A DNA stretch of 64,000 nt from an uncultured Candidatus Peribacteria bacterium. Its GTDB lineage: Bacteria; Patescibacteriota; Gracilibacteria; Absconditabacterales; Absconditicoccaceae. The notes beneath the pieces are model-generated. The model was not told the origin of the DNA, did no database searches, and saw only the letters and a list, made by a program, of their open reading frames with translations. Below, one piece after another: positions 1 through 64,000 of the stretch. Within the stretch, counting starts at the first letter, position 1. Each line of letters begins with the position of its first letter. A program made the position numbers and the translations under genes. Location of the stretch: the NCBI GenBank assembly GCA_964563595.1, contig CAZLWR010000001.1, positions 9,857-73,856 on the forward strand. Reading direction: 5' to 3'.

Positions 1-3000
1 TGTTTTCCCTGCATCAACAATGGCTTCCAGAAGGTTTGCACCCAATGCGAGGTTACTATTTATCTTATCAATAATGAAGATGGCATTGTTTACCACGATA
101 CCGATAAGTGATATAAAACCAATCATGAATGGCATACTATAGGGATTTCAGGTTATCCAAAGTCATATGTTGGCACCCAACAACGCTGTAATGATAGAAT
201 AGAGAATGATGATGGATTGTGAAAAACTATTGAATTGATAGATAAGAATCAAAAATATAAGAAATATAGCTACCGCAAAGGCAACCATTGTTGCTTGGAT
301 CAAATCTGCATTTGCTGCATTTTCTCATCATGCTTTGTAGGATATTCCTGCAGGGAATTGATAGCTTGATGCAAAGGTGACCAGTTTGGGTTGAAAGTCG
401 GTTGGAGTCTTTCCTATTTCCAGGTCTGATTCTACGGTGATAGTTAAATCTCAATCTTTTCTACTCAAGAGATTGAGAGACTGGTTAATAGAATACTCCG
501 CAACCGAACCAAGCATAATGGGTCAGTTTTTGGTATTGATTATGGTGCTTAAAAGGACTTCTGGTGTCAGATTATTTTTAAATCATTTATATTTTACGAT
601 AATATCTCTGTCTTTTTTCTCAAGTGATATGGTCCCTGCATTTTGACCCAAGAGAGCAGACAATACTTCTCCCTGAAAATCACTTGGATTTAGTCATAGC
701 TCTGCAAGTTTATTGCGATCTCGGGTAAATTCGAATTGTCATGGATTGTTCTTACTGGAATTACTGACATTTGTGGTTCCCTCTAGAGACTTCAGGTAAG
801 TTTCAAAATCGACAGAGACTTTTTTGAGTGAGTTGAGTAGGGAAGTATCATCTGCAATAAGCTGAACTCCTACGGCCTTACCTGTGGGCGGTCAACCTTC
901 TTGTACTTTTGATTCCACGGTATATCACTTTTCTTTGAGATAAGCAAGCATACTGAGTAGTTCATCCTGTACTTCAAAACTATTCTTCTGTCTTTTGCCT
1001 TTTTTGACCAATCTAACAGCGATGTTGATGGTATTATTACTTACTACAAGATTGAAGTTTCTGAGTTCAGGTAGATCTGCTATAATCTGACTGACTTTGG
1101 GGGCCAGGGACTTCATACTGTCTGTCGTTGCTCATTCCTTGGTACTGATAGCAATATTCATGAATTCATTGTCCCCTGAGGGGAAAAGCGTAAAGCCTAT
1201 ACTGCCAGAAAGAAATACAAAACTCATGATCAATAATGCAACAGGCCCGAGATAAGATCGTTTTCTCCAAAATCTATGTTCCAGAATTCGATGTAATTTA
1301 GTACTATACCAATGGGCAACGGTATTTATGAATTTGTCGGTTGCTGGCTGTGCCTCGGCATTTCTTGCTTGCTTTCCTTCTTGTTCGAGTTTTAATAGTT
1401 CTTTATCTTCTTCACTCAGTAGTATTTCTTCGTCTTCTCATTCTTCGTAATCCTTAGGTTTAAAATAGTAATTCTGATTAATATTTAATTTCCAAAAAAT
1501 TGCATTATTGATAGAAGATGCCAAAAATAAACTTGCTGCAAGTGTAATAAAGATGGTAATAGGTATATATGCTAAGAACTTTCCTGTGATACCCGGCAGT
1601 GCAAGCATAGGTAAAAATACAATCATATTTGCTAGCGAACTGGTTATATTTGGTTTGGCATATTGTTTGAGGGCTAGTAGTACAGCGGTTTTTGCATTAT
1701 ATCCCTTCTTCATCAGTTCGTATGCGGCTTCTATAATCACAATGACGGTATCGATCCCCATACCAAAGGTGAGCACCAATGAAAAATTAGTAAGGAAGTT
1801 GAGCGTATAGCCCATCCGGTTCAGGACGATAAAGGTGATGAAAAATGATAGAGGCATAGCGAGGGTAGCAATGAGAGACTGTTTCAGTCCTACAAAAACC
1901 CGCATAATCAGAAAAATGAGTATGACCGATTGGACGGCATTTGATCCTAGTGATGCATAGTCATCAATAATAATCTCAGATAAGTCCGTTGTGTATTCTA
2001 CTTTTATACCTGCATAGATTGGTTTTTGTAATTCTTTCTCGATGAGCTTTTTGGCTTCACCTGCGTTTTCAAATACGTTCGAACGATTTGCCTTGTAGAT
2101 TACAAGCGTGGTTGCTACGTTGTCGCCATCTGCTTTTATTCACCCATATCCTAATGAAGTATCTTTATAATTTCTTTCTATAGTGGCTATGTCTGCAAGT
2201 CTAATATATCTTTTTGGACCCTGTGTGCCAATCGTGAGGTTGATGGGTATATCCATAAGTTCGCTTACAGTTGTTATTTTTCCTTTGATTCTATAATCGT
2301 ACTTGAAATTTCCCAGCGTGTGATTCCCCAGTGGCAAGTTGGCATTAAAGTTCCTGATTGATTGAGTTACTTGTCCAAGTGTTAGACCTAATTGTTGAAG
2401 TCTTTTTTCGTCAAGAAGTACATCTATATCATATTGATTGTCTACTGTTGATCATCATCCCATACCTCATCCATCTCCTACTGAACCAATTTTAGCGTCT
2501 ACAATAGGCCCCTCTCATTTCAAGTCATCCGCTAGTTGGTAAGCAAGAGTTCTTAAGTGGTTTATAGAAAAAGACTTCGCATCAGCATAGAGCATCATTT
2601 CAAACAAAAGTTCGTTTGCTGTACTGATTTCGGTCACCGTTGGGTCTTTCGCGTCTGTTGGTAGACTAACTTTTGCTATTTCATTTTTGACATCGTTGAT
2701 AAAATCTTTTACATTTGTTTCGTTTTTTAGCGTAACAACAAGGCTTGATATACCTACTGATGAACTTGCATCTATATTATCAATTCCATCAAGATTCTCT
2801 ATTTTATCTTGTAATTTGGTAGTAATGAGCTGATCAATATCTACGGGATTTGCTCCTGGATAAGCAGTAGTGATACTGATAAGTCAGAACTTAATATCTG
2901 GCGAGGATTCTTTTGGAATTTGAAAGGCAGCAAAAAGGCCATATCCTACGAGTAGAATAGTTAACATAACAGATATTCTGAAGTTTTTGATTCGTCGTCC

Positions 3001-3027
3001 AAAGAAATTATTTTCTAATGAATCCAT
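1..3027 (-). CDS. RND (AcrB/MMPL-like) efflux transporter; 3' end runs off the window start
   Basis: The minus frame is open from ATG (3027) to position 1 once TGA=Gly. Standard-code fragments 925..1116, 1438..1905 and 2140..2337 share this frame, and I found no in-frame TAA/TAG. The N-terminus MDSLENNFF..VMLTILLVGYGLFA..PDIKF-G-LISITTAYPGANP and the TM block LAMPLSFFITFIVL..GMGIDTVIVIIEA are typical RND features. Confidence 0.85.
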
Positions 3028-3285
3028 ATAGGGGTGCAGCTGCGGGGACATACGAAAAATAGATAACTATAAATTGCACAAGAAGGCATTGTATACAATT
3101 AGACTGAAAAATGAAGACGAGTTGAATGAAATGACAAATTTCTCGAGTTATTATTTTCGTGATAAGTCAATTATGAAGTTATATTTATATGATAATATTT
3201 TCTTTTTATACCATTTTTATGGCATCCTTATTTGAAAGCTAGACATGAAAAGTTATGATGTATTTTTGTACCCTCTAAGAATTTG

Positions 3286-4362
3286 ATGAATCAAAACAGT
3301 GAACTTATTATATCCGATCAGCTAGCCATTGATTGAAAGAAGATATGCCTTGTGGGTAATCGATGACATCATAATTTTGGTGATGAGCTCATATGTATCG
3401 GACTTATTAAGCTGCTTATAAAACACAATGTTGAAGACTGAAAGCTAAAGGCTTTATATGTTTCTTGCGGAGACAGTAGCTTTCTCAAGGAGTTTTATCG
3501 TTATTTTTTTTCAGAACAAGAGTTGAAATATATTCATTATATTCAAGAAATCCCCCATGGGTTTAGATCGTGATGGCGTTTTCTAACTTCTAAGCTTACA
3601 GATCTTTGGACTTACTTTCGTTGTGATACATTTATTATAGGCTGAGGGGAATTGTTTACTGAAGAAACACCAGGTAGTTATCTTTATTGGTTTGTTTCAT
3701 TATTTCCTTTTTGGTTGCGTAGCTTATTTAAACCAACAAGATTATATGTAATGTGAGGTATGCAAGAACCTAGAACTTGGTATAATAAACTACTCTTAAA
3801 GTGGATCGTCAAGTCTACTTCAGCTTGTTTTTTGAGAGATGAAGAAAGCGTGGATGCCGCAAAGAAAACAAAACATATGCTCCCAAGTTCAGCTACTTGA
3901 GCCATATCTCGATTTATAGATACGAGTTATTTTGCATTAGATTATGTCACTCTCCAGAAAAATAACATAAAAGATAATCAGAAGACAAAACATATTATTG
4001 TTAATACTAACCCATTATCTACCAAATGGACTGCAGAACTGTCTGACATTGTCTGACAGTATCATGTCTTGGGATATCAGGTCTATTTCTTACCTGCATT
4101 TTTTACAAGCAATCCGCAACAAGATGATATGGCTTGTTATGAGCTTTTAAAGAAACAACATAACTTTATTCAATTACTGGATCGAAGAAACTGGGATCAG
4201 TTTATCCCTTTATTTATGAGCACAGAAAAGATATTTTGCTCAAGACTTCATGTATTTCTTGTGGCTGCTTTTCTGGATAAAGATGTTCAAGCCTATCCTT
4301 ACCAAAAAAAGATTTCCAAGAATAGGGAAATTCTAAAAAGATCTTGAGTTTTAAAAGAATAA
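3286..4362 (+). CDS. polysaccharide pyruvyl transferase family protein
   Basis: A single frame-1 ORF appears when TGA=Gly; I checked it triplet by triplet. Motifs seen: KICLVGN-W-G-HHNFGDELI, IIG-G-GELF, and a C-terminal SRLHVFLVAAFLDKDVQAYPYQKKI. The antisense ORF 3684..3905 is a shadow. Confidence 0.75.
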
Positions 4363-4469
4363 GTGTTTTATTGTTGTCACAATAGTGCATGCCTCTTGTA
4401 TACTCAGAGGCTTATAGCTGTATTATATTTTTTAAAGATTATATTTATCTACTTTATATAGTATACTAC

Positions 4470-5468
4470 ATGAAAAAAACTCTTTTATCTGCTTTTGCTG
4501 CTTTGTTTGCAGTAAGTAGTATCGCAGCGATTGCTGGCGGGACTAGAATGGTGACTAATGTTGTAGATCCTGCAAATGAAAACGGCACTGCAAAGCCGAT
4601 TTGGGTGGATCCAGATTATCCCAATGGAGGTAACATTACTTATAACTTTGATGCGTTGGATTTGAAAACCTATGTAGCAACAAATAAATCTACTATTGTA
4701 AAGGTCAGATGTGATAGCAAAGCTATTCTTAAGGCCCTTGGTGTTACTACTGCGAAGGTGATATCTATAGGAATCCAAGAATGAGATTTCACTTTCACCT
4801 ATGACTTCAATAACTGCTCTTTTTGGGCAGGTAGGATCAACTATCTTCAGGCTACTGACGTAATAACTGATGATGTTGCTATCAAAATGGCAAAAGACTT
4901 TTTAGCGAAAAGTGAGGCATTGGGTTATTTTAAAACTATGGTTGGTGAACCGATTATTATGTATAGAAATAACTTTGATGCACAGGGTATAGCAAGAGAA
5001 GGAAAGTCTTATTCTCTTACAGTTGCTTTCCCAATTAGGATTTCTGGTAAATCTGTTTATCAAACCTATGGAGATCCACTTGGTTTGACTATGGAAGTAA
5101 ACAATCAGGGTGTTAGCAGTGCAAATGCTGGTATATTGCCTTTTGGCCTATTGAAGGCAGATAGCTACAAGCTTTCAGTAGATGACTTGCTCGCATTTTT
5201 GAAAAAAGGATGAAACAATCCTTATTATCCACCTTATGTTGTGTGAGTAGATAATGCCCAGTTGAAAGCCGAAGTAAAAGCGACTAGTTTTGACAAGATA
5301 TGGGTTATCAACTACAAATATCCTCCTTATGGTGGACAGCCTTCTATCTATCTTACCAGTTGAATTAGAATAAAGACTGATAAAAAACTCGATAATGGTC
5401 CTGGTACAGAAAAGAGAGATTACAATATGGTGGTTAGTGACTATAAAGTAGCAAACAATTATTACTAA
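4470..5468 (+). CDS. secreted hypothetical protein (N-terminal signal peptide)
   Basis: It starts MKKTLLSAFAALFAVSSIAAIAGG. Fragments 4389..4784 and 4887..5213 lie in the same frame and are joined through TGA codons. It ends at TAA 5466..5468 and is followed by a strong terminator. Confidence 0.75.
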
Positions 5469-5493
5469 GATTACACTATAAATTAATCCAATA

Positions 5494-5533
5494 AACCTGT
5501 TTGATGCTTCTTTTTTGCAAACAGGTTTTTTTT
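5494..5533 (+). terminator. rho-independent terminator
   Basis: A 10-bp perfect stem, AACCTGTTTG (5494-5503) / CAAACAGGTT (5518-5527), is followed by a T-run. Confidence 0.8.
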
Positions 5534-5599
5534 GTTATCTTGTATTGAGACAGTATTTTGTTACTAATTATTCAGTTTATTATATATTTCACTATACCT

Positions 5600-6154
5600 A
5601 TGGCAGACTTAGAAATAGGGGGATTGGAGTCGAGCCAGAATACTGGCAATGAATGATCTGAGGTTAGTAAAGAAGACTTAGTTCGTGTTAATGAACAGTT
5701 AGGTGAGTCGAGAAAGTATCGTGGGATGATAGGATCTTCAGTTACAACCAACACTAATATTGCTGCTTTTTTGAAATTCCTTATTGTGGAAATTAATGCA
5801 AATGAGTTTTGGGACACTATAGAATGTTTTTATGTAAGAGCCGGCATTGGAGAGCTCATGTTTTTGAGTACTACTTTTTGTGCCTGTATGTTGCCTTTGT
5901 ATCCGGAGAAAGCAGATGAATTATGAATGGATAAGGCTTTCTCTGTAGATTATCATATACCGATCTCATTCTATGATTATTTGCCCTATATTCAGAAAGT
6001 ATTTGCTCATGATAAGGAGAGTTGGAAAGTAGATGAAAAAAAGTTTATAGTCTTTTTGCGTAAAATTGTAGATCTGTGGAATATAGTGCCGGAGGACAAA
6101 CTTGCTCTTAGCCAGATAAAAATTGATGCCTTATCACAACCATGATCTCCGTAG
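5600..6154 (+). CDS. hypothetical protein
   Basis: ATG 5600 opens a frame that joins ORFs 5726..5926 and 5927..6145 through TGA. It ends at TAG 6152..6154 and overlaps the next gene's start by 13 nt. Confidence 0.6.
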
Positions 6155-7143
6155 TTATACCAACAAGAGGAAGGGGTGATTTTAGTAAGTTGATAGACTT
6201 ATTGAGGTCACTGGAACAGCAAACTCTGCAAGCAGAGGAGATTTTAATTATTATTGATTTTGATATTCCAAAAAAACCTTTGTTGCATGCCATTAAAGAA
6301 TCAAAGCTCCGTCTTCATAGTATGCAGATACTCAATCAAGATGGGTATAGACTCAGTGCTGCGAGAAACTGGGGCGTGAAACAAGCACAGTGAGATTATA
6401 TTTTGTTGTGTGATGATGATATTCTCTTGCAAGATGAGTATTGTCTTGAGAATCTGTATGAAGAGTACCATATGAAGCCAGTCCACAATTATTCCGATTT
6501 ATTGTCCAATGTTTGAGACATGTGAAATCCTCATTGAGGACATATTCTCTATCCTACTATTACGTTTCATGATACTGGTAAGATCCAGACACAATGATTT
6601 ATATCTTACAACTGGCTTTTATGTTGGCCAGTGCCGAAATATGGTATAGAATGGAAGAGCAAGTTCCGGAAATGGCTACCGGTTTCATGGGTAGAAACTC
6701 AACCGAGATATGGTGATGTTCAGCTCATTTGATCTATTTGCATATTCGGGAGCAAATCGACATTTTTAAATTATCCTTATGATGAACGTTTTGTGTTTAT
6801 TTATGAGGATTTGGAGCGGAGCTATCGTATGTATAGAGCGGGAGTAGCATTATATGTTTCCAAGAATATTACAGTGCAACACTGGGAAAATGACAAAAAT
6901 ATGCTAGCTTGGTCGTATATCGATACACCGGATCATGTGTATCTCAAAACAAGACATAGGATCCGATTCGCTCTCAAACATGCCCAGGGATTGCAGCTAC
7001 TTCTATTTTATACAATCGGCTTTTGGGTTAGTAATGCTTGGACATTGCTTTATATAATGCTGTATGGAAGAAGGAAGAACAAGCTGATTCAGTCCTGGTG
7101 GAAAGGGATCGCTGATTGACTGGCTTATGAAAAGTTTGAATAA
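6142..7143 (+). CDS. family 2 glycosyltransferase
   Basis: MISVVIPTRGRGD..LLRSLEQQT..(TGA)DYILLCDDDILL shows the typical GT2 N-terminal VVIPT and DDD motifs. Fragments 6142..6393 and 6793..7119 are in frame and joined via 6 TGA codons. Confidence 0.8.
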
Positions 7144-7184
7144 TCCTAGAATATAAAATACTCTTTTATCGTTTGTTAGGGGAT

Positions 7185-8906
7185 ATGCCAAAAAGTAAGA
7201 TTTTACCAACTGATTTTGTTCTACATACGCGAGATGATGTAAGGCTCTATTATGATCAGGTTATTTCTCAACCAATCAATAGCGTTGATGATCTTAAGAG
7301 GTTTATAGATAATACATGCGATCTAGATGATTATCTTTCTGAAGATTACGCTCGAAGATATATCAAACAATCTTGTAATACTTTGGATCAAGACCTCAAG
7401 AAGCATTATGAGGAATTTGTTGATGCAGTTCAACCTGATCGATCAAAGACTTCAGATCTTATTAATAAGCTCATAGTCGCAAGTCCTTATACAAGTGAGT
7501 TGGAATGACCTTATGCTATATTGCTGAGATGAATAAAGAGGTCAATTGAGGTTTATAGAGAGGAAAATGTTCCCTTGGAGCAAGAAGTCGATAAGATTGG
7601 ACGTGCCTATTCAGAACTTGTTTCGAAAATGACTATAGAGCACAATGGTGAAGAACTGACCATGAAACAAGCATCTAAGTTCTTGAAGGAAAAAGACAGG
7701 AATTTGAGAAAAGTAATATGGGATAAAATGGTGACTAGGAAAGCTCAGGATTATGATGCTATCGATGCCATTCTGGACAAGTTAATTTCTCTTAGAACAA
7801 AAATGGCTCAAAATGCTTGATTTACTAATTTTGCAGATTTTAAGCACTTTGCTTTACAAAGATTCGATTATACTTTGGATGACATATATGCCTTCCATCA
7901 ATCAATCTATGAGATTATTTCTCCCTTGGCAAAAAGTATTACTGAACATAGAAGGAAAGTATTGTGACATGAGCTTAAGCCATATGATTTTGCTGTGAGT
8001 ATTTTTGATAAAAGCAGTAACGAATGTTATAAAGACAGCTCTGATCTTGTAGAAAAAATAGCAAGCTCGCTGAATAGCACATTCCAATGATTCGGTGACT
8101 TCATAAAAAAGCTAAGCACTTTAGGACAGCTTGATTTGACCACCAGGAAAGGTAAGGGACCCGGTGGTTATAACTATCCCTTGAGTACATCCGATAGCTC
8201 ATTCATTTTTATGAATGCAGTAAACGATAGTTATGGAATGTTTACTATGTTGCACGAAGCGTGACACGCACTTCATCACCATTATACCTATTGAATTGAG
8301 CCCTCGGCTTCTAGGCATCCTTGATCTGAGGTTTGTGAAATTGCTTCTATGGCTCAAGAATTGCTAAGTCTTGATAAATTGGAGAACTTTTTTGAAAATA
8401 AACAAGACTATACTATCGCTAGTATGGAAAAATTGGAAGATGATATCCTTACATTTCCCTGGATTGCTAAAATTGACTTATTTCAACAACGACTCTATAA
8501 AAATCCAAATCACACCCATGAAGAAAGAAATCATAAACGATGAGAATTAGCTCAGCAATATGCTAATAGTAGTGGCTTGGGTCAATATGATTCTTGGATA
8601 GGAGATTATGAAAATGCTTTATTATACCGTTGGCAGGGACAAATGCATATTTTTGATTTACCAATGTATTACATTGAGTACGCTATAGCAGGCTTAGCGG
8701 CAATTGCTATGTGGAAGAATTATTTGGAAATCCCTGAACAATGAATACAAAACTATATAAACTTACTTAAAGTAGGTAATACAAAAACAATGCCGGAGAT
8801 ATTTGAGACATGAGGTATCAAGTTTGATTTCTCTAGAGAGTATGTTCAAGAGCTTATGAATTTTATGCATACTAAATTGGAAGAATATTATAATAAGTTG
8901 TGATAA
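7185..8906 (+). CDS. pepF: M3-family oligoendopeptidase F
   Basis: The zinc motif HEA-G-HALHH has its Gly encoded by TGA at 8262..8264. The C-terminal part carries FQQ-W-LYKNP..EERNHK-W-G-EL with CGA at the Trp positions. All fragments (7173.., 7575.., 8349..) are in one frame. Confidence 0.85.
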
Positions 8907-8940
8907 TTTCAGATTATATTATATATAACATAAGCAGACG

Positions 8941-9492
8941 ATGACAGATTTACAGCATATTAAGAACTTTTGTATTATAGCTCACATTGATCATGGTAAA
9001 TCTACCTTGGCAGACAGATTGATGGAGATCACGGGTACGATAAAAAAGTCTGACCATGGTCAAGTTTTAGACAAGCTGGAGTTAGAACAGGAAAGAGGAA
9101 TCACGATCAAACTCGCACCTGTTAGAATGAATCGAAAGGGCTATCAACTCAATCTCATTGATACTCCGTGACATGTGGATTTCCAGTATGAGGTAAGTAG
9201 ATCTTTGGCGGCAGTGGAGGGTGCAATATTATTGGTGGATGCGAGTCAGGGTATCCAAGCACAGACCTTGAGCGTACTTTATATGGCTATGGAGTATGGC
9301 CTAGAAATCATCCCTGTTTTGAATAAAATAGACCTACCTGCTGCAAGACCCGAAATGGTTGGTAAAGAAATAGAGGGATTGTTGTGAGTGCCCTATGAAG
9401 ATATCCTTGCAGTGAGTGGTAAAACTGGCCAAAATGTCGAACAACTTCTCGATTTAATTATTGCTAAGATACCCAGTCCAAGACTAGATTAA
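8941..9492 (+). CDS. lepA: LepA/EF4 GTPase-domain-only fragment (183 aa; truncated or pseudogene remnant)
   Basis: [27 protein letters not shown] (TGA 9169..9171), NKIDLP and IAKIPSP are present, then TAA at 9490..9492. The roughly 420 aa that normally follow are absent, and the next gene starts at 9519. Confidence 0.8.
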
Positions 9493-9518
9493 TCAATGCA
9501 GATTCAGATTGTTTCGAT

Positions 9519-10211
9519 ATGCCTATGCTTGAGTTTGTTACATCTCTTACAAAAAAGAAATTATTGCCATGGCTGGTATTGATGGGAGGGTTTACCGTAT
9601 TATTTATTTGGTGAGCAAATAGTGCGGTCAATAGACAGGCTACGAGTTATATGGTAGAGTTTCATGAAGTAGTAGGGCAGTATGATGCGGCAATTATTTT
9701 GGGTGCAAAAGTATACGCCAATGGTGCTCTTGGTGCTGTTGTTCGTGATAGAGCCGATATGGCTATCAAATTGTATAAGGCCGGTAAGGTAAAAAAACTG
9801 CTAGCAAGTGCTGACAATAGTAATTACAACTATAATGAAACAAAGGCTATCTATATCTATCTTATAGATAATGGAGTAACGAAGAACGACATCTTTTTGG
9901 ATTTTGCCGGATTTGACACCTATGATAGTATGTATAGAGCTAAACATAATTTTCTCATTAAAACGTTGTTGATCCCCAACCATCTCAATTACTGTCCCAG
10001 GAGTTTATATCTAGCTCGTCATTTAGGTATAGATGCCTGGTGTGTTACTATGCCAAAATGGTTCAAACCCAAGACGATCAGCGGCTATTACAGAGAGAGT
10101 TTTGCAAAAGTAAAAGCCCGGATCGATATTATGTTGTGATCCAAGGCTTATTTTGCTTGAGAAGATACCTATCCTATTGATAGTACTGGTAACGCAGTAA
10201 TGTTCTATTAG
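9519..10211 (+). CDS. SanA/YdcF-like DUF218 membrane protein
   Basis: It has an N-terminal TM (LLPWLVLMGGFTVLFIW), then DAAIILGAKVY.NG....V.RDRAD.AIKLYKAGKV.KLL.S.D and GFDTYDS.YRA. Confidence 0.7.
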
Positions 10212-10217
10212 CTATAA

Positions 10218-10760
10218 TTAACCCAAGCTAATCATATCTTCTTCATCTATAGCAATTTTTTCTTCAGCATCTATTTGGCCGTTTTCTACAACATCTTTTA
10301 TTGCTTCTAAAAGAGTTTTTAAATAACTAAAACTTTTTTCATCAAGCTGAGTTCCTCTGCTCTTCACGGATACTCTCTCGGATCCATTCTTAGAATAAGA
10401 AATTTGCGTAGTAGAAGAATTTCTGAAATCACCTCACTCTGACTGTTTAGAATGGATTGAATATGTATTTGAACCTACAATCAAAGTCGCCCTTATCTCT
10501 TCGCTGGACCAACTACTCATGGCCTCGGTTAGGCCAGATGATTCTTGTAACCTTAATGCATATGCAACTTCTTGTTTTACTTTCTCTATTGTTGTTATTC
10601 ATTTTCATTCTTGAGAAAAAGTATTATCACCTCTCATATCATTTGAATAAGTTGTTTTTTTCATTTTCTTTTTATCAACAAAACTGTACATTACTTTTTT
10701 GAGTTCTTGAATTTGCTCAGATGTAGTTTGGGCACTGGGTGAGGGTGATGTTGTTAACAT
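10218..10760 (-). CDS. hypothetical protein
   Basis: A 181-codon minus-strand frame with no TAA/TAG (checked triplet by triplet) and 3 in-frame TGA. I recognised no motif. Confidence 0.55.
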
Positions 10761-10788
10761 AGTATATAAGTAAAGTATAAAAAAGAAT

Positions 10789-11556
10789 TTATTTTTGAGT
10801 TAACTTATTGGTTTCTCATTGTATTATTACTTTATAATAAGGACATACTTGTTGCAAAGGACATGGCTCACATTTTGGACTTCTAGCTGTGCAGTGATAT
10901 CTTCCAAATAATACGATACTATGATGAGCAATTGTTTTGTTTTTTTGGTAGATTAGATGCTCTAGTAGTATGCTTGTTTGTTCTGGCATATTTGTTTCCA
11001 CTCGTCCCAGCCTATTACACACTCTGTGAACGTGCGTATCTACTCCAATTTCTCCAGATCCATATAGTATATGACTTACTACCTTTGCAGTTTTAATGCC
11101 CACTCAGGGGAGTTCGGTAAGAACATCGGTAGACCTTGCTATAAGGTAGCCATACTCCTTGTAATATGATTTTTCTTTATTACTTGTCAAGTGTATATTA
11201 GAAGTAGATTGGGTTAGTAACAATTGAGCCGTCTTATAGATGTATAGTGCTTTTGCTTTATAAAAGCCTATGGATTTAATCTGTTCTTTCAACTTATCTC
11301 ATCATAGTTGTATAATATCTTTTGGAGATTTTATAATCTGAAACAGAGCAGTAGTCACTTTGTTTACTTGTTTATCTGTACATTGAGCGGAAAGAATGAC
11401 AGCAACAAGTAATTGGAATGGTGTTTCTCGATGAAGTTCAGTTGTGGTAGATGGAAACATCTTATGAATAACCATGAGTTCATTATTGATTTGCTTTTTG
11501 GTTTTTTTCATGAATGATTTAGTTATAGGTGAGTTATTGTCATTATATAAGGTCAT
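10789..11556 (-). CDS. nth: endonuclease III
   Basis: Motifs seen: FQLLVAVILSAQCTD; HhH motif LP-G-VGIKTA with Gly=TGA (11104..11106); VDTHVHRVCNRLG-W (CGA 11002..11004); and a 4Fe-4S cluster C-x6-C-x2-C-x5-C (CTARSPKCEPCPLQQVC). The true start may be the internal MKKTKK. Confidence 0.9.
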
Positions 11557-11599
11557 ACAAAATAATGTTTATTCTATTTTATTAATCTAGTTTAGTTTT

Positions 11600-12019
11600 A
11601 TGAATAATATCCCAACTCAAGAATGAGTAATAGAGTGCTTGAAGACTGTTGTTGATCCAGAATTCCCGTTAGTGGATATTTGGACAATGGGGCTTATCTA
11701 TCAGATAACAATTAACAGTGATCAGTGAATAGATACTAAAGAAAGTGATGTCAAGGTTACTCCGTCTTTGGCTCGCAATGATGTAGAGGGTGAACGGGAC
11801 GATGAGGGCTTTGTGAGTTATGGCGATCAAGGTCAGATTATGATAGATATGACTCTCACTACTCCTGCTTGTCCTGCTGCCGATTATCTACCAGAGGCTG
11901 CAAAAAATGCTGTTCAAAGTATGTATCCGGAATATAGTGTTTCTGTTTCTATGGTACGAGACCCAACTTGGACTATAGCAATGATAAAAGACGAAGACTT
12001 GAAAAGAATGTTTGAGTAA
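11600..12019 (+). CDS. DUF59/SufT-like Fe-S cluster assembly protein
   Basis: Motifs seen: VIECLKTVVDPEFPLVDIWTMGLIY and MTLTTPACPAADYLPE. It carries an acidic internal insert. Confidence 0.7.
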
Positions 12020-12106
12020 AATGAAATAAACAAATTCAATCTTAATAATAAAAAGTAATACATTGATTCATTTAGCTCTATGAAGTGAGATATCTTTTTA
12101 GTAATT

Positions 12107-12136
12107 AAAAAATCTCCCAGACTCGAGAGATTTTTT
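12107..12136. terminator. bidirectional hairpin terminator between convergent genes
   Basis: AAAAAATCTC..GAGATTTTTT is an A-run/T-run flanked hairpin lying between the stops at 12019 (+) and 12153 (-). Confidence 0.55.
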
Positions 12137-12152
12137 GTTGATTCATTCGGTT

Positions 12153-12788
12153 TTACTTTTTCTTTGGAGTAGCTTTAGCAGTTACTTTCTTTGCAGCTGG
12201 TTTCTTAGCTACAACTTTTTTCTTAGCTGGAGCTTTTGCTTTTACTGCCGCTTTTTTTGGAGCAACTTTTTTCTTCACTACTGGTGATTTTTTAACTACT
12301 GCTTTAGCAGTTACTTTCTTTGCAGCTGGTTTCTTAGCTACAACTTTTTTCTTAGCTGGAGCTTTTGCTTTTACTGCCGCTTTTTTTGGAGCAACTTTTT
12401 TCTTCACTACTGGTGATTTTTTAACTACTGCTTTAGCAGTTACTTTCTTTGCAGCTGGTTTCTTAGCTACAACTTTTTTAGTACTAGTTTTGGCCATATC
12501 TTCAGTAAAATCTAAAACTACTTTGGTGAGCGGTTTAATTTTTTTGAGTATCTTTTTTCCAAGTTTGCTGAGATCATATTTATCTCCCTCCTTCTTCAGA
12601 ATATGCAAATCTAATAATTCTTTTATTTTTGTGGATACTAATTTGCTATTTATACCCAACTCTTTTTGTAGTTCTGTGTAAGATCTTGGTAATTTTCTCA
12701 CTAGACTCATAAGTTCTATAGACCGCTTTTTGCCTAGCGTATGCAATAGATCATACAACTTGTCTGTCTTCTTGGAAGTATCTGTCAT
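12153..12788 (-). CDS. winged-helix DNA-binding domain fused to a Lys/Ala-rich histone-H1-like tail
   Basis: This is an intact 211-aa ORF even under the standard code. The N-terminus (LGKKRSIELMSLVRKLPRSYTELQKELGINSKLVSTKIKELLDLHILKKEG) looks like a wHTH. The C-terminal half is KKxAAKK / PVVKKK repeats. Confidence 0.8.
   Translation of the reverse strand: MTDTSKKTDKLYDLLHTLGKKRSIELMSLVRKLPRSYTELQKELGINSKLVSTKIKELLDLHILKKEGDKYDLSKLGKKILKKIKPLTKVVLDFTEDMAKTSTKKVVAKKPAAKKVTAKAVVKKSPVVKKKVAPKKAAVKAKAPAKKKVVAKKPAAKKVTAKAVVKKSPVVKKKVAPKKAAVKAKAPAKKKVVAKKPAAKKVTAKATPKKK
12172..12478 (-). repeat. perfect 129-bp (43-codon) tandem repeat, about 2.4 copies, inside the H1-like tail
   Basis: GCTTTAGCAGTTACTTTC.. 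recurs at 12172, 12301 and 12430, and I saw no mismatch. Confidence 0.9.
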
Positions 12789-12914
12789 AAAAGAATGAAG
12801 AATATAAAATCAAAATAATATTTAGTATGAATGCATATTAGATAATCAGAAAACTTTCAATTGCAAGCAATTTTTTATATTTTTGTATTATAAGTAACTG
12901 CCGTTTGGTAGTTA

Positions 12915-15656
12915 CTACTGAGTAAGTAGAGATGCGATGACTTCGTCTTCTAATTCATTGGAAATATACTTTTCTATCGGTCTAGCACCGTACTGTGCAT
13001 TGTAGAGTTCTTTCACTTTTTCTTGTATCATTTCTTCACTGAAATTTGGAACCACTGCTAGTGGATTTGCTTTTCGTTGTTCTGCAAATTGTTTATAAAG
13101 TTTTTTGAAAATGTGTTCCAATTCAGTATGACTCAAGGGAGTAAATACTATTCTATGATCAATTCTATTGATGAGTTCTGGTGGCATGAAATCGTTGAGT
13201 TTCTCTAGTACAAGTTCTTTGGTGTGTTCAAATGCTGCTGCATCTGCTGCACTATCGTCTCCTGTATAATAGTTAAAACCAATTTGCTTACCTTGTTGTG
13301 AGAAATATTCAGAACCGATATTGCTTGTCATAACAATAATGGTATTTTTGAAATCAATGACTCTACCTTTACTATCTTTGAGTTGTCACTCATCTAATAT
13401 TTGAAGAAGTATATTGAGTATCGATCTGTCTGCTTTTTCTATTTCATCAAACAATAATACTGAATAAGGTTTGCGTCTTATTTGTTCATTAAGCGATCCA
13501 CCTTCGTCATATCATACATATCATGGTGCAGATCAGATTATTTTTGATAATGAGTACTTTTCCATATACTCAGACATATCAATCCTAATGAGAGATTTGG
13601 AATCGTGAAAATAATGTTCAGCAATAAGTTTTGCTATATATGTTTTACCAACTCCCGATGGTCACAAAAATAAAAATGATGCAATGGGTTTTTGTTTTGG
13701 TATGATAGATAATCTAGATTTTTGAATAGCTTTGATAACTTTTTCTACCGCTTCATTTTGTCAGAAGATATGTGTATCGAATGTTTCTCTCAAACTTACT
13801 AATTTTTCTATCTCTGATTCGCTAATAATATCTGTAGGTATACCAAGCTTATCGCTCAATACCTGTCCGATATCTCCAACATCTACTGTTGGTCTAAGGT
13901 GGGCTGGCATACTAGATTTTGATTTTAGATTTTTGATTTTAGTTTTTAAAACCAATTCTTGTTGCTTGAGTTCGGCAGCCTTGAAATAATCTTGATTGCT
14001 TACCGATTGTTCTATTTGTTTTTCTATAATTTTGAGTTCATCAGTAATAGTTCCGTATTCTTCATTGGTCTGTAACTTGGAAAGCAGTACTGATTTTCTT
14101 GCACAAGCTTCATCTATCAAGTCGATTGCCTTATCGGGTAGATGTTTATTGAGTATATATCTTGTAGATAACCCGACAGCATATTCGATAGCTGCAGGAC
14201 TTATATTTACATCATGGAAGTTCTCGAATCTTTCTTTGAGTCATTGTAAAATGGAAACAGCGTCGGTTGGCGTCGGCTCTTCCACGTTGATCTCTTGAAA
14301 TCTTCTTTTCAAAGCTGCATCTTTTTCAATATACTTTTGATATTCATCAAATGTTGTTGCTCCGATAAGTTTAATCTTGCCTCTTGCGAGCAATGGTTTG
14401 AGAGTATTTGAAGTTTCTCCTGCTTGTCCTTCATGTCCACCTGCTCACATAATTGTATGTATCTCATCGATAAACAAGATAATCTGATTGAGAGGATCAC
14501 TAGCTTCTTCCAACACTGATTTTAATCTTTGTTCAAACTCACCACGATACTTTGTGCCCGCGATCATACCGGCCATATCAAGGTTGATAATCTTATGATT
14601 CTTAAGCCTATCAGGTACATTTCCTTCGGCTATTCTTTGTGCTAGACCTTCAACAATAGCTGTCTTACCTACGCCGGCTTCACCGATCAACATAGGGCTA
14701 TTCTTGGTTTTTCTTAATAAGGTATAGATAATCTGATCTATTTCTCTTTCCCTTCCTATGACGGGGTCAAGAGTACCGAGACTGGCATCATTTGTCAGAT
14801 TATTTCAGAAATATTCGACTGTGAGTTTTTTAACAGGATCTTCCCCTTTTTCTTCTATATCAATGCTACTTTGGTGTTTACCTGTGCCGGACAATAACTC
14901 ATCTTCGTCAGTGTCAGCTGCAGAGGCAAATATAGGATTAATTCTTTTGTTGATAGGTGTTTTGTTCGCAACTGTTTCTTGTAAGATCTGCATAAGTTTG
15001 TTAATAAGAAGATAGAGTTGTTTGTTTATATCTCCTTCATCCTTATTTTGCAATCATTTGGCTGGTTCTGGTTCTATACTACTTGCCAATGCTTGTAACT
15101 CTAGGATATCCATCTTGCTAAGTTCTGAAATAGTGATACCATATTGATTCACTAGCTCTTGCAAGAGCTTGAATAGCTGTTTCGGTGCTATACGTAATGA
15201 CTCCATCCGCTGTATAGTCTGCGGTAGACTCTTTTGTATTTTCACTAAACCTATTTTATTTTTTATTCACCATTGTACAGTTGCTTCAGATATTGCTCTT
15301 ACTGCTATATGAAATAAACTGATCAGATTATCGGTTGTATTAATATTTGCTTCATGTAGTTGGTTTTGTAAGCTTGGGGTAAGTTGTAATTGCATGGTAA
15401 TTTGGTGTGGGATAGGCTGCTGGAGTCTATATATTTCATTTGCATAATTTATAAGCTGATCTACTTTTTTTAGTCAAACCATATCAAAAAATACTTCAGC
15501 ATAGGGTTGTGATTTGATAAAGTTAATGATACCAAAAAACAGTTCATCGCCATCAATGATTTGTTTGCCCGCAAATACTGTATACATACCAGCAGATGCG
15601 ATACAATTGAGATATTCTTTATCCGAGCTTCCTTGTATTCAAAATTGAAAATTCAT
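12915..15656 (-). CDS. clpC: ClpC/ClpB-type AAA+ chaperone ATPase (two nucleotide-binding domains)
   Basis: 913 codons, with all fragments in one frame. D1 Walker A is [17 protein letters not shown] and Walker B is [16 protein letters not shown]2 has ..[44 protein letters not shown]-like DYFKAAELK linker is present. Confidence 0.88.
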
Positions 15657-15937
15657 AGAGCATTAATGATAATAATTAAAGCTAAGACACATCGTGTACG
15701 CTATTAAGAACTATGGTTCATAGATCAAGATAGCACACAGGCTGTCTTGGTGCTATCATTATAATTAAGTATTTTATAATATCAAATAATATTTATTGAC
15801 TTGGAATAACGCAGATATGCTTGAAACCATGAGGGGAAAAATTATGAATTATAACATTTTCGAATTCTTCCCAAATCATATATAACTATATGTATGATAA
15901 TTCTGAAACTATAACATTTATTGTTATGATTGTGTTT

Positions 15938-16011
15938 CGGGAACTAGCTCAGATGGCTAGAGCGCGCGGTTTGGGACCGCGAGGTCGCGAGTTCGAGTCC
16001 CGCGTTCCCGA
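15938..16011 (+). tRNA. tRNA-Pro (anticodon TGG)
   Basis: Cloverleaf drawn by hand: acceptor CGGGAAC/GTTCCCG, anticodon stem CGCGG/CCGCG with loop TTTGGGA, and T-loop TTCGAGT. No CCA is encoded. Confidence 0.85.
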
Positions 16012-16017
16012 AATTAT

Positions 16018-16092
16018 GCCAAGGTAGCTCAGTTGGTAGAGCAGCTCGGCTTGTAGCCGAGTATATCGGTGGTTCGATTCCATCAATTGGTT
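16018..16092 (+). tRNA. atypical tRNA-like gene, anticodon TGT (Thr) if functional
   Basis: The first 27 nt are identical to the neighbouring tRNA-Phe. The anticodon arm is G-CTCGG/CTTGTAG/CCGAG-T (6-bp stem, or a 9-nt loop under standard numbering). The acceptor stem has G1-U72 plus two G-A mismatches at 6-67 and 7-66. Confidence 0.55.
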
Positions 16093-16111
16093 AGATTAGT
16101 TCTTATTTTTT

Positions 16112-16187
16112 GCCAAGGTAGCTCAGTTGGTAGAGCAGAGGCCTGAAAAGCCTTGTGTCGGTGGTTCGATTCCGCTCTTTGGCACCA
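16112..16187 (+). tRNA. tRNA-Phe (anticodon GAA), CCA encoded
   Basis: Acceptor GCCAAGG/CTTTGGC, anticodon loop CTGAAAA, T-loop TTCGATT, and a 3' ACCA. Confidence 0.9.
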
Positions 16188-16225
16188 CTTATTGATAAAT
16201 ACAATTAGATACTTAGATTGACGCA

Positions 16226-16492
16226 ATGGAAAAAATTATTGGATTGTTTGATGAGCTCACAAGAGTTAAAGAGGAAGTCTGACATGGCTTTGAGAAAGAC
16301 TCTAAGGCAGAACAAGTTGCATGGGCGTTGTTATGCGAAGCACAAACACAACATGGTCCATTGAAGATTTGGGCAGATTGTTTTATTGCAGAGAAAGTGT
16401 GGAATCCTACAGTAGTATTGAGTAGAATGGGAGAGGTAATCTTCTCGGTGATCAATCAAAGTGTTGATCCTCAGGATGTATCTATTCAATAA
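16226..16492 (+). CDS. small hypothetical protein (88 aa) embedded in the tRNA cluster
   Basis: ATG to TAA with one in-frame TGA. It fills the gap between tRNA-Phe and tRNA-Ile. The listed antisense ORFs here are shadows. Confidence 0.5.
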
Positions 16493-16510
16493 AGTCAAAA
16501 TACAATATAT

Positions 16511-16587
16511 GGTCATATAGCTCAGTTGGTTAGAGCGCGTCTCTGATAAGGACGAGGTCCATGGTTCAAGTCCATGTATGACCACCA
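16511..16587 (+). tRNA. tRNA-Ile (anticodon GAT), CCA encoded
   Basis: Acceptor GGTCATA/TATGACC, anticodon loop CTGATAA, T-arm CATGG-TTCAAGT-CCATG, and a 3' ACCA. Confidence 0.9.
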
Positions 16588-16747
16588 TTAAAACATTTTA
16601 CTTACTAAGATATAGTGAGTTTTTTTGTAAGTAAAACCATTGCAATTATCAGCAAGATTTCAGAGACTATAGAAAAGGCCCATATAACTATTGACAAAAT
16701 GAGTATAATATTTATCAAAAACTACTTTTATTCCTAATTCACTGCAT

Positions 16748-17065
16748 ATGCAAAATATTCCCGCAAATCATTATGAAGATGGTAAATGAATGCTTAGAAA
16801 ACTTAACTTAAATCCTATTTTGGCACATGCACTATGATGACTTACTTTGGTGTTGGGCGGCATGACTAATATAATTCACCAGGATGGTGTAATGGATGCA
16901 CTGAGAGAAGTTGTTACTGAACATCCAGAACTTAGTTCTCAACTTAATACATGATTATATATGCAGATATTGAATTTTGTTATCATGCTTGCATGAGCAG
17001 GCTTGATATTGTATGCTCCAGAACCAGCCAATAAGGTTAAAGAACCTGCAGAACAAGTGCAATAG
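16748..17065 (+). CDS. small hypothetical membrane protein
   Basis: 105 codons with 5 in-frame TGA and two hydrophobic segments (LTLVLGGM.., LNFVIMLA-G-AGLILY). Confidence 0.5.
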
Positions 17066-17434
17066 CTATTTTCGGATACGAAACTTTAATGTTCATTGTA
17101 TGCTCATATCCTCATCTTCCAGATTCTCATTATTTCGAGCATGTTCAAATCAAGTTTGTTCAATAATGACTCATTCATAAGTTTGCATTGCCGTGAATAG
17201 TGCATTAGCATAAGCTTTTTGTGCTGTTTTTCAAAATCATGTACTAATTTCTTCCGAGTGGAATCTGACGGGGTTTATTCTGTTGGGGATTATTTCTTCG
17301 CCAGTTGTGGCCCATAGCTTTTGTCCTGGTTTGTCCTCTAGATTATGATAGAGAGCACCTCATTGAAATCCTTGAATACATGCTGTATCTGTTACTTTTG
17401 GAATAATTCATCAAAATCTATCTAGTGAACTCAT
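17066..17434 (-). CDS. hypothetical protein
   Basis: A 123-codon minus frame free of TAA/TAG (checked) with about 10 in-frame TGA. Its stop abuts the stop of the convergent gene. Confidence 0.5.
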
Positions 17435-17601
17435 TTGTTTGTCATATTACAATTTAAATATAAGTGGAGTATTCATTATACAAGTAGTCTATTAAGTCAA
17501 TACTATACATATATAATCAAGAAAGGTAAGATGTGTTCCTATGTGCTTTATCTTGGTAAGAAGATACTTGTTTCACTGTCTTTTTTATATTGAATTTAAT
17601 A

Positions 17602-17629
17602 TTGACAGTTATGTATAAATACTTAGTAT
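17602..17629 (+). promoter_or_regulatory. sigma70-like promoter candidate upstream of the GC-rich thioredoxin-like gene
   Basis: TTGACA (17602..17607), 16-nt spacer, TAGTAT (17624..17629), about 70 nt upstream of ATG 17699. Confidence 0.4.
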
Positions 17630-17698
17630 ACTTTTGTCATCTTTTGACTTGGTACTATGGGTCTTACCAGCCATACAACATGAAAATCTATTGCCTTT

Positions 17699-18256
17699 AT
17701 GAACAAGAAATTATTTTTCGGAACCAGTGCCGTATTGAGTCTTTTAGCAACAGCCATCTTGTCCTTCCAGGTGTACGAACGTACTCATCTGGATGTGCCC
17801 AATCAGCACGTCATGGAGCTGGATGGAATTGAAGCCGTCGAATCAGCGTTTTCCGCCCAGAAGCCGATCTTTCTGAAGTTCGGTGCGGACTTCTGTCCGC
17901 CATGCCGGGCTATGGAGGCTAATATGAAGGCCGTCGCACCCTGGCACTGCGGGGACGTCATCCTCGCTACGGTTGATATCGTCGAACAACCAGAGCTGGC
18001 TTATGTTCTGGCTGACGAAATCGGGCTGGAACTGAATGCCATTCCGAAGCTCGTGGTGCTTTCGCCGGGCCAGGATTCGGCTTATGCCCCTGCGCTCATT
18101 CAAGGCGGCTTTGTTCGTTCGATTCCGGGCCTGGAATGGGAACTGCTGAAACTGGGGCACTTTTCGCCTCTGTATTATCTCTTATCGGCAGTGGTACTGT
18201 TTGGAGTCGGCATCTTCTGCATGTTCCGCTTCAGAAGCCTATCGGTAGTGGCATAG
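17699..18256 (+). CDS. membrane-anchored thioredoxin-like protein (CPPC active site), compositionally foreign
   Basis: This is an intact 185-aa ORF under any code (no TGA, no CGA), with FGADFCPPCRAME and N- and C-terminal hydrophobic segments. GC-rich third positions (ctg, gcc, ggc, ccg) contrast sharply with the flanks. Confidence 0.8.
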   Translation: MNKKLFFGTSAVLSLLATAILSFQVYERTHLDVPNQHVMELDGIEAVESAFSAQKPIFLKFGADFCPPCRAMEANMKAVAPWHCGDVILATVDIVEQPELAYVLADEIGLELNAIPKLVVLSPGQDSAYAPALIQGGFVRSIPGLEWELLKLGHFSPLYYLLSAVVLFGVGIFCMFRFRSLSVVA

Positions 18257-18484
18257 GTGCCGACATCCACATTATTATCAACTTTGTTAAGGTCTTCCTT
18301 TACGAAAAAAAGAGCTATGCTGGTTTACTGGTGTAGCCCTTTTTTAATCTTTTCGTAAGTCTCTTCACCTCTTTGACCAATCCACTACTTTCGCATAATC
18401 AGACTACTCTATATTGACTTATATATTAATATATGTATATAATATCAGATTATTTTCTTAATACTTTTAGACTAAATTAATTTA

Positions 18485-19600
18485 ATGTTTTTCCCAAAAA
18501 AAGAACCATCGAACCCATGAAGAATGCAGGCATGATTTTTGAATTATCCTATTTTTAATATTGAAAATATTTCTTTTGAGGACTTGATTCCTCTGAATGG
18601 ATACGATATATCTCTTAAAAAAACCTTTGATAAATCGGAACATGTTGATTGGTTTATGGATAAATCAGACTTGTTTCTGAAAAGAAAGCTTAAATGATAT
18701 GCATGAAAGTTCAAAACATATGTTATTTCCTCATTGAGCAGTACTAATAAATTTAGTTGATGATATAAAAACTGTCAGTGAATAATCTGAATCTGACAGA
18801 TGGGTTGCGGTAATGTTTCCTTCATGAGCCATCAATGTCCTAGTGAAATTCTTAGAGAGGACAAATATTGAAAACTCGAGTTAAATAAGCTCTGAGAAGA
18901 TTTTAAAAGTGACTTGATCCAAAGATTGAGAAGACTGAAATCTCAAGCAACAAACTTAGACATTGTACTATTTGGTTGAAACATATTCGATGTTTCAGAT
19001 AAAACCAATTATACGGGTTCAAAAAATCACCTCTACTACTATAAAGAATCTTTGAAATTATATGTTCGTTTGATTATTGAAGAAACATGAATTATTCCTA
19101 CAGTTATTGTATGACCCAACAAATTTAGTTGAAGCCAAGCATTTTTATTGGATACAAGCAATAGAAGACTCTATTGTACTAGATTTGATGGAAGTATTAA
19201 TAGAACTAACGAATGATTGATTCTGACCAATGATTGGGATAATGAAATAGAAATATACATTGATTTATTGTGTTGACGCATATCGTATCAGGATTATCAT
19301 GCATTTATGTATTCAAGGGAGATATTTAAATGATTTAAGGAATTAACAAAAGAAGATATACAGTCTAGTATTTTTTCTATCATAAAAAGTGCTCATTTCA
19401 ATGGATTAGATAACAATGAAATCGATTGACTGATAGCCTCCTTAAACTTAGGTGGTGACTTTTTTAAACTTTATACTCCATTACAATACAAAATACCTAT
19501 TGCGGAATATTACGAAATTATACTTCTTCTAGAGAAGTTATGATTGGAGAGGAGCTATTTTGTTTCCTTGATCAAAAAAAAATTAATTAATCAAAAATAG
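18485..19600 (+). CDS. hypothetical protein (371 aa) with about 20 in-frame UGA codons
   Basis: Frame 2 is open from ATG 18485 to TAG 19598..19600, which is invisible in the standard-code track. I recognised no family motif. Confidence 0.6.
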
Positions 19601-19633
19601 ACCCAAGACCTTTTTGAGAATATATTCTAATAG

Positions 19634-20503
19634 CTACTCCATAGCAAGCTTTGCTGCTGTGATTTCTGAAATTTCTTTGGTAATATTTGCTTGTCTCAGT
19701 TTGTTGAACTGTAGTGTCAAGGCACCTATAAACTTTGTACAGTTATCTTTTGCGTTTTTCATAGCAATCATGCGTCAAGCGTGTTCCGCGAGTTTGTTTT
19801 GTAAAACCATAGCGGTAATAAGGTAGTTCTTGACCTGTTTTTGTAATTCATTTGTTACTGCTTCAGCAGAAGGTTCTAGTAATTCAAATGACTTAGTGCT
19901 TGTTTGAGGCTTGAGTTCCACTCATACTTCTTGCAAGAATCATTCAATAGCCTCTTTGCCTAGCGGGCTAATGGTGAAGTGCGAAGCGGATTGAGTGAGA
20001 ATACTATGGAAAAAGCTGAATACAACATCTATTTGTTGATATTCTCATCCATGTTGCTCAATAAAAGTAAACAGGGGAGCTAGGTCAGATTGATGTATTT
20101 CATCTTTCAGATTCAAGTATCAGACTATAGTATATCCTGACCTTTTGCAGTACTCAAATCATTTTTTTCCTATCACAAATACATCAGTATTTTCTTTGTC
20201 ATATATAGTGCCTACCAGTTTGGTTATTTTGCTATTGAGGCCTCCGCAGAGTCACTTTTCTGAACTAGTTACGATAACGAGTGTTTTTCAACCACTATCT
20301 TTTTTGCTGGCATCATAAAGTTCTACCTTATTGGAAATATCAGAAATAAGCTGAGCAAGATCGAGAAAATATTGCTTTGCAGAAAGTACTTTTGCTTTAT
20401 TCTTCTGAAGTTTGATGGTTGAAATAATCTCCAAGGCTCTTGATATCTTTTTGAGATTTCCTGTAGATTTTATTTTAGTTTTGATGGATTTTAGAGATGG
20501 CAT
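19634..20503 (-). CDS. atpG: F-type ATP synthase gamma subunit
   Basis: [28 protein letters not shown].., TSSEK-G-LCGGLNS, and C-terminal ..[16 protein letters not shown]. The 290-codon frame was checked triplet by triplet. Confidence 0.85.
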
Positions 20504-20609
20504 AGAAATTTATATTGCTGAATAATAATTGTTTTATATAAAGGGAATATCTAAACTATAAGTAGTTATTTCCCACTTTGGTGCAAGGCAAACTAGCTTG
20601 GGCTTTTCT

Positions 20610-21035
20610 TTAGAACCTTTTCACTCCAATTTCCCCATTGATATTACCAATACTCTGAATAGGAATGCTTCTATCGTCTCAGGCTATTTTTATTTTTTCA
20701 TCAAAATCTTTATCGAATGATTTCAGAAGATCCACAAGTTCTAGTGCTTTTTCATGTCCTTCTTTGATACGGTGATAGTATCTGTAAAGCTCGCTACTAA
20801 TCTTCATGAGATCATCATTTTTTGTAATCAACTCTGTCACTTTTTCTTTCAGTAAGAAATTTTGTTGTTCATATTCTTTGAGATCCATCCCTTCTGACTG
20901 CATTTGATGTTGTAGGTCGAGAAGATTATTCCTGAGATCATCAACTAGTTTCCTATCTGCGTAGCGAAAGTAAAACACGATATAGCCTATTGCTACACCT
21001 AGAACAAGACCAATAAGAGCGAAGCTAAGTTCCAT
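20610..21035 (-). CDS. membrane-anchored coiled-coil hypothetical protein
   Basis: It has an N-terminal TM (FALIGLVLGVAIGYIVFYF) followed by heptad-like charged sequence, and it extends through one TGA. Confidence 0.6.
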
Positions 21036-21087
21036 AATACTATGGGGAAAGAGTTATAAATGAAGAGTAATAAGACAACTAAATAGT

Positions 21088-23028
<1,941 letters not shown>

Positions 23029-23119
23029 AGTGTCTATAAAAGTTATATCTTAAAGAGTAAGTAATATTAACAATATTCTGGTCAATAACAATTAGTAAAT
23101 TCCTTGCATAGGAGATGTA

Positions 23120-23506
23120 TTATTCTTTTTTGACAAAAAGTTTTTGTAATGAAATTTGCAACTTATTGCTGACTTGTTGCCAGTCGTTTTGTTCGAGCAG
23201 CTTATTCCATTCTTCAACTTTTGTTTTATGTGGTAGTGCAATAGTTTTGATAAATCACTTGTTATCAGTGGTAGTCTCTAGATAATTGTTTTTTTCTATT
23301 ATATCATAATATATTCTTTTCAGCTTATTTCTTCTATTAGATCTTTTGTGAAGCTTGGTAGATAATTGTATAGCAAACTGATTGTAGGAACGATTGGGAT
23401 ATTGAGCTATATGGAAAAATAAGAAATCCGCAGTACTAATCGTCTGTCTACGTTTCAGAATATAGTTCACATCTTTAGTGCTGAGGCGATGTTGTTTTTT
23501 GAGCAT
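23120..23506 (-). CDS. rnpA: ribonuclease P protein component
   Basis: MLKKQHRLSTKDVNYILKRRQ.. is the typical basic RnpA N-terminus. The gene extends through one TGA. Confidence 0.75.
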
Positions 23507-23562
23507 AATGAATAATTGGCGTCATAATAATATTCTCTTGGGGATATTCCTTATAGATTTTA

Positions 23563-24210
23563 TTAATTTGAATAATAATCCAGTGGTATGGTATCTAGGG
23601 TATCGCCAATAAAACTTTGGATGGAAATATGTCCACTATAATTTCCTTTCTTGTACCTGACCGTACTCGTGACTTTGAGCAATTTATCGGGGTGAGCCTT
23701 TTTACCTTCTGGGTCTAAGTATACTGGGGTAAAGGTAATAACTCTGGAGAATGGACTACTTTGAGTTCCTACTATAGAAAATGATGAAAAGGTGGAGAGC
23801 ATGGAAAACGTGCCATCGCTGCTATCTCTTTTGTATAGTTTTGTATTAGATAGTGCGGTTGCTGGTTGAAAGCCATAGCCTTCATCAAACTGTGTGACGA
23901 GTATCCGACTTGTGCTTGTACTAGTGTCACTTGGATTGTGAAAGTAAAGTCAACAAGCACCATCATAACTATTCGCATCCAATTCTAAGCAGTTCCATAA
24001 CCATCACTTTTTTACATTGGTATCGCGACGATTGTAGACAATTTCTATTCATTCTTTGGCCAGCATGGTCGCGGTTGTTTTGAGTTTGGTTCTCTCTGAT
24101 AGTCCTATATTAGCAATAATCAGATACGATATGGACAAAATTCCTACAGAAAAAACTGCAATGCTTATAAGGATTTCGATAAGAGTGATTGCTGCTATTT
24201 TCTTTTGCAT
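23563..24210 (-). CDS. prepilin-type N-terminal cleavage/methylation domain protein (type IV pilin / pseudopilin)
   Basis: MQKKIAA-ITLIEILISIAVFSVGIL carries the class III signal with Glu at +5. 216 codons, with the frame verified. Confidence 0.75.
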
Positions 24211-24230
24211 GTGGCTATACTAATTTACTA

Positions 24231-25241
24231 CTAATTAGTTACAAGTTGTGATCCGAAAAATCCATAAATACTGGTCCAAAAACTTTCTGAAGGGATCAAT
24301 CCTGTCTTGAGTTTATGATCCATAGCAACCAATTGATGGTAGAGATCATAAAAATATTCTTTTTTTTCTAGTAATTGATTTTTTTTTGGAAGATAGCGGG
24401 ATACCGTAAAGGGTGGTAATTTACTATATTTTGCCAATTCTGCCGGGTTCTCTATGCGATGTTCTCGAGCATTTATGAGATTGATAATCCCTCAAATACT
24501 TCGGTACAGTAGTCATAAGAACTGGAACTCGTTGTTATCTGCGTGGGCAAAGTTGATGAGTTTTTGAGTACTCTTTTTGTTTTTATCCAAAATAATGCCA
24601 TCAAGAAAACTTCGCACATCGTAAGTAGCCGAAGAGGAAACAATCTGTGTTATGAGGTCAGTCGTAAGTCTGGTGTTGGGCCTTGCTTGTAGATAAGATT
24701 GTATTTTATTGGTCTCATTATCTACTAAGTACATATTTCCATTGCACAATAGCAGTATAAGATCTTGATGTTCACCGCTGAGCTCATTGTTTGGGAATTT
24801 TGATTGTATAAACTGCGTTATGGACTTTTTATCCGCTTTGTATTCGTTTAGTTTAATTTGCGGATCACTGTTTTCTAAAAAATATTTAGTCCACTTTGTT
24901 TTTTTGTCTGGATTTGAGGTATGGAATATAATCAGATTATCTTCGCTTATTGATCATTTGTTTGCCAGGAAGTAGTCATATAATTGATTGATTTGTTCCT
25001 TAGTTGATTCATTGTATTTACTTGTTGTATCTTGGGGGAGTCCGTGTACGATAACGAGTTTTTTTGTAGTAAAAAGCCCTCATCATCGGATTCCGCTAAT
25101 GGTGTCACTAACGTTAAAGTCTTTTGTAGAAAAATGAAAAATGTTTTCTTTGCCATGTTTAAGGGCAAATTCTTTCGTTCGTGTCTTGAGTTTGAGTTCA
25201 GTGAAAAATGGATCTCAATAAAACAGATATATATTTGACAT
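24231..25241 (-). CDS. holA: DNA polymerase III delta subunit
   Basis: The N-terminus is IYLFY-G-DPFF.. followed by ..LFTTKKLVIVHG. The length (336 aa) and layout fit HolA. The frame was checked across all gaps. Confidence 0.7.
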
Positions 25242-25389
25242 ACAATGCACTCTGAGTGCTAAAAATCAATACAAGATATTAATTTGATTCTGATTGTTTG
25301 CAAGCCGAAAGCTTAAACTTTTTAGTTCTTAAGTGTTCCTTGATAGAAAATGAAAAGTAGTTCTGATAGAGTCGAATCATATTGAGAGA

Positions 25390-26004
25390 CTATTTTTTGA
25401 AATGTAGATCATCAAGTTTTTGTTGATTCTTACCATTTCCTTTGCTACTATTTTTTGCTTGGCTTTTGAGCTGATCGAGTTTCTCTCCTATGAACTTAAT
25501 TTTTTGTTCTACGTCAAATTTTTCTTCGGCAGCTAATGCTCATTGGAGTGCGTATTTTGTGACTGTTTTTTTGAATAGTGCGAACTTGCTTGAAAGTTGT
25601 CTATAATATTCGATTCGTTTATCTTCTGCGTATTCCTTAGCATTGTCTTCGAATTCGACCAACTCCGCTTCAATACTTACTATCTTTTCTTGCAACATAG
25701 CAACGATGCTATTTCGTTGAGTTTTTGCTTTTGAGATCATTTTTTTTGTATCTAGCTGTTTGATCTGCTTTCTTGCTTCTCCTGTAGTTTGTTTTACGTT
25801 TTTTACTACGCTATCAAGATTAGTTTCGTCTATCAATTCTTTGTTTGTAGATACGAGATATTCTCAGGCTATCTTTAATTTATCGAGTCCTTTCGCAGCA
25901 TCTACTTTGGATTTGAATCCTTTATCTTTTTTATATCCGGAAATAAGCTGACCTGTAGCGACACCGAGAATAGATCGCTTAAGTGCATTGAATAATCGTC
26001 CCAT
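25390..26004 (-). CDS. coiled-coil hypothetical protein
   Basis: 204 aa, charged and helical throughout. The N-terminus reads MG-W-LFNALK-W-SILG when CGA=Trp. The family is not recognised. Confidence 0.55.
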
Positions 26005-26033
26005 GAGATAAGGTATTAGGAGATAAAAATATT

Positions 26034-27350
26034 CTAGTATGATAGAGGATATTTTTCACACAATTTCAAGACCTTGCTGTGTAGTATCTGCTTATCTAGC
26101 ATATTTGTCAAACTGTTATCGGATGATAAGCAAGAGTTGATAATCGCTGCTAGAGTTATCATATCGTCCTCCCTGAGTCACCTTGTGGTGATTGCTGGAG
26201 TTCAGATTCTGATTCCCGAAGGGTCTAATGCGGGCCTTGGGTCGAAAGGTATGAGTTGTTTGTTTACTGATAACCCTATTTCTTCAAGTGCTTTCTCTGC
26301 AGTTTTCCCAGTATGTCAGGTCTGTGTATCCTCGTATTCCAATGTACTGCTTTGTATTTTTTTTGTGACATCCATTACGATGAGATGGTTATCGGTACCT
26401 CCTGTTGCAAGAGTCCAACCAAGCCTAATAAGCTCCTTTGCCAATGTTTGTGTATTTTTTATAATCTGATGACAATATGCTTCTCGGTTTATTTCAGGAT
26501 CGAGTATTTCTTCAAAAGCAGCAGATTTTGCTACTAGCACATGATCAAATGGTCATCATTGTACCCCGGGGAAAACTCATTTATTAATACCTTTTTCAAT
26601 GCTAGGGTTCGTATCTTTTTTATAATATATCAATGCCCCTCTTGGTCATCTTAATGTTTTGTGAGTTGTTGTAGTTATTATATCGAAACCTGCTTCAAAT
26701 GGAGATTCTATACACTTTCACGCAACGATTCCTGCGATATGTGCTATGTCAGCCATAAGATATGCATGGTGATTATGTTCTTTAACGAGTAGCTCATTAA
26801 CTTGTGTAAACTTTTCTCGTTCAATACTTCTGGGATAACTTGAAAATCCTGCGAGAATGAGTTTTGGTTTGTGCTGGATGGCCAATTCTTTCAGATTATT
26901 ATAGTCTATATATCAGTTTGCATCTACTCCATAGTGAATAAAGTTGAAATACTTACCGCTTGCATTGAGTTTATAGCCATGTGTGAGATGTCATCCTGCA
27001 TCAAGTGACATTGCTAAGATGGTATCTCCAGCTTCAAGTAATCCCGTATATACTGCAAGATTAGCTACCGAACCAGAAAGCGGCTGTACATTTACTCATC
27101 GTGCTTCTGAATCCAGATCAAATATCTTGAGTGCTAGTTGTTGCGTATAGAGTTCTAGTTCATCAACTACTTCATTGCCTCCATAATATCTTTTACCTGG
27201 ATAGCCTTCTGAGTACTTATTGGTAAACACATTGGCATAGGAATGAAGCACATTCGGGGATACGTAATTTTCTGATGCAATAAGTTCTAAAGAATCTTGT
27301 TGCCTTAGCAGTTCTCTTTTTAAGAGTGAGATAAGATAGTCTGAAATCAT
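26034..27350 (-). CDS. glyA: serine hydroxymethyltransferase
   Basis: Motifs seen: [48 protein letters not shown], and SGIRI-G-TPAITTR-G-L (Gly=TGA). Confidence 0.93.
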
Positions 27351-27484
27351 CAGTATGCTTGTTATGAATTAATCGGATATGGCATTAGTATTGATATTCG
27401 GCTCAAAAGCAATATTATAAAAAAAGCCTCCCCTGGGTAACCAAGGTTGGCAAAATAATTTCATTCCCCGTCTCCGTATCGGTC

Positions 27485-27760
27485 TTACTGTATTGCATAT
27501 TCTATGCCCGAGCTGATGAGAATCAACACAATGACGTAGATGATATCGTTTTCATCCACCCATTTAATCAACTCGTCGAGGAAATAGAGGAACGCACCCA
27601 CAAAGATGGCGATGCAGGCAGTGATGATGAGCACGTTTGCGCCCTCACCGGCCTTCAGATATTTGAAGATATCCATCAGCCAGCTAAATACCAAACAACC
27701 TGTAAATACCGTACACCATGGGTTTGTTTTAGCAAATTGTACAAGATTTTGTTTCAGCAT
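27485..27760 (-). CDS. small membrane protein (91 aa), GC-richer than its surroundings
   Basis: The ORF is intact under the standard code with no TGA, several hydrophobic segments, and G/C-ending codons (ctg, gcc, ggc, gtg, ctc). Confidence 0.6.
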   Translation of the reverse strand: MLKQNLVQFAKTNPWCTVFTGCLVFSWLMDIFKYLKAGEGANVLIITACIAIFVGAFLYFLDELIKWVDENDIIYVIVLILISSGIEYAIQ

Positions 27761-27858
27761 GTTAATTCTTTTTGCACTTTGTTTGAACTCGGAAATCGAG
27801 CATATGTTATATAACTAAAATACCGTTTAAGTCAATTATTTTGTCGCTGTGTCACAAG

Positions 27859-29394
27859 ATGAAAAAGAATCAGATTATTCCACATATTCGTATAGAAAAG
27901 ATTTGATATGAGTGAGTATGACTTGCAAGTTTGCCAGATGGAAAAAAGCTAATAGTAAAGTGAGGGGTATTGCCCGGTATGGTTTGTGACCTGAGAGTCG
28001 TGAGGAATCGCAAAGACTATGCCGAATGCCATGTAGTAGATATTGTTTCAGTAGATAAAGAATATGCTACTGGCGAAATTAAATGTCCTCATTACTTGTA
28101 CGCTAAAAATGATATGCCAGTTCACAAGTCTGGTTGTGGTGGCTGTAAGTGGCAAATAGTTGCATATGGACAGCAGCTTACTATCAAACATGATATTGTG
28201 GTGGATAGCTTTCGTCATCTTGGTAAAGCAATTGAAGTGCTACCCGTTCTTGCGAGTCCTGAAATATGGTGATATAGAAATAAGATAGAATACAGTTTTG
28301 GTAAGTTCATTTCATGAAAACTAGAAGATAAGCAGACTCTGAGTGACTGGTCCTTAGGTTTCCATAGGCAGGGCATGTTTGGTAAAATTATTGATATTGA
28401 CCAATGTTTTCTGGTAGATGAAAAAGTGAATAAGATATTCAAATATATCAAAGCACTACTGGAAAAATCTTGACTACCTGTTTATGATCAAATGAGGCAT
28501 GAAGGAGTTCTAAGACATTTGTTGATGAGACAGGCAAAAAGAAATAATCAGATTATGGTAGTTTTATCTGTTAGTGGAGAACTTATATCTCGTGAATGAA
28601 CCAATAATAGCTTAATACGTATGCTGCAAGAAGATAGCTGGTTGAAAGAGCGTATTACTACTTTTGTTTTGATTGTTAATGACAGTTTGGCTGATGTGGT
28701 TGCGACCAGAGATAGTAAGTTTGAGACCTTGTGGGGCGATGGGATTATTAATGAAACGTTGAAGATCAAAGACCAGACATTAAATTTTGATATATCTCCA
28801 TTATCTTTTTTTCAAACGAATAGTACTGGTGCAGAGTTACTCTATAGTACAGCTATCAATATGGTAGGAGATGTTCAATGAACAATATTGGACTTGTATT
28901 GTGGGACGGGCACTATAGGTATTGCCTTTGTAAAAGCTTTACAGGATTCAAAGGGGACTGGTAATGGTGGGGTTTCATTGATTGGAGTAGAAGAGATAGA
29001 ATCTGCTGTAGCGGATGCATATAAAAACGCTGAAGTTAATAGGTTGAAAGTAGACTATCATTTCTTTGCCGGTAAGGTGGAGAAGCTTTTGCAGATGAAA
29101 GACGGTGCTCTAGATATCAAAAGTTGAGATTCTGAACTGGCTATTCCTGCTTCGGATCTAGGTTTGGTTATAGTAGATCCGCCAAGATCTGGTTTGCATG
29201 AAGGGGCTGTGCAAACTCTCATTGAACTCAAAAAACAAACTCCTCATTTGAGAGTATGCTATATTTCTTGTAACCCCGTCACCCTTGCTAGAGACTTAAG
29301 ATTGTTATCTGAGGTGTATACATTTGATACCGTGCAACCGGTTGATATGTTTCCTCATACCTATCATATTGAGAATATTGTAGTGTTGAGATAA
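27859..29394 (+). CDS. 23S rRNA (uracil-5-)-methyltransferase RlmD/RumA family
   Basis: It has a TRAM-like N-terminus, a Cys cluster (CPHY..CGGCKWQ), SAM motif LDLYCGTGTIG, IVDPPRSG, and a catalytic YISCNP. 512 codons in one frame. Confidence 0.85.
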
Positions 29395-29416
29395 AGTAGT
29401 TTAAGTTTTAAGAATG

Positions 29417-29442
29417 ATCCTCGTCGCGTGACCGCAACGAGG
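29417..29442 (+). terminator. GC-rich hairpin downstream of rlmD-like gene
   Basis: TCCTCGTCGCG-TGAC-CGCAACGAGGA forms a stem of about 10 bp with one mismatch, followed by a T-rich tract. Confidence 0.5.
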
Positions 29443-29575
29443 ACCGTGGAACAGTGTTTGTTTTGTTTGTCCCGTAATTCTATTAATTACTTTTCCGTAT
29501 ATGTCAATGTATTGTATCAAGCTATACAACTTCAAAGTTTCTTGATAATATCTGATAAAAAGCTATGTACTGGAT

Positions 29576-30094
29576 ATGATGACTTTGGGAAATCGTAATA
29601 TCTATCATATCCTATCAATTATTAAGCTCATTATAGGCTTGTTAGTTTTGGTGATTGTTTATATCTATATAGATCCTTTTCAAGATCCTGAGACGGGCGT
29701 AATCATAGGTTCGATAGGATTACTCTTTTTGGCTCGAGGTGGAACGTATTTTATATTTTATGCTGCAGGTTTGCAATGGAGTGACCATAAGGTTCAGCTT
29801 ATATCAAGTCATGCTTATAAACTTTCTCTTTTGGTAGCTTTATTTTTTCTTACTAATATTGTATTTTTGGTTGTAGAGTTCTGGACAGTAACTCATAGTC
29901 TGATTATTCTTCTTATTTTCTGAAGTGTTTATCGGCTTATTTTCCACAAGCCTTTACCGGAGCATCATACGAGTATTGATATGGTTATAAGCTGAAAGCA
30001 AAAAGCGAAAAGCAAAAGGCTTGATTCTGATGATTCTCAATGAGATAAAGATAGTCTGAAGGATGAGGATTGAATTGAAACTGAAACTGAATAA
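29576..30094 (+). CDS. hypothetical membrane protein with acidic/basic tail
   Basis: Four hydrophobic segments, then (through 4 TGA) KQKAKSKRLDSDDSQ..DEDGIETETE. Confidence 0.6.
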
Positions 30095-30111
30095 ACTATA
30101 AGAAAATCCAT

Positions 30112-30183
30112 GGTTCCATCGTTCAATGGATAGGACATGCCCCTGCGAAGGGCATAATGCAGGTTCGATTCCCGCTGGGACCA
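30112..30183 (+). tRNA. tRNA-Arg (anticodon GCG)
   Basis: Acceptor GGTTCCA/TGGGACC, D-arm GTTC-AATGGATA-GGAC (A20 present), anticodon stem TGCCC/GGGCA with loop CTGCGAA, 4-nt variable region, and T-loop TTCGATT. The minus-strand ORF 29954..30184 is its shadow. Confidence 0.8.
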
Positions 30184-30233
30184 TTTTGCTACTACATTAA
30201 CATTCCAATATATAGCTTTATTATCGTCTCAGT

Positions 30234-30800
30234 ATGAGAATTCTACTTATTGATAATCACAGTAAACATAGTGAAGCATTGAAATTATTGCTTGCTCAAT
30301 ATGGATGAGTAACTGCTATAGACAAAGATAATCTGAATGCTTTCCCAGCTTTATGATATGATCTGGTCGTTCTTTCTTGAGGCCATGACTGTAGTGTTAT
30401 AGGTCATGAAGCATATTATGAACAAGAGTTACATTTCATTACAACAGCAAAGATTCCTGTTATTGGTATTTGTTTAGGGGCACAACTTATTGCTCATGCT
30501 TTTGCTGCTACACTTAAAAAACTACCAAAAAAATTAGAACTCTCTTTAAAACTTGATTCTTGTAGTGATCATTTCCAATTTTCTAGTAAAGACACTGTGG
30601 TTGCGGAGAGACATTGGTGGTGTGTTACGCAGCTTGGAACAGAATTAGAGTGATTAGCAAAGTCCCCCTATGGTTATGAAATATTTAAACATAAAAAAAG
30701 ACCTATCTATGGATTACAATTTCATCCTGAGATAGATACTTTGCATTTGGGTGGTGATGAGCTATTAGACCTAATAATTAGAAATGGTCTAGATAGATAA
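30234..30800 (+). CDS. class I glutamine amidotransferase-like protein
   Basis: MRILLIDNH.., nucleophile elbow IPVIGICLGAQLIA, and YGLQFHPE. Confidence 0.75.
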
Positions 30801-31134
30801 ACATTCTATGTTCATAAGAACTTCAACTTAAAGTTGGTAGTCTATCGTATGTTCAGATTTTCCCTACGCCCTCCGCTCATAATATTCAATTTTGAGCGCC
30901 ACCTATTGTCCTGTTTCATACTACAACTCCTATTGGCACCTTAGGTCCATTTCGTTCCAATAGATAGACTCCTCAATGGAGATGTTTATTAATATAGTCA
31001 AGTACTCTATCTTTTTCTCCAAGTCACAACGTTGCATCGAGTATAGTTGCTATCTCTAATCAATGTTTTCATGGAGAAAACTCTGTCGCATTGTGTGCGA
31101 CGATCTCAGTGATTTTTATGTTATCTGGATTCAT
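30778..31134 (-). CDS. hypothetical Gly-rich protein (118 aa)
   Basis: A 119-codon minus frame free of TAA/TAG (checked) with about 12 TGA (Gly) codons. Its 3' end overlaps the convergent GATase gene by 23 nt. Confidence 0.5.
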
Positions 31135-31262
31135 GTTTTTATTTACTTCGGTAAATTGATTGTTTTAGTATAAGTATATAGCATATAATGTCAATACTAT
31201 GATTATTATTAATCTATTATTTTGTCGTGGATTTTTCAGAGAATATACTTATTATCAAGCTT

Positions 31263-32270
31263 ATGAATGCATACAGAACCCTAGCTATAGAAACGAGTTG
31301 CGATGATACCTCTTTGGGTATTATTACTTTTGATAACGGAGTATTTTCTTGTGAACTGTTAAAAACCCATAGTCAAATAGCTGATCATCAACAATACGGC
31401 GGCGTGGTACCAGAGTTGGCTTATAGATTACATGAAGAAGAGATATTAAAAATAGTCAGAGAAATTGGATATGATCAGATTTGAACATGTGATTGTATTA
31501 CTGTTACTAAAGAGCCCGGTTTGCCTGGATCACTGGTCGTTGGTAATGCTGTGGCAAGTATGTTGTCTACATTTTTGCATAAGCCTATTCAGAGAGTCAA
31601 CCATATTTATGGACATATATTTTCGTTATTGCTTGATAGAACCATAGAGGAACTTGTTTTTCCTTGGTTGATACTTACTGCGAGTGGTGGCCATAACGAA
31701 CTTTATATTGTTGAACAAGTGGAAGCTAAAAAACAAAACCTAAAGATAACAAAACTTGGATATTCTCTAGATGATGCGGCAGGTGAATCTTTTGATAAGG
31801 TCGCAAGAATGCTTGGGGGAACCTATCCTGGCGGTCCTCGGATCGATCGTATGGCTGAAAAGTCAAAAGGGAACAAGGATTTTCATTTTAAAAGAATTAT
31901 GTTAGATGAAAACAATATGTTAAACTTTTCTTTTTCAGGAATGAAATCACAAGCATATCAATTACTCCAAAAGCGTCCTTTGGAAACGCTCTCCGAACAA
32001 GATAAAGCAGATATATGCTGGGAGTTTCAAGAATGTGTGACGGATATATTGGTCAATAAATTGCAGTGGGCTGCGGTACGTTATAATGCAAAAACGATTT
32101 GATTGGTTGGAGGCGTCAGTGCGAACGATAGATTGTTTGAAAAAGCTCAAATAATTGCTACTAAAATACCTCAAGCACAAATCCTTAGACCAACAAAAAA
32201 AGTCTATAGTACCGACAATGCAGCTATGATAGGAGTTGTAGGTATATTACAATCTTTATGATACTTTTAA
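31263..32270 (+). CDS. tsaD: tRNA N6-adenosine threonylcarbamoyltransferase
   Basis: Motifs seen: LAIETSCDDTS, YGGVVPELA.R.H, VNHI.GH, TASGGHNEL, DDAAGESFDKVARMLG..YPGGP, and LVGGVSAN. I preferred ATG 31263 over the listed GTG 31227. Confidence 0.9.
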
Positions 32271-32831
32271 ATGAACAGAGAACTGATCAGCGAGATAGTG
32301 ACTATGCTAGAGTCATGAAAGTTAATTCTTTATCCTACCGATACGGTATGGTGAATTTGAGGAGATGCGACAAATGAGTCGGTGATACAATCGATTATGA
32401 CATTGAAAGGGAATAGAGAAAATAAACTATGATTTGTGATGCTGATTCATCCTCAGCATATCTGAAATTATGTTGACTGCGATATAGAAGAGATCACCAA
32501 AAAGATAGATGAGATTTGATGACCCGTTACTTTCAGATTTACAGATCCCAAGGGGATCCCCCAGTCAATGTTGTTGCAATCTGAAAATACTGTGGCAATG
32601 AGGATTCCTTTTACTTGCAAGTATTTGATGGATATGCTAGAGGTATTTTGAAAACCTATCATATCTACTTCTGCAAATATCACTAATCATCCGTATCCCT
32701 TAGTTTTTGAAGATATTGTTGAGGAAATAAAAAATGGAGTGCAGTATATTGTTCCGCCAGAATTAGACCAAGGAACAAAAAAACCAAGTACGATTGTATG
32801 ATATGGAGATAATATACTCTTTAGATCCTAA
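32271..32831 (+). CDS. tsaC: L-threonylcarbamoyladenylate synthase (YrdC/TsaC type)
   Basis: LILYPTDTVW-G-I-G-GDATNESVIQSIMTLKGNRENK and STSANITN. It starts on the base after the tsaD stop. Confidence 0.8.
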
Positions 32832-32921
32832 AGTCTGTATATAGCATCTTTATGACACATACACTATGGGCCAATACAACCCATCCCTCAGTATCAAATC
32901 TTTATAATCTGCCTAGCCTTT

Positions 32922-33620
32922 ATGACACCCAAAGATCAGTTTATAATTTATACTCAAAAACTCTTAGGAGAAAAAAAGGTATCAAATACTGCTTTATTAG
33001 TAGAGGCATTTACTCATAAGTCCTTTTCTACGGAATCCAGCAAGCCCTTGGCTCATAATCAAAGACTAGAGTTTCTTGGAGACAGTGTCTTAGGAAACAT
33101 CGTTGCTGCTCAATTGTATCAAGATCATCCTGATTTTGACGAAGCTCAGTTAACCTTGTGGAAAATATCATTGGTCAGAGAGGAAAATCTTTATGAAGTG
33201 GCCAAAGAAATCGGACTTGATAAAGTAATACTGATAGGAAGATGAGAGGAGAAAAAAAACGGAAGAGATAATCCAGCAATATTAGGGGACTGCTTAGAGG
33301 CATTGATTGGGTATATCTATCTAGATATGGGGTTTGAAATAGTAACAAAGTTTGTTCTCGACTATATTTATGTAAAAGCACAAACGATTGCTTTGGTAGG
33401 TTCTAAGAGCTGGAAATCGTTGCTGCAAGAGAAATTGCAAGCACAGTTCAAACAGCTACCAGTGTATATCAATGAAGAGATAGAAAGAGATGATAAACTG
33501 AATTATATTAAGTACAAGAGCACAGTGGTGTTGGGACAGAAAATGTTGTGAGTGGGTTATGGTTTGAGCAAAAAGAAGGCAGAGGAAGATGCAGCAAAAA
33601 ATATTGTGGATAAATTGTAG
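32922..33620 (+). CDS. rnc: ribonuclease III
   Basis: It carries the signature NQRLEFLGDSVLG, ..LGDCLEALIGYIYLD, and a C-terminal dsRBD ending G-YGLSKKKAEEDAAKNIVDKL. Confidence 0.9.
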
Positions 33621-33633
33621 ATGTTATTTGTAT

Positions 33634-34632
33634 ATGAACATTAAGATGAATGTAGAGGCCTTGGCAGATCAGATTATTTCCATTTATAAGACTTGAACTA
33701 TTCCTCTTATTTACTGACAAACAGCAACTGGGAAAACGAGGTTGAGTTTAGAATTAGCAAAAAGATTCCCCATTGAAGTTATATCGGCTGATAGTAGGCA
33801 GATCTATAGGTATATGGATATTGGTACAGATAAAGTGAGCCAAGTTATCAGATCTCAGATTATACACCATCAGATTGATATTGTTGATCCCGATCAAATC
33901 TATACTGCGGGACAACGACAAGTAGATACCTACAAGATTATTGAAGAAGTTTTTAAGCGTTGAAAGATTCCAGTGATTGTAGGAGGTACTGGTCTGTATA
34001 TTGATACCGTGGTATATAATTTCACCATGGGCATAGTAGAACCGAATCCTGTTTTAAGAAAAGAGCTGGAAGAAAAGGAAACAAGAAAACCTGGTATACT
34101 TTGGGATACGCTGCATACCATAGACCCTGTGGAAGCAGCAAAACATCACCCCAGTAGTATAAGATTTATCATCAGGGCACTAGAGATCTACTACCAAACC
34201 TGAGCCCTCAAATCCGATATTATGAAGAGGCAAAAGCCAAATTACCCCCTCTTGATGGTTGGTTTGCGACAAGATGTGAAGATGGGTAATAAGCTGATAG
34301 ATGAAAGATTAGAGCTGATGATTCAAGATGGATTGATTCAGGAGGTTCAAGATTTGTTGGATAAATGATATGATCCAAAATCCAATGCTTTGCAAAGTAT
34401 AGATTATAAACAAACAATAGACTACTTAGAAAAGTTAAAAATTGAACAGCCTTCAGCCTTCAGCCTTTTGCATTCGGCCTATATGGCATCATTACAGATA
34501 GCCAATCATCAATTAGCTAAAAAGCAAAGGACCCGATTTCGTAGATACAGTAGGGATAATGAATATCATAATGGCCGAGATGATCAAAATAATATAAGAT
34601 ATCTGGACTTATATTTACCTGATTATATATAG
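33634..34632 (+). CDS. miaA: tRNA dimethylallyltransferase
   Basis: P-loop G-QTATGKT, ISADSRQIYRYMDIGTDK, VGGTGLY, and LAKKQRT-W-FRRY with Trp=CGA (34534..34536). Confidence 0.9.
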
Positions 34633-34744
34633 TAACTATTTGTCAATCTGGAGATAGTATCTTTGTGTGCGTAAGCCTTGAATTTCACTGGTAGATGTAT
34701 TTAATCACCATCAAATCTCTATTTATTTATTATCGATTATTGGT

Positions 34745-35644
34745 ATGACTGCAAATTCACAAAAGAATGCAAACTTTTGGGACACAAACTCGCACTTGAT
34801 TACTAGTGTAGCAAGCGTCCTTACTTTGCTTCTCGTTGTCTTCAATACATTCGGCGGTGCTGGTGTTAAGAGAGCAATTGAAGAAGTAGAGGCTATGAAA
34901 GTTGGTGGCCAAGAGAACTATGAAATTGTTAAGAAGATTTACGCAAGTGACGCTTTCAAGGCATCTCAGAAGAGTTCTTTGGAGTCTGCTCAACAACAAA
35001 TGGCTTGAGCTGCTGCTGAAACTACGCCTACTGATACAACGGCTACTACGCCTGATGCAGAAGCAACTGCTGACGCAAAAAAAACTATTACTAAAGAACA
35101 ATTAGAAGCTATCAAGAAAACTGGTCAATGGGATGGTGCTAAAAATGGTAAAGTTATTTTACTTGAGTATAGCGACTTACAATGTCCATTCTGTAAGAGA
35201 CATCATGACAACGGTACTATCAAATCATTATTAGCAAAATATGATGGTAAGATTAGTCACTCTTTCAGACATTTCCCATTATCATTCCACCAATTTGCTG
35301 CACCAGGTGCTAACGCTGTTTTGTGTGCTGCTGATCAAGGAGGAACTGATGTTTACTACAAGTTTATTGAAGGTGTATTCGCTAAATCACTTAGCTCTGA
35401 ACAAATATTGTTTGATGTAGCTAAGGAATTGAAGCTTGATGAAGCTAAATTCAAAGACTGTATGGATAAAAAACCATTTGCTGCTACTGTTACTGCCGAA
35501 ATGAACGAGGGTCAAAGCTTGTTTGGTGTAACTGGTACTCCAGGAAATGTAATGATCAACACAGAAACTCTTGAATGGGTTGCTGTAGCTGGTGCATATC
35601 CTGCTAGTGAGTTTGAAAAAACTTTGGATCTATGGACTAAGTAA
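34745..35644 (+). CDS. DsbA-family thiol:disulfide oxidoreductase (membrane-anchored, exported)
   Basis: It has an N-terminal TM, a Thr/Ala-rich linker, then LLEYSDLQCPFCKRHH (CxxC) and ..GTPGNVMIN. Confidence 0.8.
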
Positions 35645-35671
35645 ACAAACAAATAATTGTTTAAGAAATGG

Positions 35672-35702
35672 CCTGCTTGCATTCTTGTAAAGCGGGTTTT
35701 TT
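35672..35702 (+). terminator. rho-independent terminator
   Basis: CCTGCTT..AAGCGGG stem (one G-U pair) followed by TTTTTT. Confidence 0.6.
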
Positions 35703-35788
35703 CTAGATTGATTTGAATATAAGGATTATTAAATTAAGATTCTAGCCACTACTATTACATTACCCATTTTTCATTATTAATTATTCTC

Positions 35789-36322
35789 ATGAGTAGAGAG
35801 CAAATTGGACAATTTCTGAATGATATCACGCTTATGACCGATACAGAGCAACAAGATGGTGATGTGGTGAGACTTATGACCATACATGCTAGTAAATGAC
35901 TAGAGTTTGAATACGTTTTTGTGGTTGGTTGTGAAGAAGGTAATTTTCCTGGTAATAATTCTGTTCTTGATCTTGATGAATTGGAGGAAGAAAGAAGGCT
36001 AATGTATGTGGCCATAACCAGAGCAAAAGATCATCTTTTCTTGAGTCATGTAGACTCTCGTATGATATGGTGAAAGACTGTTTCAAGCAAAGTTTCAAGA
36101 TTTATAGAGGAATTGCCTACTGATTTACTGAAATCTTATGATCTAGGATCTACGGGTTCCAAAAAAAGAAGTGTGGACCTTGATGCGGGTGATAGAGTAA
36201 GAAATAAGTTGTTTTGACCTGGTACGGTGAGAGAGATCTGGTGAGATGTGGCCATTGTTATCTTTGATAAACCAAGTGTAGGTCTTAGAAAACTGGATAA
36301 AAGAATGGTAGTAAAGATGTAA
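35789..36322 (+). CDS. UvrD/PcrA-type helicase C-terminal fragment only (177 aa)
   Basis: [28 protein letters not shown] and [21 protein letters not shown] are helicase motifs V/VI. An in-frame TAA at 35735..35737 precludes any upstream helicase core. Confidence 0.7.
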
Positions 36323-36354
36323 TAATCTGATTATATTTTATACAAACAAATTAT

Positions 36355-37338
36355 ATGAAAACTATACTAACTGGCTTACAAGCTACATCGGATCAAATTC
36401 ATATTGGTAATTATTTTGGGGCGGTAAAGCCCCTTATGCAAGATATCAATAACCCTGAATTTCATTTTTCAATTATGGTAGCCGATCTCCATAGCATTAC
36501 TAAAGTACTTAATATCAAAGATAATTATCCATATAATTCTTGGACATACAATGCTATCAAAATTTACATTGCTTCCGGGGTTGATATTGAGAAAACTGTT
36601 TTATTTAAACAATCTGACGTACCAGCACATTGTCAGCTTGAGTGGATATTGGCATGTATCACACATCTAGGTTTTATGCAACGTATGCATGCCTATAAAG
36701 ATGCTGAGAATAAATGAGAACTCAACCTTATGAGTATGGGAAGCGTTTGTTATCCAATTTTAATGGCAACAGATATATTACTATACGATGCAGATATTGT
36801 ACCGGTGTGAAAAGATCAGCAGCAGCATGTAGAGTACTGTGTCGATATCGCACAAAAGTTTAATCATCGCTATGGTCCGGTATTTAAGGTGCCTAAACGA
36901 CAAATTTCAGAAGAAGTAGGTGAAGTGCCTGGTCTTGATGGTCGTAAGATGTCCAAGTCTTACAATAATTATCTAGGTATGCTGGATAGTCCAGAAGTTT
37001 TAAGAAAAAAAGTAAATAAAATCATGACTAGCGATTTGTTGCCTGATGATGCAAAAGATCCTGATACCTGCAATGTTTACCAGATTATTAAACTGTTTCT
37101 CAATGAAGATGAACAAAATAACCTGAGACAAAAGTACCAAGCCGGAGGGATGAGCTATAAGTACGTTAAAGATTACCTTTATGAAAAACTTATTCTCTTT
37201 TTGGAGCCAATCCAAACAAAATTTGCTTGAATAAGTGATGAATATGTACAGAATCTTTTAGCAAAGAATGCAATTATCGCTAATGAAGTGGCGAATAAGA
37301 AAATTGATCAAGTCTACAAAGCAATAGGCTTCAGATAA
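36355..37338 (+). CDS. trpS: tryptophanyl-tRNA synthetase
   Basis: Motifs seen: TGLQATSDQIHIGNYFGA (HIGN), G-KDQQQH, and GRKMSKS (KMSKS). Confidence 0.9.
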
Positions 37339-37362
37339 TATTTATGTTTTATTACGATTATT

Positions 37363-37671
37363 ATGACTTTAAATCCAATAAAGAAGATTACGTACTATAC
37401 TCCGAGAGAGCATAATGATCCCATAGGTACTTCTTGAATCTTGCAGAAGTTAGGGAAAGAATTGTGACTACTCTTTGGAAAAGAAGATAGGATTGATGTG
37501 GTAAATTGCACCGATGCTAAACTTGTTGTAGAGTTCAAAGGTTGAAGAAAATTTAGTTATAATCTGAGAGAAGAGTATAACTTAAAACATGAATTGATTG
37601 ATCATGTCTTATTGTGAACTGATGACCCAAATCTACAGGCTGAATTGGCTTTGTGAAAGTATGGCCTATAA
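37363..37671 (+). CDS. small hypothetical protein (102 aa)
   Basis: ATG to TAA with 5 in-frame TGA, followed directly by a terminator. Confidence 0.45.
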
Positions 37672-37685
37672 AACTTGTTTATAGT

Positions 37686-37711
37686 AAAAGCCTCGTTTAT
37701 CGAGGCTTTTT
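37686..37711. terminator. bidirectional rho-independent terminator
   Basis: AAAA-GCCTCG-TTTAT-CGAGGC-TTTTT lies between convergent stops at 37671 (+) and 37729 (-). Confidence 0.8.
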
Positions 37712-37728
37712 AATATATTTTTTCTGTT

Positions 37729-40700
37729 CTACTTCTTGATACTAAAGTTAATAATGCCTTCTTCTACGTCGCATTCTCCAGTATAATCTGGATTCTCAAT
37801 TGATCATGCGATGGTACCAAGTGTTTCTCTGGCGATGTAATCTCCATATTGAGATAAAATACTTTCAGCTTCAAAGCCAGATATAGTTAAACTAATTCTG
37901 TCGGAAACATCATAGCCAGTATTTTTTCTGGCTTCTTGGATGGATCTGATAAGTTCTCTTACGTATCCTTCCAGTTTTAACTCTGGTGTTATAGTTGTAT
38001 CTAGCATAAGAACTAGATTTCAAGAAGTTATAATATCTCCCGTAAGATCTCCTTTTTCGTATCTCATTTCGTATTCATCTGGCTGGAGTATAATGTCTGA
38101 CACTTTGACTGTATTGTCTGACAAAAGTTCAAACTCCCCGGATTTTGCAAGAGTATTTATTTCTGCAAATCTTGAGCCGAGCTTCTTACCTAACAACTTT
38201 GCATTTGGTATACAGATTCTATTTATTTGATTATCTAGTTTTGCATCTACGATGAGCTCTTTAACGTTTAACTCTTCCAAAATAGTAGTTTCGTATTTTG
38301 GATTGATTTGCTTATTAATTCTGAGTGATTGAAGGGGTTGCTTTACTTTGATTTTAAGCGAACCTCTCAGTGAAAGACCAAGCTCCACAATTGTTTTAGT
38401 TAAATCCATATCTTGTAGTAATGTAGTATCAACCAATGTGTTAATCTTACTCGAGTCAGTTCGATAATCCAAATGTACCGACTCTTTGTTTGTAAGATTT
38501 CTATAGATATACTCTGACAAGAAAGGCATAAAAGGTGCCAGTACTTTGCATAATTCTATAAGAACTACATATAATACATCATAACCAGACATCTTATCAC
38601 TATCATTTTCAGATTTCCAAAATCTGCGTCTATTGCGGCGTATATACCAATTAGTGAGATCATCCATAAAACTAAATAATGGGGCGGTTGCTTTTTGAAT
38701 ATTATAGGCTTCCATTTGTTTATTTACTTCCGTGATGAGTTCTGCTGTTTTTCAGATTATTCGTTTATCAAGATCGTTTTTAAATTCATAACCTACGAAA
38801 TCACTAATACTGTGCTTAGTTGGAGCGAACTTGTCTATATTTGCATAGGTAGTGAAAAATGAGAAGCTATTCCACAAAGGAAGATTCACTTTTCTGATTA
38901 TTTCTTTTCGTCCTTCTTCATAAAAATTCATATCACCTCAAACGAGTATAGGACTAGATGCAAAGTACATCCTGAGGGAGTCAGAACCATGTGTCTTCAT
39001 ACTTTCTTCCGGATCTGGATAGTTACCATAGGATTTGGACATTTTACGACCATCATTTCCTGCGAGCACACCCGTACAAACAACATTGGTAAAAGCAGGG
39101 TTATCAAAGAGCATGACTCACAATGCATGCATAAAGAAAAATCGACATCTCACTTGACCTAGATACTCTGCAACATAATCTGCAGGAAAGGATTGTTCAA
39201 ACTTTTCTTTATTTTCAAATGGATAATGTACTTGAGCATAAGGCATAGATCCGGATTCGAGCCATGGATCCAATACTTGCGTTATTCTCGTAAACTTTTC
39301 ACCTTCACGTATTCACCAAATTGCATCAATATAAGGACGATGAAGATCAAATTCTTTATTCTCTAAAGTATTTCGGTATTTCTCTTTTCAATTTAAAACT
39401 CTCTTTTCGAGTATTTTACTTCCTGTTTGATCCAATGCAAATATATCCTCTCTGCTGCCGCATACTATTATTTTCCCGCTTTCTGCTACCCAAACTGGCA
39501 TTGGAGTTGCCCAATATCTAGTACGACTAATACATCGGTCAGGAGCAGATTCCATGGATTTTAAAAATCTACCATGCTTGAGATGCTCTGGTACTCGATT
39601 TACTTTTTCATTTTCAGCGAACAATCTTTCTTTGATTGATTTGATGTCAATAAACCAGTTGTCTTGCGTTTTGTAGATTAATGGTACTCCTGTTCTTGGG
39701 CACATAGCAACCGAGTGAGTAATAGACTCTTTCTTGAAAAGTAATCACTTCTCTTTGAGTTTGTCCATCACAAGATCATTCGCATCGCGGTAGTATACTC
39801 CTTTCATATCTGCTATTTCCTCGGTATAGTTCCCTTGTTCGTCCAGGGCAGCAGATTGAGTTAAGTCATGTCTTTTTCCTGTTTGAAAGTCATCTTCTCC
39901 AAATTCAGGGGAGGTATGTACGATACCTGTTCCATCGCTGTCAGTCACATAATCAGCAAGGTATACTTTGTGATCATTAGTGCTTTGTCAGACATAGTAA
40001 TCAAATGGTGCTTGATAACTTAATCACTGAAGTTCGGCCCCTTTAGATGTATATATAATCACATATTGAGAAGGATCTTTATAAAACTTAGAAATAAGGT
40101 TTTCTGCTAGTATGAAATACTCCTGTAAGACTAGATCAAATAGCTGTAGGTATACTATATCTTTGTTCACTACGAGTGCCATATTTGCTGGTATAGTTCG
40201 TGGTGTCGTAGTTCGTGCTAAGAAGGAAAATGGGTACTTATCTCAATTACCTTGCAACGCTCAATGTTCTACTATTTGTTTGTAGTGGTAAAGATCTTTG
40301 AAGGTTCTTATCTCTTCTTCACTATCTATGATAGCATTATTTATGGTGAAATTTCGTCATAATTCGTTTTCACTTGTTCATATATATGTATACCCATATG
40401 CAGTATGCTTATCTGACTCTAATAACTGAATCTCTCAATGTATTATCTCCGCTTCATAAAACTCTAGATATGCTTTGTGTGAATTTCTAATATCTTTGTG
40501 GGCACACACTCTTTTTCAAACCTTTACGCTCACTCATAATTCTTCCTGTAACTCTCTTTCTAGGGCTTGAGTCGCAGTTTCTCATAAATCTACTTTACCG
40601 CCGGGAAACTGCCAATTTCCATGTTTTTGATTATAGACCGATAGTATTCCACCTTTACTATCTTTGATTATAGCCTGTGCATAGCATATAAATCCGTCTT

Positions 40701-41394
40701 GCGTGGCTTCATATTGATTTCAATCTGCTAAGGCAATGTCTTTTCAGATTAGTGGAAATTTCACAGTGATAGCCGGATCAGCAATATCTGCATAACTATT
40801 ATCCAATGCTACTTCATAGTTACTAATTGGCGTATTGAGTTTGGTAGAGTATAATGATACTCTCTTGCCTTCATAAATCATACCCTTATCTCGTAGAGAC
40901 TTGAATACTCGCATAACAGATTCCATGTAATCATTGTCCATGGTTTTGTAGGCGTTTTTGAAGTCCACCCATCTTCCGATATGATCTACATATCGCTCCC
41001 ATTGGTCACTGACATTTTTGGTGTAATCATAACATGCTTCAATAAACTCTTTAATACCATGTGCTTCAATTTCTTTGTTAGACTTATAGCCGAGTTTATC
41101 CTGTATTTTTTGTTCTACATAAATTCCATGGCAATCCCATCCTCGTACTCTTTCTATTCTTTTCCCTTTTTGCGTCCAGAATCTTGTTACGATATCCTTT
41201 ACTACGCTGCTCAATAGGCTTCCATAATGTGGTAAACCAGTAATGAATGGTGGTCCATCGTAAAATCTATAGGCATTCTCTTCGGATCTTGTTTCAATAG
41301 ACTTTTCGAAAATTTGATTATCTTTCCAATATTGTAAGATTTCTTCTTCTAACTGGAAGAAATTTGGAGAACTAGGAAGTTTTGGGAAAGACAT
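37729..41394 (-). CDS. ileS: isoleucyl-tRNA synthetase (type 2 / eukaryote-like) carrying an internal Nudix-domain insertion
   Basis: 1,221 aa in one frame. Motifs seen: [37 protein letters not shown] (Trp=CGA at 40213..40215 and 40198..40200), [17 protein letters not shown] (CGA 39535..39537), and GRKMSKS. Confidence 0.92.
40260..40735 (-). other. Nudix hydrolase domain inserted in IleRS between the ..ITVKFPLI.. strand and WTTTPWT
   Basis: The canonical Nudix box GX5EX7REUXEEXGU is read in frame: G-KVDL(G)[15 protein letters not shown](G)V at complement(40531..40599). It is preceded by [31 protein letters not shown]. Confidence 0.8.
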
Positions 41395-41579
41395 CGCGAA
41401 TGGACCTAACAGAGTAAAATGTAAAATTTATATAATAATATTGAAATGTATTACAACGCTTTGTAAAGTAAAATTCACTTAACTACTGCTTTCTAGTTGA
41501 TAAAACTGCACAAAAGGGTAAAAGAAAACGAATAAAAACTTGCTTTTGGATTTCATTAATTCCTACTTGTTATACTCTG

Positions 41580-44500
41580 ATGTTTCAACGAAGTAAAAAA
41601 AAGATTATACTCTTTATAGTACTTATTGTTTTCAGTGTTGATACAGTACTATCTGGTACTATTTTTTGATGGAATAAAGCACGAGCAGCAGAAACAAACT
41701 TTACTGATATTATCAGCGTTTTCATTGATAAAAATATTGCTGCCAGTGCAGGAAGTGACCTTGATTGGTTTACGAAACAGTATTTGTGAAGAAATTACGA
41801 CAATGCTCAGGTAATGGTATTTCAAATTGACCCATCGGGAGTCTCTCCAGCGGATATGGCTAAGATCAATCAAAATCTCTATTTGGAATGAAAAAAATGA
41901 GTTCCTAGTAGGTTGATCGGGACCGTTCTTATTGGTGATTTGAAATTACCGGTGGTCAATAAAGACTGATTTGTTTTTTCAACTATCTATCCGTTAGTAG
42001 ACTTTGAAAAACCTAAATATTATTACGATAAGAATTCAGATTATTTTCTTTATCAGTCCGAAGGCAATAGCCAACCTGAAATACGGCATAGTGTGATTAA
42101 CTTTGCGAATGATACGAGTAAGTACAAAATATATCTAGATAAACTGAAACAGTACGCTGCGGATCCGCAGTCGTGGGTGAAACAAGGTGTATGGTATGAT
42201 GATATCATCCATCAAAAACAAACTCTCAACGCTGATAATATTTCTAAATACGTTAACAATGCTGTGTTTAGCGAAGACGTAATGTACAATAGATATACCA
42301 ACTTGATGGTTGATATCTTCCAGGCCTTGCACAATAGTGGAGTAGTAGATACTTTGGGTGACTATGATGATCAGGTTATTAATAATTTGGAAGATCCTTA
42401 TTACAATGATCCAGAATTTCAGGAAGTGAAAGATCAATATAAAGGTCAGATAGAAAAGTTTTGGAATTTGATAAAATCACTAAAATCATTGGTAGGTTCG
42501 AATAATACCGACTCTTCAGATCCAGAGCCTTCAAATTCTGCCTTGGGCACATTGCCCAATAGTAAGTTTATCAATACCTTATTTATTCAAAAGGTGGTTG
42601 ACGGATTTATGAAAGATTATGTAGAGTTGTATGGGACCCTCTATTTTGATACCAAAGAGAAAAGGTTGCAGCTTGGTGGAAGATATGTTGCTGGACAAAC
42701 AGGTACTGCAGTAGATGATCATATTACGATGACTAGTAGATGGGATGAAGTCAGTAAGCAATTGTTAGCTGATGCGAATACGAAGCTGGAAAAAGCACTT
42801 GATGATAAAATTGAGCAGGAGGGATATAGTATGAATGTCTTGGTTCCGACTAGAGTGGATATCAACGGTTGTAACAATGTAGAAACAAAAGACTATGATG
42901 CGAAGAAATCGTATGAGGTGTACTATTTTGGTAGGCCGGCTGAGGAAATTGATAACGCTGAGGATTTTGGTATTTACCGTGGTACCTTCAATAATATTAG
43001 ATCACTTGTAAAGCTTGATGGTTTCGACTATACCAGTTGGATGGATGCCCAAGAGAATCAATCAATTGGTGCAACCAGGGGAGAGAATGCAAGGGAAGTG
43101 GAAGCACATAGAGGCTATGATTTCTCATTGATAGAATACGATCAACAGGAATTTGAAAGGGTAAAGAGTATTATGCCTTTTAGTAAACATAAGAAAAAAA
43201 GAAAAAACATTGATAAGTTTATCAACTATTACCGAGCAGGATATACGCCACTCAATATTGACCCTAACAGTGAAGATGTGAGACTGAACCAAACAAGAAT
43301 GGACTATACACAGTTGTGGAATCCTTGGAAGAATAGAACATTGGGCGGACCTGTATTTGATATAGCTTGAAGTAGAATCACTACTCCTGATAGGAAAATT
43401 AATTTCAGTTATGGATCGGATGATGATGAAGACGAAGATGATGGAGATGAGGATACGCCGGATATTGTTACTAAGTCTTATTCAGGTTATTCTGATAGTT
43501 ATTTAGGAGCAGACTTTTTTGGAACTACCTTGCAGGTTGCCAGAAATAATGGTAAGTGGATAAAAGTTCAGAAAAGAAAAGTAAGAAAAAATGGTAAGCC
43601 TAAGAAAAATCGAGAGGATGTTAGACTATTTGCTTTGGGTGGATTATCTAGCAATGATGGTTTATTCCTCAAAAATCCTAATGATGACGGCTATATTACG
43701 ATAAATAGTTGTGCGAGCAATAACCGAAATCGTTATTTTAATTCAGTTGATAGTAGATATTTCCATAAATCACCGACTTTAGATGAGCTCTACGGTAAGT
43801 TCACCAATCTCAATAAGGTTAAAATGGATATCAGCTTCGGCTGTGACTCTCCTGATAATGGCAATTATGCTGAGGGTCAGCAGTGCCAAGGAATAGAGTT
43901 TAGACGAAGTGATTTCTTACCGGGCTTTAATGATAATTCCGCCTCTCCCTGGTATTTATCTAAGGATGATTATTTTATAACCTGAGGCAAGATTTATTTC
44001 AATAGCACTGCGAAGTTTTACTTTGCTGGTCAAGATATTGATTTGAGTAACGTAATAGGTGAACTTACTGGTGGAAAAATAAAATTTCAATATGATGGTA
44101 GAAATATAGCACTAACGTATGCGAATGCTACTTTTGATTGCGAAGAGCTGGAGACCGACGTAGAAGAAGGTCTTGCTTGTGTGGGTTTGAGTTTCGAGAT
44201 AGATCATAGGAAGCACTTTATAGATTATAAATACTTTGACTATGATACTACTGGTCAGGTTATTTCATTTTATCCCTGAGCAAAAATTACTGTCATGAGC
44301 AAGGATTATCCCTTGTGAGGCATGGTGGTCCAAGTCAATGGTGATAAGTGAGAGTTCTCTGGCAAACAACTTCAAATAGGTGGTATGAATGAATTCACCC
44401 TCGAGAGACCGGTTGATTCTCCTAGGTATGTCAATTTCCAGGGAATAGGAGGGGATAAGTTGACTTGGGTCTATCCGAATATGTGGAAAGTGGCGGTCTA

Positions 44501-47500
44501 TAAAGAAGTAGATGGTAAAAGAGTACTTAAAACCATAGAGGAGATACAGGATGCTTTAAAACAATATCTGCGTGATAAAGTAAAAGATTACAATAATCAG
44601 CTTCAAGACCAAAGAAATAAGAGATTTGATTACTATAATGGTAACGAGTGAGGAGCTGCAAGAAGAAACCGAATTGATAAATTTGATAATTATGATACGA
44701 GTATTTCGCCTTTAGTGCATGAAGATAATACACAGCTTAATCTGAGATCTTACAAGTTGTTACCTGAAAATTTCTTGATTGATGGCTTGGCGACGACACG
44801 AGAAGGAGAAGCAATCAGCAGCAACGATATGCTTAAGGTTATTGCTCAGCAGCTCTATCATCAAAATGTGATGCGGTTGCAACTGCCAATTGACACCAGT
44901 AAAAAAGTCTTGGATGAAGTGAGTTTGATCCAATCGTTTGCCGATATTAATCATAAATCCAGGGAACTTTATTCCGAATACTTAACTGAGCAACCAAAAG
45001 ATGCTTTTGAGAATGTTCGTGCATATGATTTAGATTTACCTTATTATAATCTTAGTGGTTACGAAGCTGGATATATCAATAGTGATGGAGCGGACTATGT
45101 GCAGTTTCAAACAGTACCGCCACTAGTGAAGCTTATCCAAAAACAAAAAGCAAAAGATACTCCTCCAAAACCAAAGACGGCTGAAGATCTAGACACCAGC
45201 AGATGTGCGAATCTTATACCTGCAAGTTATGTGGTGTCCCTATCAAAACGACCTGCGGCATTTAAGTGCTGGCTTTCTGATATCACTTCTTCAAAACTTT
45301 TTGATGTAAAGATTTCTTTTGCTGGCTCTGCAAATGGTGTCTTTTGATTGGGTAGTGATGAAAACAGTTCTGGACGACTGGAAGATGCTTGGCAGCAAGG
45401 TACTGATCAGTTTAAAACCGAGCGGAAAAACTATTCTCAAGGACGAAGGGCTACGGTGAAATGAGAAGATACGGGTATCGCTCCTGATGAAAGAAGAGAA
45501 TTGGCGAAACAATTAGATAATCTGATCATCAAACCTACTAGTTTTTCTCCTGCTTTGACTGCGTGAGTGAGACTAGCGATTTCCACCAAAGAGGATTTGT
45601 GATCTTATACTATTCAGATTTCTAGTACGGGTGCCAACTGTTTGAAATATGTAAATGGGTCTAACTTGTGCCAATCACCGCAATCTTTACAAATAGCATG
45701 ACTGTATTCCAGCAATTATGATTTTACTTTCACAAAGTTGTTTGAAGGGGTTGGCGATATGAATATCCAAGTTAAAATTTGTAAATCTAAATGTGTTTAT
45801 AAAAACATAGTAATTGCTGTCCAGCCATCTGAAATTAGTAAATTAAAGTTTGTACACCCTATGGGTGATCAGATCTATCCGGTGGCGAGAGGTGTGCAAC
45901 TGCCTATGATGACCAATGCTTTTGATGCATATGGTAATAGCATTGGAACTACCTTATATGATTTTATTGTAAAGACTTCTCATAAAGGGTGACTCATCTA
46001 TGATAATGAACTTACTCAACAATTTCAAATCAGTTCATTCACCGATGCAGGGTTTCTACTAGATACGATTTCTGTGAATGGAAATAAAGAGACAATAACT
46101 ATTGCTCCAAATCCTTCTTTTGTCGCTCTCAATCCTTCATTACCAAAACAAGAACTTACGTTAGATATCGTGGATCCGAATGTGAGTATCATTACTAGTT
46201 CTACCGTAGTTCAGTTACCAGAAAGTAGTAGCGATTTAGAAAAGACAAGTGATGGCGTCTCTTACACAGATATTTCTAAACTGACTAAGATAAGAGTGGT
46301 AGTTAATAATGGTCAAAAGTTATATGCTGTTGTCTCAGCAAAGTCTCTATGAGGTAAGTTTATTGCTGGTATCAAAGGTACAAAAAAAATAGCTAAACCG
46401 AACAATCAATATGCTACTGTGGAGACATTCATTCCCGTAGAGGAGGTGCTTTCTACTGGAGGTTTTGTAGAGTTTTATCTATATCCCACTATGAAAGCAG
46501 GAGAAGATAGCCTCCAGATTCAAGTTGGTCAATCAAGTAAAAATATTACCCTTGAGGTAAAACCGGCAAGTCCCAAAAAGACCAGCATCAATATTGATAC
46601 GGATGTAATGGATTTGCAATGAAAGGTTGATGGTACTATAGCAGTCACTGATATCTGGTGAAATATATTACCAACTTCTGTGAATGTATTATTATGAGCA
46701 TATGGCAATATTACTGTTGACGGAGTAAATGGTTCTGGCAGTGTTATTGCTATTGCTTGAGAAAAGCAAATTACTGTTCGCCCGGTATATCCCTGAGGAC
46801 AGGGTTACTTATTTGTTACTATACAATGAGTCCCATTTGATCAACAATTTCCTGATTATCGTAGTATACTTGTGCAAAATAGAGCACGACCTATAGAAGA
46901 TATAAATGTAGCTTACCTCAATCTTTACGGCTCAGATCGAGCGAACCAAGTTGATAAGCAAACAAATAAGATAATCTGACCAGCAGTTCTTACGGACAGT
47001 AATAAAACTTTATCGCTTACTACTCAGTATGGAGATCCATCTCAAATCTACAAAACATTGTTCGCAGTAGATAAGAAATGACAGATCAAACAATGATGAA
47101 CAGAGAGTATTGAACTCGCTTTGTCTAATGAACAACTTGGATATCATACTGAACAGTATGGGTTCTTACCTATCGGTCAAGCCAGTAGTTTTGGTATGCA
47201 AGTAGTTTCAAGTTTGGATGGAGGGCTTGCCGGAAATGCTTGGGCTGTTAAGGTTTGAGAAATCAGTTCTACCATACAATCAATTGTGGTTGTAGGCAAG
47301 CAGTTGCGTGTCAATGATCAGATTATTATAGATTTGCAAAATGCTGTATGGGATACCAAGGTAAGTATAAAGTATGCAGGAAATATAGGAAACTATACCA
47401 AGCGAAATATATATTATGGTAATGACATTGTTGCTCAGTTTATTCAAACATATGCTTTGGATACTACCTATACTGATATGCGAAGATCTCTTGTGGATCC

Positions 47501-50500
47501 TACAAGGTATACAGTGGCGGATGTTTTGGTATCTCAATACCATGATCAAGGAATCGGTATACTGGATAATGCTGCTAACTTGAGCGACGAAGATAAAAGC
47601 GTTCCTAGTATCCAACATAGTGAGGATAGTAAATATAATATTGGATTTGGTGACACCTTTAAACCGCTTACACAGTTTGCTCAAGGTAAATCAGTGGGTG
47701 AGTCTTCTGTCGCCTTTGCAAGTGAGTTTGTTCTCAATCTGTGAGATCCGACCTACCGTATTTATGAAAAAAATAAACTAGTAGATCATACAAATTATGA
47801 TGGCTGACTTGGTGTTACTGCTTTCGCTGATCCCGATAAAATTATCCAACAGGTTATGGACATAAATCGAGATAAGCAGGGCGATAGGGATTTATTGGTA
47901 GTATACGCAGACGGTTCGGTAAGGCTATTGATATCAAAAGGTAACAAACAATATGTTAAAGTATGAGACTTGGCATATATACAAGACGGCATCCAAAAAC
48001 TCTATGTAGGTGATGGTGATGGTGACGGTTATCAGGATCTCTTTGTGCATACGATGGCCAATCAGTTGAGATTCTATAAAAATTATGAGTGAGAAAGAAT
48101 TGATGTAGATGGTTATCCTATTTGTCTAGACATAGAGGGTGGGGATAAAAATCTAAATGGTGTCTGGCAATGGTTTCTTACAGATCCAAACAATGATAAA
48201 GTTACCGATATTGTTATAAATGATAAAAATAATCAGATCAAATTATTCTTGGGATGAGGATGATCTACTTTATTTAATTTATGATTTGGTTGAGGAAATT
48301 ATATATCCAAAGATAAGTATGCTTGCGACCCGGATTGGAAATCCAGACAGGAAGGTAAAATTGCTACTATCAAGTCATTCGCCCCAAAGCTTGATGGCAC
48401 GCAAATCACTGACGAATCTTTGGTGCATCGAAATGGTCTTAGCACGTCAGACACAGGAACTATTAATCCTAATGTGGATTCTGCAGATGACCTGGAAGAT
48501 CCTGATAGGATTAATGTCGACATACAATTGGGTAATTCTAAAAAACCAAAAGATGTTATAAATCTCGTGAAGAGTCAGCTTATGTCTACTTTTAATCCGC
48601 AAACATGGATTACGGAATATACAAATTCATTAGATAACACCATTACTCTTGATGCTGCCTATAAGCCAGTATATGAAACAATTCCTGGCGAGACCGTTTA
48701 CAAACAATTGCAGTCGTTACTTACCACCGATAAATTGGCTTCCTATAAAACCTTTACTGACTTAAATGGTGGTAAATTAGAAGATGGCGATATAGTGAAA
48801 ATAAATATTACTATCCAATGAAAGTGAGCAGCTAAGGCAACTTATATTGAGAAACTCTCTGGTCCGCGGGAAATTCCCGTCAGTGGTACCCAGCAGGTAT
48901 GATTTTTCCAAGGTAACTTGAATTCAGATTATACTTTCATTTTGCAGCCTTGACCGAGTTATGTGTTTATGATTGATAATATAAACGTATGAGCAACAAC
49001 AAACTTTGGTTACCATGTAGTATATAAATCACAACAAATAGTAACTATTCAGCATGGAGAGTGATTTACTGATGTCAATGGAGTAGGTGGATCTATTGGT
49101 AAAAACCTTATACCTCATGCTTATGCCCAATCGGATAATACGCCGCCTTGGCTTGAGATAACACCTTTGGACGGATGTGCCAAGTTTAAATGGAAGATTA
49201 CTACTCCCAATATATGACCCATTTTATCAAATTGGTTTGTAGAACAAAAGATTGACCTAGAACAACAGATAAAAGATAAACAGAAACAAGACGAAGAGAA
49301 ATATACCGAAGGCATGAGTGATACGTTTTCTGATCTGGTAAGTGATACAAAGGATGAAATAAATAGTGAGCTAAAAGATACGTATCTGAGAGAATCCCGG
49401 AGACAAAAAGGTTTATTGAAAGACGACCCCGCACTCAAAGCTATTGAACAATTTGCTTATACTACTGAAGCACTCAGCAATCTCAGTATCAATAATAATC
49501 TGAAAATAGGAGGTTTTGGTGCGGATATTGATCAGTTGTTGGATAATAAAATTGGTGAGCTTACAAAGGGACTTTGTGAAGGATTTAAAGTTGGGCAAAA
49601 AAACTGTTCAGGTATACCTATTTTGAGTAGTCTTCCGCGAAATATGGCTTTCTTGTCGCCTGGAGATATGCAGGTTATGGGATGTAAAATTTGGAAAGAT
49701 AAGGGTATACCATTGTTGCGGTTCCCCGCAACCTTACAAACCCCAGTCGGTCCGGTGCCTTTCATAGGACCTATTGGCCAAAAATGACCGGGAGATGGAT
49801 TCTATCGATTTGGTGGATGAACTTATACGTCTTTGATCAGAATGTATGTCTCACCCACTTTAACAGCAAAGCTGGGAATTGGTATCTGTTTCGGTCCTTA
49901 TACAGCCGGTATTAAATTACCAAAACCCTTTAAGGATATTATGGGCAATTGTATCGTATTTGCAGTAGATCCAGGACTTGGTAAATGTGAGCAGGTGAAT
50001 GAATGATGACCAAGTGACTATAGTTCTTATGTTATCAATAAGGAAACAAAAGAACTAGATGATACCAATACTTGTAATGATGACATCACTGTTAAGAATT
50101 CTCCACTGAAGTTAGTAGAGACCTCAGTAAATACTGCTGATAACTGGCTTGATTCTGTTCAATGAGAGCATGGGTTGGTAATAAAACTTGGATGACACGC
50201 CAACCTCACCAACTACAATAGTATTGCTCTCAGCGATTTTGTTACTAAGGTAAGACTTGAGGGTGGCAATCCTTTAGATTTACAGATAAAGGGAGCAAAT
50301 GATAAAGGTTTAGTGAGCTGTCTTATCAATCAGTTCGCTGATAACCAGATTAGATATATCATCAATAATCTGACTAGTATGGATATCAATATTGTCTTAC
50401 CGGATTTGAGAGGCTTGGGAAGACAAATAGTTGGAGTAGCAAATGTATTCAATAACAATGCTTGGCAAGAAAAGCAAAGCAACGAAGCGTTTTCTGATTA

Positions 50501-53500
50501 TGCTTCTCAATATGAAAAAACTCTCAAACATAATACTGGTAGTCTCAAACAATTTGTAACAGCATGACAGAGTAAACAAAAACTTACCAAAAGACTCAAT
50601 ACGGTTCTATCAAATCCTTTTGAGAAATTAGCATTATTTTTCGCTGATAGTGAATTAGTAAGGATCAGTAGTAGAGATGTGTTGGTAGAAATACCTTGGA
50701 TATATACGGAGGACATAGTTACTCTCAGATGAGTATATAGAGCTTGGCGAGAGAGAAATCAGCCGGTCCTCAAAGAACGACAGGACTTTGCTATTGATTT
50801 TGTGAAACAATGTGAGGCGAAAACGGACGATTTCGAGAGACAAAATTGTATGATAAGAGCCAACAAAATTATACAACTCAATAATCAACTAGGCCAATTT
50901 GAAAAATCTATCAGAAGGAATCTTCAGGTATTGGATGAATATGGTGAATTTCCAAGTAAGGTATATGACCTATTGCATGGTTATGACACTTATATTTATG
51001 ATCTATTTAATTTTGCTTATGGTACTATTGATGCAGTAACGAGCTGGCTATCGAAGCTTGCAAGAGGATTTGAGGCTTGGGTAGACTTTATTGTATCCTT
51101 GATAGGTATTCTTAAAACCCGGCAGGTATTGATTGATTTTTCAGTCAACTGGAAAGAGAAATGCAGCAAATGTACGGTAGATAATTATTCGGCTTATAGT
51201 TGCTCCTTTAGTAAGTTTTGTCCCAAATTACCGGTATTTAATATACCTCCATTCAAAATACCAGATATTACAATTGATCTGAGCAATATAGATTTACGTA
51301 CTGATATTGTATTACCGAAGTTTAGGTTCCAGCCTAAAAGAATCTGATTATTTGATAATATTAAACAATTTGGTTTGCCTGATGTGCCGTATCCTACGCA
51401 AATTGGATGGCTAGATAACGAAATCAACCTTAAGCTACCTTCTATCCCGCTGATACCATCACCGCCAGATTTGGATGCAATTAGCTTACCAAGCTTTATT
51501 CCTCAAATCAAATTCAAAGGTCCTACACTGCCACCAGCACCGAAGATTCCTAAGATAGCCCCAGAACTTGGCTTAGCAATTGATATCGCTGATTTCATTG
51601 GAAGAATATATTGTTTGGTAAAGTGAGGTATTGGATTGGTCGGAGAAGCAGGGCTCAAGTCAAGGATTGAACAAATGACTCAAAGAACTTGGGCAGTAGA
51701 ACCATTCGATAGTCTCAAGTTACTTATACCAAATGCTCCTTTGCAAACTCTCAATCTCTTCAAACCCCAAAGGGACGAGGGAGGCAGTTTAGATTTCAAA
51801 CTGGAAGCCTTTGCGGATGTTAAAATGTACTTTGATGGAGTGTATGGATTATTTGATGGAATAGCCGAAAGTATCAATACTCAAACAAGGAAGGTGCAAA
51901 GAACGAGTACTGAGGTACCTGCTTTACAGACAGTAGGTGAATTTATAGACAAGGCTAGTTCAACATTCATTGATGCTACTGATAAAGCAACAAACGAGAG
52001 TATTCAGACCAATATTAATATTAACCCTTTTGGTTACGTAGAAACATCAGATTATCATTCAATCAATAGTAAGATCAAATGAGATCTTGCTTATTTCACT
52101 GAAAAAGATGATCAGCCATTTGCACAGGGAAGAAAATTGCTTGCTGCTGATATTGTTAGATCCTATGATTTAGATACCACTGTGAGAATAAATACAAAAG
52201 GTATGGATGAAATAAAAACTCAAGTTAGTGAGGTATTAAATCAAGAGTTGAAAGAAAATAGTGAAGTGAAGAATTGGATACAACAGGATTGGGACGGTTG
52301 GCTTGATCACATCATAAGTACACAGTATGTAAGCGACGATAAAACACTGTATTCCTTAAAAACAAACCTTCTGGATATAGATCAACAGACTTTGGACTAT
52401 GTTGGTAATTACGATATCGCTAAAGAGTATGTTGCTACCGAAAAAACAGTGATAGATGGGTATGTCAACGGTCTTGCAAATTCGGATTATGAAACTTTAG
52501 GTATGCAAAAATCAGATTATGATAGATCAGCAGAATATTTGAATACTCTGAAACAGAACGTTGATCTGGCACGAAACAATGTAAATGCTCCCAAACAAGA
52601 AATTGATTCACAAATGCCAGCGAATGTGGATGTTAATTGATGAGAATGAAAGCAACAAATCAATTGTACCTTGTGTAATAAAGAACCTGGTGATCCTGTG
52701 CTACTTTCTCAACAAGGCGGTAACACTAATTCACCTACGAGCAATACCTTTGCACTTGGAGGAGTAGATGATCCAACTAGATATCTCAATGGATACTTTG
52801 TGAAAGGAGATGACGATAATTACCACAATGTTATTACCAATATGGATAAGTGAGAACAACTTAGTAAGAAGAGTTTCGAGAAGGATATTACCAATGATGG
52901 GTTGCATGAAGTTGTCTTGCGGGATGAACACAATGTGTATATCAAATATGCAGATAAAATTTCAAATACTTCTAACCCAAAACAAGGGAAGCATGTTGCA
53001 AACGTTGTTACTATCGTAATAGATTCTGTTGCTGATATGGAGAGCCAAGTAGATGCTTACGGCTATTATGGCAGTCGAGCTGGTAAGACAAAAATTCGAT
53101 CTCAGGAGCGGATGCCTAAGGAATGGGAAGTAGCATGACAAGCTTATCAGTCTATGACTTATACGGTTTCCAATGAAATTGAGTCTGCGGGTGACGGCGT
53201 AGTGGGATATGCAGTGAGATATACTGATACTATTACGAAGACGCTTAGTAAAGATGCCGATTATGATTATATGATTATTTTGGATACCGCATTGCAGGGC
53301 AAACCACTTAGCGATATTGATATTGATGGCGTCCATTTGCAAGCCGATGAGGTGCAGATTATATATGTTGATCCGGGTCAGCAAAGTATCAGTGCTGTTT
53401 TGAGCAATTTACCTAGGAGATGGTACTATAGTCAGATCACTAAGTTATCGAGTAAACAACAGGTAAGTAAATTATTCGGATTTATTCCTTTCGGATCAAA

Positions 53501-54569
53501 AGATACTCTGACAAGAATTTATAAATCCTCTCCGCGATCCAATAATGAAACTGCGGGCATGCAGATCATTGCTGATACGAGTGCTCCTTACGCTGATGTG
53601 AAATTGGTTCGTACTCAAAAACCACTTGTTGTTGCTCAAGGAGATAGTATGTTTGGCACGATAAAAACGTATTACACGCTTAGCGGTAGTTGGTATGATG
53701 ACAGTAAGGTAATTAAAAATCGAGTATACAGCGGTAACGTACTTATTGCATCCGGTGATCATGATCTTATATTCGTATCTGGCATCTATTCTGATAAGCC
53801 AGTTAAACTTACTTACCAATTGGTGGGACAGGATAGTGCTGGTAACATAGGGCAGAAAACCGTAGAAGTAAATCTATGATTGCCAAAGATTACCGTCGAT
53901 AATGTTGATACAAATACTATATGACAATCTGATGTACTCTCGAGTTTGAACACTGATATAGATAAGTGAACTGTGCAATTTGTGAGGGTGAGAAATGGAG
54001 TAGAATCTGTTTTGGAATCCGTATTTGGTAAGAAGAAATTATTTGATACCATCACAGATCAATTAGTAGTTACTTGAGGTAAATTTGGGTTTAAACAAGA
54101 TATAGGCTTTTACGATGCAGATGGTAAGTATCTCAATGTAAGCCTAACTCCTGCTGGTCAGATAGTAAATACTAATCCTGCAATAAAAGTTACTGTGGAT
54201 TTCGTGGATAATGTTCCTAAGATTGTATTATCAAAAGATAATCAGGAATTATATCGTATCTACCTTAAACCAAAAGCATTTGATAGCGCTAAAGGTATCA
54301 CTATTTTAAATGGGGCATACGACACGTTGAGAATGCCAGTAAGTACGCCTGCGCTTGGTCAGTTTGCCGGTGGTGTATGTATCAAACCAAAGAACGGTGT
54401 ATGTGAGATTATGATTGCTCCGTCAGGCTATATATTTATTTCTAAACCATATCATAGATTATATAGAGGATACTATAAGTTTGAATCTGGGAAAGTAGTC
54501 TATGGCATACAAAAAGGTAAAGAAACGGTAGCTGAAGTAAGAGTAGAAGTAGAACCAGTCAAAAACTAA
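41580..54569 (+). CDS. giant signal-anchored surface protein (4,329 aa), putative adhesin / host-interaction protein
   Basis: All 20-plus standard-code fragments between 42093 and 54569 are in frame 0. I read every inter-fragment gap and found only TGA, never TAA/TAG. The start is ATG 41580 (an upstream in-frame TAA lies at 41469) and the N-terminus is MFQ-W-SKKKIILFIVLIVFSVDTVLSG. It ends at TAA 54567..54569. Confidence 0.85.
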
Positions 54570-54601
54570 ATCGATAATTTTAAAGCGGAGTTACTTATAC
54601 T

Positions 54602-55465
54602 ATGATAGTACTTTATTCTAAAGATATTATTGCTCAAAAAAAACTCTTTCTACAAGAGCATTTTGCTACTCAACAATATAAAAGTAAGTACCTAGCTATA
54701 TTGTATTTCGGTCATGACCCTGTTATATCCGTATACGTAAGGAACAAAATCAAATTTGGATATGATGTTGGATTGGAAGCTAGGTTGTTTGGGCAGGAAA
54801 AGTATTATACGCTTGAAGATGCATATGAGTGCATAGAGTCTTTAAATAAGGATAAACACTGCGTAGGAATCATTATCCAATTGCCTCTTCCTTCTTATCT
54901 GCAAGATTATCAACAGTCTTTGTGTAATGCTATTGCTATTGGAAAAGATGTAGATGCTATGACTAGTGCTATGATGGGTAAGATAGCAATGGGTTCCCCA
55001 GATGCAATATATCCTGCGGCGGTATGAGCCAGTATACAATTATTAGATTTTTATAATCTGAATGCCATAAGGGGTAAGCAGATAAGTATTATCGGGCAGA
55101 GTAATTTGGTAGGGAAACCATTTGCTTTGTATTGCATTAATCAGTGAGCCCAGGTTCATAGTTTTGGTGTAGACGGTGATCCTGAAGTTATGAAAGAAGT
55201 TTGTAGAAATTCAGATTATATTATATCAGCAACCGGAGTTATTGAATTGGTTACTAAAGAGTATGTAAGAAACGATAAAACCCAGATTATCATCGATATT
55301 GGTTATGGTATCAAAGATGGTAAAGCTTTTGGTGACGTTGCATTTGAACAGGTACAAAACTTGGTCCATGCTATTACACCCGTACCTGGTGGGATATGAC
55401 CTATGTGTGTATGTCAGTTGTTTGAGAACATACTATTACTTACAAAGGATCTTTCTGAGAGATAA
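54602..55465 (+). CDS. folD: bifunctional methylenetetrahydrofolate dehydrogenase/cyclohydrolase
   Basis: Motifs seen: YVRNKIKFGYDVG, GIIIQLPLP, IIGQSNLVGKP, and ITPVPGGI-G-PM. Confidence 0.88.
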
Positions 55466-56564
55466 GAAGTCTATTTTGAATAGCAAGTATCTTTTGTGCT
55501 AATAGTTCTGGTTTTTCCTCATGAGGATTGTGCCCTAGATCTGCTATAACTTCAAATCATCCCTGGGCAATATGCTCACAAATTTCTTCAATCCTTTCTC
55601 GTTTAAAGCGCTTATCTTTTTCTCCGTGCAATACATATACAGGTGTATCTATAGATGTTAGTATATCCTCGATCCAGTTCATATCTTCTCTGAAAAGATT
55701 AATCGCAGTGTAATAAAATGCTCTGAGGAAGTCGGGATTCGATGCTTGCTGGAGATAATCGGGAAAGAAATAGTTCATATTAGGGTTGTGTTTATCCGCA
55801 TAGAGTACATTAAGTCTCTTTTTGATGAAATAATGCAGTAAGAACTTCCCGAGTTTATCAAGTTTCTTTTGCCCAATAAGATTTTTGGAAATGCGGAAAA
55901 ATTGCTGTGTCTGTTTTGTTTTTTTGGCTGTATATTTATCAATACGACTGAGTACGTCGTATATTGGTAGAGATGGTCTGTAATACGCTGGATTGAGGCA
56001 GATAACGCTTGATACATAGCGTTTAACATCCTCATCATGTGCAACTGCCGTTGCAATAGTACCTCCTATAGAATGTCCAAGAAGGGTAAAGCTATCTAGA
56101 TCCTTGGCATCAACAAGTCTCAGTACTTTCATTCTTGCGTGCTGAATAATTTTTTCCGAAGTTCGTTGGTCTATGTCTCCATGGAGTGATTCTAGAGAAT
56201 CAAGACGATTGCCATGTCCTTTCAATGATAACGTGTAGAAAATTGCTAGATGTCAGGTGGACCATAGGCTTTGTTTGAGCAGATCAAAACTTTTTTCTGA
56301 ACCACCAAATCAATGCAAGCATATGTAGATAGGTGCATTATGAGCCTGAGTAATGACTACCGGATTGGTAGATTGATGAAGAGTTTTAATGATGGACTCT
56401 TGTTGTCATCATTGGAAACTTGAAAGCGTGCTATAACTTATGGTATATATTTTTTTGGAGTCTGTTTGATCATCAAGAATCATGTGAAGTGCACTACTGT
56501 CATTTAATAGTGCTGAGTCCAGTGGATCTCCTGAATAATCTGATTTAGTGACTTGTGTTATCAT
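55440..56564 (-). CDS. alpha/beta-fold hydrolase
   Basis: Oxyanion motif ICLH-G-FGGS, nucleophile elbow LLGHSIGG, and a C-terminal ..DLGHNPHEE (His). Its 3' end overlaps folD by 26 nt. Confidence 0.75.
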
Positions 56565-56661
56565 GGTATAAAGCGGTTTTGTCTAATACGATAACTCGTA
56601 TGAAAAAATTATACAATATTTGACAAATAGCAAGGGTAACTTATGATAATTTATATTTTTA

Positions 56662-58089
56662 TTATTGTATTGTTTCCCAGTGTACTCTTGTTTGCTCCAT
56701 GGTGTCTCTATTTCTGATTGTTACGGTACCGTCTTCGAGTGATTGATGATCAATACAGACACAATACGGCGTACCGACTTCATCTTGTCTACGGTATCTT
56801 TTACCAATATTCCCACCGGCATCATATTCACATTTGTAAGTCTTTTTCAGTTTATCATATATTTTTCTACCTAATTCTACCATGTTTTCATCTTTTTCTA
56901 TCAAAGGTAGTATAGCGTATTTGATTGGTGCAATCTCGAAAGGAAACCTGACTACTACTCTTGTTTTATCATCACTGCCTTCTCCCTGCGAAGCAATGGT
57001 TTCTTCATCGTAAAACTCTAGCATACTTGCCATCATACAACGACCTACTCCCATAGATGTTTCTACGCACCATGGTATATATCTCTGACCTGTTTTTGGG
57101 TCAGTATATTGCATACTTGTTTTTGAATATTCTTGATGTTGCTTAAGATCAAAATCAGTACGATTGTGAATGCCTTGCACTTCTCCAAATCACCATGGGA
57201 AGGCAAACTCGATATCCGTAGCTGCTGCTGCATAGTGAGCGAGTTTATCGTGATCTTTATATCTTAAATGTTCTGGAGATATACCAATAACCTGAGTCCA
57301 AAAATCCATACTTACCTTTTTCCGCTCATCAAATACCTTCATAGCGTTATCGGGATCGGCTGGTACAAAGTATTCAATTTCCATTTGTTCGAATTCTCTT
57401 GTTCTAAACAAAAATTGACCAGGAGTAATTTCATTGCGGAATGCTTTACCTATTTGAGCCAGACCAAAAGGTATCCTATTCCTCGTAGTGTCGCATACAT
57501 TTCTAAAATCAGTAAATAAACTCTGGCAAGTTTCTGGTCTCATATATACTTTGTTTGATTCGTCTGCTACGGGTCCAAGGGTAGTATTAAGCATAAGATT
57601 GAAATTTCTGCATTCTGTCCATTCTGGCTTTTCTTTTAGTCCCTTTGGTCGTATTTCTTCTTCAACAATAAATCTTCTCATGTTTTCATTTCCTCGGGAT
57701 TCCGGAGATCAGTTGAAAAATTCATATTCGCTTGGATGCTTTTTATATGAGTCCTTTTGTCTGCCTTCGATATACTCTTCGATAAGTTTATCTGCTCTAA
57801 ATCTTTGTCCGGTTTTTTTGTCGTCAATAAGTGCATCACTAAATCATCCTACATGACCGCTTGCGATCCAGGTGGTAGGGTGGGCGATTATAGCAGTATC
57901 CATCAAGATAACATCATCACGCTCTTGCGTATAATATTTTACCCAAAGATCAGTAATATTTTTTCTCAACAATGCTCCATATGGTCCATAATCCCATGCA
58001 TTTGCTAATCAACCATATATTTCACTATTGGGATATACAAAACCCTTTCTCTTGGCTCGTGATACGATTGTTTCTAGTGGGAAAGACAT
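56662..58089 (-). CDS. glyQS: glycyl-tRNA synthetase (homodimeric class II, GlyQS type)
   Basis: Motifs seen: [88 protein letters not shown], and RYIPWCVETSMGVGR. Confidence 0.92.
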
Positions 58090-58188
58090 GTGTAATGAGG
58101 CATTTACTGGATTAAAAAATGTCACTCTATGGTTGATAGAGGACGGTATTTGTAATGAATTAATGATCCAATGCAAACAAATCCTTGT

Positions 58189-58626
58189 TTATCCATCGAA
58201 TTTTGCTTTTCTGTTGGCGAGCGTTTCGCCTCTTTTGCGTTTGTTGTTTAATCTTTTTTCTTTTTCTTTTTTTGGTATCTTGGTTTCTTTTCTTTCTTTG
58301 GGTTCTATGAGACATAGTTCGATCATCTGTTTGAGTTTGCGAACGGCAGTGGCGAGATTGGTGATTTTACTTCTTGTTTCTTGGCATACGATAGTCAGTT
58401 TCCCTTCTGCATCAATTTTATTACGATACTTTTCTTGTATTCTTTGTTTAACTCCCTCAGGGAGTTTCGTATTGCTCAGATTCCAATAGAGTTGTACTCT
58501 GGACTCTGTTTTGTTGACATGTTGTCAGCCCGGTCAAGAACTCCTCGAATACTGCGTTTCCACTTCTTCTCTTACGATGCTATCAAGCACTGCTTGATCA
58601 AGTACTGGGTATTTTGTTTTGCTCAT
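58189..58626 (-). CDS. arfB: alternative ribosome-rescue factor ArfB (peptidyl-tRNA hydrolase, GGQ domain + basic tail)
   Basis: RSS-G-PG-G-QHVNKTESRV has the second Gly of GGQ encoded by TGA (58525..58527). The C-terminal tail is Lys/Arg-rich. Confidence 0.85.
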
Positions 58627-58747
58627 ACACGAAGTATAGCGGATATTGTGTTTTTTTCAAGTTTTCTGGTGATTTTGTGCATATGTATCCCAATAGATAT
58701 TGTATCCTGCTGGAAAATCTGTAGTATCAGATTATATTTATTTTTTT

Positions 58748-59209
58748 ATGGGTGATCCGCTTATGCTTCAAGAGGATTTGTATTTTCATGGCGTGAAGGC
58801 CCTGATTACAAACAACGATAGAAAGATTTTATTGTTGCAAGTAAATACGATCAGTCTTCGCAATCGAAGTGGTGATCCTTATTGGGATATGCCTTGAGGA
58901 AGAGTTTGCCGTGGAATGAGTATTGAAGATACCTTGCAAAGAGAAGTGAACGAAGAAATGTGAGCACATGATATCACTATAGAACATTACATAGGTACTG
59001 CTTTGTCACCTATCAGGATACCCTATGGAGATACTGATTATGGTTTATTTTTATCGGTATACGATTGTTCTATCTCCGACTGAGATGTTGTGTTGAGTGA
59101 TGAACATCAGGCTTTTGAACGGTTTGACATAGAAGATGCATTACACTTATTATCAGTAAAGTATCCATCCTCATTTTTGGATTTGTTAAGGTGATATTTT
59201 CAGAAATAA
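58748..59209 (+). CDS. Nudix-family hydrolase with a degenerate Nudix box
   Basis: WDMP-G-GRVCRGMSIEDTLQREVNEEM-G-A has REVNEEMG intact, but Met replaces the first box Glu. The C-terminal DEHQAFE-W-FD has Trp=CGG (59120..59122). Confidence 0.75.
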
Positions 59210-59245
59210 CATATTTTTATTTATTTACTGTCTATTATTTGTCTC

Positions 59246-59608
59246 ATGAGACATATGCTTGTACTATTCTGATTATTAATGATTTTTGTAAATCCATCGT
59301 TTGCTCTTACGGTAGAGGTGCCTTGAGATGCTCCGACCCTCAAAGATACCAATGTGCCGAGCTCGCTCATACAGGGTAACTCTGACAGCATTATTACTTT
59401 AGTACAGCAGATCAATGATTATTTGTGGTTTACTATCGCTGCAATTTGTCTTGCTGTAGCTATTTATGCTGGTATTAAGTTGTTGCTGGCACAGTGAGAA
59501 AAAGCAAAAATGCAAAAAGCAAATGAAACGTTAGTTGGTGCCTTGGTAGGCGTATTCATTGCTGTATTCGCTTACGTTCTGGTAAGAATAATAGTTAATC
59601 TTTTTTAA
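59246..59608 (+). CDS. TrbC/VirB2-like T4SS-pilin family protein (common CPR small surface protein)
   Basis: It has a signal peptide (MRHMLVLF-G-LLMIFVNPSFA) and two TM helices flanking the AGIKLLLAQ-G-EKAKMQKANETL loop. Confidence 0.7.
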
Positions 59609-59627
59609 GATTTTACTTGTAAATAGA

Positions 59628-60461
59628 GTGTCAAAATATCAATCCCCTAGGACTTTATTGTGGCGAAGAGCACAAAAAAAACTACAGACCTGTGGTTCGT
59701 TTTTTAGTAAATATGGTCTAAGAGCTCTTGTTTTTATTCTTTCATTCCTGATTATTACGTGAGCTGTAATAGGTGTTCTAAGGGCTTTGAGCGGACCCAA
59801 TTGGACTATAAGTGAAGTGGAGGTACAAATTGATGGAAAAGGTAAGTTGTATGATCACCAAGATTTATTGAAATATTTGGAAAAAGATTTTAAGGACGTA
59901 AATAGGGTGGTAGCTTATGGTTATAGACGAAGATTTTTTTCTTATTATGAAAAACAACTTCCTTGGATACAAAATATGAGGATGAAAGTAGATAATGGTA
60001 TTGCTTACATTACGGTGGAAGGTAGAGCTCCTCTACTATACATTCAGTCTCAAAATCGTTATTTTGCTTTTGCAAACAATAGGCTTATTTCTGTTCAGAA
60101 GATAATATCTGTGCCCTCAACGGGCTCGGTGACTATCCCTCAAATAGAACTGACCGGTATGATATCTTCAGGTAATGGCCTTACGTGATTGTTTTATGGA
60201 ATGGACGGTGTGAGATTGGTCAAGCAATTGCAACTTATTGTAGACAATATAAGTGATTTTAAAAAACTGTATTATATCCCAGGAGCAAGAAAAGTAATTA
60301 TGCTGATGAATACTTGACACGAGCTTTACTTTGATTTACAAAAAAACATCATTGCACAGTTGGATAAATATCATCTTTTGCTTACGGATTGAGCGTCACT
60401 CAAATGATATCGTAAAATAGATGTGGGAACTATGGATGATATGGTATTCTTAGGAAAATAA
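59628..60461 (+). CDS. ftsQ: FtsQ/DivIB-like cell division protein (TM + POTRA); start codon uncertain
   Basis: It has a basic N-terminus, a TM (ALVFILSFLIIT-G-AVIGVL), then WTISEVEVQIDGKGKL.. in a POTRA-like layout. There is no upstream ATG, so a GTG at 59628 or TTG at 59658 start is possible. Confidence 0.6.
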
Positions 60462-60507
60462 TATAATCAGAACTGCTCAGCTTTTAAACATTTTAACAAA
60501 GAGTCTT

Positions 60508-61944
60508 ATGTCTTTATATTTGAAATACCGCTCTCAAACCTTTGACGACATTGTTGAACAGGAATACACCAAAGATATTCTCAAGCAACAAGTGATTAAA
60601 TCCTTTGAAGGAGAGAGTTTTTCAAATTATCTTTTTTATGGTTCTAGAGGTATCGGTAAAACTAGTATAGCGAGAATAGTTGCAAGGGCGCTCAATTGTT
60701 TGAATAGCAAAGACGGAAATCCTTGCAATGAATGTGAAAGCTGTAAGATTATTTCCCAAGGAAAATCTGTAGATATTGTAGAAATCGATGCAGCAAGTCA
60801 TACGGGAGTAGATAACATCAGAGATGAAATTATTAATAAAGCCATCTATCCGCCAACCCAATTAAGAAAAAAAATATACATTATCGACGAGGTCCATATG
60901 CTTAGCACTGGTGCGTTCAATGCATTGCTGAAAATTATGGAGGAGCCACCAAGTTATCTCGTCTTTATACTTGCGACTACTGATTTACATAAGGTTCCAG
61001 ATACGATTATTTCTCGTTGCCAGCTGTTTAGTTTCAAGAGAATTACCATCCCCGGTATTGTTTCTAGATTAGAATATATCTGCAAACAAGAAGGATTTGC
61101 TTATGATGTCGCTTGACTGTCAACGATTGCAAAACTTGCAGATGGAGGCATGAGAGATGCAGTGAAGTATCTAGATCAAGTGAGTATATTGGGTCGTATA
61201 GACGAAGAGACCGTTGCTCAATGCTTGGGAGTAACTTCCGATGCTATTGTAAAGGAGTTTGTAGAGCTTATTGAAACTCGTGATGGCGTACGTGGTGTTC
61301 AGCTTATTTCTTCATTACAAGAAAAGAGTATCGATATTTATGTTTTTTTGAAGGACGTCCTTCAATATATTGATAGAAATATAACAGTTGAGAATATGAA
61401 CATCTCACTTCCTGTAGCACAATTCATCAAAACGGTATATGAAAAACTTAAGTACTTTCCCCATCCTATGGTCTTACTTAAGGCTGAGTTATTGGACTAT
61501 GCTTGAACAAAAGCTGGTCAATTGCCATCTAAACCTGTTGAAAAAAGAATTGATAATCAGACAGACACTCCTAGTACTCCTGTACAAATGCCAGTACCAG
61601 AGCCTATAGTTTCAACTGAAACAGTAGAACTTCCTCAGGCCAACAAATTGCCTCTTGCTGAGCATGATTTCGATGCCATCAAAGACCGTATTATCAGTCA
61701 TATGAGCAGTCAATCCCTCAAATCTATTTGGGAGGGCAGTTGTCATATCGATTCGATCCAAGGTGGACTTATGAAAGTACATGTTATTGAAAACGGTAAG
61801 ATGATTTTGCTGAACATGAGTAATAATAAGCAGATTGTGGAGAAACTCGCTAGTGAGATACTAGATAAAACAATTCAGATAGAATATGAATTTATTGAAA
61901 AGGAAGAATTTTTGAAGAAATGATTGGGTGGATTATTAGTGTAA
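60508..61944 (+). CDS. dnaX: DNA polymerase III gamma/tau subunit
   Basis: Motifs seen: YRSQTFDDIVEQE, YLFYGSRGIGKTSIARI, zinc module CNECESC, IYIIDEVHMLS, FNALLKIMEEPP, and SRCQLF. Confidence 0.92.
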
Positions 61945-61977
61945 ACACTTTAGAATTCTATTTAATGAATACCGATA

Positions 61978-62223
61978 ATGAAAATTGCTGTATATGTGAA
62001 GTTATTCGCTAAACAATCCAAACTGGAGCCAGTTGAAGTCCTAGAAGGATTGCAAGGTAGCGAGCAGCTGTTCACTGCCTATCTTATGTCTGCTCCAATA
62101 GATGGCAAAGCAAATAGTGAACTTATAGAACTTGTTTCTCAGTATTTTAAGGTCAGAAAGTCTCAAATTACTATCACAAGCTGAAGTACAAGTAAACATA
62201 AAATCATTGACATTAGATCATAA
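61978..62223 (+). CDS. DUF167 (YggU-like) protein
   Basis: KIAVYVK..APIDGKANSELIELVSQYFKV.KSQITITS-G-STSKHKII is the typical YggU pattern. Confidence 0.65.
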
Positions 62224-62233
62224 CACAACTATA

Positions 62234-62815
62234 ATGAAAGCAAGCGAAAAGCTTCATGCTGAAGACGAAAATCCTCTATCACATGAGACTGTAAAAGGAC
62301 GAAAAAGACGGGGAAAGGTTATTTTTCGGTTCGCCATACTTATTGGATTTAATTATCTGCTTTATCTTATTTATGTGATGCCGTTAAAAGACGCTTCGGT
62401 CCAGCATACCCCAATCGTTGCAACTGGCGGAGGGAATCCTCAGACAGGTTTGGTACAAAAAGAAATTATAATCTGAACAACATCTCTTTTGGTAGAGCTC
62501 GCCCAAACTCCTGAACAAAGAAGGATTTGATTGATGTATCGTGCAAGTCTCGGCGTAAAAGAAGGTATGATCTTCATGTTTGACAACGAACAACCGCTGA
62601 GTTTCTGGATGCAACATACCTATATTCCTTTGGACTTGATCTATGTGTGAGCTGATCAGATTATTAAACATATTCACAAAGGAGCAAAGACGCTTGATTT
62701 GACTGGCTTACCCAGTATCTATCCTGTACAGTATGTGATAGAGGTCAATAGCGGTTTTGTGGACCAGTTCAATGTGAGAATCGGAGACAAGGTCATATTG
62801 GATAAAAATCAATAA
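62234..62815 (+). CDS. DUF192 domain protein with N-terminal membrane anchor
   Basis: TPEQRRI-G-LMYR..L..KEGMIFMFD..QPLSFWMQHTYIPLDLIYV is the DUF192 signature. Confidence 0.7.
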
Positions 62816-62902
62816 AATTTACAAACAATTGAACTTCAGTATTGAAATATTATAATAATTGCAATATTTGCATCAATGATCTGATTATAAATTCATTTTC
62901 CT

Positions 62903-63391
62903 ATGAAATACAAAATTCTTACTGGGGCAACTAATCCAATTCTGAGAGCTGTCGCTGATCCGATAGACCATTTTACTAACGACATTGCTCAATTGTGAGA
63001 AGATATGAAGAAAATCTGTCATGATTACGATGGAGTAGGTTTAGCGGCTCCTCAAATAGGCTTGCCCTTGAGGATGATTTACATTACGCATTGGAGAAAG
63101 ACCCCAAAGGGCACTAAGTACATCAATGATCAGATTATGATAAATCCCGAAATATTGTCTCAATCTGAAACACTGAATACAGATGTGGAGGGATGTCTCA
63201 GTCTGCCTTGATTAACTGGTAAAGTGAAAAGACATGATTGGATTAGAGTGAAATTTCAAGATATTGAGTGAAAGGTAGGTACTAAGAACTATAAAGGATT
63301 TGACGCAAGAATCATACAGCACGAGATAGATCATATCAATGGTGTCTTGTTTATTGATAAAGCTAAGGATCTAAGAAGTTCAGATAAATAA
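62903..63391 (+). CDS. def: peptide deformylase
   Basis: The three signature motifs are present: GVGLAAPQIG, EGCLSLP-G (Gly=TGA 63209..63211), and HEIDHINGV. Confidence 0.93.
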
Positions 63392-63407
63392 TATAATAAG
63401 AAATGAG

Positions 63408-64000
63408 CTATTCACTGTAAGCATGATCTACAAGTTTAGGTTTTTGCAATCATACATAACTGAAGAAAGTCTTAATCAGGTGCAATTTTTTGAAGGGGAT
63501 ATTGGCGATAGGTATCTTCATTGTTTTGATTTTTTGTTGAAATTGCTCCAGATCAAGATCAAAATCATCATTAATAAGCAGTCTTTCGTCTCTATTGAGC
63601 CTTCCTGATAAACTTTCTTTTATGACTGTTCTATAGTCGTCTAGATCTATCGATCTACTCAGATATAGTCATAATAAATCATCGTCTTGCAGTTGTGCTT
63701 TGGTCAATCATACATCATTAAACTCCATCCTACCTTTATCTTTCTTTTCCTCTAAATACTCTTCAAACTTTCTATTAACGTTGAATACTCATCACTTTTG
63801 AATAACTCAAAATGCCTGATCCTGATATCCAAGAAATGTCTTATAACCTGAAAGTTTTATATGACCAAAGATTTGTCCTTTATACTCTATTAAAATTGCT
63901 TTATGCAAGCCATCTTGGAAAATTCACTTTGTGTACATTTCTAGATCATTGCACGAACCAAAGGTATTGTCATGCTGATAAATGGTTGGTTCTGATCTTT
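63408..64000 (-). CDS. hypothetical protein; 5' end beyond the window
   Basis: The minus frame is open from the window end to TAG (63408..63410), with 7 in-frame TGA and no recognised motif. Confidence 0.5.

Follow-up and report, generated by a model that had tools for sequence, protein, structure and literature searches.

A 12,990-nt gene read with genetic code 25 encodes a giant, predicted cell-surface protein conserved among Absconditabacteria and Gracilibacteria

With genomes of about 1 Mb, Absconditabacteria and Gracilibacteria live as obligate epibionts or predators. Giant membrane or surface proteins have been reported for Vampirococcus and Strigamonas and were proposed to mediate the contact with the host (PMC8080830, PMC13059738). 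They include the 4,163-aa 'hypothetical protein' VAMP_16_20 of Vampirococcus lugosii (PMC8080830) and surface proteins of >1,500 aa in Strigamonas methylophilicida (PMC13059738), and the conspicuous fibrous surface of Vampirococcus was attributed to such giants (PMC8080830). VCBS-repeat proteins of Gracilibacteria were also detected in metaproteomes (PMC11452946). The published Absconditicoccaceae giants have been treated as a heterogeneous class without a family definition (PMC8080830, PMC13059738).

The giant protein analyzed here joins this already known kind, the giant surface proteins of Absconditabacteria. It shares with the Absconditicoccaceae representatives, as these have been described, the lineage, the genetic code, a similar size, an N-terminal export signal, integrin-type domains and a proposed part in host contact. 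No description of its three-module architecture or of its core module was found in the literature searched.

The giant gene (41580..54569, + strand, as are all its parts given below) lies in a window of 64,000 nucleotides, the whole stretch of DNA that was analyzed. It starts with the ATG at 41580 and ends with the TAA at 54567-54569, so that the frame of 12,990 nt comprises 4,329 sense codons, among them 64 in-frame TGA codons read as glycine (code 25) and no internal TAA or TAG. From the base composition, the probability of encountering neither TAA nor TAG over 4,329 codons was estimated as ~10^-98.5. Read with code 11, the same region falls apart into 20 in-frame fragments (>=60 aa each), with a maximum of 425 aa. 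The single uninterrupted frame proposed in the preliminary description proved exact in its coordinates and visible only under code 25, and re-reading of all codons bore out the absence of in-frame TAA/TAG before 54567. The 70-80 in-frame TGA codons counted there were an overestimate; the fragments listed were indeed all in frame, and their number, given as more than 20, came close to the actual one. The assignment of TGA to glycine was demonstrated independently on the SHMT of the window, and within the giant gene 38 of 45 TGA codons aligned to TGA or GGN of the closest relative, the L005 locus.

Upstream, the giant gene is divergent from a gene for an IleRS-type synthetase (37729-41394, - strand), and downstream it is followed by folD (54602-55465, + strand). 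Both neighbors of what had been described as a stand-alone locus between housekeeping genes were thus confirmed, and the comparison of synteny revealed the same ileS/giant gene/folD layout in the closest orthologues, P0001 and P0002. The intergenic stretch between the IleRS gene and the giant gene (41395..41579, + strand), the presumed promoter region, was read, and no Shine-Dalgarno-like GGAGG was visible upstream of the giant-gene ATG. Since the promoter scan was at chance level (55 sites versus 56.6 expected), no promoter was assigned to this stretch; the terminator scan was likewise at chance level.

The splitting under code 11 and the frequent deposition of the database orthologues as fragments of 182-568 aa might speak for an artefact, i.e., a misassembly, a pseudogene or a chain of smaller genes seeming continuous once TGA is ignored. 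The demonstrated glycine reading of TGA, both in SHMT and inside the giant gene, and the sheer length of the open frame (P ~1e-98) argue against it, as do the colinear proteins of 3,900-5,900 aa obtained from independent assemblies and the purifying selection over 2,679 aligned codons. The antisense ORFs within the giant gene (e.g., 51194-51970) add to this, as they are broken by TAA/TAG in most relatives examined; one of 258 aa is interrupted in three of four relatives. They were accordingly rejected as genes and classified as shadow ORFs. Altogether, the artefact reading is so improbable as to be effectively refuted. The homologues are colinear and full-length, which argues against separate smaller proteins and agrees with the one gene suggested originally. 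The locus is one real, functional gene of an Absconditabacterales genome using code 25.

The full-length colinear homologues, 24-54% identical to the giant protein, come from Absconditabacterales and Gracilibacteria. All 25 homologues examined (P0001-P0025) contain the N-terminal alpha/beta module, the FG-GAP module and the Cys/Pro-rich core in the same order. The database orthologues P0001-P0007 (4,250-4,370 aa; e.g., hypothetical protein PK048_00105 of a Candidatus Absconditabacterales MAG) have the same modules, with P0001 and P0005-P0007 being 39-54% identical to the giant protein over 99-100% of the length. The L005 locus (JBAYVQ010000006.1), also with the same modules, reaches 75% identity over 2,679 residues. 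All these orthologues and L005 are unannotated, and many are mistranslated (W at TGA) or stored as code-11 fragments. More distant are the SLH-bearing Gracilibacteria giants P0017, P0018, P0020 and P0023, with the N-terminal module, FG-GAP module and core in matching order and 20-28% identity over 4-18% of the length of the giant protein. They carry SLH (present in P0020 and P0023), TSP3, Big_1/Invasin_D3, PKD and DUF11 domains, typical of cell-surface proteins, whereas Pfam detects none of these in the giant protein.

The profile of the core, the most conserved part, retrieved 816 cluster representatives, the best 150 of which are mostly 3,500-6,000 aa long. A scan with two peptide patterns (one of them the four-Cys cluster described below), which divergent paralogues would escape, detected a single locus apiece in 22 species-representative genomes, all of them MAGs of the Absconditabacteria/Gracilibacteria type. 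The gene is, therefore, apparently single-copy and lineage-wide. Comparison of the C-terminal 2,679 codons with L005 gave pN of 0.16 and pS of 0.77 (saturated), indicative of strong purifying selection.

The N-terminus reads MFQRSKKKIILFIVLIVFSVDTVLSG, as the preliminary description had it. The export signal (residues 1-36, 41580..41687) consists of a basic n-region, RSKKK, and a hydrophobic stretch at residues 8-26, the sole strongly hydrophobic segment of the whole protein (Kyte-Doolittle 2.36), followed by ARA/AE with a small-x-small (AxA-type) site at residues 34-36. All elements of a type I signal peptide, n-region, h-region and small-x-small site, are present, the h-region being long (~19-23 residues). 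The AxA-type site is kept in every aligned homologue N-terminus that was read, and its conservation favors a cleaved Sec signal over an anchor; the N-terminus is probably a Sec signal peptide. Of the signal anchor proposed earlier, the basic-plus-hydrophobic export signal stands but the anchor became doubtful.

The signal is followed by an alpha/beta domain (residues ~42-200, 41703..42179), a conservation peak with the motif LIGD(I/L)xLPVV...YPxVDF...PEIxH and invariant residues including P124, Y137, P138, D141, E167 and H170. An HMM placed the N-terminal module at the N-terminus of 25 of 25 homologues; its mostly helical extension (residues ~201-600, 42180..43379) was covered by the same HMM in the 16 closer ones. 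The AlphaFold2 models of the N-terminal part and of the core were made on orthologue P0002, with a mean pLDDT of ~52 each; residues 40-195 reached a pLDDT of ~75-90 and the helical extension was of low confidence. Profile searches against PDB sequences with either the N-module or the core returned only coiled-coil or helical noise.

The closest Foldseek neighbors of the modeled alpha/beta domain were gingipain RgpB (peptidase C25, clan CD) and caspases. Sub-domain A of RgpB came out on top (probability 0.96-0.98, rmsd 2.9 A over 157 columns). The E values for clan CD ranged from 0.026, the best one obtained, to 0.11, with none <=0.001. Comparison with the verified RgpB sequence by hhalign (E 0.089) placed VFVEKS...LIGD of the giant family in register with VIVAKKY...LLVGD of RgpB. 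No match to Pfam C25 was found in the giant protein, searched whole and in segments. Unlike in clan CD peptidases, no conserved Cys column is present in the N-module, and the first Cys of the giant protein is residue 431, which makes a His-Cys dyad in the N-terminal module impossible. The aligned sub-domain A of RgpB is presumably not the part that holds the catalytic dyad. The peptidase reading of this domain was rejected on account of the non-significant similarity and the lack of a catalytic Cys.

Further downstream lies a conserved middle block (residues ~930-1250, 44367..45329) in which C1209 and C1230 are invariant; it could be assigned to no known family and gave BLAST matches to P0015 and P0016. 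The beta-rich region that comes next (residues ~1300-1990, 45477..47549) contains invariant columns and conserved DxxGN motifs (D1449/N1453 and D1691/N1695). Compared with the closest relative, its residues 1641-1940 (pN 0.24) belong to the more variable parts of the protein. The HMM of residues 1650-1765 matched P0020 at 1976-2079 (iE 2e-4), overlapping the Pfam Glyco_hydro2_C5 Ig-like domain of that protein, so the region probably consists of Ig-like beta-sandwich domains, a weak assignment.

The FG-GAP/VCBS-type module (residues ~2000-2260, 47577..48359) is conserved in all distant homologues. It contains the Pfam FG-GAP_3 match at 2099-2156 (E 7.6e-6), which at 26.9 bits versus a cut-off of 26.9 is borderline and just reaches the gathering score. 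The motif scan found a strict Ca-binding-type loop, DGDGDGYQD, at 2145 and a looser DxDxDG-type loop at 2094. One FG-GAP_3 repeat combined with a DxDxDG-type loop resembles the integrin-alpha/VCBS FG-GAP beta-propeller proteins (PF13517), which have several repeats and usually seven blades; Pfam detected a single repeat in the giant protein, and the match covers only ~60 of its 4,329 residues. The beta-sandwich-like domain that follows this module (residues ~2370-2500, 48687..49079) has a conserved LEDGDxVKI motif. Its HMM matched P0017 at 2983-3112 (iE 1e-4) and, weakly, P0020 at 2671-2797, overlapping the Pfam DUF11 match there; the domain is possibly DUF11/CARDB-like.

The core module (residues ~2650-3470) is situated about two-thirds along the giant protein, and its family HMM matched 25 of 25 homologues at E <= 1e-50. 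It starts with sub-module A (residues ~2650-2810, 49527..50009), a Gly/Pro-rich block of no known family with invariant RxYxSPTLT, C2770 and GNC(2791)IV. Sub-module B (residues ~3043-3179, 50706..51116) comprises a bundle of three long helices, mapped to the window from the P0002 model; nowhere else in the core did the model reach confidence (pLDDT 80-90 here). For this sub-module, Foldseek returned only generic helical bundles, and the core had no neighbor at E < 0.1. A four-Cys cluster follows, C3195-x2-C3198...C3208...C3214 (51162..51221), which reads CSKCTVDNYSAYSCSFSKFC and is invariant in the 17-sequence alignment. Next come a proline-rich extended segment (residues ~3215-3330, 51222..51569) with many invariant prolines, e.g., LPPAPxIPKIxPE, and a helix plus loop conserved in the alignment, CxVKxGxGLVGE...IEQxTQR (residues ~3335-3370, 51582..51689). 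Over residues 3141-3440, pN was just 0.06.

The beta-rich C-terminal region (residues ~3700-4329, 52677..54566) carries no sorting signal, and HMMs of residues 4100-4215 matched the C-terminal regions of P0018 and P0020 (iE 1e-4). Phmmer searches of PDB sequences with the C-terminal and the FG-GAP segments found no match. Pfam searches with the whole protein and nine overlapping segments gave the single FG-GAP_3 repeat and nothing else, and NCBIfam gave zero matches for orthologues P0002 and P0008, in line with the initial view that no enzymatic family is recognizable. For about 98% of the giant protein, none of Pfam, NCBIfam and PDB yielded a match. HMMs of eight segments did not reveal a second significant copy within the protein. 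It thus lacks the arrays of tandem near-identical Ig-like or cadherin-like repeats and differs in this from the giant repeat adhesins of the Bap/SiiE/LapA/RTX type.

Signals retaining the protein at the cell were also sought. Unlike sortase-anchored surface proteins, with their C-terminal LPXTG, hydrophobic segment and basic tail, the giant protein has no LPXTG anywhere in its length and no hydrophobic segment at the C-terminus. Unlike lipoproteins, it has no lipobox, its first Cys being residue 431. SLH (PF00395) was absent from the whole protein and its segments, and no second transmembrane segment was found. Lacking all these features, the giant protein could be released from the cell.

Taken together, the data suggest, with a probability of roughly 0.6, a cell-surface protein that is exported, encoded by a single-copy gene throughout the lineage and likely to support the contact with the host. 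The product, a very long chain of 4,329 residues with multiple domains and no repeats, would enter the Sec pathway via its N-terminal signal, which is probably cleaved, and act at the cell surface, beyond the cytoplasmic membrane. From the N-terminus, its predicted parts would be the alpha/beta module, beta-sandwich spacers, the integrin-alpha-like FG-GAP part of Ca-binding type and a further beta-sandwich. The Gly/Pro-rich block, three-helix bundle, four-Cys cluster, proline-rich stretch and beta-rich C-terminal region would complete the order. The invariant modules may perform a host-independent job, such as assembly or fixation in the own envelope, and the faster-evolving beta-rich stretches and the putative propeller may contact the host cell. 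We infer that the signal is cleaved and that the protein is located at the surface, fixed in the envelope and in contact with the host; a role in host attachment is plausible by analogy with the described giants.

Host-specific adhesins typically evolve fast, and the giant protein differs from them in its deep conservation, apparent single copy and absence of repeats, features that fit a conserved envelope component at least as well. The protein might then be mainly structural, an S-layer-like or fibre scaffold serving the integrity or shape of its own cell with no specific role in host recognition. The occurrence of one locus per genome in a family conserved across the lineage, the conserved housekeeping neighborhood, the strong purifying selection (above all in the core) and the repeat-free sequence agree with such a scaffold. 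So do the SLH domains of the distant relatives, which bind cell-wall polymers, and the ascription of the fibrous Vampirococcus surface to giant proteins (PMC8080830). No SLH or other wall-binding domain was, however, detected in the giant protein itself, and modules of the FG-GAP and Ig-like types typically serve to bind ligands. Moreover, the pN of some segments is four times that of the core (0.24-0.25 versus 0.06), a rate of evolution to be expected of parts that face a changing partner. We regard a mainly structural role as possible but rather unlikely.

The core invites yet another reading, in which its Cys/Pro-rich part and helical bundle form a contact-dependent device for feeding or penetration that, once the cell is attached, would insert into or bridge the prey envelope and allow the uptake of cytoplasmic content. 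Long helical bundles beside hydrophobic segments occur in membrane-active proteins, and the core is the most conserved part, with its low pN and invariant Cys and Pro. It also lies outside known families and is confined to a lineage in which the members that have been cultured or observed live as epibiotic predators (PMC8080830). Its best 19-residue hydrophobic window, however, scores 1.5, includes charged residues and is below transmembrane grade. No structural neighbor backs a pore or fusion fold, and the model confidence is low. The proposal is entirely speculative and improbable. We give similarly slim chances to its extension, in which the core and the N-terminal module would constitute a hitherto undescribed extracellular machine, unique to code-25 Patescibacteria, for bridging or breaching the envelope of the prey in epibiotic predation. 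If true, the single-copy giant gene would be the key parasitism determinant of the lineage.

Returning to the cell-surface protein supporting host contact, its gene would fill roughly 1% of a ~1-Mb genome. One locus in each of the 22 genomes, strong purifying selection and the mostly absent family assignment make it a concrete candidate for host attachment or feeding in the few cultured relatives. For structural work it offers clearly delimited conserved modules, namely the alpha/beta domain of the N-terminal part, in which D141, E167 and H170 are invariant, and the Cys/Pro-rich core. The locus also shows clearly how standard-code annotation hides or fragments genes, many orthologues being in pieces or with W for G.

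Elsewhere in the window, a suspected RNA gene at 16.6-17.56 kb was rejected: Rfam gave nothing above noise, and a folding signal was absent. The same stretch contains two small code-25 ORFs.

The reading frame that starts with ATG at 41580 and ends with the TAA stop at 54567–54569 on the plus strand comprises 4,329 sense codons, among them 64 in-frame TGA and no internal TAA or TAG. With TAA and TAG expected at 5.1% of codons from the base composition of the window, the probability of a frame staying open over this length is approximately 10^-98.5. The preliminary description of the frame at 41580–54569 was accurate apart from its 70–80 TGA codons, an estimate that was too high. It was also right that the gene is hidden from gene calling under code 11, because the standard bacterial code cuts the region into 20 in-frame pieces that reach 60 aa or more, the largest with 425 aa.

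In-frame TGA was present in every sizeable ORF of the window. In the serine hydroxymethyltransferase gene (26034–27350, minus strand), TGA stood opposite conserved glycines of PDB 3pgy at at least six positions, including those of the GGH, GPRG and QGGP motifs. The codon-by-codon alignment of the giant gene with the locus of its closest relative, an Absconditabacterales MAG (JBAYVQ010000006.1; 2,679 codons, 75% amino-acid identity), placed 38 of 45 window TGA codons opposite TGA (15) or GGN (23), and only one of the 48 TGA codons of the relative opposite a window TGG. TGA provides 64 of the 340 glycine codons of the giant gene. The code of the window is translation table 25, as in Absconditabacteria and Gracilibacteria. 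The coding strand of the giant gene is rich in purines and differs from most of the window in its sustained positive GC skew (0.10–0.21) and its positive AT skew.

Comparison with the same relative revealed 0.16 non-synonymous differences per site and saturated synonymous sites (0.77), and this pattern of low pN and high pS recurred in all 300-codon segments. The pN was only 0.06 for residues 3141–3440 versus 0.24–0.25 in the faster-evolving beta-rich stretches. The homology search returned 25 proteins (P0001–P0025). P0001 and P0005–P0007 (4,319–4,371 aa) were 39–53% identical across 99–100% of the giant protein, P0002–P0004 showed 52–54% identity in the best local alignment, and nine further homologues of 3,887–5,879 aa showed 24–29%. 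The 17-sequence alignment was colinear from end to end. The explanation of the frame as an artefact was excluded. The giant gene was shown to be genuine and a single unit under code 25, and its product to be an exported giant protein whose family is conserved throughout the lineage. Four antisense ORFs within it were rejected as shadows, being interrupted by TAA or TAG in most relatives examined.

The Cys/Pro-rich core (residues ~2650–3470) was found in 22 assemblies, at a single locus in each, when one genome per GTDB species was scanned with two family-specific peptide patterns, which divergent paralogues would escape. All 22 are labelled Absconditabacterales, Absconditabacteria, Absconditicoccaceae, Gracilibacteria, 'Peribacteria' or Patescibacteria. 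The exhaustive profile search with the core against 1.84 billion cluster representatives gave 816 matches at E ≤ 1e-3, including 387 at E ≤ 1e-30. Most of the best 150 of the 816 had lengths of 3,500–6,000 aa and contained the core some two-thirds of the way down the chain, and the shorter proteins among them look like fragments. Among the named results of the homology search and of a search with the core alone, no match outside the Absconditabacteria/Gracilibacteria lineage was seen.

Many public copies of the family are distorted. In P0001, P0003–P0007 and others, translated with another code, tryptophan occupies the sites of TGA-encoded glycines of the giant protein. The search with the core alone retrieved 16 fragments (P0169–P0184; 182–568 aa) on long contigs, as typically arise when orthologues are annotated under code 11. 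Both kinds of entries would fit code-25 genomes whose genes were called under code 4 or code 11, and they bring noise into alignments and structure prediction.

Pfam, applied to the whole giant protein and to its segments, recognized one FG-GAP_3 repeat only (residues 2099–2156), exactly at the cut-off; NCBIfam models matched neither of two orthologues, and no internal repeats were found in the giant protein. Conservation peaked at residues ~100–250, 950–1000, 2000–2250, 2650–2800, 2900–2950 and 3150–3400. Local BLAST and HMM comparisons identified three modules in the same order in 25 of 25 homologues: an N-terminal alpha/beta module, an FG-GAP module and the core. In the distant homologues with these modules, the variable parts bear SLH, TSP3, Big_1/Invasin_D3, PKD and DUF11 domains. 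Residues ~1650–1765 and ~2370–2500 of the giant protein may form Ig-like or DUF11-like beta-sandwiches, judging from weak positional matches.

The only strongly hydrophobic segment of the giant protein (residues 8–26) is preceded by RSKKK and followed by ARA|AE at residues 34–36. A comparable small-x-small site (VYA|E, AYA|Q, VRA|A, ASA|Q, AFA|E, ANA|A) lay at the same place in all homologue N-termini read, and because of this recurrence a cleaved Sec signal is favoured over an anchor. Of the 'giant signal-anchored surface protein' proposed from the sequence, the giant exported surface protein stood, and the anchor became doubtful given the conserved site. Neither a lipobox nor LPXTG was found in the sequence scan, and the hydrophobicity profile showed no C-terminal hydrophobic segment. 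The giant protein contains 34 cysteines, many of them invariant. A 199-aa thioredoxin-fold protein (17657–18256, plus strand; Pfam Thioredoxin, E 7.7e-8; CPPC motif) has hydrophobic segments near both ends, is possibly extracytoplasmic and could act in disulfide formation in Cys-rich exported proteins, e.g., the giant protein.

The core and N-terminal regions were modelled on the correctly translated orthologue P0002 in place of the giant protein. The core model was poor (mean pLDDT 51.8) except for three long helices corresponding to giant-protein residues 3043–3179, and Foldseek retrieved with it generic helical bundles only (E > 0.1). The N-terminal model, poor overall (mean 51.9), included a confident alpha/beta domain at residues 40–195. 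Its best structural neighbours were caspase-3 (E 0.026) and gingipain RgpB (probability 0.96–0.98; rmsd 2.9 Å over 157 columns), with none at E ≤ 0.001. Since the hhalign comparison with the verified RgpB sequence picked the expected register without significance (E 0.089) and cysteine is entirely absent from the module, we regard it as a non-catalytic alpha/beta domain, possibly with a fold like gingipain sub-domain A. The invariant D141, E167 and H170 could form a putative binding or metal site.

The giant gene is preceded by a gene for an IleRS-type class I aminoacyl-tRNA synthetase (37729–41394), which runs on the minus strand, and is followed after 32 bases by folD and then by genes for an alpha/beta hydrolase and GlyRS. 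The same layout (Trp/Tyr-type synthetase ... ileS, giant, folD, CutA1 ... GlyRS) surrounds the orthologues P0001 and P0002, and therefore gene order indicates that the giant gene has been inherited vertically and belongs to a housekeeping region rather than to an island. The ileS/giant/folD layout was absent around P0007 (40% identity). The IleRS-type synthetase carries a NUDIX domain inserted within its catalytic domain (residues ~241–335; PF00293, E 1.1e-11; also a Nudt16-like match); this match was faint in the ileS adjoining P0002 and not found in that adjoining P0001. On the P0001 contig, a 282-aa neighbour (22772–23620, minus strand) gave a faint SLH match, and a gene weakly matching T4SS_pilin follows the giant orthologue downstream at a distance of a few kb.

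Giant membrane or surface proteins were described in Vampirococcus lugosii, whose ten longest proteins have 1,392–4,163 aa and whose longest, VAMP_16_20, is listed as a 'hypothetical protein' (PMC8080830), and likewise in Strigamonas (PMC13059738). Their role in host recognition was proposed without experiments (PMC8080830, PMC13059738). Gracilibacteria VCBS-repeat proteins were detected in a metaproteome (PMC11452946). The giant protein joins these already known giant surface proteins of Absconditabacteria; what this analysis usefully adds is that it belongs to an extensive and clearly delimited family, which occupies a single locus in each of the scanned genomes carrying it and has conserved modules so far undescribed. 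No published definition of the family or its core was found in the literature searched.

Signal cleavage, surface location and function of the giant protein are what we infer, and host attachment is an unproven proposal. That invariant, non-repetitive modules occur together with faster-evolving beta-rich stretches suggests a division of labour. The conserved chassis would serve assembly or the envelope of the cell itself, and the variable parts, together with the Ca-binding-type propeller, would be turned towards the host. A purely structural role in the envelope is a serious rival to this division of labour. An improbable and wholly speculative reading has the core bridge or breach the prey envelope.

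Elsewhere in the window, a 371-codon ORF (18485–19600, plus strand) without a Pfam match is unusually dense in TGA (20 in-frame, 5.4% of codons versus 1.5% in the giant gene). A partial AcrB/RND-type transporter (1–3066, minus strand; ACR_tran, E 8e-122) of more than 1,022 aa extends beyond the window edge and is notable because the bacterium presumably has no outer membrane; RND proteins were noted in groundwater Gracilibacteria (PMC11452946). The tRNA cluster at 15937–16587 comprises Pro-TGG, Thr-TGT and Phe-GAA, then Ile-GAT 320 nt on. The following ~1 kb (16600–17560) showed no Rfam match above noise, no folding signal and no ORF under code 11; under code 25 it contains two small ORFs, 16748–17065 (plus strand) and 17066–17434 (minus strand).

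Follow-up and report, generated by a model that had tools for sequence, protein, structure and literature searches.

Ultra-small bacteria of this lineage depend on a host or prey cell for life, and to our knowledge the means by which they hold on to their host has not been established. Large surface proteins of bacteria often contain Ig-like and FG-GAP modules. The inverse autotransporters (invasin/intimin) carry an N-terminal outer-membrane beta-barrel translocator and a C-terminal lectin-like tip, and the integrin alpha-type FG-GAP propeller is built of four-stranded blades that form a closed, usually seven-bladed, ring. Closer to the bacteria considered here, giant membrane proteins of Vampirococcus with integrin and fibronectin domains have been proposed to serve host attachment (PMC8080830), and in Candidatus Vampirococcus lugosii the ten longest proteins are reported to include some with integrin-type and Ig/fibronectin-type domains (PMC8080830). 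The fibrous surface of Vampirococcus has been ascribed to giant proteins, and VAMP_16_20 of Candidatus Vampirococcus lugosii, 4,163 aa in length, is annotated as 'hypothetical protein' (PMC8080830).

This paper describes the interval 45738-48240 of the window, i.e., the whole stretch of DNA that was analysed (64,000 nucleotides). A preliminary description had placed adhesin-type modules here, inside a giant protein: invasin/intimin-like Ig repeats followed by FG-GAP/VCBS-like calcium-binding repeats. The presence of Ig-like sandwiches followed by FG-GAP repeats was confirmed, and the six peptides quoted in that description were all recovered in the frame of a single 12,990-nt gene (41580..54569). 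All features reported here are located on the plus strand.

Translation of the interval with table 11 yielded short ORFs and no continuous frame. When TGA was read through, a single ORF of 4,329 codons was obtained (41580..54569), containing 64 in-frame TGA codons. Decoding of TGA as Gly in this genome was verified: the Gly identity set G1-C72, C2-G71, G3-C70, and U73 is present in tRNA(UCA), as in tRNA-Gly(GCC), and the genome has a distinct tRNA-Trp(CCA). Decoding of CGA and CGG as Trp was verified as well. The anticodon stem of tRNA-Trp is common to tRNA(UCG) and tRNA(CCG), and the residues found in homologues at CGA/CGG codons of the giant gene were W (54), R (47), and aromatics, as at TGG codons, with R (213) and K (61) at AGR/CGY codons, where W was absent among the listed residues. 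The gene is open, and its motifs are readable, only if TGA encodes Gly and CGA/CGG encode Trp, which serves as a practical warning to those who search for it. Many database copies carry W or R at the reassigned-codon sites, and such mistranslated copies may weaken detection by standard domain searches.

An export signal was established at the N-terminus of the giant protein, where one hydrophobic signal or anchor is located (aa ~8-24), and the rest of the protein is predicted to be extracytoplasmic. No family was matched at E <= 1 in an NCBIfam scan of the whole giant protein, including the VCBS repeat (TIGR01965-type), and Pfam and NCBIfam scans of it revealed neither an SLH domain nor any other domain that binds the wall. 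The giant gene is flanked by housekeeping genes, and no gene for a pilus, for secretion, or for host interaction adjoins it.

The family comprises 178 matches in 1.84 billion representatives, dozens of which are 3,300-5,300 aa long and match at an equal relative position. Within the Absconditabacterales, the gene was found in 114 of the 121 sampled genomes, nearly always in one copy, and in 39 of 61 genomes of the class the match lies inside frames of 3,000-7,900 aa. The gene order IleRS, giant gene, FolD is preserved in L002, L004, and L005. A metagenome scan gave no relative, and one distant relative (P0167) carries Invasin_D3 domains (E 1.7e-17) upstream of the FG-GAP core, plus an SLH domain. 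The giant protein is conserved end to end and its family is conserved across the Absconditabacterales, demonstrating lineage-wide conservation of a protein family that is yet unstudied.

The Ig-like region opens with a beta-hairpin (aa 1392-1414, 45753..45821; strands at residues 13-22 and 26-35 of the model) which, according to model and alignment, bears an invariant Cys-x3-Cys (C1401, C1405) and leads into sandwich domain 1. This Ig-like domain (aa ~1417-1511, 45828..46112) has 8 strands, with an invariant D1449-x-x-G-N1453 turn right after a strand, and includes the quoted peptide MTNAFDAYGNSIGTT (aa 1444-1458, 45909-45953). It is followed by the larger beta-sandwich domain 2 (aa ~1522-1662, 46143..46565) of ~13 strands, the C-terminal ones of which correspond to the conserved YLYPxxKAGxDxIxI, and by Ig-like domain 3 (aa ~1665-1767, 46572..46880) of 9 strands, with an invariant D1691-x-x-G-N1695 turn and the quoted peptides AVTDIWGNILPTS (aa 1688-1700, 46641-46679) and LLGAYGNITVDG (aa 1704-1715, 46689-46724). 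In the model, the motif is thus borne by two sandwich domains of ~95-105 residues each, with a ~140-residue sandwich between them. In agreement with the Ig sandwiches anticipated by the preliminary description, AlphaFold2 returned three beta-sandwich domains in a confident all-beta model (mean pLDDT 85, pTM 0.72, ~34 strands), obtained from shallow alignments of 16 sequences, some rows of which carry W for Gly because they are mistranslated in the source databases.

The fold class was demonstrated by Foldseek, which assigned this model a probability of 1.0 to tandem beta-sandwich arrays and returned 471 PDB matches at E <= 0.001, with a top list that consisted entirely of such arrays. The best match was E. 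coli alpha-2-macroglobulin (4rtd, E 9e-11), followed by many complement and CD109 MG arrays; invasin (1cwv) ranked sixth with E 2.2e-9, FdeC (4e9l) had E 2.2e-8, and the S-layer proteins SbsB and SbsC were among the top fold matches. Sandwich arrays other than invasin and FdeC scored equally or better. At the sequence level, no significant Ig-type Pfam match was obtained for the giant protein, whole and in pieces, and Big_1, Big_2, and Invasin_D3 (PF02369, PF02368, PF09134) gave no match at E <= 10 to pieces of 200-240 residues. No Ig-type Pfam family recurred at E <= 1 in 18 relatives, among which one lone Big_11 (E 0.04) appeared. No PDB entry was matched by the sequence of the segment, and the sole PDB match of the Ig-region profile was a weak one to the S-layer Ig-like domain 4uid (E 0.03). 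The same profile did not match the distant relatives P0164-P0168, so that no homology with the Invasin_D3 region of P0167 emerged. Profile-to-profile comparisons among the three sandwich domains were not significant (P 0.05-0.19), and the domains are therefore not recognisable repeats of one another. Overall, the model supports an Ig-like assignment of the three domains at the fold level only. The fold proposed earlier found support, but identity with the Big_1/Big_2 domains of invasin/intimin did not, and the label 'invasin/intimin-like' proved too specific, as macroglobulin, S-layer, integrin-leg, and invasin domains resemble the region about equally.

The preliminary description was silent on the ~300 residues between the Ig-like and FG-GAP modules, which hold two parts, one a variable beta domain and the other a conserved segment of 80 residues. 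Ahead of these lies the conserved linker motif AYLNLYGSDW (aa 1778-1787, 46911..46940; pLDDT below 50). The variable beta-rich domain (aa ~1824-2000, 47049..47579) was modelled with ~16 strands at pLDDT 80-94 and had no match in a viral fold library; conservation is lower here than anywhere else in the interval (identity 0.24), and ~100 residues of the domain are absent from some orthologues. The 80-residue segment (aa 2004-2083, 47589..47828), with the consensus VPSIQxSxD..IGFGDxFK..GKSVG..ASEFxINxGDP, accompanies the FG-GAP blades throughout the whole class, and no fold was obtained for it by AlphaFold2 (pLDDT 24-36).

Three FG-GAP blades were recognised downstream, which supports the presence of FG-GAP/VCBS-like repeats. 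Blade 1 (aa ~2089-2133, 47844..47978; quoted peptide DINWDKQGDRDLLVVYADGSV, aa 2094-2114, 47859-47921) has the loop N-W-D-K-Q-G-D-R-D at aa 2096-2104, a partly degenerate form of the family D-x-N-x-D-G-x-x-D in which N and Q replace the family D. Blade 2 (aa ~2138-2181, 47991..48122) has the canonical loop D2145-G-D-G-D-G-Y-Q-D2153, with D2145 and D2153 invariant in 31/31 relatives, inside the peptide LYVGDGDGDGYQDLFVHT (aa 2141-2158, 48000-48053); the range 48006..48038 given earlier for this peptide indeed contains the D-x-D-x-D-G-x-x-D loop (48012-48038). Blade 3 (aa ~2195-2223, 48162..48248; peptide LTDPNNDKVTDIVINDKNN, aa 2200-2218, 48177-48233) ends 8 nt past the reported interval and has the loop D2202-P-N-N-D-K-V-T-D2210, in which D2210 is invariant in 31/31 relatives. 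In this protein the canonical form is seen in loops 2 and 3, and the family consensus has it in every one of the three loops. Within the 4,329 residues, the pattern D-x-[DN]-x-[DN]-x-x-x-D is matched by the three Asp loops exclusively; 28-31 of 31 relatives retain the key Asp residues of these loops.

FG-GAP_3 (PF13517) is the family that was once named VCBS. On the whole protein it scored 26.9 bits, which equals its gathering score, and on cut pieces 28.2-30.2 bits; it matched 27 of the 31 relatives (best E 1.7e-12), bearing out the Pfam assignment at the threshold. FG-GAP (PF01839) matched 16/31 relatives at E <= 0.1 (best 6.1e-8) and remained below its gathering score of 22.1 bits in this protein (11.1 bits, E 0.39). 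Repeat homology was demonstrated by blade-to-blade hhalign comparisons (P = 6e-4, 1.2e-5, and 1.7e-4). The AlphaFold model of the region (pTM 0.41), likewise built on a shallow alignment, contained three blades in a ring that was not closed; its best structural matches in the PDB were the propellers of ITFG2 (3.8 A, 139 columns), BBS9, BBS1, and CRTAC1 (3.8-3.9 A over 139 columns), and in the viral fold library a phage 'VCBS' protein, otherwise generic propellers. Sequence comparison with the blades revealed no further, cryptic ones in aa 1820-2003, 2004-2088, or 2227-2300. Hence, PF13517, mutual homology, loops, and an ITFG2-like model sustain the calcium-type repeats proposed earlier, but a closed propeller was not seen with three blades at pTM 0.41. 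Conservation of the blades (0.57) exceeds that of the protein overall (0.41) and places them among its better conserved parts; a structural core accounts for this at least as well as a variable tip that recognises the host would.

We lean towards the reading that the interval encodes a stretch from the middle of the extracytoplasmic portion of a giant envelope protein that is conserved and single-copy, and consider this reading, including the mechanism that follows, somewhat probable. The module order runs from a disulfide-type hairpin through three Ig-like sandwiches and a short conserved linker to a fast-evolving beta domain, and from there through the conserved 80-residue segment to three PF13517-type blades with integrin-type acidic hairpin loops. 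The beta-sandwich domains could act as a rigid spacer, a role that such domains play in invasin, in S-layer proteins, and in the legs of integrins. The Asp loops of the three blades would bind Ca2+, and together with the preceding conserved segment the blades may form a stable interaction platform; the adjacent variable beta domain is the most promising candidate for a surface that recognises a specific partner. As a whole, the protein would thereby take part both in the fibrous surface of the cell and in its contact with a host or prey cell; such a host-contact role is plausible. A bolder version, which appears rather doubtful, regards the class-wide conserved unit of the 80-residue segment and exactly three FG-GAP blades as a new interaction module, with a propeller that would be completed by the ~16-strand domain (4 cryptic + 3 = 7) or by other copies, and in which host specificity would reside in the variable half, the conserved half serving to keep the structure together.

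Alternatively, the modules could constitute a structural envelope scaffold, i.e., an S-layer-like or wall-associated fibre in which sandwiches and Ca2+-stabilised blades serve self-assembly, rather than a host adhesin. The fold matches to SbsB and SbsC, the S-layer domain 4uid as only PDB profile match (E 0.03), and the SLH domain of P0167 agree with this view, as do the near-universal, single-copy, syntenic gene, which resembles a housekeeping envelope gene, the blade conservation above the protein average, and the fibrous surface of Vampirococcus ascribed to giant proteins (PMC8080830). Nevertheless, SLH/wall-binding domains were not found in this protein, and the variable beta domain adjoins the blades, as expected of partner-specific recognition; we regard a pure scaffold as unlikely, though the strongest of the alternatives, and note that adhesin and scaffold roles are compatible with each other.

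The remaining readings are far less probable. A macroglobulin-type (MG domain) protease trap, akin to bacterial alpha-2-macroglobulin, is suggested by the top fold match 4rtd (E 9e-11) and the many complement and CD109 MG arrays behind it, but was rejected as highly improbable because the CxEQ thioester is absent from the entire protein and no A2M-family Pfam match was obtained for it; moreover, the sandwich domains number just three and the TM-scores of alpha-2-macroglobulin-type matches are low (0.18-0.28), near those of unrelated Ig-like arrays. Chance matches in an Asp/Asn/Gly-rich protein without defined domains have a next to negligible probability. D-x-[YWF]-G-N, observed 2 times vs 0.2 expected from shuffles (P = 0.02), is weak when taken alone, and the whole-protein Pfam score lies exactly at the cut-off; however, D1449/N1453 and D1691/N1695 are invariant across 18 relatives that are 22-49% identical, and this invariance, the recurrence of FG-GAP_3 in 27/31 relatives (to E 1.7e-12), the confident all-beta model, and the detectable blade-to-blade homology refuted the chance reading.

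The domain map of this near-universal giant surface protein provides concrete testable fragments, i.e., the sandwich spacer, the variable beta domain, and the FG-GAP unit. The advance is modest, as giant membrane proteins with integrin-type domains had already been noted in the lineage, and the Ig-like and FG-GAP modules are ordinary building material of surface proteins. Compared with known systems, the protein shares with invasin/intimin (1cwv, FdeC 4e9l) a rod of tandem Ig-like sandwiches in which a strand is followed by a D-x-x-G-N-type turn; the fold match has E 2e-9, and true Invasin_D3 matches occur upstream of the FG-GAP core in P0167. In contrast, the Big_1, Big_2, and Invasin_D3 HMMs remained unmatched in this protein and 18 close relatives, and a Pfam scan of the whole protein detected no beta-barrel translocator, LysM, or C-type lectin tip. 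With RTX adhesins (LapA, SiiE, MpIBP) it has in common a very large size and export, Ig-like domains, and Ca2+-type acidic loops; it differs from them in that the giant gene contains no tandem DNA repeats, GGxGxD occurs as a single isolated copy with no RTX array, and every module is unique, with end-to-end conservation instead of expansion by repeats. The absence of tandem repeats led to rejection of an RTX-adhesin or repeat-expansion reading. With FG-GAP_3/VCBS and FG-GAP propellers (integrin alpha, ITFG2, BBS, CRTAC1) it shares three tandem, modelled four-stranded blades of ~45-60 residues and a D-x-[DN]-x-[DN]-G-x-x-D hairpin loop in every unit, loop 1 being partly degenerate here. Unlike those propellers, which have seven blades, it shows three recognisable ones without a closed ring in the model, and these follow a conserved 80-residue segment and are embedded mid-way in a non-repetitive protein of 4,329 residues. 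Finally, by their published description, the Vampirococcus giant proteins, such as VAMP_16_20, for which PMC8080830 gives no domain map, are of the same lineage as the present protein and resemble it in size and predicted membrane/surface location.

The giant protein encoded by the single-copy gene upstream of folD contains both types of adhesin-like module that had been recognized in the preliminary description; the Ig-like and FG-GAP modules are real, their peptides being in frame and their assignment being supported by fold matches for the former and by Pfam and fold matches for the latter. The resulting map constitutes a sound domain annotation within an already noticed family of giant proteins.

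With the standard bacterial code, only short ORFs are encountered in the interval 45738-48240, which becomes part of a single ORF once TGA is read through (41580-54569, + strand; 4,329 codons, including 64 in-frame TGA). The genome sampled (1.14 Mb in 81 contigs, approximately 89% complete) encodes a tRNA with anticodon UCA, which has the acceptor stem and discriminator base (G1-C72, C2-G71, G3-C70, U73) of the genome's tRNA-Gly(GCC), as well as a separate tRNA-Trp(CCA), and TGA is read as glycine in this genome. The anticodon stem of tRNA-Trp(CCA) is shared by tRNA(UCG) and tRNA(CCG) (tRNA genes on genome contigs 6 and 39). At the 35 CGA/CGG codons of the giant gene, homologues display W (54) and R (47) plus aromatic residues, which is the pattern found at its TGG codons, and the arginines probably represent the homologues' own CGA/CGG codons translated with the standard table. 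At AGR/CGY codons homologues display R (213) and K (61), and W is absent among the residues listed. Judged from these sequence comparisons, both CGA and CGG act as codons for tryptophan. On basis of the tRNA evidence and the homologue residues, the translation '25, CGA=W, CGG=W' was used in all further analyses. All six peptides quoted in the preliminary description were found in this frame, and the letters hyphenated there in 'DIN-W-DKQ' and 'W-G-N' are due to the reassigned codons. Database copies of the family contain R or W errors at CGA/CGG and TGA sites.

The first module (aa ~1390-1770) was modelled with AlphaFold2 from an alignment of 16 sequences, yielding a mean pLDDT of 85, a pTM of 0.72 and approximately 34 strands, with helix nearly absent. 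Domain borders were read off the modelled strand pattern, which revealed a hairpin with the invariant pair C1401-x3-C1405 (45780-45794, + strand), which looks like a disulfide staple, directly followed by three sandwich domains at aa ~1417-1511, ~1522-1662 (the larger one) and ~1665-1767. These domains are not recognizable as repeats of one another. Foldseek retrieved 471 PDB matches at E <= 0.001, with a top list of tandem beta-sandwich arrays that includes E. coli alpha-2-macroglobulin, integrin legs, SbsB, SbsC, invasin (rank 6), FdeC, complement C3/C5 and nectin. The sole PDB match of the family profile of this region was an S-layer Ig-like domain (E 0.03), neither Big_1, Big_2, Invasin_D3 nor other Ig models matched the giant protein even at E <= 10, and no Ig-type domain recurred among 18 relatives. 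Since the fold is supported by model and Foldseek without an Ig-family sequence match, the designation 'Ig-like beta sandwiches' is right, whereas 'invasin/intimin type' is too specific. The motif D-x-[YWF]-G-N occurs twice in the giant protein, versus 0.2 expected by shuffling (P = 0.02), a count that is weak by itself; D1449, N1453, D1691 and N1695 are four of just six invariant columns in the alignment of 18 relatives (22-49% identical to the giant protein), and in the model the invariant D-x-x-G-N is positioned immediately after a strand in domains 1 and 3.

The second module (aa ~2089-2223) consists of three units that are mutually related by sequence. PF13517 matches aa 2099-2156 with a score exactly at the cut-off for the whole protein and above it for cut pieces, and among 31 relatives FG-GAP_3 was detected in 27 (best E 1.7e-12), besides FG-GAP (16), BBS2_Mid (16), Beta-prop_BBS7 (6) and Itfg2 (1), all of which are FG-GAP-lineage propeller families. 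The three acidic loops, the second of which (48012-48038) corresponds approximately to the 48006-48038 reported initially, are the only D-x-[DN]-x-[DN]-x-x-x-D matches in the whole protein. Their family-level patterns are D-x-N-x-D-G-x-x-D, D-x-D-x-[ND]-G-Y-x-D and D-x-[DN]-x-D-[GK]-x-x-D, respectively, with the outer Asp residues kept in 28-31 of 31 sequences; the giant protein deviates in loop 1, where N and Q occupy two positions. Blades of integrin alpha chains carry Ca2+-binding hairpins with this acidic-loop pattern, and by analogy the loops are putative Ca2+-binding hairpins of that kind. The AlphaFold2 model of aa 1780-2330 was of mixed quality (mean pLDDT 64, pTM 0.41); at aa 2089-2223 its approximately 11 strands fall into three blade-like groups (pLDDT 65-88). 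ITFG2 (3.8-3.9 A, 139 columns, 17-19% identity), BBS9, BBS1 and CRTAC1 ranked best among the PDB matches, ahead of generic propellers, and the best viral match was a phage protein annotated with a VCBS repeat. The designation FG-GAP is right. Extra blades were not detectable by sequence in the flanks and the model leaves the ring unclosed; therefore, 'beta-propeller' holds only as 'three propeller-type blades'.

The intervening region (aa 1770-2090), left undescribed in the initial module map, contains three conserved or folded parts. The peptide AYLNLYGSDW (aa 1778-1787) is strongly conserved, and is followed by a beta domain of approximately 16 strands (aa ~1824-2000, 47049-47579; pLDDT 80-94), which evolves fastest and is least conserved within the interval (0.24 identity versus 0.41 for the whole protein). 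Approximately 100 residues of this candidate specificity domain are absent from two orthologues (P0004 of related-genome locus L005, and P0005). The third part, aa 2004-2083 (47589-47828; conservation 0.50; consensus VPSIQ..IGFGDxFK..GKSVG..ASEFxINxGDP), is invariably found alongside the three blades throughout the class (profile positions 14-243), has no Pfam match and was left unfolded by AlphaFold2 (pLDDT 24-36). In some Foldseek matches to seven-bladed propellers the alignment covers approximately 450 columns at high rmsd, and the 16 and ~12 modelled strands could conceivably form four plus three blades of one propeller.

Word-based searches detected 17 relatives in Absconditabacterales and Gracilibacteria, and an exhaustive search with aa 1330-2400 detected 178 proteins at E <= 0.001, best covering aa ~2010-2230; dozens of these comprise 3,300-5,300 residues and match at an equal relative position. 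The conserved core used for genome counts (aa 1990-2300) is present in one copy in the source genome and, almost always as a single copy, in 114 of 121 sampled genomes of the order (76/79 high-quality genomes, 35/37 genera). At class level (E <= 1e-10) it was found in 39 of 61 genomes, within open frames of 3,000-7,900 residues, many of which lack any TGA, indicating that standard-code relatives also carry the core. The gene order of divergent IleRS (37729-41394, - strand), giant gene and FolD (54602-55465, + strand) is kept in four related genomes, including the Absconditabacterales loci L002, L004 and L005, with neighbor proteins being 40-85% identical. Given these conserved neighbors and the near-universal single copy, the giant gene behaves like a core gene that is inherited within the lineage. 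The best-conserved stretch of the protein, aa 3181-3360 (~51120-51660; 0.71-0.74 identity, ten orthologues), is located far outside 45738-48240. The distant Gracilibacteria member P0167 (5,316 aa) has Invasin_D3 matches (E 1.7e-17) approximately 600-800 residues ahead of its FG-GAP core, which is the order of parts in the giant protein; the Ig profile of the latter did not detect this Invasin_D3 region. Residues ~1430-2930 of P0167 combine SLH, bacterial TSP3, Invasin_D3, Glyco_hydro2_C5 (Ig-like), FG-GAP and DUF11, and the domains of the family are thus considerably easier to recognize in some standard-code relatives.

The giant protein is best read as a surface protein. It has one hydrophobic segment, which is N-terminal, and no LPXTG, thioester or RTX array, nor does its gene contain tandem DNA repeats. 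Flanking genes encode housekeeping-type functions (aminoacyl-tRNA synthetases, FolD, a hydrolase), and the context therefore provides no functional partner. In such a surface protein a spacer would be provided by the sandwiches, and an interaction platform adjoining the variable domain by the calcium-type blades together with aa 2004-2083. The partner could reasonably be a host cell, the protein acting as an adhesin in line with the host-contact role proposed initially, or it may instead be the bacterium's own envelope, the protein acting as a scaffold; the latter explanation is alive, as the blades are conserved above average (0.57 versus 0.41 for the whole protein) and an SLH domain is present in P0167. 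In the cultivated relative Vampirococcus, the largest protein (4,163 aa) is listed as hypothetical only, and the fibrous surface and host attachment are attributed to giant membrane proteins with integrin, fibronectin and DUF11 domains (PMC8080830).
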